From Macrostomum lignano (Eukaryota), in assembly GCA_002269645.1 (NCBI GenBank), contig NIVC01000940.1:1-64000 (forward strand): a stretch of 64,000 nt of DNA, in the 5' to 3' direction. A program made the position numbers and the translations under genes. The first letter of the stretch is position 1. Each line of letters begins with the position of its first letter. This document shows, in pieces, positions 1 through 64,000 of the stretch. The notes beneath the pieces are model-generated. The model saw nothing but the letters and a program-made list of their open reading frames with translations. It was not told the DNA's origin and did no database searches.

Positions 1-714
1 TAAGAAGTATCACACCCACTTTAGGTCATTATTTATGTTTCAAAATTCACTGTCTATGCTTATTATCTTTTTAGGTTTTTATGTGTAACTATAAAGCAGT
101 ATTTTTACTATTAAGCATACAGTAGGCCTATACATGCATTTTTAAAACAGTTTTTATGCAATTCTAGGCTTATAAAAATTCAAGTAACTCAATTTATATA
201 CTTTATGCATTAGAGCTGCATTAGGATCCAGGATTTTTAAAGTAGGGGGGTGGTAGTCCTGGGTAGATTGGCCTAACTTTTTGGGTTGGCCTAAAATAAG
301 CTCTAGGGGAAATCCAAAAATCGGGGGCAAGTTTTATGAAAATTCGTTTTTTGGCAATTTGAAAGCAATAAAGCTATAAAATAAATTTATTCATGTTTTT
401 AAAAAGTAAAAAAGTCTATTAAAGCACAAATTATTTTCGTATAGCTTTATTTTTAATAAAATGATTTCTTAAAACGGTAAGTTTAATTACGACCTAAAAT
501 GAGTCTAATGAAAATGATTAAAAAGCTATAATAATGTATTTTATTAACTTTAACTATCTTATAATGTTACACTTTATAATTCTACAACATATTTAACATT
601 ATTTTAAGGTTTTATTTGTTTATCACTTTCGTTACTCTTGACAACGTGTATTTTGTAGAGTTCGTTTGCAATAAATTGTATTCAACGTAAGTTTATTATT
701 TAAACATACAAATT

Positions 715-1245
715 CCCGTAAGGATCGGAAAATTGCATTTTACTCAGCTTCTACTAAAGCGATTTGGAAAATTCTTTTTTTCCTGCATACACGCCGCGAT
801 GATACATGTTTTAGTGTAATTTCATTGTTCTTCGTCGCTTAATAAGCATACAGTAAGCATCTGATTTGGAAGCCGGGTAACACATTGGAATTCCCATAAG
901 GATTGGAAAATTGCATTTTACTCAGCTTCTACTGAAGCGATTTGGAAAATTCTTTTTTTCCTGCATACACGCCGCGATGATACATGTCTTAGTGTAATTT
1001 CATTGTTCTTCGTCGCTTAATAAGCATACAGTAAGCATCTGATTTGGAAGCCGGGTAACACATTGGAATTCCATAAGGATTGGAAAATTGCATTTTACTC
1101 AGCTTCTACTGAAGCGATTTGGAAAATTCTTTTTTTCCTGCATACACGCCGCGATGATACATGTTTTAGTGTAATTTCATTGTTCTTCGTCGCTTAATGA
1201 GCATACAGTAAGCATCTGATTTGGATGCCGGGTTCACATCTTGTG
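715..1245. repeat. Tandem triplication of a ~177-178 bp unit in an AT-rich block
   Basis: GGAAAATTGCATTTTACTCAGCTTCTAC starts at 727, 905 and 1082; the copies are nearly identical. Confidence 0.9.
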
Positions 1246-2099
1246 GTACCATTTTTTACCCAAAATTTTTAAGTCTAAATATAGGCATATTACAAATACT
1301 ATTACAAATAAGTTGATATTTAAATGAAAGAAAACAACTTAAAGATTATTTTGCAACAAGGAATTAGCGATATATTTACTTTTAGAAAAAGATGTTTGCT
1401 GGCAAACTTTGCACTTTATATTAGTATGAATTTTTGCGAGTTTATATGGTTTTAGAAAAACTTTGAAATCCTTAGAAATACTTCATCTTTTTGAATTGAA
1501 TAAAAAGTAAAACACAGATTACTTTCTGTTTTGTAATTAGTAAAAAAATTAGCCTTCTCTAAGGCCTACAAGTCTTAAAATTAATTGTTTAATAATGAAA
1601 AAAAGTGAAACAAAAAATTGCAAATCGGTCAACTCGGACTTTCAAAATGCTTTTTTGTGGTTTTTTCTTATTTATTCAACAATACAAAGCATGAAAACAA
1701 TAGTTTTTATCCAGAACTATTTTCTAAAGACATATCTATCTTTCAAAAACCTTTTTTAGATACATTACTTTCCATCGAATGTCCGCAGATTTGTTTTACC
1801 GTTTTATCCCACGTTTTTGGATTTCGCCTCTAAATAAGCCAAAAATTGCTATATCCCCCTAATAGATACAATAATCTATTAGCTAGTGATGGATGTGATG
1901 GCTACAGGTACAGACGTTCAGCCATGGAAAAAGAGGGGGACAGCTGCCCCCATTCCCTCTGGATCTGCCACTAGCAGCCCTGCCTGAGGTAGGGGCAGAG
2001 AAAAGAAAATTTTGGGGTGGTTGGGCAGTTTCTAGAACTTTGAATTCTTGCCTTCATTATCTTGGCACTCGTAAAGCTAGAAAGTTTCACTGAAAATGA

Positions 2100-2635
2100 G
2101 AATGTCTTGCTGCTGGCAATGGTGCTACTTGTTGAGCCAAGCTAGCTGCTGTCTAGGTGTAGCACGGCCCTTTTAGCTGCAGTCAGATTCAGATTAACTG
2201 TTCTCTGGCTGACTAGGCAATTTGCACTCCCACAGTGAACTGGTCAACCAGCTTAACCTTCTTCTGAACTAGGATGAAATGCAAAAATGCTCTATTGGCC
2301 AAAGCAATTATTTGGTTGCCATAATTGTCAACACTTATTCTTGCCTTGCTGGCTGGCAGCATTGGTATTGTTCATGATACTCCAGTATGTCAGCCATGTG
2401 TGTAAAGTGCTCGGACAACCTCTACTTGAATTTGCCAAATGTTAGATTGTTTAGCAGTTCCATTCTAATAATTGTAGTATACATTATGGCAATGTCCAAA
2501 TTTACGTGGAATTCTGCTTTCTTTTGTCTGTCATCTGCAATCCCATTGAGTTCACAATGCTCCTTAAGAGCTTGGATCCAGACATCAAAGTCCTGGTTTG
2601 GAGTATACTACTGAATCTTAACTGGTTTCGGTGCT
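2100..2635 (-). pseudogene. Decayed LTR-retrotransposon gag (capsid-like) remnant
   Basis: Manual minus-strand translation: PKPVKIQ*YTPNQDFDVWIQALKEHCELNGIADDRQK...TFGKFK*RLSEHF...QE*V / VDNYGNQIIALANRAF...LVDQFTVG...AREQL. This is the pattern of Ty3/Gypsy-type gag, with several stops and a frameshift. Family assigned from remembered motifs, no search run. Confidence 0.55.
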
Positions 2636-3723
2636 AGAGCTGGTCCCAGGTCAATTCGGTGACAAGACATTATGGTGACAACAACTTCGGTGACAACTTG
2701 GCACATTTCGGTGACACCAGTGGTCAATTCAGTGACAAGCTTTTTAGACTTGATTTGCCTATTTTTTGTTGTTAAATATTAAAATATATAGCTATTAATA
2801 TAAACTCTTATTAAAGTAATAAAGGTTTATATGCTATCTGCAATTATCATTTTGTTTGAGTGCATTTCGAGGCATAACATTTATAGTGTGCACTTAATTT
2901 TATCCATATTTACATTTTTCAACCCAAGTCAACGACAATTGATTATTAGATTTTTTGTACTACATCTACATGTACATGTATTATAGATGTAAATGTACAT
3001 CTTAAAAGCCATTGAACAAGTTTAGAAAACAACTGTATACCTATAGCATAGCTTATGACTATACATATGTTATGTGCTAATTTAAGGACTATTAAGACAA
3101 AGGGCGCCAATAGGGGCGGACCCGCGGATAGAGCTTGATAGAACTTATTGAGCCCCAAAAACCTAAGTTTGCACCCTTTAAACTAGATTTTTTGCCTCCT
3201 ACGCATTTTGGCACCCTTCATACTCATGTTGGCACCCAAAACTTGGATTGATGCCCCTCCCCTTCGGCCCCCAAATGAAATTCTAGATCCGCTACTATAT
3301 GTGCACCTCAGAGTATAGATTATAGGTGAGTTGGCTTGAAATTTATCTTGTAATTAATTTTGGCGCTTATTGACAACTGTCCTGTGCGTGTACTGCAAAC
3401 TTATAGTCGTGGCTCGTGACCATGGCAACATAAACACATGTGTATAAGTGTAAAGTCAAACAAAACTTGGTCTTCTACATTTAGTAAATGAAGAGATTTA
3501 CTGGTAGTATATTTAGATAACACTTATTTGTTCATTCAGCAACACAGCATGCGTCCTATATCCATACTTGTACAGAAGCAATTGAAAGCAAGATCCATAT
3601 AGCTTCCGGTCTGCACACTATATATTTACTCTTTAACACTCAAGAATATCAACTTAATATCTTCCCTGCATCTAAAAAGCAACTAGCTAGCTAAAGCATA
3701 CCAGCTCCTTAACTAATTGTCTG

Positions 3724-3835
3724 ATGGAAGTCAAAGAAGATGTCTGTCCAGCGTGTGTCAGAGCAGTAACTGACAAGGAGCCTGCATTAAATTGTGATAA
3801 GTGCAAACATTGGTTCCATCAACTGTGTTTGAGTG
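3724..3835 (+). CDS. Orphan exon encoding the N-terminal part of a PHD finger (probably transposon-derived)
   Basis: ATG at 3724 reads MEVKEDVCPACVRAVTDKEPALNCDKCKHWFHQLCLS (C-x2-C...C-x2-C-x4-H-x2-C), then a GTAAG donor at 3836. Too short for the ORF track. Confidence 0.55.
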
Positions 3836-4594
3836 GTAAGTTTATGCCCTATATTCTGCATTCCATCAACTTAGTGTGTATTCACTCTTAAAATGGAAGA
3901 GAAAGAGGGTAGAGGGGGGAGAAGGTAGCGGAGAGAGTGAAGAGGAAAAGAGGGTAGGGAAGAGAAGGTTGGGAGATAGGGTAGAGAGGAGTCTCAGTTT
4001 AAGTTAGCAATACAGTTACGCAATTTTATTCAAGTCTTGTGCGCATTTCTTTGACACTGTTTTCAACTTGTTGTGATGCAATCTTTATCAGAATCAAATT
4101 TCAGTCAGTCAGTGTTTTTTCTAGCATTCTTCCAATGCATTTCAAGTCAAAAAATTAACTTGACCTTTGCAAAAAAGCATGTTTTTTGAATATTTAATCT
4201 CTTTAACATTGAGCAATTTCTTAGCCAAGGTGTATGTACCGTCCCAGGAAAATTTCTGATTGAATGGTGCAAGTTTGAAAAAAATCGGTTGAGCCATTTT
4301 TTTCTGAAATCTATCGCATACCCACAGACAACTCATTTTTAGTATATTGGATGGAATGGAGGACTTGAAAGATTGCCAAGAGCACTGTTTGAATTGGTGG
4401 ATATCAGTTTCCCAATTAGGTTTTTGGCAAAAAGGTATTTGGTGAATTGACTTTCAGTAAAAAAGTTTTTTTTGTGAATTATCTAGTATTGATTTCTAGC
4501 ATAAAAATTTTATAAATAGGTCATATTAAAATTCAGAGCCAATGTAGGCCTAATAAATAAATTTTCAATTCTTAAACAACCCAACTTGTATATT

Positions 4595-4893
4595 CATACA
4601 TGCGCAACCTCCAAAATTCGGTCGGCCATGCGACTTAGTTTTAACAAAAATGCGACGTAGTTTTTGGCCAAAAATGCAACTTATATGTAATAAAAACCAT
4701 AAAGCAAAATTAACGCAACATTGAGTAAACGGCAGGAGTAACTATGCCTGTCCTTTTAGGTCAAAATGCCTCGTCAGCTACTTAGTAATACTACTTTTGT
4801 ATTTTTTCAGGTGGGCATTTTTGCGACTTCCTTGATTGGCTGCCAAATCGGTTGGCCGGATCGGCTGACTTGGCCAACTGTTGCGCATGTATG
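4595..4893. mobile_element. 299-bp non-autonomous hAT-type MITE
   Basis: Perfect 14-bp TIRs CATACATGCGCAAC (4595-4608) and GTTGCGCATGTATG (4880-4893); 8-bp TSD TGTATATT at 4587-4594 and 4894-4901. Confidence 0.85.
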
Positions 4894-5393
4894 TGTATAT
4901 TGCCAAAGTGAGTAGGCCTAAGTGGTATAAATAGCAGAAAACAACAAAAAAATTCATATGCTTATAATATAGTTTCTGTCCTAATTAAGGTATTGAGTTG
5001 AGACTTAAAGGGGGAAGGTTATTTAGTGTTGTGAATTGAACTCCGGCTGAAGTATTTAACCCATGAGCTTAAGATTCTTTATATTTCTTATTTGAAAGAG
5101 ATCACAAGGGTGAGCTCTAGAAACTTTGGGCTGGGTTAATTACCATAGAAGAAACTGTAGCGATAGAATGCTTAGAGGCGATTAGTGCAAACAAATGGCA
5201 TTGAATAACGAACTTGAACTTATATAAACTATAGTGCATCTCAGTGTGTGATACACCACATTTAGATAGAAAATAAATCAATGAAAAATTGTGTCAAGTT
5301 TTATGTCAATTGCTTTATATGGAGCAAACAAGTGCACAGCACCATTTAGTATGAATGTTGAGACTCAACATTTTACATAATTGTGTCAAAATA

Positions 5394-5973
5394 CAAGGGG
5401 TGTCCCAAAAGTTGGTGCACTTTCTTTACTAAAGCCTTTTCTGACTGATCAGAAATATTAAGTCTGTTGCAGTTGAAAAGAGAATTATCTGCCCATTAAA
5501 ATGACTTTCTGTTTATTTCTGTATCTGCTGGCATTCTTGAGATATGAGCACTTTTCTGCCCCACCCCCTGTGCTACTTTTACAAATTGCCATAGACCAAA
5601 GCTTTGTACCTGATGCACCAAACAACAAAACATTCAACAAATCAACAAAACATCTGCAACATGAAAGCTGAGGAAAGAACAGTTAAAAGTTAATCAACAT
5701 TGTCCTGAGGCTTCTCCACATAGTCACCACTGGGTGCGCTGCACACTTCTGTCCGCAGGTACAAAGCTTTGGTCTATGGCAATTCGTAAAGTAGCACAGG
5801 GGGTGGGGCAGAAAAGTGCTCATATCTCAAGAATGCCAGCAGATACAGAAGTAAACAGAAAGTCATTTTAATGGGCAGATAATTCTCTTTTCAACTGCAA
5901 CAGACTTAATATTTCTGATCGTTCAGAAAAGGCTGTAGTGAAAAAAGTGCACCGACTGTTGGGACACCCCTTG
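5394..5973. mobile_element. 580-bp Tc1/mariner-type MITE with ~218-bp TIRs
   Basis: 5394-5612 is the near-perfect reverse complement of 5756-5973. Ends are CAAGGGGTGTCCC...GGGACACCCCTTG, flanked by TA on both sides. Confidence 0.92.
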
Positions 5974-7383
5974 TAGTTAAAGATTGTCTTTCAAATTTGA
6001 AGAAGATTGATAAAACTAGAGCAGCATTATGGAAGATTGAGTGAAAAGGAAGATTGATTTTCTATGGCTAAGGCTACCTTCTTACTATAGGGTAAGCCTA
6101 TAGGTCTAGGCAACTAACAAAAGGCAAAATATATACTACTATGCTATACTATACTTTATCTATTTAATTATAGAAGTAACAAATAAAATAAATTATTATA
6201 TAAGGAAATTAAACTATTATTTATGAGACTTTTGTTTGTCAGAAATATTTTTTTGCAATATCATAATCCTTTGCATTTGTATCTATAAGCCCATCTTTTA
6301 ATTCGTAAATAGTCTATAATGGACCATTTATATAATAAAATGCTTAATATGTAGTTTGTTATATAGTCTTATTAGTTTTATATGGTGTTTGGATTAGGAT
6401 ATATATTTTTTATTCTTAGACTAGTTATAATTTATCAAATGTGCAAGAGTTTAGCTAACACAACTAGCAATCTACGCCCCCTATTAGGGAGCCAAAGAAA
6501 TGCAATAATTGAATTTTAAACAACCAAAAATTGCTGTTCCAAAATTGTGTTAGAAAACAAATTCATATCCCAAGCCTCACTATGCTATAGTTTATCATTA
6601 AGTAACTAGCTTGCCAATATGAAAATTGAAGCTTAAGCTAAGCTGCAAGGCCATGTAGAGAAAGTATGTGTTAACTAGCATGCCCTATTGGAATAAATTC
6701 TAAAATTGCACAGATGCATATCAAGGGTCCAGCAAAAATATGCCTAGGGGTCACTCTCCAAGGTACATGGGCTATGTCTAGGGGTTATTAAGTATGCACT
6801 GGGGGCCTGGGAGGTGTTGCAACAACAAAAATCTTTTTGGCACTCTGCATTGCTCTAGCAGTGGTAGCATTCCAATAAAATAGCACTGCTATGCAAAGCA
6901 TACAAAATAACTTTGTTAACTTTTGACATTTTGACATGGATTCTAAGCACTGTGCCAAGTGTGACTCCACCTTATGAGCTTAAGTTTATATAATAGTCGC
7001 TAATTGTCCCCTTACTTGTTCTCTCCTATCCCAGGTCCAATTTTTGTAAATCTTTTTGTCAAATCCAGCTCCTGGTGTTACTGTGAGCAGAATGATGTAT
7101 CATTTGTGTACATAGGTTACTCAGGCTCCACTTTATGAGCTTAAGTTGACAGGCCCTTTTGTTTACATCATCAAATTACAATTCTATAGTCTCAGGATAA
7201 GCATAGCTACGTGTAGATATTCATTTTTTCATAAAGGTCTATTTTATTATTCATACATATAATAATACCTTGGTGTATGTGGTACCTTACCTCTGCGACT
7301 AATTAATTGCCTTCTATTTGCGAAATTATTGCCTGCATTTCCAGCTTTTCATTGCCCGATTCCGAGACCCCTGAGCTCCGGCG

Positions 7384-10183
7384 ATGTCGTCTCCCCCACC
7401 TGCCAAGCGAGTCCGCTTTGCCGAGGCCGCCGTTGTTGCCGAGGAGCCGCCGCCCAGGCGGCCGGCTGGCAGCCGCCACACGCTGGACAGCGACGAGGAG
7501 GACGGCGACGAGTCGGCGGCTGGCAAAGGCGAGGAGCCCGACCGCCTGCGGGAAGAGGACATTGAGGGCCAGGAGGAGGCCACCATCACTAATGATGACG
7601 GCATTGCCATCACGCCGTTCAACATGCGGGAGGAAATGCGCGAGGGCTACTTCGACTCGGCTGGCTGCTACATCTTCAACAAGGAGGTGCGCTGGGAGGC
7701 TGAAGGGCCATCCGGTTCTACGGGGGCTGCTGTAGGACCATTGAGTTCTCTAGGGATCGCTGTAGGACCAATGGGTTTTCTAGGGGCCGCTGTAGGACCA
7801 TTGAGTTCTCTAGGGGCCGCTGTAGGACCATTTTGTTCTCTAGGGGCCGCTGTAGGACCATTGAGTTCTCTAGGGGTCGCTGTAGGACCATTGAGTTCTC
7901 TAGGGGTCGCTGTAGGACCATTGAGTTCTCTAGGGGCCGCTGTAGGACCAATGGGTTCTCTAGGGGCCGGTGTAGGACCATTGAGTTCTCTAGGTGCCGC
8001 TGTAGGACCAATGGGTTCTCTAGGGGCCGCTGTAGGACCATTGATTTCTCTAGGGGTCGCTGTAGGACCAATTAGTTCTCTTGGGGCCGCTGTATTACCA
8101 TTGTGTTCTGCAGGAACTAGGGCTAAGTAAGTAACTGCGGTCATGCATCTGACTGCGCATTGGTTCCCTGATGTGGTTCCCTAAAGTTCGATTCCTTGCA
8201 CGGTCAGATGGATTCGGACTCTGCGTACTTCGTAGAAAGTCAGCCGCTGTACACCTTGTGTGAGCGTGTGCGTGTTCAGGGGTCAGCTGCTTGTCTCCTC
8301 ACTAATCCGGGCTAATTCAGAGCGACCGCTGAATTACACTCAGCACTGAATCATGCAGGATGCAGCGGCCCATTAAATGAAGCCATTATATATCCCCATT
8401 CTCTCTCCCTCAGGACAAGGAGATCCACGACAGCTGGCTCGAGTCCGTGGACTGGGAGTCCGTCAAGCGCAAGGCCGCGCCGACAGCCGCGTCCTCCTCC
8501 GCCGCTAAGAAGGACGCCAGCAGCGACAAGGACAACGAAGACAGCGACCCGGACGGCGGCGGCGACTCGGACAGCGGCTCGGACGAGCTCGGACTCTCGC
8601 AGCTATCCGACCTGTGCGCGGCCGTCCGCGGCTTCCTCCAGCCCGGCGAGACCGTGGCCGGCGCCATCAAGCGGCTCGGCGGCGGCGCCAATCGGGCGCT
8701 GAGCGCCTCGCAGCGCCTGCGCTTGAAGAAGGCGGGCGGCGCCGCCGGAACATCTAAGGAGGAGGCGGCCGCCGCCGCGGCCAATCGCGAGCGGATGCTA
8801 ACGCTGTCCGATCTGGCCGGCCGGCTCGTGTCCGCGGGTCACATGACCGCCTACCAGATGGACGCCGGGCAGCTTGCCAGGCTGGGCGGGGTCGGCGACG
8901 CCGAGGCGGCCGCGGCTACGACAGGTAAAATAAGCCTAACTCTGGCACCCCTGGGGATCAGGCACAGCTAACTCTGGCACCCCTGGGGATCAGGCACAGC
9001 TAACTCTGGCACCCCTGGGGATCAGGGACAGGCACAGCTGACACCGGCACCCTGGGGATCAGGGACAGGCACAGCTGACACCGGCACCCATTTAGATCAG
9101 GCACAGATGACTCTGGCACCCCTGGGAATCAGGCACAGCTGACACCGGCACCCCTGGGGATCAGGGACAGGCACAGCTGACACCGGCACCCTGGGGATCA
9201 GGGACAGGCACAGCTGACACCGGCACCCATTTAGATCAGGCACAGCTGACACCGGCACCCCTGGGGATCAGGGACAGGCACAGATGACACCGGCACCCAT
9301 TTAGATCAGACACAGCTGACTCTGGCACCCCTGTAGATCAGGCACAGCTGACTCTGGCACCCCTGTAGATCAGGCACAGCTGACTCTGGCACCCCTGTAG
9401 ATCAGGCACAGCTGACTCTGGCACCCATGTAGATCAGGCACAGCTGACACCGGCACCCCTGGGGATCAGGCACAGCTGACACCGGCACCCATTTAGATCA
9501 GACACAGCTGACTCTGGCACCCATGTAGATCAGGCACAGCTGACACCGGCACCCCTGTAGATCAGGCACAGCTGACACCGGCACCCCTGGGGATCAGGCA
9601 CAGCTGACACTGGCGCCCCTGGGGATCAGGCACAGATGACACCGGCACCCATTTAGATCAGACACAGCTGACACCGGCACCCCTGTAGATCAGGCACAGC
9701 TGACTCTGGCACCCCTGGGGATCAGGCACAGCTGACACCGGCACCCCTGGGGGATCAGGCACAGCTGACTCTGGCACCCATGTAGATCAGGCACAGCTGA
9801 CACTGGCACCCATGTAGATCAGACACAGCTGACACCGGAACCCCTGACCTCTATCGCAATCCGCAGGCGGCGTCGACATGTTTGCGGAGGACGAGCCAAC
9901 TGGCGGACCCGCCGATACCAATAACAAAGACGACCAGACAAAGACCGAGAACAAAGACTCCGAGATGGCCGAGGAGGGCGGGGTGTTCTGGTACTATCGA
10001 GTTTCTGACGATCCGAATGCCGAACTGATGGGGCCGTTCAGCTCGCAGCGGATGCTGGAGTGGGCGGAGTCGGACACGGGCTGGCCGGGCGGCCACCGGA
10101 CAGTCTTTGTTCGGAAACGGGACGCCGCTCCGGACGCGCCGTTTTACTCGTCCGCCAGGATTGACTTTGACCTTTATGTGTAA
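7384..10183 (+). CDS. CD2BP2: CD2 antigen cytoplasmic tail-binding protein 2 (U5 snRNP 52K / Lin1), 3 exons: 7384-7686, 8414-8924, 9867-10183 (376 aa)
   Basis: Motifs HTLDSDEED, ITPFNMREEMREGYFDSAGCYIF, DKEIHDSWLESVDW, LQPGETVAGAIKRLGG, a C-terminal GYF-type domain (GPFSSQRMLEW) and terminal RIDFDLYV. GT-AG junctions are phase-consistent (0, 1). Confidence 0.93.
7722..8105. repeat. 30-bp minisatellite in CD2BP2 intron 1
   Basis: About 12-13 copies of GGGGCCGCTGTAGGACCATTGAGTTCTCTA. Confidence 0.95.
8937..9847. repeat. ~32-38 bp minisatellite filling CD2BP2 intron 2
   Basis: Variants of GATCAGGCACAGCTGACACCGGCACCCCTGGG run from ~12 nt after the donor to ~20 nt before the acceptor. Confidence 0.95.
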
Positions 10184-10627
10184 CTATGTTTGTTGGGCTT
10201 GCGGGTAAACGGGGGGAGTAACTAGCCAGTTTTTACATCGCTAAATGCCTCGTCGCCTTAATAATAGAGTGCTTGGAAGGGGAAATTGCATGTTATTGTT
10301 TTTATTATCAACAAAATGTAACAATGTTTGCCCGGTGAACATGTAAATTGCTATTTAGTGTGTTCCAGCCTCAAACTCAAAGGCTTGAAGTGGGTGGGAA
10401 TCTGGGCTGGCATAGCTAAACTTTTGTACAGTGCTCATCATTCAGTCAGCGCTATTCATATTTGCAACATTTTTTTCTGCTCATCCAGCTCACCTGAAAT
10501 ACAAACATGACCATAATTGTGTGCTATTGAAATGGGATTTTCGGTAGTAACAAAATTTTTGTCCTTGAACTCCCCGCAAATGCTACTTTTAGTAGTGTGG
10601 AATGATGCCAGATCAAACTGTTAGCCT

Positions 10628-11583
10628 CCGACTGCAGCAATCGGGTCAGTCCCCTGTAACCTTGCCGGCTCCAACTGCAGCAATCGGGTCAGTCCCCTGT
10701 AACCTTGCCGGCTCCAACTGCAGCAATCGGGTCAGTCCCCTGTAGCCTTGCCGGCTCCAACTGCAGCAATCGGGTCAGTCCCCTGTAACCTTGCCGGCTC
10801 CAACTGCAGCAATCGGGTCAGTCCCCTGTAACCTTGCCGGCTCCAACTGCAGCAATCGGGTCAGTCCCCTGTAACCTTGCCGGCTCCAACTGCAGCAATC
10901 GGTCAGTCCCCTGTAACCTTGCCGGCTCCAACTGCAGCAATCGGGTCAGTCCCCTGTAACCTTGCCGGCTCCAACTGCAGCAATCGGGTCAGTCCCCTGT
11001 AACCTTGCCGGCTCCAACTGCAGCAATCGGGTCAGTCCCCTGTAACCTTGCCGGCTCCAACTGCAGCAATCGGGTCAGTCCCCTGTAGCCTTGCCGGCTC
11101 CAACTGCAGCAATCGGGTCAGTCCCCTGTAACCTTGCCGGCTCCAACTGCAGCAATCGGGTCAGTCCCCTGTAACCTTGCCGGCTCCAACTGCAGCAATC
11201 GGGTCAGTCCCCTGTAGCCTTGCCGGCTCCAACTGCAGCAATCGGGTCAGTCCCCTGTAACCTTGCCGGCTCCAACTGCAGCAATCGGGTCAGTCCCCTG
11301 TAACCTTGCCGGCTCCAACTGCAGCAATCGGGTCAGTCCCCTGTAACCTTGCCGGCTCCAACTGCAGCAATCGGGTCAGTCCCCTGTAGCCTTGCCGGCT
11401 CCAACTGCAGCAATCGGGTCAGTCCCCTGTAGCCTTGCCGGCTCCAACTGCAGCAATCGGGTCAGTCCCCTGTAACCTTGCCGGCTCCAACTGCAGCAAT
11501 CGGGTCAGTCCCCTGTAGCCTTGCCGGCTCCAACTGCAGCAATCGGGTCAGTCCCCTGTAACCTTGCCGCCTCCAACTGCAGC
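10628..11583. repeat. 43-bp minisatellite upstream of ERH
   Basis: About 22 copies of CAATCGGGTCAGTCCCCTGTAACCTTGCCGGCTCCAACTGCAG. Confidence 0.95.
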
Positions 11584-11611
11584 CGATCCCCCGTTGCCGC
11601 CCGCAGCCGCC

Positions 11612-11923
11612 ATGTCGCACTCCATCCTGCTCATCCAGCCCGACCTTCGCTATCTGGACGGTCGCATCTGGGCCGACTACGACAGCATCGAAGCCTGTCT
11701 GGACGGCGTTTGCCGCGTCTTTGAGGAGCACCTGAAGACGAGCAACCCGCAGGCGCCCACCATCACGTATGACATTGCCCAGCTGTTTGATTTCATTGAA
11801 AGCCTGGGCGACCTCAGCTGCCTTGTGCTCAACCGGCCCAGCGGAACCTACGTGCCCCACAACAAAGACTGGATCAAGGAGCGCCTGTACGTGCTGCTGC
11901 GCAAGCAGTCTGATGGCATGTGA
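11612..11923 (+). CDS. ERH: Enhancer of rudimentary homolog, single coding exon (103 aa)
   Basis: MSHSILLIQP...RIWADYDSIEACLDGVCRVFEEHLK...ITYDIAQLFDFIESLGDLSCLV...YVPHNKDWIKERLYVLLRKQ matches ERH along its full length. GCCATG start context. Confidence 0.95.
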   Translation: MSHSILLIQPDLRYLDGRIWADYDSIEACLDGVCRVFEEHLKTSNPQAPTITYDIAQLFDFIESLGDLSCLVLNRPSGTYVPHNKDWIKERLYVLLRKQSDGM

Positions 11924-12048
11924 GCTGTCTGCTAGCTCACTCTGAGCAGAGAGTCTCAGAAGTTTCATCATAGGGACTGAACATTGACTGGTTTAAGTTA
12001 ACCGTGTGCACTTCATTAGGTTGTTTACTATAGCATATCTTGCCTCAT

Positions 12049-12190
12049 CTAAGCCTGGCTTTTCACCATAGACTACTACCGTCTCTCCGAATCCAGCAGG
12101 GAGTTCTAAAATTAGCATCTGAGCCTGGCTTTTCACCATAGACTACTACCGTCTCTCCGAATTTAGCAGGGAGTTCTATAATTAGCATCC
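12049..12190. repeat. 70-bp tandem duplication downstream of ERH
   Basis: AGCCTGGCTTTTCACCATAGACTACTACCGTCTCTCCGAAT... occurs twice, 70 bp apart. Confidence 0.85.
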
Positions 12191-12631
12191 TGTTCATTTA
12201 CCAGTTCATCGGTAACAACCGATTCCCAAAATAATGTAGGAATTTAGTCATGTAGAATTGAAGGCCCAAGACAGGGGCAAGAAATGCTGGACAAATTGTC
12301 ACTTGTCAAATTGGCACAATGGGGCAATGGAGACAAACATTTGACCGTCTAGATGGTTTAAATTACACCTTGGTTAAGAATGAATACTTGGGCAATGCTA
12401 TGCTAAATTACTATTACAATTCATTCAAATGCTATGCGACTCAACAAATGTCATGTGCTGTGCTTCAAAAGCATTTTTGCTCTTTTTGTCCCGCCGAAAA
12501 TTTCTATTATACTCAAGTGTTGCGCGCCTGTCTCCTGCTTAATATAATTCATTCACAAATACAGAGAATTCGCTGTTGTGTTGCTGAGCCATTAATTGTA
12601 GGGCTCAATACTTATGTATGTTTTACCGCAA

Positions 12632-13037
12632 TCCATTCACTGGCTAAGCAAGTCTGTTGCTGTCCCATTCACTGGCTAAGCGAGTCTGTTGCTGTCCCAT
12701 TCACTGGCTAAGCGAGTCTGTTGCTGTCCCATTCACTGGCTAAGCGAGTCTGTTGCTGTCCCATTCACTGGCTAAGCGAGTCTGTTGCTGTCCCATTCAC
12801 TGGCTAAGCGAGTCTGTTGCTGTCCCATTCACTGGCTAAGCGAGTCTGTTGCTGTCCCATTCACTGGCTAAGCGAGTCTGTTGCTGTCCCATTCACTGGC
12901 TAAGCGAGTCTGTTGCTGTCCCATTCACTGGCTAAGCGAGTCTGTTGCTGTCCCATTCACTGGCTAAGCGAGTCTGTTGCTGTCCCATTCACTGGCTAAG
13001 CGAGTCTGTTGCTGTCCCATTCACTGGCTAAGCGAGT
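12632..13037. repeat. 32-bp minisatellite
   Basis: About 12 copies of GTCTGTTGCTGTCCCATTCACTGGCTAAGCGA. Confidence 0.95.
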
Positions 13038-13670
13038 TTGATCGCTAAAGATTCGCTGGATTCATCCGAAAACGCGGGCACTCAGGTTGGGGGATTTGAC
13101 GGGATGAGTCACGGAACGGCATCCGATCCCCATCATTTCTTTCATATTTTATGCGCCATTTGTGAGCTCCTTGCGCTATAAAGCGCAATGCTCACTCTCT
13201 GAGCAGTGCGGAGAGCCAGGTGCTTGAGTGCACCGAGCTCGGCGTTTTCATGACCTCCCAGCCGAGGTGATGGCGGTCATAATTTGTAATGATCCCATCT
13301 GCTGCCCGAGCTGCTCCATCTGCTCATGATGCGGCAGCCGCTGGGGAGTCGTTTTTCTGACTGAGTGGCTGGCTTTGAGCCGCGCACCGCGCCATAAAAT
13401 CGCAGGGCCCGACCGAGTTCGGGGCCCTCGCAATCGAGTCCATAAATTATTTGATTCCGCGATTTCCGCGCGAAGATCTTCGGCGGGGTTTGGCCGCGGG
13501 GAGATTTATTGATTTTCGAGGCGAATGTTCATCTGCATCGGTTGCTTGCTAATCCGATTTTCTCAGGCAGGAAAAGTGAGCAATCATCTCGAATTCACAG
13601 GTGTCAGAGTTTATCCGAGTCGGGTGCATTTAAACGAATGAAGCAGCCTAAATTTCGCTTATTAAGAGCC

Positions 13671-13978
13671 GGGAATCCTTGTAGCCTAGTGGTTAGAGCG
13701 TCGGACTCACGGCTGAAAGGTCCGGGTTCGATTCTCGACCAACTCGGAACAATTTGTGTCCTTGATTGAGCAAGACACTTAACTCTGCATTGCTTCAGTT
13801 CACCCAGCATTAGCTGGGATAATTGAGGGTGTGCGGCGACCCCCCCCCCCAGTCCTTGGACTGAACAGCCGTCCGCAGCCTTCAGGTGTGCCGTGCAATA
13901 GCTGCGGCTGAGCTGTCGGTTGCACATCTGGCCCAACTGGGGCAGGTGCAATCAATTATTATTATCATTACCTATCTT
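13671..13978 (+). mobile_element. tRNA-derived SINE with CORE-like central domain (copy 1)
   Basis: A box TAGCCTAGTGG (13682), B box GGTTCGATTC (~13725), central TGTGTCCTTG..AGCAAGACACTTAACTCT..GCTTCAGTT resembling the MIR CORE, and an (ATT)n tail. Homologous to 15762-16076. Confidence 0.8.
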
Positions 13979-14132
13979 TAATCCTGTATAAGTTTTCGAA
14001 TGCTTTTACTGTCTAGCTTAGATCGAAATAAATACACATTAAAGTAGGATTATCCAGGCGTGCATGAATCCAGTCCCTCTGATGGGCAACATTGCTGCAC
14101 TGCCAATAATTGTTGCTAGCCACTTATGCTCG

Positions 14133-15122
14133 CAAGAGGCTGAAGCGCAATCGAGTCGAGCCTGATGCTTTCAAGGGAGAAGTGGTGTGGAGCTACTCCC
14201 AGCACACTGGGCTCAACTCCAGTGTTTTTCAGAGCGAGGTGCTTGCCATCAGCTCCTGCGCGGCAGAGCTGCGCCGAAGGCAGCTTAGCGGCCGGAAATT
14301 TATTTTTCACTCTGACAGCCAAGCAGCCCTTCGGGCCCTCTGCCGCAGCACCGCCAGCTCCAGGTCCGTCCTGGACTGCAACACCCAGCTCAACGGGCTT
14401 GCGCTAGGCAACCAGGTGGAGCTCAGATGGATCCCGGGCCACGCCGGCTTCCTCGGCAACGAGCGCGCTGACCTGCTGGCCAAGGCTGGCTCCGCCGGCG
14501 CGCTATTGGGGCCGGGCCCGGGTGCCCCCATCCCCGCCTCGGTGATCAATTCCCGCGTTAAGCGCTGGGCTGACTCCGAGCATCTCCGCAGGTGGCACGA
14601 CACCCGGAATTGTAGGCAATCCCGTGCTGCCGTCCCCTGTCCCTCTCCTCTCCTGCGTAGAGCCCTCCTCAGGCTCAACCGCAGAGACCTCAGAGCAGTT
14701 AGCATGGCCCTCTCCGGGCATGGCTGCTTCTCTCGCCACCGCTTCCTTCAGGGCCAAGTACCCGAGGAGCGGTGCCCCTTCTGCCGCTCAGGCAGTGAAA
14801 ACGCCGAGCATTTTATCTGCCACTGCCCGGTTTTCACCAGGGCCAGGCTTACTCACCTCGGGCCAAACCCGGTTCTCTCCGACGTTTGCAGGCCCGAGAG
14901 CATCCCACTGCTCGCCCGGTACCTCAGGGACACCGGACGAGCTGATTTCTTCCCCACCGTCGGTGAGGAGGACCGCGCTGCAGGCGAGACCGACGGGTCC
15001 CCCTGAGCGACACCACTTCAACGGAAGTCGTTGGTCGCCAGGGGCTAGCGGAATGGGCGGTCTCCTCCGCCTCCTCGCTGCATCCGCCGGACGCCCCCTG
15101 CAGCTAAGTCAAGTAAGTCAAG
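14133..15122 (+). mobile_element. 5'-truncated non-LTR retrotransposon (I/R1/Loa group): RNase H domain, CCHC knuckle, 3' UTR and short-repeat tail
   Basis: Open frame to 15006 with FHSDSQAAL, WIPGHAGFLGNERADLLAKAG, SGHGCF and CPFC..ENAEHFICHCP. Tail TAAGTCAAGTAAGTCAAG. 7-bp TSD ATGCTCG at 14126-14132 and 15123-15129. Confidence 0.88.
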
Positions 15123-15179
15123 ATGCTCGATCGTCAATCGAAATCGAAGCTGTATATAGCAGGCATTTGTTTATATGCA

Positions 15180-15450
15180 ATACTGTGACGGGGGTTCGGG
15201 TCGTAAATTTGTAAATTTTCTCTACGAGAGGCACAATAATAGCGCATTGCGATTGGGGTCTCCGGGGGGGGGTCAGTGACTCGCGCCAGACCGCCGCAAT
15301 GCAGGAGTGTACAACGAGCTCAGGGGGATCCGTGCAGAATTCGGTCTCCAGAAACTGGTTCACCACCAGCCCGGCTGAACTGTAAACTGTCCAGAATGTG
15401 GGCGAATTCGGGGGCCAGCACAGGTCTGGGAGCCGGTGCCCCAGACGGTG
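15180..15450 (-). pseudogene. Possible decayed Tc1/mariner transposase C-terminal relic
   Basis: WPPNSP motif followed by CIAAVW and FTTR, resembling WPPNSPDLNP..W...AW...F..R. The catalytic DLNPLD segment is absent. Confidence 0.3.
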
Positions 15451-15761
15451 GTATCGAGATCGAAGTTCCCGATTCCGGTCGCTGTGATAGGAAGAATCGA
15501 GAACAAAAAGCTTTGAACTTCCTTCTCTCTGCACTGTTTTATTCAGCACAGACAGACCTTGTGTTTGTCTGTCTATACGAGCTACGGTTTGCAGCTTGTT
15601 TATGCCGGCATTGAGGGCCTGCCAAAATGCCAGTCTGCCAATTTGCGGTGCCAGATGTGCTCTCGTGCAGTTAAAATTGCATCAAGTTTTATCCTAGGTA
15701 GACTTCTGGGGGCACCTCAATTTATGGAATTGCTTCTGGAGTTCTTGTGGTTTTGCTGTTT

Positions 15762-16076
15762 GGGGGTTGTAGCCTAGTGGTTAGAGCGTGGGACTCACGA
15801 CTTGAAGGGCAGGGGTTCGATTCCCGATCCCACCGGAACAATTTGTGTCCTTGAGCAAGACACTTAACTCTACATTGCTTCAGTTCACCCAGCTGCAAAA
15901 TGGGTATCAGCATTAGCTGGGGGGGGGGGTAATTGAGGGTGTGTGTGGTGACTCCCCAGTCCTTGGACTGAACAGCCGTACGCAGCCTTCAGATGCGCCG
16001 CGCAATGGCTGCGGCTGAGCTGTCGGTTTTACATCTGGCCCAATTGAGGCAAGGTGTAACCAATTATTATTTTATT
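15762..16076 (+). mobile_element. tRNA-derived SINE with CORE-like central domain (copy 2)
   Basis: GGGGGTTGTAGCCTAGTGGTTAGAGCG, B box GGTTCGATTCCC, TGTGTCCTTGAGCAAGACACTTAACTCTACATTGCTTCAGTTCACCCAGCTGCAAAATGGGTA, AT-rich tail. Confidence 0.82.
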
Positions 16077-17434
16077 ATGGTAGCATTGCTTCTGTGCACT
16101 GTGAATTGGTTCGAGTAAGTTCGCGCTACACGATCGAATGTTGCACTCCACAGTCCTGCACGACAGCCAAAAATGCTTGCAGTGTGGCATGGTGAAGCAG
16201 ATTGCTGCACAAGTAGCTAATTAACAAGTTCAGGTCAGCCTGGCTCGCTGAGCACACATTTAGCCAGAGACTCAAGCCAGGGTTGAGTGCAGCTACACAC
16301 AGTAGCCAGTTAGAGTCCGATAGAGTCGAATATCTGGGGGGGGGGGGGGGTTGCCAACTCCGCAGTCTCCAAGCGCTTGTTGGTGCGTGCAGCTAAAAAA
16401 CCGAGCAATAAACCCGTCAGCGAGGACTTCTTGCCTGCCGCTGCACTGGTGCTTTAATAATAGATAAGAGCAGCGGTGCTCTGATTGATTGCAGTGCCGG
16501 CAGCAGCAGCAGCAGCAGCTAGTTAGCAGCAGGCAAGCATTTGTCAGCAGCCCCTGCATACATAGCGATTGCTCTCTCTCCCTCTCTCTCTCTCTCGATC
16601 CCGCTCGGCCTGCCTCAAAGCCGCTTGTTGCAAAAATGGCACCACACAGAGAGCTCGCCCGCTCGTATGTGCCCGAGTGGTGTGGGGGGGGGGGGCTGAT
16701 AAGAAAAAGCACTCGCGCACTCTGCGGCAGTCAAGCACTCTGTAATGTATCATAGAAGAAGCCAATTGAAGAAAAAGCAGACGCGGCTGCAGCCAACGCA
16801 AAGAGACAGCCTCAGATTTTTATATTAAAGCGGGCCCAGTCCGAGCCGCGGCTATCCGTGCATCTGTGCGATAAGGGCTTGCAAATGTTGGATTGCGGCA
16901 GGCAGCTCTGCCGCTGGCGCGATGTGCGATTACAGCCAATTGATGATCCAAAATCAGCGAAAGGGGAGGCCGATGCGCAGAGAAACAGCGGTAGGCCAGC
17001 GTAAACACTTGCGGCCTGTAGGCATTTTTTATGGCTTAAAAACTTCCTTTTGCTCTGCGAATGATTTTTGCTTTCCCTCTGATATTTTCCGGAGCGCCTT
17101 TCTGTGACTGCGGCGGCGCTCGCGGCCTGTGTTTGTTTGCCCGTGTTTACAGCAATGCGCTATCAATTTGCGCAATTATTGCTAATCCGGCTGTCCCCGC
17201 AACTGCCTGGCAGGCCGATCTGCGCAGTCTGCGACTCCCCGCCTTGCGGCTCCGGCCTTGCCGAGTTCTGTGCGAGTTCGAGTCGAAAATTAGGCTTTTG
17301 CGCGGCTGCGCGCGCGTGCGAAATTCGATATGAGAATTGAATTGATAATCAGTGCTGGGGGCTGCTCGGCATTGGCTGGCATGGAAACTGGCCCGCGGAC
17401 TGGCGGCTCTGAGCGGCCAGCTTTGGAGATGGGT

Positions 17435-17712
<278 letters not shown>

Positions 17713-18334
17713 AGACATGTAATCGGAGAGGAGAGCAGGCAGACATGACTTATTACTCGAAATCAGTTACAGATCCAGACGATCTGTGGATTAACTTTGG
17801 ATGCACCCCTGCTTGAAAAAAAACAAGAAAAAGAATCATTTGAATAATAATTTTTCGTAGCAAAGCGCAGACAGCAGAGTTGCTGCCAGCTTCAAGACTG
17901 ATGCACTTTAAATTTTCAAATATTGTTTGTTTTCAACTATTTAGACTGAAATTGCAAAACAGGTTTTTTCAATGCTAAAAACAGAGACTCAGGCCGGCAG
18001 GCGGGCAGTGCCTTGCATAGTTTGTACGGTATGAAAATTGCAGTTATGAACAAGGACCACCAAAAATGCATATTAAAATTGAAGAGGCCAGCGGCAGTTA
18101 GCGGGTGAGCGAATTGTACACAGACGTTTGCGAAAGCAGATTAAATACAGATTTGAGGATGCAGATTTAGCTAGCAAAAATTATATATATTTTCTTCAGC
18201 AAAGCCAGGCAAAAGCCAGAGTGTGGTGTGCGCACGTGTGGTCCGAAAAAAATAACTTCTCATGTAGAGTTTGCAATAATTCCATGAATTAACACGAAGT
18301 CTTTGTGTATTGCTGTGAGGCATTGCGGTTTCCG

Positions 18335-19040
18335 GTCATTGATAATCCGGGGATTAGGAATAAATTCTCAAGTCACTGATAATCCTGGGATTAGGAATAA
18401 ACTCTCAAGGTCACTGATAATCCGGGGATTAGGAATAACCTTTTAAGGTCATTGATAATCCGGGGATCGGGAATCAAGGTCGCTGATAATCCGGGGATTA
18501 GGAATCAAACTTTAAGGTCACTGATAATCCGGAGATTAGAAATCAAGGTCGCTGATAATCCGGGGATTAGGAATAAAGGTCGCTGATAATCCGGGGATTA
18601 GGAATCAAGGTCACTGATAATCCGGGGATCGAGAATCAAGGTCACTGATAATCCGGGGATCGAGAATCAAGGTCACTGATAATCCGGGGATTAGGAATCA
18701 AGGTCACTGATAATCCGGGGATTAGGAATCAAGGTCACTGATAATCCGGGGATTAGGAATCAAGGTCACTGATAATCCGGGGATCGGGAATCAAGGTCAC
18801 TGATAATCCGGGGATCGGGAATCAAGGTCACTGATAATCCGGGGATTAGTAATCAAGGTCACTGATAATCCAGGGATTAGTAATCAAGGTCGCTGATAAT
18901 CCGGGGATTAGGAATCAAGGTCACTGATAATCCGGGGATTAGTAATCAAGGTCACTGATAATCCGGGGATTAGTAATCAAGGTCACTGATAATCCGGGGA
19001 TTAGGAGTCAAGGTCACTGATAATCCGGGGATCGGGAGTC
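18335..19040. repeat. 31-bp minisatellite just downstream of the Frizzled stop codon
   Basis: About 22 copies of AAGGTCACTGATAATCCGGGGATTAGGAATC. Confidence 0.95.
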
Positions 19041-19116
19041 GCTGTGCTCGAACTCAGCAGCACATACATGTCCAATATACGCACTTGGCATCTCCCCAAG
19101 TCCGAATCGCTCCAAG

Positions 19117-21186
19117 TCACACCTGAGAGCTGCTCGCCGAGCAGCTGCCGGTCAGCCGACCGCCCTTCCTAGAGGAGCCGCAGCCGCCACCGCTGCCGAT
19201 GCCGCTGACTCCACAGCTGGGTGTCCGCTGATTCGGCAAGCCGCCGACGCCGCCGCCTTGCCGCGCCACCGACGCATAGGGGACGCCGCCAGCGCTGCCA
19301 CCGGCGCCTCGGCGGCCGCCTCCGAAAGACGACTTCCGGCGAAGCAGCACCTGGCAGAAGCAGCGGCGCCACGCGTCCAGCGACTTGCCGTTGACCCAGA
19401 CGACCAAGCCGGCCGGTAGGCCCGCAGCCAGCGACATGAACACCTGCGGGAATGAGATCGATTTGACGCAAATTATAGTTCAGTTGGAATCATTAAAGTT
19501 TGAATGGGGATCTTGGGATTTGGATCATTCGCCTAAGGAGGCGATGTGGCCTGAGTGAGCACCAACCTTGAGCATGTACAGCGCAGACGAGGGCCGGCGC
19601 TCGGGGCTGCAGTCGGCGCCGAGGTCCAGCCGCAGCCCGGAGGCCTCGGCGCAGTGCGGCTTGGCCAGCACGGCCCGCAGGCTGGCAGCCCAGCCGGGCC
19701 GCTCCGCCAGCTCGTAGAAGGCCGCGGACAGCACGCACAGGGTGGGCAAGACGAACAAGAAGGAGAACAGGCTGATCTTCGTCATCAGCTTCTCCAGCCG
19801 GCGGAAGCCGAGGTTGCCGCTCCATTTGAGGCTGTCGCGGACGGTCACGGAGGAGCAGAGGCCGCAGGTCAGAAAGCCCAGGCCCAGCAGCAAGGCGCCG
19901 GCGCACGGCCCGATGACGAAGGCGACCAGGTTGAAGGGCTGCGAGCCGTCCACCACGCACAGGTGGGTGAGCTCGTCGGCCTCGATGCGGTGCAGCACCA
20001 GCAGCAGCACGCTGAGCAGCAGGGGGAGGCCCCAGGCCGCCAGGTGCATCCACACCGACTTGGCCGACAGGGCCTCGTGCGCCCACTTCTTGACCGCGCA
20101 CAGGTACCAGCAGATTGTGAGGGCCAGCCACCACAGCAGGCCGGCCAGCCAGCTGCTGTACAGCAGGAGGAACACCGCGGCGCACCATTGGCCGGCGTAC
20201 TGGCTGACCAAGTGCCGGTCTCGGCCGTCCAAGCGGTGGCTACTGCAGGCCAGGTCGGGGCCCAGGAAGGCCCGCAGCAGGTGCGCTGCGGAGTACACGG
20301 CGTAGCAGACCGCCACCCACACGATGGGCCGCTCGGGGAACTTGAAGCGGTCGCTGTCCAGCAGGAAGGTGGCCACGGCCATGCCGGTGCAGGCCAGGCA
20401 GAGGCTGGCCCACAGCGTCATCCACACCGAGGCCAGCTGCTTGTCCTCGGCAGAAAACAGCAGGCTGGCGTGGCACCGCGGCGCACAGGAGCTGTTGGGC
20501 TCCTGGCCGAGCCGGACCTCGGCGGCCGAGCACTGTCTGGCACCCGAAGGTGACTCGGCGCCGCTGCGGTTTTTCGGCGGCGGCTGCTGCGGCGGCGGTG
20601 GCGGCGGCGGCGGCAGAGGCCGGTTCGGCCGGTCCTCCATGCCGACATGGTGGACACCGAACGGGTACTTGCGCTGCTTCAAGTTGTCCAGCTCGGCGTT
20701 GAATTCGTCGTGCTTCGGCACCAGGCAGAGGTGCTTGGACTTGCTGGACGGCAGCGGCTCGCAGGCCAGGCGGTCAGGCCAGCCGTAGCCGTGGGTCTGC
20801 ATCACCGGCTCGCAGAGACCGCGTATTCTGAAGCAGAACTCGCGACACGGCCGCACCAACAGATGCTGCTGCTCGTTGCAGAATGGCAGGTGCATGGAGC
20901 AGACGAACAAGCGCAGGAAAGGTGCGCAGCGCGCTTTGATCAGTTCGCTGAACTGGTGCAGCAGAGTGGCCACATCGTTCTGCGTGCCCAGAGCCAAATG
21001 GTCCGATGTGCTGCTGTAGTTCAGGCCTTTGCACATTGGCACAGTTATATCCACTGGGTTGCACTGCGGCGGTCGGCCCAGATCTTCTGGATCACCGCGC
21101 AGGTCGCCTAGCTGGGCCCGGCAGAGGACCAGCCAGCATAGTAGCAGCAGTAGCAGCAGGGGCTGCAGGCGGCAACGCAGCTGCAT
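19117..21186 (-). CDS. FZD: Frizzled receptor, FZD4/9/10-like, 2 exons: 21186-19567 and 19443-19117 (648 aa)
   Basis: Signal peptide, 10-Cys CRD, RFKFPERPIVW, KWAHEAL, EADEL, 7 hydrophobic segments. A 123-bp GT-AG intron joins LYMLK to VFMSL. KSLDAW sits at the KTxxxW position, and the C-terminal SQV is a PDZ-type motif. Confidence 0.93.
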
Positions 21187-22310
21187 TGCCTTTGTTTCGC
21201 ACTTCAGTTGCAGGGAAATCAGGGAGTTTCAGCCTGACACAGTTTCGCGGCTGGATAACTTCTTAGAGGGAGTGTCATTGACTCTTGCTCTTAATGTCTT
21301 GTTTGCGTTTGCCTATATAATTCAGATAATTTCAGACAGTGAGTGCGTGGAGGGCCGGCCGCCTTGGGGGGTTGCGGTTGGTTCAGGGCTCCTAAATTGC
21401 AATGTACGCACAGAGCGGGACAGGCCTGCCGCTATTGGCTGAACAGCCAGCCCCCCAACCCACCCCCTTATTCTAGTCCCTCATTCGTTTTAGCCCAGCG
21501 TGACACCAGGAGAATTCTTCCACGCCCAAGCGCATGCCTCGGCCCAGGGTAATTTTCTCTGGGGCTCCCCTGACCCCCCCACTGGCCTGGCCCCTGAGGC
21601 GTGAGAGAGAAGGCCTGGGCAAGCCCAGGCCGTCATTAATCAACGTCGGAAGTCGCGGTCGGTAAATCCCGCCTCCCCCGAATACCCCCAATCGCTCCCC
21701 CACCGTAAGCGAAACCCTCCAACAGAACAACAAAAAGAAGCCGCCTTTAGGCTGGTCCCCGCTGCCGCCGCCGCCGCCCGTAAAACTGTAAAAAGAGCCC
21801 CCGGCCCCTCGCTGGGTGGAGCAAATAAACCAACATAAAAGAAATTGGGCAAATAAACCACCAAACTTTTGGGGCAAAGAAGGCAGATTGCTCTGAAGCG
21901 TTGGTGGCAGCCAAGGGGCGCTAAAGCATCGGAATTGGAAGTCCCCACTCCGAGGCCATATATTTGCTCCATTCAAAATCCAAACACCTAAGACCTAAGC
22001 AGTGCGATTCGACACTCGACTTGATGGTTGGGTGGGGCAAGTGAAATTGCTTCGAAATCGACACTAATTTGAATGCTTAACCTTTCTTTAGCAAGCCAGC
22101 TGTGTAATCATGTAAGGATTCGGAGCTGGAATCAATGCAAGATGCTTTTGCAGCGTTTGTCTGGGCTTTATAAGCTCGCCCTGGAAAGTGTGGATTTTTG
22201 ACAGCAGCCTGACAGTTGCGAAAGTGGCAAGCACAAAGCACAAACTGACAGAAGCGCGAGTTGGGAATTTTTCAGCCTTCAGTTCTGGGCCTCAGATTCT
22301 AAGCCTCTAA

Positions 22311-22805
22311 GATCGGAGTGGCGCCAGTTCTAGATCGGAGTGGCGCCAGTTCTAGATCGGAGTGGCGCCAGTTATAGATCGGAGTGGCGCCAGTTCTAGA
22401 TTGGAGTGGCGCCAGTTCTAAGATCGGAGTGGCGCCAGCTCTAGATCGGTGTGGCGCCAGTTCTAGATCGGAGTGGCGCCAGTTCTAAGATCGGTGTGGC
22501 GCCAGTTCTAGATCGGAGTGGCGCCAGTTCTAGATTGGAGTGGCGCCAGTTCTAAGATCGGAGTGGCGCCAGCTCTAGATCGGTGTGGCGCCAGTTCTAG
22601 ATCGGAGTGGCGCCAGTTCTAAGATCGGTGTGGCGCCAGTTCTAGATCGGAGTGGCGCCAGTTCTAGATTGGAGTGGCGCCAGTTCTAGATCGGAGTGGC
22701 GCCAGTTCTAGATCGGAGTGGCGCCAGTTCTAGATCGGAGTGGCGCCAGTTCTAGATCGGAGTGGCGCCAGTTCTAGATCGGAGTTGCGCCAGTTCTAGA
22801 TCGGA
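22311..22805. repeat. 22-bp minisatellite upstream of Frizzled
   Basis: About 22 copies of GATCGGAGTGGCGCCAGTTCTA. Confidence 0.95.
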
Positions 22806-23574
22806 TCGGTTCGGTAACAGGGGAAGTTCCGAGGCGGGAACTAGCTCGTACTTTGTCCTGTAACTGAACCTGCACGGCTGCAGCTATAGCAGAGAGCAAT
22901 ATATTTTTTGAAATTTAAAACGCCAACAGCCATTTAGCACTTCGCTACAATTTGTGCATAGCAGCAGCTGCAATTTTGATGGGTAATTAAGTAGCAGCAA
23001 CAGGCAGGTAAAGCAATCCATTTATGACCAGAAACAGAAGTTTTGGCTACAAGAAGAACTGCTGCAGCCACCGCAGAAGTTGCAATTTTCGGAGAACAGC
23101 TTGCAGAAGCGAATTCACTAATATTTGCATGTTCTGCTTGCTACATTCGAGCTTGGCTTCCCCGTCTGCTTTTTTTCGCATTTTCGAAGTAATTCTGTCC
23201 GAGATTCGATGAGGCAGTGTCTTGCTGGCTGGAATCTGGACCCTTGTGATGCAGCTGCCTGCCAATGGTATTTTCTGAGAAATATCAGAAATTCTATCCT
23301 AGCCAAGAGGCTTAGGCGTGAACCGTGGGAAATCAGCATTTGTGTATTCCGGACGGCTTCTCCGGAAATATTTTTTTATTTCTCTTGTCTGGGTGGCTGG
23401 CGGCTGTACTTTGCGAATCCTAAGAATCCGGCAGACGATTGCTTCTGCATATTCTGCATGCTTCACACAGAAATCTGAGGTGTGATTGCTTGCAGGCTTT
23501 GCATTGTGCCTTGCTGTTGCCTTTCTTTTAGGCGAGACTCTCATTGTTGAGTGACTGCCAACTCATCACACCGA

Positions 23575-23651
23575 CAGGGGCGTAGCCAAGGGGGGGGGTC
23601 ATGGGGTGACTGTGACCCCCCCCCCAGAAGGAAATCCTGGCTACGTCACTG
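23575..23651. mobile_element. 77-bp hAT-type micro-MITE
   Basis: TIRs CAGGGGCGTAGCCAAG / CCTGGCTACGTCACTG (13/16 match); 8-bp TSD CACACCGA at 23567-23574 and 23652-23659. Confidence 0.85.
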
Positions 23652-23846
23652 CACACCGAAGTGACAGTGGCAACCCGATGTCCAACTCATCACACCTGAA
23701 GCAACAGTGGCAACCCGATGTCCAACTCATCACACCTGAAGCAACAGTGGCAACCCGATGTCCAACTCATCACACCTGAAGCAACAGTGGCAACCCGATG
23801 TCCAACTCATCACACCTGAAGCAACAGTGGCAACCCGATGTCCAAT
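23652..23846. repeat. 40-bp minisatellite
   Basis: 4-5 copies of CAGTGGCAACCCGATGTCCAACTCATCACACCTGAAGCAA. Confidence 0.9.
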
Positions 23847-23859
23847 TCAGCCCTTCATC

Positions 23860-24035
23860 TGACCGAAATATCACATGACCGAAATATCACATGACCGAAA
23901 TATCATATGACCGAAATATCGCATGACCGAAATATCGCATGACCGAAATATCGCATGACCGAAATATCACATGACCGAAATATCACATGACCGAAATATC
24001 ACATGACAGAAATATCACATGACCGAAACATCACA
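23860..24035. repeat. 16-bp minisatellite
   Basis: About 10 copies of TGACCGAAATATCACA. Confidence 0.92.
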
Positions 24036-24091
24036 ATTGTCTAATGAACTTTCGGTTTTGTGGTACCATGTGTTTCGGCCCCATACAGTAT

Positions 24092-24156
24092 ATCGATACA
24101 AGGACGACTAAAGTAACGTAGCTCGTATATATCTACTTAGTAGTCCTTGGATCGAT
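24092..24156. ncRNA. Candidate pre-miRNA-like hairpin (65 nt)
   Basis: ATCGATACAAGGACGACTAAAGTA pairs with TACTTAGTAGTCCTTGGATCGAT (2 mismatches, 1 bulge) around an 18-nt loop. No known family recognised. Confidence 0.3.
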
Positions 24157-24539
24157 AGCTGCAGGATTCCTGCAGACACAAAGAGGCGGTCTTTGTGCGC
24201 CTGTTTGCCTGGAGAAAAGCCCCATCGTAAATCACGAGTCCGCGCGGAACGCGCACGCTGTTTGCCGTTTCTTCTTTCACAGCTAGGGCTCCACCGGGGC
24301 GCGAGCTTGGAAAACATTTGCCGTTTTATGGGCCCCTTTATACCCGCCAGATAAGGATAAGGGCCGCTGATGGGGCCGCTCCGCCCTTTGATGTCTGCCT
24401 GCCCATCCATGAACACACACGGTTACCTGCCCTGCCCTGCCCTGCACTGTCTGGACTGCAGTTTGGTTAAATCCATTTCAGATCTCACCTAATCCCCGTT
24501 GCCACTCTTCCTTGCTGCTCCCTTCCTTAGCTCTCCCCT

Positions 24540-25400
24540 TCACATCTTCTCTCCCTTCTCTCATCCCCTACTCTCATCCCTTAATCTCATCCCCTTCTCT
24601 CATCTCCTACTCTCATCCCCTACTCTCATCCCCTTCTCTCATCCCCTTCTCTCATCCCCTTTTCTCATCCCCTACTCTCATCCCCTACTCTCATCCCTTA
24701 CTCTCATACCTTACTCTCATCCCCTACTCTCATCCCCTACTCTCATCCCCTACTCTCATCCCCTACTCTCATCCCCTACTCTCATCTCCAATTCTCATCC
24801 CCTACTCTCATCCCCTACTCTCATCCCCTACTCTCATCCCCTACTCTCATCCCCTACTCTCATCCCCTACTCTCATCTCCAATTCTCATCCCCTACTCTC
24901 ATCCCCTACTCTCATCCCTTACTCTCATCCCTTACTCTTATCCCCTACTCTCATCCCCTACTCTCATCCCCTACTCTCATCCCCTACTCTCATCTCCTAC
25001 TCTTATCCCCTACTCTCATCTCCTACTCTCATCCCCTACTCTCATCCCCTACTCTCATTTCCTACTCTCATCCCCTACACCCCCCTTCTCTCATCCCTTA
25101 CTCTCATCCTACTCTCATCCCCTACTCTCATCCCCTACTCTCATCCCCTATTCTCATCCCCTACTCTCATCTCCTACTCTTATCCCCTACTCTTATAACC
25201 CTCTCTAATCCCCCTCTTTCGTCCCCTTCTCTCATCTACTCTCATCCCCTACTCTCATCCCCTACTCTCATCCCCTACTCTCATCTTCTACTCTTATCCC
25301 CTACTCTTATAACCCTCTATAATCCCCCTCTTTCGTCCCCTTCTCTCATCTCCTACTCTCATCTCTTCTCAAACCCTTCTCTCATTCCCTCTTATCCTCT
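24540..25400. repeat. 13-bp pyrimidine-rich minisatellite (CTACTCTCATCCC)n
   Basis: Dozens of degenerate copies. Confidence 0.93.
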
Positions 25401-26014
25401 TTTATCAATTTCTTCCCCTCCTAATCCGTCAAACGCTCTCCAAATTATTTTCTCCCATCGCAAGTAATTTCCAGGTGTTCAGCCGAACGCAGCTTTTCAA
25501 ACTTTTCAAGCGGAGCCCGCATGACTTAGCGGCAGACAAGCGTTAGGCCTGCGATTTCATTAGGAATCTAGTTGCCCATGAGAATCCCAGCAGCCTCTCT
25601 GCCTGCTCAATAAATCAAAGGCATCCGCATGGAGCGCCCAGGCCATAAAACTGTCTCGCAGCGGGGCATCCCGCCCCGCGCTGCGGGCCTCAGGCAGGAG
25701 GTCACGGCTGGCGCTGGCGGGCATTCTGGGAAACCGCTGGCCGGACTGCTTTTCCCTGCCGCATCCCCCCGGGGTCCCTGTGCCGATGATTAAGAGGGGC
25801 GATCGCCAAGGCGGGGGGAGAGGGCGGCGGCCATACTTCGCCCCTGCTGCTTGACAGAGTGCAGGCAGAGCCAAGGAGCAGGCGGCTGAGTTCTGCTGAG
25901 CTCGCTACAACCCAGGAGCTGTGAGTGCGACTTATGCGATTATGAGTGCGCCTTTCGGTTTGTGTCTCACTCCACTCGCTGTCCTGTGTACTTATTATCC
26001 TGTTACTTCTCATC

Positions 26015-26632
26015 TTTCCCTCTCACCCTTCTGTCTCACGTCCCCGTCTACCCCTCTCTAACCTCCTTCTCTCACTTCTTCTCTCCCTCTCTCACCTCCC
26101 TCTCTCACCCCTTCTCTCCCTCTCTCACCTCCCTCTCTCACCCCTTCTCTCCCTCTCTCACCCCTTCTCTCCCTCTCTCACCTCCTTCTCTCACCCCTTC
26201 TCTCTCTCTCTCACCCCTTCTCTCCCTCTCTCACCCCTTCTCTCCCTCTCTCACCTCCCTCTCTCACCCCTTCTCTCTCCCTCTCTCACCACTTCTCTCC
26301 CTCTCTCACCACTTCTCTCCCTCTCTCACTTCCCTCTCTCACCCCTTCTCTCCCTCTCTCACCTCCTTCTCTCACCCCTTCTCTCCCTCTCTCACCCCTT
26401 CTCTCCCTCCCTCTCTCACCCCTTCTCTCCCTCTCTCACCCCTTCTCTCCCTCTCTCACCTCCTTCTCTCACCCCTTCTCTCCCTCTCTCACCCCTTCTC
26501 TCCCTCCCTCTCTCACCCCTTCTTTCCCTCTCTTTACCCTTCTCTCCTTCCCTCTCTCACCTCCTTCTCTCTTCTCTCACCCCTTCTCTCCCTCTCTCAC
26601 CACCTTCTCTCCTTCCCTCCCTCTCTCACTCA
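26015..26632. repeat. Polypyrimidine low-complexity array (CTCTCTCACCCCTTCTCTCC-like)
   Basis: Almost purely C/T on the plus strand. Confidence 0.93.
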
Positions 26633-27184
26633 AATATGATTTGAGCACTGCAGTCCAGTCTTCTAATTCTGAACCTGAACATCTCGAAGCTACTGAACGC
26701 ACCAGAATGATGCGTGATTCACTCTCCCATTGTCCCAGACGTCAATAATCTGACTGGCTCCTGGCTGACAACTGCACAGCCTGCTTGAACAGCAGTTGCA
26801 GCTGGCGGTCATACACTGAACTGGCATGCGAGGGATTGCGCAACCCCTCTACAAGCGTAGCTCCCCGCTGCAGCCGACGCGAAAGCAATGATTTATTACT
26901 TATTGGCGTCGCGCTTCTGCTGTCTGTCTAAGTGTGCGATACCGGACGGGCACCGAGAGCCTACTATGAGTAGAGTGATTTGCTTCTTTGCTGACTATTT
27001 TGATTCACTTTATTAATAGCAAGGACTACTTAACTAGAAGGACGCTAAACTCTAAAATGGTGGCAATATAGTTGAAGGCAGATTTTTCTTTTCCCTGTAA
27101 ATTTTGATAAGTTGCACGTATGAAGATGATGTTTTCACTCGGAAGCGCTAGTGGTCCTTGATTAATAGCTTCACAGGATTGTCG

Positions 27185-27660
27185 TGCATTCACTGAATTG
27201 TAAATGCATTCACAGGATTGTACGTGCATCCACTGGATTGTACATGCATTCACTGGACTGTACATGCATCCACTGGATTGTACATACATTCACCGGATTG
27301 TACATGCATTCACTGGACGGTACATGCATCCACTGGATTGTACATGCATTCACTGGATTGTACATGCATTCAATGGATTGTACATGCATTCACTGGATTG
27401 TACATGCATTCAATGGATTGTACATGCGTCTACTGGATTTTACATGCATTCACTTGATTATAGATGCATTCACTGGATTGTACATGCATTCAATGATTGT
27501 ACATGCATTCAATGGATTGTACATGCATTCACTGGATTGTACATGCATTCAATGGATTGTACATGCGTCTACTGGATTTTACATGCATTCACTTGATTAT
27601 AGATGCATTCACTGGATTGTACATGCATTCACTAGATTGTACATTCATTCACAGGATTGT
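27185..27660. repeat. 20-bp minisatellite
   Basis: TGTACATGCATTCACTGGAT variants, with a higher-order duplication of ~120 bp. Confidence 0.93.
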
Positions 27661-28384
27661 ACGGACAACCGTAGCGAGAGAAGTGTATCTTTAATGGACT
27701 GTAAAGTGCCGTTGGATCGCAGGAGCTTCAATTATTTGGTCGTGAAGTTGGTGTGATCAAAGACTTCTTTGAGATCGAAAGCTGCTTACCTCATAAAAAG
27801 TTTCGGATCTTTACGAGCCAGGGTCACTATCAGGTAAGACGAAGCAGGTTTCATCTCTCCCAACCCAGCGCATCATTAGTGAAGACTTCCCAACGGACTC
27901 CATACTGCTCACCTGAGCACGCTTGACAGCACATTTACAACCTGAGCAGCAGTAGGCCGGCCAGAGCTCCACCTGCAGGCAGTACCTGAGGCAGCTCTGC
28001 GACAAGTTGACTGCACGCGCTGCCATCAATGATTCATGAGCAGCAGTAGGCTGTCCAGCTTGCATTGTTGACTGTCTGTTGTTCCGCTGTAGCCTTGGCA
28101 ACTGCATAGCAACGGGCCCACAGAAGCCAGTGCTATGGGGGCAGCGCGATGGTTTTTAAAGTCGTGAAATTCTGAGGCTGGAATTGCAACGAGGAGAGAA
28201 GAGGAGACTCAGCGCACTTGAGAACGGTGAGCAGTGAACTATTCTTTAGCAATTGTCCCTTGAGTTATTTTGCATCAACCATGCCAAGGCCACACTGCCG
28301 AGTCTTACAGCATCAAGAATTACACAAACCCACAACCAAACAACCCAGGTGCAAGTCCGCTAACTGAGACCCAAAACACACAAC

Positions 28385-28812
28385 CTCCCCAGGTGCAAAA
28401 CTCACTCACTGACCCGGAACCCACCATCAGCCAGGTGCAAATCTAACTCACTGACCCGGAACCCACCATCAGCCAGGTGCAAATCTCACTCACTGACCGG
28501 AACCCACCATCAGCCAGGTGCAAATCTCACTCACTGACCCGGAACCCACCATCAGCCAGGTGCAAATCTCGCTCACTGACCCGGAACCCACCATCAGCCA
28601 GGTGCAAAACTCACTCACTGACCCGGAACCCACCATCAGCCAGGTGCAAAACTCACTCACTGACCCGGAACCCACCATCAGCCAGGTGCAAATCTCACTC
28701 ACTGACCCGGAACCCACCATCAGCCAGGTGCAAATCTCGCTCACTGACCCGGAACCCACCATCAGCCAGGTGCAAAACTCACTCACTGACCCGGAAACCA
28801 CCATCAGCCAGG
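28385..28812. repeat. 42-bp minisatellite upstream of PKD2
   Basis: About 10 copies of CAGGTGCAAATCTCACTCACTGACCCGGAACCCACCATCAGC. Confidence 0.95.
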
Positions 28813-28887
28813 CGCGACTCCAGGCTTTCCACCCCCCTCCCCCCCAATCAGTCATTCCGCAGTTTTTGAATTCGCGCCAAAATCGCC

Positions 28888-37287
<8,400 letters not shown>

Positions 37288-38195
37288 GCTCCGAGGGCCC
37301 GGGATTGACTCGATTTCTGAGAAAAAACTCTATTTTTAAACTGTAATGAACTACTCTAAGTAGCAGAGTTGGCACCATTTGACTCTGGATCTGGAACTCG
37401 GACATCCGCTTAGATTCCATTGCAATAGAGCTACAGGGAAGCAGATTAGAAATCAATAGATATTTGGCTTCTTATAAATGGTAAGAACAAGCGCTGTTTT
37501 TTCTACTGATAGTAGAGTAGCTGGAAAAAACGATAAAATAGAAAATAAGATAAGATACTGAAATGTTTCAGGTTTTCATCCTCTCAAGATTTTTTGATAC
37601 AAACGTTGTTTTGCTTCAACTCGAGCTGTCATTCAGCAACTGAGTTTTAGAGTGCCCTGAAGTCCTGTTCCATTTCAGAAACATTTTACCTGAGCTCTGG
37701 CCATCACCGATCAGTTGAATCTCGCTAAACTGAATTCCAGCTCCAAAATTTATCAATCCAACTAAAAGTTTTTCTGGGTTTTTTTTTCATTCAGTCAGAA
37801 ATGTGCAGCTCAGCCTACTTGCAGTATGCGAGCATGCGAGTTCTAAATTACTTTTTTTGATCAGAAGATTTAAATATAAATAAACCTCACAATTCCTTCT
37901 TGGCATGACAAAAAATCCTCAATTTTTTCTAACCATGTTGTTTTTTTAGTTAAAATATAAGAAAATCATACAAAACCAAGTACATTTCCATACCGCAAGT
38001 AAAATGTTTTAGAAAAAAAGTCTTAAAACAACAACATCATGTATTTTTAAATTACAAGCTATGGATTGTAAGTACATTTGAACTTTTAGAATCCCCAGTA
38101 TGCACTGGAGTCTCATGCTCAGGGCTTAAAGTGAATTATTTCATGCTTGTTGAAATAAATATCGATTCAAATTCTGACGAACGAAGCCAAAAATA

Positions 38196-39337
38196 TCAGC
38201 CGCTGTAGGTCGCTGACTGTTTTGTGAGGCCCTTGCGGCTGAAAGCGGAGGGTTGGTGACTTGGTGGGTTGTTGGTTTTGATTTTTGTGCGTTGGTGGGT
38301 TGGTGGGTTGGTGATTTGATGGTTTGTTGGTTGTTCGGTTTGGTTCGCTGGTGGGTTGTTGGGTTTGGTCTGGTGGGTTGGTGGGTTGATGGGTTGGTGG
38401 GTTGGAGGGTTGGTGGGTTGGAGGGTTGGTTGGTTGGTTGGTTAGTTGGTAGGTTGGTGGGTTGGTGGGTTGGTGGGTTGGTGGGTTGATGGGTTGGTGG
38501 GTTGGAGGGTTGGTGGGTTGGTGGGTTGATGGGTTGGTGGGTTGGTGGGTTGGTTGGTGGGTTGGTTGGTAGGTTGGTGGGTTGGTGGGTTGGTTGGTTG
38601 GTTGGTTGGTTGGTGGGTTGGTTGGTTGGTGGGTTGGTTGGTGGGTTGGGGGGTTGGTTAGTTGGTTGGTGGGTTGTCTGAACTTTTTAAACGCTGTGCT
38701 TTACAAAATTTCAGTAGGACATTAAGCTGTGAACCGTCCTGGGCCAAATCTGCTCTGCGCTGGGCCATTGTGCTTTATGAAGTACTACTTTACTTAGCTC
38801 CCAGGAAACATTTGATTTTCAGTATATTGGGAGCTAGTTGTCCCCAGCTGCCAAAGCCGAAGATGTCGCTCACCCTTCCCTGACGAAGGTGTCGAGGGTG
38901 ATCATATCGTTGTCCCCGCCGGGCGGGTACCGATCGAAATGGCTGAGGCCCAGCGTCTCCATGGCCTCAGCGTACTGGTTCTTCGTCACGTAGCCGCGGC
39001 CCGCCGCGTCCAGCATGTGGAAGATGGCAGTCAGGTTGGAGTCGTCGAACAGGCACGGTGCCTTCTCCGGGGCCGTCTTGCTGCCCGCCAGGGTCTTCAG
39101 GTGCTCCACCATGAAGGCTTTGGGGTCGTCTGTGAGTGGAGCGACAAGGCAGTTAAGTCTCTGGTGTACATAACTTCATGAAGATAAAATAAATTTGCAA
39201 TTTGTATAACTTGTACCAAAAATAAACTCACTCGGCAGCTCAAAAATCAACTGAGCGCTCAGGTTGTTGAACAATTCGCGAATTTTATGCTTCTGCAAGT
39301 ACATCTCCGCCTCTTGCTGTCTTGGCCAGTTCTCCAT
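38196..39337 (-). CDS. EFCAB10: EF-hand calcium-binding domain protein 10-like, 3 exons: 39337-39232, 39129-38874, 38238-38196 (134 aa)
   Basis: [35 protein letters not shown] (RIIa-like D/D region), [59 protein letters not shown]. Junction phases are 1 and 2. Exon 3 was chosen for phase fit and plausible C-terminus. Confidence 0.8.
38251..38675. repeat. (GGTT/GGTG)-rich microsatellite in EFCAB10 intron 2
   Basis: Continuous TTGG/TGGG repeats. Confidence 0.95.
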
Positions 39338-40804
39338 TATTTTAGTTGGCTCAGTAGCTGATGCAAAGCTGGAATATTTTTAGTTAGCTTTTCGTTACAT
39401 TTGGCGAATATCCGCGAAGTTTGAAACAATAGATTCGTTTAAAGTAACAAGCACAATGGTTCGGCAATAACAAAGTGGTAAAATTATCCACGATAAGGAC
39501 TGTTCACACCGCCATAAAACTAGGCCAATCTTGTGCGATCGCAGTGACCGCACGACCTGTAAATATATTTTCGTCGCTTTGCAAATCAGTCATGTGATTT
39601 AAAAGTCAATTTGCTGGCAGTAAGAACGAGCTAAAGCCTTAAACAAAAAAATGCAAAATGAGATAAAAATGAAAAAGTGTGTGCCAACACAAATCATGAA
39701 GATTAGAATTTAGAATTAGAATTCATTAGAATTATAATTTTCATTATAATTTCATTAGAATTTTCATTTCTAATTTTCATTAGAATTTCCATTAGAATTT
39801 TCAATGACAAGTTCTAGGCCTATTAGTTTTATTTGCTATCAACGATTTAAGATTGCATTGCAGTAGTACAGTATAACATAGAGAAAAAAGGCAATATTTC
39901 TAAATGTTGCATAAATTCTATCATTTGATTCAGATCAGATCAAAATAGACTAGACTGTGTTCTATTTTTAATATTCTAGAAGTTCGGTGCGGAGCCGAGA
40001 TAAAGCACATAACTAAACAGAACCATTGCATATTCTGCTAAAAGTTTTATTAAGTTCGAAAACTTAGAAAAGTTAAAAGTTTATAACAGTATGTTTTGAC
40101 AACACGGAATGAAAGCTAGTTGACTTCAGCTTAGAGAAATACCTGAAACGCCTGATACCAAACCAATAAAATCAGATAAAGTCGATTGATTTGGATTGAT
40201 GTGTACTATACACGATTGAAAAAATTTTCTTAAAATATTTTTAAGTTAAATTTTGTCTGAAACTGAGGTATCAAAACTGTCAAATCTTAAACTGTTTAAG
40301 CTTATAAACATTGATATAGAATTATTTTAAAGTAAGTTTATAAGTAATATTAACTGCTTTTATAGTATAACTATGCCTTTTGAATTACTTGACTTTGGTT
40401 TACTGTGCACATAACATTTTCAAATGAAAAGAAACACGTTTGCCAAAATTTATAGACAAATACCTCGATTTGGTGGTCTTGTTCATTTTTTGTTAAATCA
40501 TAAGCTCATCTACCGTTCCACGACAGGGGAAGTTAGTCCAATGAGTACATTGCTATAGTTTTCAGTTTAGCCCCTGATCTAATAGTGGATTCACTTTAAG
40601 GCAAGACTCGCGACCACGATTCTTAAACTAGTGCCTAGGTCAGTAAGGTCACTAGGTTTTAGGAGTTTAGTAATTTAACTGTGTAGGTTTTATTGTAAAG
40701 CCCAATTCTGCAATATATGAATATACTAGATTGATTTATTGTGAGTTGTGTAAAATAGTACCATTACTACTAGTTTGTAATTGCATACAATGTAGGCTAA
40801 CTTC

Positions 40805-43800
40805 ATGGAGGAAAAGAGTGCAACTGCTAATAATGACTCTGACACTTCTACTTCGACTTGCTCTAGTCAATTAGAAACGCAAAGTAAGAAGCTTCAGTCT
40901 TCTTATCTTGATTCAACATGTAATGATTTAGAAGTGTCACAGAATCACTTTGATTCAGCCAAACCTTCATCCTTTTTTATTAGATTTCATGGTGCAATTA
41001 GTATGTTCTATTCAAAAAACAAAGAACTAGTTGTTGTTTTATGTTTGAGTGCACTTTGGTTTTTATCTAATATTACTATATTAAGGTAAGAACTTATTTC
41101 TTTTTTGTTTTTAAGCTATAAGCCCATTTTTATAATTAATCTTATAATCTTAATTTGAAATATAATTGAATTATAATGCTTATCTAATTATCATTATTGT
41201 TATATCTAATGAGGACTAATAATCAGGTGCATGATTAAAACTGCCACACAGCAATACTGGAGACTGCCACAACTATTACTGGCTCCTAGTATTAAGGAGG
41301 AGCTACTAATCTTCTAGCATTGGTTCCTCTCTTGCAGGCTTGTCCTGCTAGCTTTCCTACTCATCTTCTCTCTAGCACCATTCAATAATACATTGAGCCA
41401 AATTCTTCCCCTAGCTCCTTAAGTATGATGGTCTTGGTGTGTAGCAGTCTTGGTCCTACACCAATAATCAATATATAAACTAAGAAATCATGTAAGGAAT
41501 AGTTTTATTTTTATCTAAGCTAAAGATAAGACTAGCCTAGTAAAATTTTGAAAGCTATTAACTTATTTTTAAATATTTATATTTTATTTGACTAGTCACT
41601 AACTAAATTTGCATTGCAATAAGTAAAAAAAACATCTGATCTTACATTTGTTTTGATGTCTAGTCTTTAGTTTTTAAGATTAAAATATATAAGAAAACCA
41701 TAAAAGAACTTTTTTACTATTTTTTGTTATATAATATATTGGCAATTTCCTAGATTCATATGTTTAATTATTTTCTATTTGAAATGGTACATTTACATGG
41801 TGCAGTCATGCTAAAGTGATATGGCATATAGTCTATGGTCCTCGTAGTCTATAGTCTATAGAATAAAGGTCTAAAGGTGATAAGAATGAAAGCAATAGTG
41901 AAGGGAAGGGATTAGCTGCAAATATCAAAGCTGCAAATATTGAAACTCAAAACATGGCCAATAGACCTCTAGCACCTACAATAATTGTGTTGCCTGCAAT
42001 TTTGGGACTTAGGTGCAACACTACTACAGTATTTAATACCCCTTAATACCATTTAAGAAACAAACTATTGATATTATAAACTTTTATTGACGTTTAACTA
42101 CTAGTTCTTAACTTGTTCTGTTGCCCATTTGTTTTTGCATTACATAAATGCGCAAATTCAAATGGAAAATAATTAAACGTGCAAATCTAGGAAATTGCCA
42201 ATAAATTATATATATACATTAACTCTTTTTTCCTCTTTTAGTAGACATAATTTGGTATACTAAAAATTTTTTCCTCACTAGGGGCAATAAATTTAACCTA
42301 TTAAATAGATATTAATATGATAGTCATAAATTTGTCTAAAGTTTAAGCATATTTAAAAATAAAAATTGTTAAAAGTTGAAAAATTTTCTTATATTATATT
42401 GGCTATACATTCTATGTGATTCTAATGAACTTTTATAATAGAACTTTTTATTTTTTTCAATTTAAAAAATGCAAATGCATAGGTCTATTCTTAGTAAATG
42501 TCATAGTTTTTAAAAAAAACCATTTCTATTAAAAAATGACATTCTATTATATTTCAATAAAAGCCAAATAAATAATTTTTTAATGAGAGTTTTTTCTTTT
42601 TAACAAAGTATTTTTCTCTTCTAGTTCATGTTTGCTTTTTATTCTATATAAGCCTAATTGCATTAAAAAGTTTTTATTTGTAAAAAACCTATTTTTTTTA
42701 TTAAAATTTGCCTTTTATACCCCATTAGAGCGAATAGGGGTTTTTGCGGACAACGTCCGGCGCGCTTGTGAAAAATTGCCTGCGCGGCTGCGCAGAAAGA
42801 AATTTCTGTCCGCGCACAAGGTGCATGGCGCGTGCGCAGCGCGCGCCATGCACCTTGTGCGCGTAATGTTACTAGCATATATGTAGATCTGCACGCAGCG
42901 CGCACCATGCACCTTGTGCGCGTAATGTTACTAGCATATATGTAGATCTGCACGCAGCGCGCACCATGCACCTTGTGCGCGTAATGTTACTAGCATATAT
43001 GTAGATCTGCACGCAGCGCGCACCATGCACCTTGTGCGCGTAATGTTACTAGCATATATGTAGATCTGCACGCAGCGCGCACCATGCACCTTGTGCGCGT
43101 AATGTTACTAGCATATATGTAGATCTGCACGCAGCGCGCACCATGCACCTTGTGCGCGTAATGTTACTAGCATATATGTAGATCTGCACGCAGCGCGCAC
43201 CATGCACCTTGTGCGCGTAATGTTACTAGCATATATGTAGATCTGCACGCAGCGCGCACCATGCACCTTGTGCGCGTAATGTTACTAGCATATATGTAGA
43301 TCTGCACGCAGCGCGCACCATGCACCTTGTGCGCGTAATGTTACTAGCATATATGTAGATCTGCATGCAGCACCATCTATTGTGCGCGTAATGTTACTAG
43401 CATATATGTAGATCTGCAGTAGCGCGCACCATGCACCTTGTGCGCGTTGTTACTAGCATATATGTAGATCTGCACGCAAATGCACCTTGTGCGCGTAATG
43501 TTACTAGCATATATGTATCTGCACGCAGCGCGCACCATGCACCTTGTGCGCGTAATGTTACTAGCATATATGTAGATCTGCACGCAGCGCGCACCATGCA
43601 CCTTGTGCGCGTAATGTTACTAGCATATATGTAGATCTGCACGCAGCGCGCACCATGCACCTTGTGCGCGTAATGTTACTAGCATATATGTAGATCTGCA
43701 CGCAGCGCGCACCATGCACCTTGTGCGCGTAATGTTACTAGCATATATGTAGATCTGCACGCAGCGCGCACCATGCACCTTGTGCGCGTAATGTTACTAG

Positions 43801-46800
43801 CATATATGTAGATCTGCACGCAGCGCGCACCATGCACCTTGTGCGCGTAATGTTACTAGCATATATGTAGATCTGCACGCAGCGCGCACCATGCACCTTG
43901 TGCGCGTAATGTTACTAGCATATATGTAGATCTGCACGCAGCGCGCACCATGCACCTTGTGCGCGTAATGTTACTAGCATATATGTAGATCTGCACGCAG
44001 CGCGCACCATGCACCTTGTGCGCGTAATGTTACTAGCATATATGTAGATCTGCACGCAGCGCGCACCATGCACCTTGTGCGCGTAATGTTACTAGCATAT
44101 ATGTAGATCTGCACGCAGCGCGCACCATGCACCTTGCGCACATAACGTAGCGTATGTAGATTTGGTATAACAAACAGTTGTGCACCCTTGTGCCTTTCAG
44201 GCTTTCACTAGTGTCTTGTATGCTTTATAAATTTACATATGTACATGTACATGCAGGTGCAATGCTACATGAGTGAATGCCAGTGCCTGATCTGCACCCA
44301 CACCTTGTTCACCTATATACATTTATGTCATGTACTATATAATACATTTATACGTACATGTAGGTGCGATGCTACATGTAAAGCAGTTAGGCATGTACCC
44401 GTGCCTTGCACCCGCACCTTGTGCGCTTATAAGTTCAGTATACATTTATGTATTAAAGTACAATGCTACTAGCAGTGCTCACCCATGCTTGCTTAATTGC
44501 ACCTGCGCCTTGTGCGCTTACTCAAGTACATTTAACATGTATGAGCCAGCAGCCAATTCTACCCTTAATGGACTTTGCAGATTTGGTATTGTATATTTAG
44601 ATGATTTAGTATATTAAGATAAGATTTAGTATATTGTGAAAGATAGTTGGATTGGTAGCTACCTAATTTTTTGTGTCTAGCAATTTAATGCAATGATATA
44701 ATAGCTAATTGGGACGAGAAGCGGAGCAAAGACATAGAAGCAAAGAGAGAGTGGCTACTGACTGCAAGTGTATATATAGAGATTACAACACCCCTAATCC
44801 AAAACCTAGACAAACCCCCACGTAATGTGCAATGTACAAATAATCGATAAAATATATCATGCAAGAATATCATACGTCAGAATATGTACAAATATGGAAC
44901 TGCTTTACAAGAAATAATATAACGATATGAATGAAATACAAATAATACAGATTGTCATGTTTGAATAGTTTATTTCAAAACAATATGCAATTCTAGCGGT
45001 GCATGCCTATGTTCGATGCACAATGTAACGTAAACATGTGTACAACGTAATTTACTCGTGTTAGATTTTCTTAGAAAAATTCAAATTTTGTAGGCTTAAT
45101 TTAGTCGTCACTGACATCCGTAAATCTAGCGCTCCTATCCAACGAATGATAGCATCCCTGAACTGGCTGCACCGCAAAATTCAACGCGGAAAAATTCTTG
45201 TGAAGGCATACCAAGTTGCCGAACGAATCCACGACAGGCGCGCTAGAAAGACAAAATCTTTCAGCAAAACACGTTTTGTCTCGTCCAGTTTCACCATGGT
45301 GCAGGCTACTGTAACGGAGCTCCGAATTTGGCTGACGACACTAAACGAGACGCCTCTGTCTCGCAAAAACCGCGAAGTTTTAGCGTACCTGCAGTCCACG
45401 GCTTTTGTTACTGAGTTGCTGATCTTCAGCGAAGTGATGAAACCGTTCTGCGCAACTATGCTACGCTGCCAGAATCTACAGCTGCCTGTCTGGAGCATGG
45501 TCGAGGATATCTCGAGGCTGTCTGTGGAGCTGGAGCAAAAAAAAACTGCTTTATCCCAATTACACGAGCTCGCGAACATGGATAGAGAGCTCGATTCATT
45601 TGCGTCAGCTACTGCAGCAAATCATGATCTCCGGCAGCATCTGCCACTGCTGTTTACCAACTTAACTGACCTACAGCAGGGTGTCTACCACGACGTTGAT
45701 TTGGCCACTACCACCACTGTTCCTCGGTGTATTTTAGATCGTAGGTGCCGGCACGTCAGTGACAGTGAGGACTCGAGCAGCGACTCAGAGTCAGATTCTG
45801 AATTGGAGGTTAGGCACGCTGGTCGCAACGTCAGATCAACTTTTAAATCGGCCTTGTCAGCAGGCGTTGAGTTGGTGACAGCCTTAGGTGACCGTCTCAG
45901 TGTACGAACGTCCCACTCCATCCCGAGTTTTATTAACCTTCTGTCGTCGGCGTTTGGCCTTGCTGGTTATGTTGGAGCCATGTGCGGTCGTCTTCGTCGT
46001 GGTTCTTCCGGCGCCACAGTGTTTTTGCGGCATGAAGCGCACTTCGTGGTCTATGGTCGAAATGCTTTCAGCATGGCCGCTGAAGCCGCTCGTTCACGAC
46101 GCAGTCTGCGCGACCTATTCGATTCAGCCGACTTGCAACCAGTTGATCTGCACACCCTCTGGTGCGACACGCTGAAACAGATTGTCTGGAGTGAAGATAG
46201 CACCTCGGCCCACTGTCGGCGAGTGCTTTTCGGTGACACTGTGCCAGACGACCGAGTGCTGACGCTGGCGTTAACCGAAGTGTCAGATGAATTTGCGATT
46301 GATTTCGGACAAGGACCTGTTAAACTGAAAGTACAGGAACAGGCGTTTATTAAAGCTATGTACAACGACGACCAACTGTACACACGATTTGGCAAGCCAC
46401 TTTGTGCGCTCTTAGATTGGGCCCTTGCCAAGGGCTGCCCTGAGGCCATCGTGGAGAGCTTGTACACTTCGATGGAGCGGCAGTGCATGCAAGGCGCACT
46501 TCAACTGTCTAGTACGCTAGAGTTGCGCACCCGCTTGGCGTGGCATTTACCGCGTACTCTTGCTGCCATACCCACGAATGTACTTGAACGGATTAGTCGC
46601 GAGTGGCTGACGTCGCACCCGGTTACGTTTTTGTCTGCTGGATCAAATAAGCGGAAGCAGGAGGTGCTAGAGCGACTGAAATCTGAAGAAGGTCGTGTTC
46701 GGCTGAAGTAGATTTTATTATACATGATGTATAACATGTTACTGTCACATCATTTAGCTAGCAACGATTTTTTATCTGCCCTCGTTTTCTGTTGTTGTCC

Positions 46801-49800
46801 GCTCATCACTGCATGAGAGATGAGACTATTTCTCTAGGCTGCAGAATATAGTTCGACTTGAACGAGTAAGGCCACTTAGGGGCCTGTGGCTGCACGCCAC
46901 TGCTAGTTGAGCTGTATTGTATCCAGTTAAGGCCACTTAGGAGCCTGTGGCTGCACGCCACTGCTAGTTGAGCTGTATTGTATCCAGTTAAGGCCACTTA
47001 GGGGCCTGTGGCTGCACGCCACTGCTAGTTGAGCTGTATTGTATCCAGTTAAGGCCACTTAGGAGCCTGTGGCTGCACGCCACTGCTAGTTGAACTGTAT
47101 TGTATCCAGTTAAGGCCACTTAGGAGCCTGTGGCTGCACGCCACTGCTAGTTGAGCTGAGAATTGAGCTGTACAGTATTCAGTGAAAACGGATAATCTAG
47201 ACATTGATACTGCATAGATTGAATGCAGCTGAGCTTTACTATAATTTTTTTTATTTCTGCTTCCAATTTTTAATCACACTAAGAAACTGAAAACGCCTTT
47301 ATCTCGTCTACAGTGAACTTGTTACTTGAATCTTAGCATTTTTTTTACTTTGCCAGTTAAGATCTTTTACATGCATTACAGGTGCAAAATTCGGTGCCTA
47401 AATTCTTTTCATTTCTAAGTATATCTATTCAATTTTAGTATAGTTGTTATCACATTTATCATGTTGTGTGAAGGCAATCTATTGACACGTTGTTATTAAA
47501 AGAAAGAGAATTCAATCATATCAGTTTATATTCCAAGTTAGTTGTTCATACTTTTTACGAATGTAGTTTTGTTTTCAAGTTGGTTTGTTTGTTGTTAACT
47601 TTGCTTTTAAGAACTCAAAAAATACTTGTTTGCAATTTTCCACTCCTGATTAGAGTGATTGCGCGTTTGCGCTTTTTTTCTCAAAACCAATTGCGCACCT
47701 GCGCACCTAGCAGGAGTGTCCGCAGCTTTTTTAAATTCGCTCCAATAGGGCTTTTATATACATATTCGCAAGTCATGGGACCCCCACTAAAGTCTATATC
47801 AAAGTTATGATCAACTGATTTTGACCATAGGCCTATTTGACCTAGTGGCTTAGCCAATAGTAAAAAGGTGACCTTTGTCACTTGCCACAAAAAGGTTTAG
47901 TAACAATATATTATTATCAGGGGCTTAATGCTATGGCCCAAAGTCCAAAAAGTAGACTTTATGCCTAAAAAAATCAGTGGTGTATATCATAAAAAAGTTG
48001 CCATAAGAACAACTTTATTCTTATAAAATTTTCATTGAAAATTATATTAGCATAAAATTGAAAACTTTAATTTTCATTTTGGCATATACCTACCATAATC
48101 TTGACTATATACTTAATGCAATATGTATTTAAAGGGTCCCTAATACACCTGACAACAACAACAAAATATGCGGCCTTGCAAGCAAAGGCCAAAGGTCACA
48201 TTTAAAGCAAGACATGTCAGATAGTGCACCACAGAGCCTGGGAATGAACAAAGTCCACTCCATTGGCAGTGTTGGGTGCCCCAGTGTTGCACAGTGAGCA
48301 GTCCTTATATTGATGGGTTTGGGCCTGACCCTGCCTTAATGGACCCTGCAAGGTGAGCAGCAGGTGCAAGGTGAGTAGCAGGTGCAAGGTGAGCAGCAGG
48401 TGCAAGGTGAGCAGCAGGTGCAAAGTGAGCAGCAGGTGCAAAGTGACAATCATAACACAAGGTTGTATACCTAACATAATCATGGTATATATTAAGGTCC
48501 TTGGTACACATGGTATATATCTATTTCTATGTATTATATTCTATGTATATAATAGAGCAATCTATTTGCTCTAAGGAAAAATAGAAGTCTTTGTTGAGTG
48601 TAATACATTGTATGCAAACTTTGCTATATAAGGGTAGTTACTTTTCTTTTTTTCTTTCTTTTCTTTCTTAATTTTAATTGAAAACCAACTATATTTAACC
48701 AAAACAACAGCTTTTGGGTGAAATACTATTTTAAAACCCAAATTTCTAGTTGCTATTCAATTTGATATGCATTTTTAGCTATCATGCTTAAGAATAGCCC
48801 ATTTTAAATTATTATAAATATATTATAAATAATTAGATATTTGTTGCTTCAATTTTTAGTCTCAAATTTGTTTAGGTTCTATTTATTTATTTAAAAATAT
48901 TCTATAGGGCCTGGCTTTAAGCAGTAGCATTTTATGTATTTACATTGTTTACTATGGCCATTAATAATCTTCTAATACTAAATGGTAGACTTCTAGATAG
49001 TATGCATTCCCTAAATGACAAACTAATGAGAAGTTTAAATATATCAATAATAATAAGAAAGTCAAACATATTTGTTCTATAGCATTATTTAAAAGTGTCC
49101 CTTAGCATCCTAGCACTTTCTGTCTTTGGTATATTAGCATTTCTCTGCTAATTTGAGGAGTCTTTGTGCCTTTGAGAATTCGCATAAATGAGTTTGTTTT
49201 ATCTGCAATGCAATCTGCAATCTTGCAATCTGCAATGCAAGGCAAGTGGGCTAATTATCAACTACCTGCTCCACACCTTATCTGACAGATCAAAGGAGGT
49301 TCGCTACCAGCAGTACAGGCCCCTGTTCCCTGCTGGTGAGCACCTGGCCTTGGCTGACCACCCCGATGGCAGTCTGGGCTTCCTGCACCCGCTGAACCGC
49401 AGCCGGCAGGATTACCTGCTCATGCTGTATGCGCCCTGGGATGCCGAGTCTGTCCAGGCCAAGCCCACGTTTTCGTCTCTGGCCTTGCTTAATCCTCAGC
49501 TGACCTTTGCCGCTGTGGCCTGCTGGAATGTCTCCAGTGAGTTCTGCTGGGATGCGCGTGTCATGGCAAATTGCCTGAGCTTTTGTGGAGCTCTGAACTT
49601 TTTATGGTTTGCTTTGCTATTGAGTACAGTGTGATTCAAACTGAGTTTTGTGGCTGTGCCGCCACCCTCCCAGATTTTCAGTTGCTGGGCCAGCCTTCCA
49701 GATCCTCAGTCGCTGGGCCACACTCTCAGATCCTCAGTTGCTGGGCCAGCCTCCCAGATCCTCAGTTGCTGGGCCAGCCTTCCAGATCCTCAGTCGCTGG

Positions 49801-52800
49801 GCCACACTCTCAGATCCTCAGTTGCTGGGCCAGCCTCCCAGATCCTCAGTTGCTGGGCCACCCTCCCAGATCCTCAGTTGCTGGGCCACCCTCCCAGATC
49901 CTCAGTTGCTGGGCCACCCTCCCAGATCCTCAGTTGCTGGGCCACCCAGATCCTCAGTTGCTGGGCCACCCTCCCAGATCCTCAGTTGCTGGGCCACCCT
50001 CCCAGATCCTCAGTTGCTGGGGCACTCTCAGCCCCTCAAGGCCATCATTGAAGACAGGTCTTCAACCCCGACCTCCCCCAGGCGAGTGCTGGCAGCGGTT
50101 CCGCACCGTCCGCTTCCCAGCCTTCGTGCTGCTGCTGCCGGGCCTCAGCGAAGTCGCTTACTCTGGACCACTCGACCTGACGCACCTGCAGCGCTTCCTG
50201 ACGGAGGCTCCGCTGGGCTACCGGACTGTCCGTTCCGATGCCGAGCTGTTGAAGTTCACGCAGCTGTACGATGTGAGTGCCGGGTGTACTTTTTGCGAGA
50301 ATGCGCCTGGTATGGGGTGAGATTTCCGCTGCCGTGTCTGGAGATGGAGGAGAGATTTCCGTCTGTCGTGTCTGAGGATGGAGGTGAGATTTCCGTCTGT
50401 CGTGTCTGGGATGGGGTGAGATTTCCGTCTGTCGTGTCTGGGGATGGAGGTGAGATTTCCGTCTGTCGTGTCTGGGATGGGGTGAGATTTCCGTCTGTCG
50501 TGTCTGGGATGGGGTGAGATTTCCGTCTGTCGTGTCTGGGGATGGGGTGAGATTTCCGTCTGTCGTGTCTGGGATGGGGTGAGATTTTCGTCTGTCGTGT
50601 CTGGGGATGAAGGTGAGATTTCCGTCTGTCGTGTCTGGGGATGGGGTGAGATTTCCGTCTGTCGTGTCTGGGATGGGGTGAGATTTCCGTCTGTCGTGTC
50701 TGGAGATGGATGTGAGATTTCCGTCTACCATGTCTGAAATGGGGTGAGATTTCCGTCTGTCGTGTCTGGGGATGGAGGTGAGATTTCCGTCTGCCATGTC
50801 TGGGATGGGGTGAGATTTCCGTCTGCCATGTCTGGGATGGGGTGAGATTTCCGTCTGTCGTGTCTGGAGATGGATGTGAGATTTCCGTCTGCCATGTCTG
50901 GGATGGGGTGAGATTTCCGGCTGTCGTGTCTGGAGATGGATGTGAGATTTCCGTCTGCCATGTCTGGGATGGGGTGAGATTTCCGTCTGCCGTGTCTGGG
51001 ATGGGGTGAGATTTCCGTCTGCAGTGTTTGGAGTTTTTGGGTACTCTATTAGAACAGATTTGTAGTGGGTAAAAGTGCAAGATCTGTGTACTTTAGATTA
51101 TTCCCTAAAATCTCCCCTTTTTCCCAGCCTATAGACTGTGGCCTGTGGGCCAGGTAAATTTCACATATTATCGAATATGTGAATTGCTATTTGTGATCAA
51201 GCTTGTGTCACCATTTTTTAATTAATGCTACTGTAAGTAATGATGTCCTTTCTCTTCAGTTTGTTTTTCTTGACATCGCTAATGCGCTCTCTGAAATGTT
51301 GAATCTTACTGTGTGCCTGTCTTCTCTGTCCATTGTGTCTTCTTTTCGTTGTCTAGATCTTCCAATTTCGTATCGTATTATTGAGTCCTCGGTGTGCAAG
51401 TGCTCACTCTGGCGAATCCCCACAGAATGTGCTCATCGGCTGCTACAACCTGTCTGCGGGGCCCGCGATCCCCGGACTGCACCAGTTCTATGCCGCCTCG
51501 GTGCACGCCTTCGACATGTTCGCCTCGGTGCCGTTCCTGCTGCCCGAGTTCGACACCTCTGACAAGTTCCAGTGCGGCCACAATGGCCAGATCATTCTGT
51601 TGCGCAGCGAGGACGTGGCTCTGGTAGGTTGGTGTGCGTCTGGTAGCTTAGTTTGAAGTCTGGTAGCTTAGTTTGAAGTCTGGTAGCTTAGTTTGAAGTC
51701 TGGTAGCTTAGTTTGAAGTCTGGTAGCTTAGTTTGAAGTCTGGTAGCTTAGTTTGAAGTCTGGTAGCTTAGTTTGAAGTCTGGTAGCTTAGTCTGGTAGC
51801 TTAGTCTGAAGTCTGGTAGCTTAGTTTGAAGTCTGGTAGGTTGGTTTGAAGTCTGGTAGGTTGGTTTGAAGTCTGGTAGGTTGGTTTGAAGTCTGGTAGG
51901 TTGGTTTGAAGTCTGATAGATTAGTGTGGGTCTGGTGGCTTAGTTTGAAGATTGGTAGGTTAGCTTGCAGTCTAGTAGGTTGCTGTGGGTCTGGTAGCTT
52001 AGTTTGAAGTCTAGTAGGTTACTTGTGTGTTTATAAAGTAGGTTGGATGTGCATAAAATTGTGGGTCTGTCAGGCAGGAAGCGAAACGAAGTAGTGACTT
52101 GTTTGTATGCTGCCAATTCAGCAAATGTATTTTGGTGGTTAAGTCAAGATGATTCAGCAAAGCACAGTGCGCCTGAGCACGCCTCATCATGCTCTTTGCA
52201 TTATCCATTCGGTTCGTTTTTCGGCATCGTCCGCTTCTCGCCCTCTCCTTCCCCAGACACCGGACATCGCCCGTCCCCTGAGCTGCTCGGAGCTGCTCGG
52301 CTGGCTGCGGCAGCACCGGCGGCCGTCGCGGCTCTCCGTGCTGCAGTCCCCTGGCAGCAAGTCGCGCCGCCTCGCCGACCAGCTGCTGCTGCCCGCCAGG
52401 CCCGCAGCGGTGGCGCGGCCCGTCCTGCTGCTGTTCGAGCCCGGACCGCGGCACTGGGACTCTCCCGGCCTCAGCTGGCTGCGCTTCGTTGACGCGGTGT
52501 ACGCGCGAGGCTGCAACGCCAGCGGTGGAGGCTCCGACGCTGAGGCCGACGGTGCCGCCGAAGCTGACGACAGCGCGGAGTCCGCAGACGGCTTCGACAC
52601 GGCCATTGCCGCCGCCTTGGCGCGGGTGGCGCACGACCGGCGGCTGGCGGCTGAGGCGGCCTCTCTTCGCCGGGTTTGCTCGGACCTCGCCGTCTCCAAG
52701 GAGCTCGCCGGCGGTTGCTATGCGCCAGTTGCGACGGCCTGGCAGCGGCTTTTCGGCCAGCGGCCATCGGCCTCGGAGGCCATGATGCTCAGCGGCCGCC

Positions 52801-53999
52801 TGCACCGGCTCTGCCTGCTGGCCAGCCTCTCCGCCTCATCGCCGCACCCGCCCGACCGTCTGTCTGGCTTCTCCGCAGCAGCCGCATCGCCTCAGCTGAT
52901 CGCCGCCGCCCGCAGCCTTCACCGCCTTGCCTGCGCTGCCGGCGGCAACCGGACACTCGGCCTGGCGCTGGCCAGCTCCCGTCTGCACCCGCAGCTTCTC
53001 CGCGGCCTCCTCGGCCCCGCCGCCAGCACGGCTGTCCGCCACGCCGTCATTGTTGACCTGGCCGACGGCGGCGGCTCCGCCACCCGACTGCCCGGCCCGG
53101 CCAGCCTGCAGGCCATCTTGGAGCTCCTCACGCGCCACCACGCCGGCGAGCTCCGCCCGTTCCGCCGGCCGCCAATGCAGCCGTTGATGTCGCCGTCCCG
53201 GACCGCCCTGCCGGCGACCCTCACCGCTGCCAATCTGCCCGGCTTCGCGCTGAACCGCAGCCGCGACGCTTTGGTGCTGTTCCATTCCCCCGCCTGTGTC
53301 TACTGCGCCCCGCTAGTTGCCATGACAACCAGACTGTCGCTGCTGTTCGGCAGCCGGCTGCCCGTCGGCTTTGTCGACGTGTCCGCCAACGATCTGGACG
53401 CCACCTGGCGGCCGTCCCGGCTGCCGGCCCTTTTACTGTTCCCCGGGGATGCCGGGTCCGACCCGGTGCCCTACACCGGTCCGGCCACCGCTGCCGGCCT
53501 GCTGGACTTCCTCGCGCGCCACTCAGCCGCCTCGATCGGGCCGCGCGCCTGGGTCGGCCTGGCGCCCTGCCGCGGCAGCTGTCCGGCCTGGCAGGCCGAG
53601 AGGCTGGCCGACCACGCCGTCCGGCTGCAGGCCCGGCTGGACGGGGCGCTCGAGCTCGCGCAGTTCGCCGGCGACCGACTGGCCGAGGCCCACTGGCAAC
53701 TCGGCCGCCTCATCGTTGGCAACTGGAGGCGGCTGGCCGGCGCCAGTGACTTGCTGGAGCCGGCCAGCGATGCCGGTGATGCAGTGTCGCTGCGACTTCG
53801 GGCTCGCGCTTTCGGCCACGTGCTGGCCCGCTGCGCCAGGCTGGTGGACGCCTGCGCCAGGAAGCGGGACCGCAGCCTGCAGCTGCTGGCCCGGCTGCGG
53901 CGCCTGCTGGCCGACAATGCGGCTGCCGATGCGTCCGGCGAGGTCGAGGTCGACTGGCTGCAGCTGGCTGGTGGAGCCGCCGACCAATGGGCCGACTGA
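40805..53999 (+). CDS. TXNDC11: Thioredoxin domain-containing protein 11-like (type II ER membrane protein), 5 exons: 40805-41085, 49289-49536, 50082-50272, 51426-51623, 52257-53999 (886 aa)
   Basis: A TM segment followed by R|SKEV (TXNDC11 has SRAKDV here). Trx-like domain 1: LMLYAPWDAES...AVACW...EC...FP...Y.GP. Then LIGCYNL..PAIPGLHQFY. Trx domain 2: LVLFHSPACVYC...VDVSANDL...LPALLLFP. C-terminal helical region. Phases are consistent (2,1,0,0). Exon 1 is less certain than exons 2-5. Confidence 0.82.
41727..42210. mobile_element. ~480-bp MITE/foldback with 60-85 bp imperfect TIRs in TXNDC11 intron 1
   Basis: TATTGGCAATTTCCTAGATT (41737-41756) is a perfect inverted repeat of 42184-42203, and pairing extends imperfectly inwards and outwards. 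The TA-rich ends leave the TSD and superfamily undetermined. Confidence 0.75.
42818..44140. repeat. 59-bp minisatellite in the left subterminal region of the hAT-like element
   Basis: About 22 copies of GCGCGTAATGTTACTAGCATATATGTAGATCTGCACGCAGCGCGCACCATGCACCTTGT. Confidence 0.96.
45094..46711 (+). CDS. hAT-like transposase, intact 3' exon (~538 codons); N-terminal exon(s) not found
   Basis: After the acceptor TTTTGTAG (45086-45093): LNLVVTD (the motif following hAT CxxH), KTRFVSS (TRW-like), S.AFVTELLIFSEVM, and C-terminal CPEAIVESLYTSM at the expected catalytic-Glu position. No stops in the frame. Confidence 0.7.
46865..47158. repeat. 61-bp minisatellite in the right part of the hAT-like element
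   Basis: About 5 copies of GTTAAGGCCACTTAGGAGCCTGTGGCTGCACGCCACTGCTAGTTGAGCTGTATTGTATCCA. Confidence 0.95.
48346..48443. repeat. 18-bp minisatellite
   Basis: About 5 copies of GCAGGTGCAAGGTGAGCA. Confidence 0.9.
49655..50025. repeat. 28-bp minisatellite in TXNDC11 intron 2
   Basis: CCCAGATCCTCAGTTGCTGGGCCACCCT variants. Confidence 0.94.
50312..51022. repeat. ~32-bp minisatellite in TXNDC11 intron 3
   Basis: GAGATTTCCGTCTGTCGTGTCTGGGATGGGGT variants. Confidence 0.94.
51639..52020. repeat. 20-bp minisatellite in TXNDC11 intron 4
   Basis: TCTGGTAGCTTAGTTTGAAG variants. Confidence 0.94.
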
Positions 54000-54057
54000 G
54001 GGGCTTTGGTTGCTAGTGGGATTCGATTGTGTATTGGATTTGAATGTTTATGGGATT

Positions 54058-54620
54058 TGACTGTCAGTGGGAGTCGATTGTCAGTGAGAGTCGATTGTCA
54101 GTGAGAGTCGATTGTCAGTGGGAGTCGATTGTCAGTGGGAGTCGATTGTCAGTGAGTGTCGATTGTAAGTAAGTGTCGATTGTCAGCGGGAGTCGATTGT
54201 CAGTGAGAGTCGATTGTCAGTGGGAGTCGATTGTCAGTGGGAGTCGATTGTCAGTGAGTGTCGATTGTAAGTAAGTGTCGATTGTCAGCGGGAGTCGATT
54301 GTCAATGAGAGTCGATTGTCAGTGAGAGTCGATTGTCAGTAAGTGTCGATTGTCAGTGAGAGTCGATTGTCAGTGGGAGTCGATTGTCAGTGGGAGTCGA
54401 TTGTCAGTAAGTGTCGATTGTCAGTGGGAGTCGATTGTCAGTAAGTGTCGATTGTCAGTGGGAGTCGATTGTCAGTAAGTGTCGATTGTCAGTGAGAGTC
54501 GATTGTCAATGAGAGTCGATTGTCAGTGGGAGTCGACTGTCAGTGAGTGTCGATTGTCAGTGGGAGTCGATTGTCAGTAGTGTCGATGGTCAGTAAGTGT
54601 CGATGGTCAGTGGGAGTCGA
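54058..54620. repeat. 17-bp minisatellite downstream of TXNDC11
   Basis: About 33 copies of GTCGATTGTCAGTGGGA variants. Confidence 0.95.
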
Positions 54621-55307
54621 TAGCCGTATTTCAAGTGCCAAAGCGATCTCTCGGATGTTCAACTCAAGCTGATTCTGTAATTATTGAACCTGTGATGCCT
54701 CAATACTGATTCGCTAGTCCCGTGTTCCTTGAGTGCGAAATCGGCTTTAATTCGGAATAATCCAGTTTGCAAATTCAGCATGCCAATCAGTGCGTTTCCA
54801 GGTGCATTTTGTCTATCGGAGCCGAGCGTCTAATCCATTCAGTTTAATCTGCCTAGTGCTGTCGGTAATTCGGTCTTTCCTTTGCTAGCCTCTTCTGTTC
54901 TGTCTGTCTCTCTGAGATGTCGCTTGAGTTGCCTCTGGCTTGAGCATCATCGGTTGTTTATTGCGTTACAATGCCCCCCCCCCTGCGCCGTCTCCGCTCA
55001 CACATCTTGCCTAGCTTTGCTTTGGTTGCCAAAGGCGGCTGTGTCTCTCTCCTCATTTCCATATATATGTATGTTGTAGTAGTGCTCAAGCTTTTTGAGT
55101 ATAGTTGGTCAGCAATAGAGATAGAGATAGTCTGCTCACATTCTGAATTCTTCGTGACGCATGTCGGTGGGCAAAGCTCTAAATTGCCATTCACAAAGTA
55201 AATTCTTTTTTACGAGTAATTATTTGTTGATTCTTAATGCCGGTCTGCATTCAAAACTTCTTTTATTTTTATCGTGTTTTTGTAGGAACACAAAGTAATC
55301 TTAGGGC

Positions 55308-56100
55308 ACTCCCTGCATCTCACCTGCAGTCTCCTACAGCCACTCCCTGCATCTCACCTGCAGTCTCCTACAGCCACTCCCTGCATCTCACCTGCAGTCT
55401 CCTACAGCCACTCCCTGCATCTCACCCGCAGTCTCCTACAGCCATTATCTACATCTCACCTGCACTCCTACAGCCACTCCCTGCATCTCACCTGCAGTCT
55501 CCTACAGCTATTACCTACATCTCACCTGCAGTCTCCTACAGCCATTACCTACATCTCACCCGCAGTCTCCTACAGCCATTATCTACATCTCACCTGCACT
55601 CCTACAGCCACTCCCTGCATCTCACCTGCAGTCTCCTACAGCTATTACCTACATCTCACCTGCAGTCTCCTACAGCCATTACCTACATCTCACCTGCAGT
55701 CTCCTACAGCCACTCCCTGCATCTCACCTGCAGTCTCCTACAGCTATTACCTACATCTCACCTGCAGTCTCCTACAGCTATTACCTACATCTCACCTGCA
55801 GTCTCCTACAGCCATTACCTACATCTCACCCGCAGTCTCCTACAGCCATTATCTACATCTCACCTGCACTCCTACAGCCACTCCCTGCATCTCACCTGCA
55901 GTCTCCTACAGGTATTACCTACATCTCACCTGCAGTCTCCTACAGCCATTACCTACATCTCACCCGCAGTCTCCTACAGCCATTATCTACATCTCACCTG
56001 CAGTCTCCTACAGCCACTCCCTGCATCTCACCTGCAGGCTGCAGCCTCCATCCACTCACTTGCAGCCTCCAGCCATTCCCTGCATCTCACCTGCAGTCTC
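55308..56100. repeat. ~34-bp minisatellite upstream of SNRPC
   Basis: CACCTGCAGTCTCCTACAGCCACTCCCTGCATCT variants. Confidence 0.94.
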
Positions 56101-56208
56101 ATCTGGCCATTCTGAACTCGTACATTTTTACTAACAGTAGGATAAAAGGAACAGGCATAAAAAGTTCTAAGCCAGCGAATTCATCTGCACGCCGCAAACT
56201 TTGCAGCC

Positions 56209-56766
56209 ATGCCGAAGTTTTACTGCGACTACTGCGACACCTTCCTGACGCACGACTCGCGTTCGGTGCGCAAGACGCACTGCAGCGGCCGGCACCACCG
56301 GGATGCAGTTCGCATGTACTACCAGAAATGGCTGGAGGAGCAGGTGCAGAAGCTGGTTGACAACACAACCGCCGCGTTCAAGTCCGGCGCTGCCAGGCCT
56401 GGCCGCGGCCCGCCCATGTCCATGCCGCCGCCGCCGCCTACCTCTGCCGGATTCCACCAGGCTCCGCCGTCGCTGCCGCCGCCGCCGATGCCTCCGGGTG
56501 CGCGCGGCGGCCCGCCAGCCGGGGCGATGATCCCCCCGCCGGTGAGCCTCGGCCACCACCAGCAGCCGCCGCATCACCATCCGTACGGCGCCGGCCCGCC
56601 GCCCGGCTTCCGCGGTGGCCCGCCGCCGCCTCCGTCTGGCGTGGCCGGTGGCGGCCTCGGCGGCATTGGGGGACACCGGATGCCGCCCATGCTGGGGCCG
56701 CCCAGGGGCTTCCCGCCCAGGCACGGCCCGATGGGCGGCGGCCTGCCGCCTCACGGCATGCGCTGA
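56209..56766 (+). CDS. SNRPC: U1 snRNP protein C, single coding exon (185 aa)
   Basis: [58 protein letters not shown] (matrin-type zinc finger) plus a Pro/Gly-rich tail. Confidence 0.97.
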
Positions 56767-57156
56767 TGGGCGCAGATTGAAAAAGAATTCGCAAGTCTCT
56801 ACTTTGTACAGTAGTATGCTAAGCTGATTATTAGGCTTAAGTTTTTTAAAGACAAAACAAGCATCTTGTTCCGTTTGTTTGTTCCCATTATCCGTCGGGA
56901 GTTGAGTGTAGTGTAAAAATTATGCAATTCCTACCCTAACCCTGCAAGCTTATTCTGTGCAAGTTTTAAATAATTTTTTGCATGAAATCGTAAAATATAT
57001 TAGCAAGGCTTCAGTCAGTGTTGCTAGGCAACCGCTATTTAAGGCTTTTTACTTCCATTTGTTTTAGTTGTACTTGCTGTAGCTCTGAAATTGCATTTTT
57101 CAGCTCTGTGGGTGAAAGTTTTAGTGCATTTTCATGGATGAGTTGGCTTTTGCATT

Positions 57157-57858
57157 CTGACTGTTGAGATATGCATTGGCCTAGGGATGAGATCTATAGC
57201 ATTCTGACTGTTAAGATATGCATTGGCCTAGGGGTGAGATCTATAGCATTCTGACTGTTAAGATATGCATTGGCCTAGGGGTGAGATCTATAGCATTCTG
57301 GGTAATGAGATAATGCATAGGCCTAGGTGGTGAGATCTATAGCATTCTGGCTAATAAGATAATGCATAGCCCTAGGGGGGTGAGATCTATAGCATTCTAG
57401 CTAATGAGATAATGCATAGGCCTAGGGGGTGAGATCTATAGCATTCTAGCTAATGAGATAATGCATAGGCCTAGGGGGGTGAGATCTATAGCATTCTAGC
57501 TAATGAAATAATGCATAGGCCTAGGGGGTGAGATCTATAGCATTCTAGCTAATGAGATATGCATAGGCCTAGGTGGTGAGATCTATAGCATTCTAGCTAA
57601 TGAGATAATGCATAGGTCTAGGGGTGAGATCTATAGCATTCTAGCTAATGAGATAATGCATAGGCCTAGGGGGTGAGATCTATAGCATTCTAGCTAATGA
57701 GATAATGCATAGGCCTAGGGGTGAGATCTATAGCATTCTAGCTAATGAGATAATGCATAGGCCTAGGGGTGAGATCTATAGCATTCTAGCTAATGAGATA
57801 ATGCATAGGCCTAGGTGGTGAGATCTATAGCATTCTGGCTAATGAGATAATGCATAGG
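57157..57858. repeat. ~48-bp minisatellite upstream of RPL22
   Basis: About 14 copies of GAGATCTATAGCATTCTAGCTAATGAGATAATGCATAGGCCTAGGGGT. Confidence 0.95.
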
Positions 57859-57933
57859 TGTAGGGGATTTAGGCGTTCTGTGGTGCAATCAAGCCTTGGC
57901 AACCCTCATCCCCGCCATCTGGTGCATGCCGCA

Positions 57934-58320
57934 ATGCCGAAGGTGCCACGCCGGTCCAACCTGAAGGGCAAGAAGAAGAAGCAGACCAGCAAGTTCGTGC
58001 TGGACTGCACGCACCCCGTTGAGGACGGCATCATGGACGTGGCAAGCTTTGAGAAGTTCCTCACCGAGCGCATCAAGGTGCAGGGCAAGACCAACAACCT
58101 GCAGAACCTGGTGAACGTTGAGCGCAACAAGAGCAAGGTGACGGTCACAGCCGACATCCCGTTCTCCAAGCGGTACCTCAAGTACCTGACCAAGAAGTAC
58201 CTGAAGAAGAACTCGCTGCGCGACTGGCTGCGGGTGGTCGCCTCCAACCGGGAGACCTTCGAGCTGCGCTACTTCAACATCAACAGCGAGGAGGCGGACG
58301 AGGACGCTGGCGAGGACTGA
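57934..58320 (+). CDS. RPL22: 60S ribosomal protein L22 (eL22), single coding exon (128 aa)
   Basis: [37 protein letters not shown]...[28 protein letters not shown]...ELRYFNI. The start at 57934 (MPKV) is preferred over the ORF-track ATG, which lies in the repeat. Confidence 0.96.
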
Positions 58321-58699
58321 TTTGAAAGACTTGATGTTGCTGACTGGGGCATGCGTGTGCTAGCAGAGTTTGAGTGAGCATCGTCTTGATAATATACTGG
58401 GGTGCTTCATTCGCACCTGTGAGCCTGTTGTCCGCCTTGCGCTGCACTGCCGCTGGCGTGGATTCAATTTCACTCGAGTTCCTTCCCGCTTATTTATTTC
58501 CAGAGTAGCCAGCAGCCCCGCCTAGTCCGCTGTAAACTTTAGATTGCTTAGCCAGGCATGCGCGTGAAAAACTTGACACATTTGCATGCCGACTGAGTAT
58601 TCAGAGAATGCACCGTAATAATTTTGCTGCTTTTGACAATTGGGCTAATAATGTATGCTTATAACAGTGTTGCTTATTGAATCACTGTTGGGACATCAA

Positions 58700-59065
58700 G
58701 CTTGGACCATTTGGCCATTGGGACACTGTCAGCTGCAGCATGTGCTTTGACCATTTGGACCATTGGGACACTGTCAGCTGCAGCATGTGCTTTGACCATT
58801 TGGACCATTGGGACACTGTCAGCTGCAGCATGTGCTTTGACCATTTGGACCATTGGGACACTGTCAGCTGCAGCATGTGCTTTGACCATTTGGACCATTG
58901 GGACACTGTCAGCTGCAGCATGTGCTTTGACCATTTGGACCATTGGGACACTGTCAGCTGCAGCATGTGCTTTGACCATTTGGACCATTGGGACACTGTC
59001 AGCTGCAGCATGTGCTTTGACCACTTGGATTATTGGGACACTGTCAGCTGCAGCATGTGCTTTGA
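58700..59065. repeat. 45-bp minisatellite
   Basis: About 8 copies of GACCATTGGGACACTGTCAGCTGCAGCATGTGCTTTGACCATTTG. Confidence 0.96.
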
Positions 59066-60666
59066 TCGAAGGACAGGATGCATCATGTACATCAACTATT
59101 GAATAGCATTGAACTGGGCGATAGTGCAAGCAATTTACAGCTCAGAGCCCGGCAAGTGAAGGCAACGTCATCTGCCTTCAGTTTGTAAAAAACTCCCCTC
59201 AAAAACAAAAACATGCAGGATGCAGTTCCAATTAATGCTGAGGTGCGCAGGGGAAGGGAGCTTCTGTCACCCCCTGGCAGTTTAGATATTTTTTATTTCC
59301 CATCCCTGATAGCTGTTGGCATCGCTTGCCTGCACGGGTTTGCCAGTTTATTGCCCACAGACCCGCAGAGGCAATTCAATTTGCTCAGAGTTAATTAGCA
59401 AGCCTGTTACTAATCGATGCAGTCACTCAATTGTCAGAACGGGGCGGTCGAAAGGCATGCATTAAGCAATCTTCCACAGAATTCTCAGGTCCCTCATACC
59501 CAAATTAGCATTTTCCCAGGCTCAGTAGTTTATCAGTTTTATTGTCCAGCTCAAACTTGGAAAAATTCAGCTATCCATTTAGCGAATTGGCTTAAGTTTA
59601 AATCGGCTGCTTTATGGGCAGCTACCTGCTTCGTATCATTTTTGTGGATTGAGCTGTCACTGATGCCATCAACTGATCATCGTCAATTTGCTGCGTTTTT
59701 TGCGTGAAATGCAGGAGACGATGATGATGCGAGAGAAGAGGATTGCGGGGTCGCACAAGGCAAAGCGCCCTGCTAAGCGAATACCAGAGAGACGCTGCGC
59801 TGCAGGTGGAGAGGAAGAGTCTGGATAAGGACGAGAGGACCAACTGTTTACTGATATCTACGAGCGTATTAAGGAAGCGGTTTTGGTTCAATTCTTTTGA
59901 AAAGCTACATTCATCATCTTAGGCACCAGGGACTCGCAACTCCGCCCCTGCACGCCTTGATAAAACAAAAGGTTTAAGTTTCATACAAAGTTTCCTAACT
60001 CGCCTCCAACATCTGTTCGGTTTTTTATGAGAGGAAAGAATCCCCCTATTTATTAGTAGTAACAGTAATTATGCAAAAATTTGGAAAATTCAAGTTGATA
60101 CAAAATGCCTGAGATTCTGCACTCACCCATATCATTTCTATATATCTTTCCCATCACTAACTTGTCATGCACTCGTGCACGCGCTATAAATTAGAGTACC
60201 AGCTGAGGCACTCTGGCTGCAGTTGTGCCATTGTTGTGCCATTGTGCCATTGTAATGCACCTTGCATGCTCACCCCCTGCAGCTTGAGCAGTTCAGCTGC
60301 AATTATAAAAAGAATTAACTGCACAACAGTTTTGCCGTGTTCACCCGAATGAATGTTGAAATGTTTTTCGGATGGAAACTTTGTGGCTCGCTTTTTATTA
60401 CTCTGTTACTCTGTTCTTTTACTCTCTGTCTGCTAGCAGGCCACGACACAGCCAAGTGATAGGCTTCTCTGAGTGAGCTGGCCAATGAGGGACAGCCGGG
60501 GGGTCATTATTCATAGCTAAGGACTGACTGACCCCAGCAGGAGCGATATAAGCCGGTGACCAAGCTTTCCTGCCATTTTTAATGCAAGCAAGCAACTGCA
60601 TTCGCGTCGCAAAACTAAATTGACTAACTAGCTTCATTGGTTAACTTCTCAGCCGAGTTCTCAGCC

Positions 60667-63600
60667 ATGGGCAGCAGCTCTGGCGCACCGGAAGGACTCA
60701 GCTCGCCCGTGAAGCGGTTCTGCGGCTACACCACCGCCCACGGGCTGGGCCGCTTCTCCGAGCAGTCCAACCTCATCGGCAGGGTGATCTGGGTCTCCTT
60801 CCTGCTCGCCACCTACAGCGGCTTTGCCTACCACCTGTCCACCCTGTTCGAGAGGTTTCTGCAGGCTCCGGTGCTCACTAAAATGACCGTGTCCACTCTA
60901 CAGTTCGAGTTCCCGGATGTGTACATCTGCCCAACTAACGCCGTTACCATGAGCAGGATTTTTAAAAAGCTGCCCCAAAACGAGGTCACCTTTGGCGAGT
61001 TCTTCTTAAAGAAAAGCGTCGAGGAAAAAATCGGAATTTACTCGTTTGATCTCTCCAGCGGACGGTACGATTTGGAGCTGAACGACATGACGAAGGCTTT
61101 GCTGAGCGTTCTGCACAGCATGGAGGAGATCATAATGTCTTACTTTCAGTTTTTCGATATCGGTGAGTCCTCCTGACTGCTGTGAAGACAGCGCGCACTG
61201 TGCAGTCTGGACGAGTTGCTCTTCAAACCATTGCCCTGAACCCAATCCTAAAACGCAATTTCATTTCTTCAGCCGACGCAGCCAAGTGTCGAAGAACGCC
61301 CTCTGGAGAAGAGTACTCCGGGAATGTGAGCTCAGCAGTTGTCTACGGATTCACCACTATGACTGTGACGTCCATCAACACTTCGGCGTTCACGCCCAGT
61401 CCGTACAGAGGCGTCAAGCAGTGCATGAGGTGGAACGATGCAGCTCAAAAACTGCTGAGCCTCGGCGAAAGTGGCCTGGCTAACAGACTGCTGGCGCTGA
61501 ACTTTTCAGACAGCGAGTCCCGGTGCCGCTCGCCGCCTGGGCTGCCTCTGTCTGAGTTCTTTCCTATCGCTAGCCGTGAGTTTCCATCTGTTTGTCCGAT
61601 TTGTTTGTCTCGATCAGGTCACACGGATGGAGATTTCCGGTCCTGCCAACACCACAGGCTCGGTGTTTCGGCACGCCGGCTGCCTTCCCCTTGCGCTGAC
61701 CAACTCGAGTTCGTTCAACTTCACCTGCTACCGGGGCGGCTTGAGCTCGCTCGAAACCTGCGCTGAATGCTGCGGCAGGCGCAGCTTCCAGTACATGGCG
61801 ATCAGCCGCCAGGACTGCTTCTGCGGGAGCAGCATTGGCGGCTACGAGAACAGCAGCAGCGTGTGCAACGCCTCCTGCCTCCACGACAATTCGGCAATCT
61901 GTGGATCGGAAACTGCCGTCACTGTTCTGCAGATTCGGGACAACGGTAGGTGGGATAGTCGGAGAGCGGGTTAGAGATTGGTTGCTACTCAAAAGTAGCT
62001 CAATAAAACCGATAAGTTGACGACCTGGGACAGATTTTTTATGGTCACTTGTATATTGCTGGCAAAATCAGGTCATTCTGCAGACTCGTAACTCGCAGCT
62101 CAAGGCACGCATTCCACTTTGTAGGCAGCAGGCCGTTGCACGTCGCAAACTTCAGCGACCTGGACGCAATCTCCAGCGGGCCCTACTGCTTTTTCGCGGA
62201 TGAGCTGAGCGACAAGCTGAACGCTGCATTCTGCGAAATTCCCTACTGCCGTGAGTTTCCAACATGTTGCCTGACTTTTCCTTTCAAAGACGACTTCGAT
62301 TCGTGAATGAAATACTTGACGTTCCATCGCTCAATCCAGAAATTTCGAGAACCTACGACTGCATCGTGAGCTCCGAGGACAAGCTGACTCAGCAGCAAAG
62401 GCTGTCGCGCTACACCGGACGTCGGAACGTCACCAGCACTGGCCGGCGGTGCATGCCCTGGAGTCAGCTGTCCACAATTGAGCAAGTTCTCAAGGCGCGC
62501 CGCGGTAAGAGCTTCGATTGCATTGCTCACCTGTGCCGCTGGCAAATTTAATTTCGCCTGATCGAACCAGTCAAATTCCAATTTAGGTTCGGAAGTTGGC
62601 TTCATGGACGAAGTGCGGGAAATGCTTATCCAGACTCCGGACAGGCTTGAAGGCGAGAGCGACAATTACTGCCGTCCGGTTAGCGTTGTGGTCGATTCTG
62701 TCAACATCCACGGGCCCAAGGACTTCCAGTAAGCTTCGTATTGCATCGCAAGTAGCGTATGTGTGCTTGTTGCAGCGCTCCAAAATCTTTCCTATTATTT
62801 TTAGGCGGTTTAGCGCCATCGATTCGGAGGTTCCTGTGTGCATTCCGGAAGATTTCTGGGCCAACATTCCGTCCATTACGATAAAATTTGGCTACCTGTT
62901 TAACATGATCTTTCAGACCTGTAATGTGCCACTCTGTTGTGAGTTGCGCCAGTGACAATTGAGCTGGATCTGTTTCTCGGTTATTATTTATTATTATATT
63001 CTAGGCATTGTTTTCAGTGCATTCTGTACCGAATGAATTTCTTTAGACACCGAGGTCCCCAGCGTGACAGCCACAATCAGAGACTCCGTCGGTGAGCACC
63101 TGCTGGCCCGACAGTTCGGCAGCGACCTCAACGCCGGCCTCACCGAGTGCAGCTTCGCTGGCCAGAAGTGCACCAAGGACGACTTTTTGAACGTCGCCCA
63201 CCCGCAGCTGGGCATGTGCCACAAGTTTCTCAAGCAGCGCTTCACCGCCAACATGACCAGCACGCAGTTGGCGGAGAGCCAGCTGTCCATCAAGTACTTC
63301 ACGGACTCGACAGACTCCAAGGGTCAGACGGTGTCCAACATCGACAAGCTGACGCGGGTGGTGCGAGACAGCCGCGGCTCCGATGCGACTCAGGTCGCAT
63401 TCAAGGTGAGTCTTCATCGGTCGCTGGGCGTCTCAGTGTCTCACGCAATCTCTGAGCCTGGCTGCTCAACCGCGAACCCGCAGGCGGTCATCGTCCCGGA
63501 TAGCTCGTTCCCGTGGGCCTCGAACGGCGTCAATGTGGCCACCGCTCAGCGCATGGACGTGCATCTTAGATTCGACAAGTACTCCAGACTGTCCACCTCA

Positions 63601-64000
63601 TCGAGGCCTTGCCTTGAGACTACGGAGCCGATCACCTACCGACTGCCGTCATGGAAGCTGTTTACGTCAAATGAGGACTCTGGGTAAAGAAAGCAAAAAG
63701 TTTTATTTCCTTATCTTTAGTCTGCAATATTGTAAATATCAAAGCTGTTTAAAACTAAAAATTTGCTTCCAGCGTCAACTCGGATGCGCAGGAAATTATG
63801 CGATCTTCCAACTGGACGCTGAAGCTGTCTATGTTGCGCAACGCGCTGCTTAAACTGAACGGCTCAAGGTAAGATTTTGCATAAAACCCTCCTTTTTCGC
63901 GCTTCTCTGCTTCTGGGAATTTCAGCATGTCAAATCGAATTTTGCAATAATTTTAATCTCCATGACTTCAGCGCACTGACAGTCTCGGGTAGTCAGTTCA
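60667..64000 (+). CDS. DEG/ENaC (ASIC-superfamily) channel with kringle-WSC-kringle insert, 3'-incomplete; exons 60667-61162, 61273-61575, 61658-61945, 62125-62250, 62340-62504, 62587-62728, 62805-62938, 63047-63405, 63484-63683, 63773-63868, 63972->64000
   Basis: FCGYTTAHGL (pre-TM1 HG motif), TM1, FPDVYICPTN, then the insert, then GSDLNAGLTECSFAGQKC..DDF...HPQLGMCHKF and palm strands ending RLSTSSRPC. Ten short (76-179 bp) GT-AG introns with consistent phases. Confidence 0.85.

What the first reader, a model, noticed from the sequence alone, without database searches (positions are those of the whole stretch)
60667..64000. DEG/ENaC channel carrying kringle-WSC-kringle modules in its finger domain
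Between FPDVYICPTN and the GSDL...CSFAGQKC strand, where degenerins and ENaC have their regulatory insertions, six exons add ~386 aa. Kringle 1: CRRTPSGEEYSGNVS...QCMRW...RCRSP...GPYCF...AFCEIPYC. Kringle 2: YDC...YTGRRNVTSTGRRCMPWS...DNYCRP...VPVC...QTCNVPLC. Each has six Cys in kringle order. The insert starts and ends in intron phase 1, the hallmark of exon-shuffled extracellular modules. Kringles bind proteins and WSC binds glycans, a pairing known from Kremen receptors. I know of no characterised DEG/ENaC with this architecture. It suggests (inference) a channel gated or tethered by a protein, glycan or matrix ligand.
Basis: partly seen in the sequence, partly recalled or inferred. Interest (0 to 1): 0.88.

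Follow-up and report, generated by a model that had tools for sequence, protein, structure and literature searches.

The report
Flatworm sodium channel with extra binding modules
This is a real, transcribed flatworm (Macrostomum lignano) gene for a DEG/ENaC-type ion channel. Its outer "finger" region carries a 386-residue cysteine-rich insert: a sugar-binding-type WSC domain nested inside one degenerate kringle-like module, followed by a second. No paper found describes this architecture, and its function is untested.

Summary
Window 60667-64000 (+) encodes the first 10 exons, plus 29 nt of exon 11, of M. lignano gene BOX15_Mlig006056g1. My GT-AG splice model translates 100% identically to the RNA-seq-derived GenBank protein PAA48513.1 (1049 aa).

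Six exons (61273-62938, 1158 nt = 386 aa, phase 1 in and out) interrupt the Pfam ASC domain at about profile position 155. Deleting them in silico restores one contiguous ASC match.

- **WSC domain:** solid, on Pfam, 2,679 profile hits and a fold match to yeast Wsc1 and Kremen.
- **Kringles:** supported only as divergent, loop-expanded derivatives. They have the right Cys count and order and the right motifs. Profile-vs-PDB E is 2e-4 and hhalign E is 3e-6 to 9e-6. UniProt names one model of this gene "Kringle domain-containing". But they fall below Pfam threshold, and an AF2 model of kringle 2 matched no kringle.
- **Domain order:** it is not kringle-WSC-kringle. The WSC exon sits inside kringle 1, between Cys3 and Cys4.

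The same insert, with 20 of its 22 Cys invariant, is kept in at least 8 paralogue groups (29-43% identity). All are M. lignano; none turned up elsewhere among 1.84 billion representatives. Thumb and TM2 are intact just past the window. Function as a ligand, glycan or matrix "antenna" is inference. New variant of a known kind; moderate interest.

The parts
60667..61162 (+). Exon 1 (aa 1-165): cytoplasmic N-terminus with the HG motif (TTAHGLGR), TM1, post-TM1 strand FPDVYICP, and the first finger helices. Ends in phase 1.
   Evidence: ASC profile 1-154 matches aa 18-157. H25, G26 and F82-C88 are invariant in paralogues.
61273..61575 (+). Exon 2 (aa 166-266), phase 1-1: N-terminal half of kringle-like module 1. 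Cys1 is in C-R-x4-G-x2-Y-x-G-N-x-S, Cys2 in C-M-R-W, Cys3 in S-R-C-R-S-P. The loops are expanded.
61658..61945 (+). Exon 3 (aa 267-362), phase 1-1: a complete WSC domain (10 Cys) encoded by one exon and nested between Cys3 and Cys4 of kringle-like module 1.
   Evidence: Pfam WSC 33.0 bits alone against a cut-off of 27.8. 2,679 profile hits centred on profile positions ~100-200. Foldseek matches Wsc1 7pz2 (TMt 0.67) and Kremen 5fws. Paralogue P0007 also keeps the WSC in its own exon.
62125..62250 (+). Exon 4 (aa 363-404), phase 1-1: C-terminal half of kringle-like module 1 (GPYCF = Cys4; C-E-I-P-Y-C = Cys5 and Cys6).
   Evidence: Pfam Kringle profile 58-79, E 0.04. hhalign against canonical kringles gives prob 88%, E 2.9e-6, with the gap at the WSC site.
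62340..62504 (+). Exon 5 (aa 405-459), phase 1-1: start of kringle-like module 2 (YDC = Cys1; YTGRRNVTSTGRRCMPW = Cys2).
   Evidence: Pfam Kringle profile 7-39, E 0.02-0.06. The same hit appears in 8 of 9 paralogue segments. Profile vs PDB: tPA kringle 2, E 2.3e-4.
62587..62728 (+). Exon 6 (aa 460-506), phase 1-2: middle of kringle-like module 2 (IQTPDR...DNYCRP = Cys3).
   Evidence: NYCR segment aligned collinearly with tPA K2.
62805..62938 (+). Exon 7 (aa 507-551), phase 2-1: end of kringle-like module 2 (VPVC = Cys4; C-N-V-P-L-C = Cys5 and Cys6). The insert ends in phase 1.
63047..63405 (+). Exon 8 (aa 552-671): the ASC domain resumes with the last finger helix (SVGEHLLARQF) and the strands LTECSFAGQKCTKDDF...GMCHKF.
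   Evidence: aligned to FaNaC 196-224; contiguous ASC match once the insert is removed.
63484..63683 (+). Exon 9 (aa 672-738): ASC ectodomain.
63773..63868 (+). Exon 10 (aa 738-770): ASC ectodomain.
63972..64000 (+). First 29 nt of exon 11, cut by the window end. The rest of the gene lies beyond the window: thumb Cys cluster, TM2 GALGLWSGISILTICELLELFIY, and C-terminus.
   Evidence: L001 = NIVC01004126.1, 99.8% identical to the window.

Best explanation
**Shown.** This is an expressed, intact Macrostomum lignano gene for a DEG/ENaC (ASC-family) channel subunit. It belongs to a clade found only in this species in these searches. In that clade a 386-aa, 22-Cys, heavily N-glycosylatable module is spliced into the finger region of the ectodomain.

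The module is built from phase-1 exon units:
- a divergent kringle-derived domain, split by a complete WSC domain inserted in the loop between its Cys3 (CRxP) and Cys4 (GPYC);
- a second divergent kringle-derived domain.

The pore machinery is conserved: HG motif, TM1, and TM2 with a G-I-S filter position.

**Inferred.** The trimer would display three WSC/kringle heads at the periphery or top of the ectodomain. That is the region where other DEG/ENaCs receive their activating or modulating inputs (FMRFamide pocket in FaNaC, acidic pocket in ASIC, GRIP domain in ENaC). The heads most likely act as an extracellular binding module for a glycan, matrix or protein partner. Such a module would either gate or modulate the channel, or anchor it to extracellular material. 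The ligand and the effect on gating are unknown.
For: **Gene model**
- GT-AG model, 100% identical to the transcript-derived PAA48513.1.

**Channel identity**
- ASC 2.2e-19.
- 150 bits and one contiguous match, 18-333 to profile 1-285, once the insert is removed.
- FaNaC 1.3e-14, then ASIC, ENaC and PPK, in the PDB.
- TM2 and thumb are intact in the same locus.

**WSC**
-.

**Kringle-like modules**
- Six invariant Cys each, in kringle order.
- K2 profile vs PDB: the first 19 hits are all kringle proteins, best E 2.3e-4, with three collinear segments.
- Pfam Kringle is the top hit in 8 of 9 K2 segments.
- K1 vs K2 hhalign: E 4.5e-5.
- K1 (WSC removed) vs canonical kringles: prob 88%, E 2.9e-6, with the gap at the WSC site. 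K2: prob 83%, E 9e-6.
- Control: a canonical-kringle HMM run on 164 session proteins reached E<=0.05 on one true kringle protein plus 17 members of this family, and on none of the other proteins, which were brought in by their WSC matches.
- UniProt names A0A1I8IZL3 (same gene, model starting in K2) 'Kringle domain-containing protein'.

**Constraint and age**
- The insert and its exon layout are kept in paralogues at 29-43% identity.

**Extracellular location**
- It lies between TM1 and TM2.
- 10 of the protein's 16 N-X-S/T sequons are in the insert.
Against: - Kringle assignment is below Pfam's gathering score everywhere (12-22 bits vs 34.3).
- The AF2 model of K2 (pLDDT 68, 9-sequence alignment) shows a helix plus a long three-stranded sheet and gave no kringle match.
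- The AF2 model of the whole insert is of low confidence (pLDDT 60).
- The K1 profile alone finds nothing significant in the PDB.
- Canonical lysine-binding residues are missing, so no ligand can be inferred from kringle homology.
- No functional, expression-site or binding data exist. Other M. lignano DEG/ENaCs tested in oocytes were silent (PMC9234716), as were C. elegans EGAS channels (PMC10424705).
Confidence: 0.7

Rival explanations
1. The two Cys-rich modules flanking the WSC are not kringle homologues. They are a lineage-specific disulfide-rich fold that shares a few short motifs with kringles by chance or convergence. The only bona fide shuffled domain is then the WSC.
For: - All Pfam Kringle scores are sub-threshold.
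- K2 is ~140 aa against ~80 for a kringle.
- The AF2 K2 model has no PDB kringle match.
- The K1 profile finds no significant PDB hit.
Against: - Several independent weak signals point to the same family and are collinear.
- Six Cys sit in the right order, with the G-x2-Y-x-G...S, C-x2-W, (N)YCR-x-P, P-x-C and C-x-[IV]-P-x-C motifs.
- A specificity control on unrelated Cys-rich WSC proteins was clean.
- UniProt's own pipeline calls K2 a kringle.
- The AF2 models rest on 5-9 sequences and are not decisive.
Confidence: 0.2
2. The insert is an autoinhibitory plug, analogous to the ENaC GRIP domain. It keeps the channel closed until it is displaced or proteolytically removed.
For: It has the same general location (the finger) as the ENaC GRIP domain (established knowledge of ENaC structure). 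The insert is a self-contained unit with phase-1 borders.
Against: - There is no R-X-K/R-R furin motif anywhere in the protein.
- The one dibasic site in the insert (KARR) is not conserved in paralogues.
- There is no sequence or fold similarity to GRIP; the PDB hits for the insert are Kremen and Wsc1.
Confidence: 0.08
3. The insert is a gene-model artefact: a fusion of a separate secreted kringle/WSC gene nested in an intron. Alternatively, it is a cassette normally skipped in the mature mRNA.
For: Every module is phase 1-1, so skipping would stay in frame. Some WormBase ParaSite/UniProt models of paralogues lack parts of the insert (P0004, P0006, P0009).
Against: - The transcript-derived GenBank model contains all six exons in frame with the channel.
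- There is no start codon or signal peptide, and no stop, within the insert.
- The same fusion is present in at least 8 paralogue groups and at a second locus with the same exon layout.
- No insert-free member of the clade was found.
Confidence: 0.05
4. The insert binds nothing that gates the channel. It serves folding, trimer assembly, heteromer choice or surface targeting within an expanded paralogue family.
For: The many co-existing paralogues with diverged insert surfaces but a conserved scaffold would fit subunit-recognition roles. There is no ligand-site conservation to argue otherwise.
Against: The known biology of WSC is carbohydrate or cell-wall binding, and Kremen's KR-WSC surface binds Dkk (established knowledge; fold match). 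The finger is the usual ligand-input region of the family.
Confidence: 0.2

Closest known systems
FMRFamide-gated Na+ channels (FaNaC) and the wider DEG/ENaC/ASIC superfamily
   Same: - Pfam ASC domain, HG motif, FPxVxxC strand, thumb Cys cluster, and TM2 'GxLGLWxGxSxLTxxEL'.
- The best solved-structure matches are FaNaC 7yvb (1.3e-14) and 8on7, followed by ASIC1, PPK26 and ENaC gamma.
- The finger is the variable, ligand-receiving region in all of them.
   Different: - Very divergent core. Word-indexed searches recover only M. lignano relatives.
- It carries a 386-aa WSC/kringle-like insert that no characterised member has.
- The activating stimulus is unknown.
Kremen1/2 ectodomain (Kringle-WSC-CUB, Dkk/LRP6 co-receptor)
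   Same: It is the only well-known protein pairing a kringle with a WSC. It is also the top Foldseek match of the insert model (5fws E 5.7e-4, 167-214 aligned columns).
   Different: - No CUB domain.
- The WSC is nested inside the kringle rather than following it, and there is a second kringle-like module.
- Global rmsd is ~15 A, and Kremen is not found by sequence.
- Host protein is an ion channel, not a single-pass receptor.
Fungal Wsc1-type cell-wall stress sensors (WSC head group)
   Same: WSC fold (7pz2: TMt 0.64-0.67, 26-27% identity; sequence hit 1.6e-4). In yeast this domain is the extracellular head of a mechanosensor.
   Different: Single-pass sensor with a Ser/Thr-rich 'spring', not a channel. 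There is no evidence here for a mechanical role.
[quoted passage not shown]
   Same: A precedent for a DEG/ENaC subunit that has acquired a shuffled extracellular module (PMC10424705). These channels are also functionally uncharacterised and were silent in oocytes.
   Different: A different module (EGF, not WSC/kringle), a different phylum, and an independent acquisition. The position of the EGF modules was not compared here.
ENaC GRIP domain / C. elegans degenerin extracellular regulatory domains
   Same: Lineage-specific regulatory insertions in the finger region of the ectodomain (established knowledge).
   Different: No sequence or fold similarity, no furin sites, and the insert here is made of recognisable mobile domains.

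Membership tests
DEG/ENaC (Pfam ASC, PF00858) | Significant match to the ASC profile above the gathering score | tested here: met
   70.3 bits for the window-encoded 769 aa (cut-off 23.6). 150.4 bits, contiguous over profile 1-285, when the insert is removed, and 91.8 bits for the C-terminal part up to profile 455.
DEG/ENaC (Pfam ASC, PF00858) | Two transmembrane helices with a large Cys-rich ectodomain between them; pre-TM1 His-Gly motif; post-TM1 FPxVTxC strand | tested here: met
   H25-G26 and F82-P83-D84-V85-Y86-x-C88 are invariant in six paralogues. The TM2 hydrophobic peak is at aa 978-1004. TM1 (aa 38-60) was read from the sequence.
DEG/ENaC (Pfam ASC, PF00858) | TM2 pore motif (G/S-x-S selectivity filter, conserved Glu) intact | tested here: met
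   'DIGGALGLWSGISILTICELLEL' is in P0001 and in the 99.8%-identical locus L001, just beyond the window end.
DEG/ENaC (Pfam ASC, PF00858) | Forms a trimeric amiloride-sensitive Na+-permeable channel | not testable with these tools
   Needs heterologous expression and electrophysiology.
WSC domain (PF01822) | Profile match at or above the gathering score, with the conserved Cys framework | tested here: met
   - 33.0 bits for the exon-3 peptide alone against 27.8. In the full protein it is 27.0, just under.
- PF01822 is precomputed for P0001 and most paralogues.
- 10 Cys, the canonical eight included.
- 2,679 profile hits through this segment.
WSC domain (PF01822) | WSC fold | tested here: met
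   Foldseek: Wsc1 7pz2 prob 1.0, TMt 0.64-0.67, rmsd 3.6-4.1 A over 95-97 columns; Kremen 5fws-5fwv. The model's pLDDT over most of the WSC segment (insert residues ~100-195) is ~60-78, dipping to 41-53 at residues 161-180.
Kringle domain (PF00051) | Profile match at or above the gathering score (34.3 bits) | tested here: not met
   11.7-21.7 bits, E 2.6e-4 to 0.25, and partial coverage only: K1 matches profile 58-79, K2 matches profile 4-41.
Kringle domain (PF00051) | Six Cys in conserved order with the flanking motifs (G-x2-Y-R-G...S-G-x2-C-Q-x-W; N-Y-C-R-N-P; P-W-C-Y/F; C-x-I-P-x-C) | tested here: met
   - Both modules have exactly six Cys, which are invariant in the paralogues that carry the complete module, and degenerate versions of each motif.
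- Collinear profile alignment to tPA K2.
- hhalign to canonical kringles: prob 83-88%.
- All loops are 10-45 residues longer than canonical.
Kringle domain (PF00051) | Triple-loop fold with 1-6, 2-4, 3-5 disulfides | tested here: inconclusive
   The AF2 K2 model (pLDDT 68, 9 sequences) gave no kringle match in the PDB. The whole-insert model has pLDDT 60.
Kringle domain (PF00051) | Lysine-binding site (Asp55/Asp57 anionic centre, aromatic trough). This is a feature of ligand-binding kringles, not of all kringles. | tested here: not met
   Read from the sequence: K1 has CRSPPGLPL and K2 has CRPVSVVVD where canonical kringles have CRNPDxD. In K1 this loop hosts the WSC insertion.
Kremen family | Kringle-WSC-CUB ectodomain on a single-pass receptor | tested here: not met
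   No CUB hit, a different domain order, and a channel as host protein. The similarity is limited to the KR and WSC folds.

The most novel reading that the evidence does not exclude
The WSC-in-kringle head is a built-in extracellular tether or ligand sensor. It binds a glycan or matrix component (or a secreted flatworm protein) and transmits binding or mechanical pull through the finger to the gate. That would make this clade a self-tethered mechano- or matrix-gated DEG/ENaC, and a natural example of a whole domain (WSC) inserted into a kringle loop.
Probability: 0.2. Interest if true: 0.8.

Novelty: new variant of a known kind. Interest (0 to 1): 0.55.

Why it matters
DEG/ENaC channels are gated by very different inputs (protons, peptides, proteases, force), and the variable finger domain is where most of these inputs act. 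How mechanosensory members are coupled to extracellular matrix is a long-standing open question.

Here a clade has fused recognisable matrix/glycan/protein-binding modules directly into the finger. That offers a tractable natural experiment: the insert has clean phase-1 borders, so it can be deleted or swapped. M. lignano is also transgenic-capable (PMC5730564).

The locus is also an instructive case of exon shuffling. A complete WSC domain, encoded by a single phase-1-1 exon, lies between the two exons that encode one kringle-like module, giving a nested domain.

If the insert proves to be only a structural decoration, the finding reduces to a lineage-specific curiosity.

Tried and rejected
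1. An acceptor at 61618 for the WSC exon was rejected. It runs into a stop in the required phase; 61658 is correct and matches the GenBank protein.
2. Pfam on the whole protein and on the isolated modules gave Kringle hits below threshold only.
3. A K1 profile searched against PDB sequences gave nothing significant.
4. AF2 of the whole insert (pLDDT 60) confirmed only the WSC and Kremen likeness.
5. AF2 of K2 alone (pLDDT 68) found no kringle and no significant PDB match at all.
6. The same architecture was sought outside M. lignano three ways:
   - an HMM of the insert against 1.84 billion representatives;
   - two word-indexed searches;
   - a local HMM check showing that none of the other listed WSC hits contains the channel.

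   Only M. lignano proteins have the full insert. Hits below rank 150 were not inspected, so a WSC-only or kringle-only DEG/ENaC elsewhere is not excluded.
7. Literature searches found no description of the architecture: ENaC + degenerin + kringle, ENaC + 'WSC domain', Mlig006056, and Macrostomum + ENaC or kringle. The M. lignano DEG/ENaCs tested by Dandamudi et al. are listed there under other gene IDs (Mlig049925, Mlig051885, Mlig041003). Their sequences were not compared with this clade.
8. The furin/GRIP-like activation idea was rejected: no R-X-K/R-R motif is present.
9. The pseudogene idea was rejected: the ORF is intact through TM2 and only 3 nt differ between two assemblies across 2309 nt of CDS.
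Full report
**Origin and gene model**

The window is Macrostomum lignano (free-living flatworm) genomic DNA. Reading 59000-64000 and translating in three frames let me build a GT-AG splice model on the + strand:

| Exon | Coordinates |
|---|---|
| 1 | 60667-61162 |
| 2 | 61273-61575 |
| 3 | 61658-61945 |
| 4 | 62125-62250 |
| 5 | 62340-62504 |
| 6 | 62587-62728 |
| 7 | 62805-62938 |
| 8 | 63047-63405 |
| 9 | 63484-63683 |
| 10 | 63773-63868 |
| 11 | starts at 63972, cut by the window end |

The 769-aa product is 100% identical over its full length to P0001 (PAA48513.1, BOX15_Mlig006056g1, 1049 aa). GenBank models of assembly Mlig_3_7 are a genome-guided transcriptome assembly built with StringTie/TACO from RNA-seq and de novo transcripts (PMC5730564). 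The agreement is therefore transcript-level support that the insert exons and the channel exons belong to one mRNA.

The same locus in that assembly (L001, 99.8% identical) continues with intact exons. These encode the thumb Cys cluster and TM2, 'DIGGALGLWSGISILTICELLELFIY'.

**The channel**

- Pfam ASC matches at 2.2e-19, as profile 1-154 against aa 18-157, plus a downstream stretch.
- Removing aa 166-552 in silico turns this into one contiguous match, 18-333 against profile 1-285, at 150 bits. The C-terminal part reaches profile position 455.
- The insert therefore interrupts the ectodomain at about profile position 155. That is after the post-TM1 strand FPDVYICP and the first helices, and about 20-35 residues before the 'LTECSFAGQKC...GMCHKF' strands. 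By the ASIC topology (established knowledge) this is the finger.
- The closest solved relatives are FaNaC (7yvb, 1.3e-14; 8on7), then ASIC1, PPK26 and ENaC gamma.
- The HG motif and the FPDVY-C strand are invariant in paralogues.

**The insert**

Six exons total 1158 nt = 386 aa, entering and leaving in phase 1. Exons 2, 3, 4 and 5 are each phase 1-1. The insert has 22 Cys (6 + 10 + 6). It holds 10 of the protein's 16 N-X-S/T sequons, and there is no furin motif anywhere in the protein.

*WSC domain (exon 3, aa 267-362).*
- It scores 33.0 bits against Pfam WSC (cut-off 27.8) when scanned alone.
- It drives 2,679 hits in an HMM search of 1.84 billion representative proteins.
- It superposes on yeast Wsc1 (7pz2, TMt 0.64-0.67) and on the Kremen ectodomain (5fws, E 5.7e-4) in a Foldseek search of the AF2 model.

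The WSC assignment is secure.

*The kringle question.* Evidence for:
- Each flanking module has exactly six Cys. They are invariant across the paralogues that carry the complete module, and sit in kringle order with degenerate kringle motifs.
  - K1: C-R-x4-G-x2-Y-x-G-N-x-S; C-M-R-W; S-R-C-R-x-P; G-P-Y-C-F; C-x-[IV]-P-x-C.
  - K2: Y-D-C; Y-T-G-x2-N-x-T-x-S-G-x2-C-x2-W; D-N-[FY]-C-R; P-x-C; C-x-I-x2-C.
- A profile of K2 from six paralogues finds tPA kringle 2 at E 2.3e-4 among 177,635 PDB sequences. The next 18 hits are all kringle proteins (prothrombin, HGF, ROR1). The alignment is in three collinear segments.
- Pfam Kringle is the top hit in 8 of 9 K2 segments, at E 2.6e-4 to 0.09.
- K1 (WSC removed) aligns to K2 by hhalign at E 4.5e-5.
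- K1 aligns to four canonical kringles at prob 88%, E 2.9e-6, from Cys2 to Cys6. The gap falls exactly where the WSC sits, between CRxP and GPYC. K2 gives prob 83%, E 9e-6.
  - Most of these are unrelated Cys-rich WSC proteins.
  - It reached E<=0.05 on one genuine kringle protein (P0043) and 17 members of this family, and on nothing else.
  - In most family members it hits the same two places, the K1 C-half and the K2 N-half.
- UniProt's pipeline names a model of this very gene that starts in K2 (A0A1I8IZL3) 'Kringle domain-containing protein'.

Evidence against:
- Every Pfam score is far below the gathering score.
- K1 alone finds nothing significant in the PDB.
- Both modules are ~140 aa rather than ~80.
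- An AF2 model of K2 (pLDDT 68, only nine sequences) shows a helix plus a long three-stranded sheet and matches no kringle.
- The canonical lysine-binding Asp pair is absent.

I conclude these are kringle-derived modules with greatly expanded loops (about 0.75-0.8 likely). They are not canonical kringles.

*Correction to the stated architecture.* The WSC is not between two kringles. Exon 2 carries Cys1-3 of K1, exon 3 is the WSC, and exon 4 carries Cys4-6 of K1. The WSC is therefore a domain nested in the Cys3-Cys4 loop of K1, and its single phase-1-1 exon lies between the two exons that encode K1. The most divergent full-length paralogue (P0007, 32% identity, locus L002) also has K1-N, the WSC and the start of K1-C as separate tblastn blocks. 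The layout therefore predates the paralogue radiation.

**Distribution**

The full insert is found in at least 8 paralogue groups:
- P0001/P0158/P0159
- P0003/P0005
- P0004/P0006/P0009/P0038
- P0007
- P0008
- P0011
- P0013
- P0051
- P0162-P0164

All are from M. lignano. No insert-free member of the clade was seen. No protein from another species carries the whole insert among the listed hits of the search of 1.84 billion representatives. Lower-ranked partial matches were not inspected.

**Literature**
- No paper holds ENaC together with 'WSC domain'.
- The only paper holding ENaC, degenerin and kringle is a review of ENaC activation by proteases.
- The gene ID Mlig006056 appears nowhere.
- Dandamudi et al. 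tested three M. lignano DEG/ENaCs listed under other gene IDs and found no peptide responses (PMC9234716).
[quoted passage not shown] They gave no currents in oocytes (PMC10424705).
- A membrane-bound six-kringle protein has been proposed as an adhesive anchor in another flatworm (PMC9229212). This is context only.

**Mechanism**

Shown: an intact pore-forming subunit with a conserved, glycosylatable, disulfide-rich WSC/kringle-like head in the finger.

Inferred: the head is an extracellular binding module for a glycan, matrix or protein partner. It would modulate or gate the channel, or anchor it. The finger is where FaNaC, ASIC and ENaC receive their inputs. WSC domains bind carbohydrate or cell-wall material, and the KR-WSC pair in Kremen forms a ligand surface (established knowledge).

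A GRIP-like proteolytic switch is unlikely, since there are no furin sites. A gene-fusion artefact is very unlikely, given the transcript-derived model and the many paralogues. A purely structural or assembly role cannot be excluded.

**Verdict**

This is a new variant of a known kind, a DEG/ENaC clade found only in M. lignano in these searches, with an architecture I found described in no paper. It exists in databases only under machine-given names. Interest is moderate (0.55). It is a clean, testable natural fusion that bears on how finger domains couple extracellular cues to gating, but there is no functional evidence yet.

Noticed in passing
window 19525-21186 (-): An uninterrupted 553-aa ORF encoding a Frizzled receptor (Fz cysteine-rich domain 4.3e-22, Frizzled 7TM region 1.9e-77). 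It is apparently intronless over this span.
   Followed up: partly
window 31905-33203 (+): A 432-aa ORF encoding a polycystin-2-like cation channel (PKD_channel 7e-81, Polycystin_dom 2e-55). This is a second sensory-type channel gene about 28 kb upstream of the DEG/ENaC gene.
   Followed up: partly
window 56209-56766 (+) and 57850-58320 (+): Two small housekeeping genes lie immediately upstream of the channel gene: a U1-type zinc-finger protein and ribosomal protein L22e. The same order is seen in NIVC01004126.1.
   Followed up: partly
whole window, e.g. 10626-11583, 30506-31792, 42835-44136, 50307-51033, 55312-56100, 57165-57866: The window is packed with long minisatellite arrays (periods 13-178 bp, up to 63 copies; 39 TRF rows with score >=200). 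These explain the strong local GC-skew and composition swings. This fits the report that simple and tandem repeats make up 15% of this genome (PMC5730564).
   Followed up: partly
window 58700-59065 vs L001 2499-2909: The 45-bp minisatellite upstream of the gene appears to differ in length between the window and the Mlig_3_7 contig. The alignment offset shifts from 56194 to 56157 across it, suggesting a copy-number polymorphism or an assembly difference.
   Followed up: no
window 45146-46711 (+) and 52149-53999 (+): Two long ORFs (521 and 616 aa) have no Pfam match. The second lies in a 70% GC stretch. They may be repeat-derived or novel.
   Followed up: no
L002 (NIVC01000440.1) 3001-18409: Paralogue Mlig007204 has the same exon layout but spans 15.4 kb. 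It has a ~6.7-kb intron inside kringle-like module 2 and an extra intron in the N-terminal exon.
   Followed up: partly
P0043 (629 aa): Among the WSC-repeat proteins hit by the insert profile, one carries a genuine canonical kringle at its C-terminus (E 2e-23 to a canonical-kringle HMM). So kringle-plus-WSC proteins other than Kremen exist. Its organism was not looked up.
   Followed up: no
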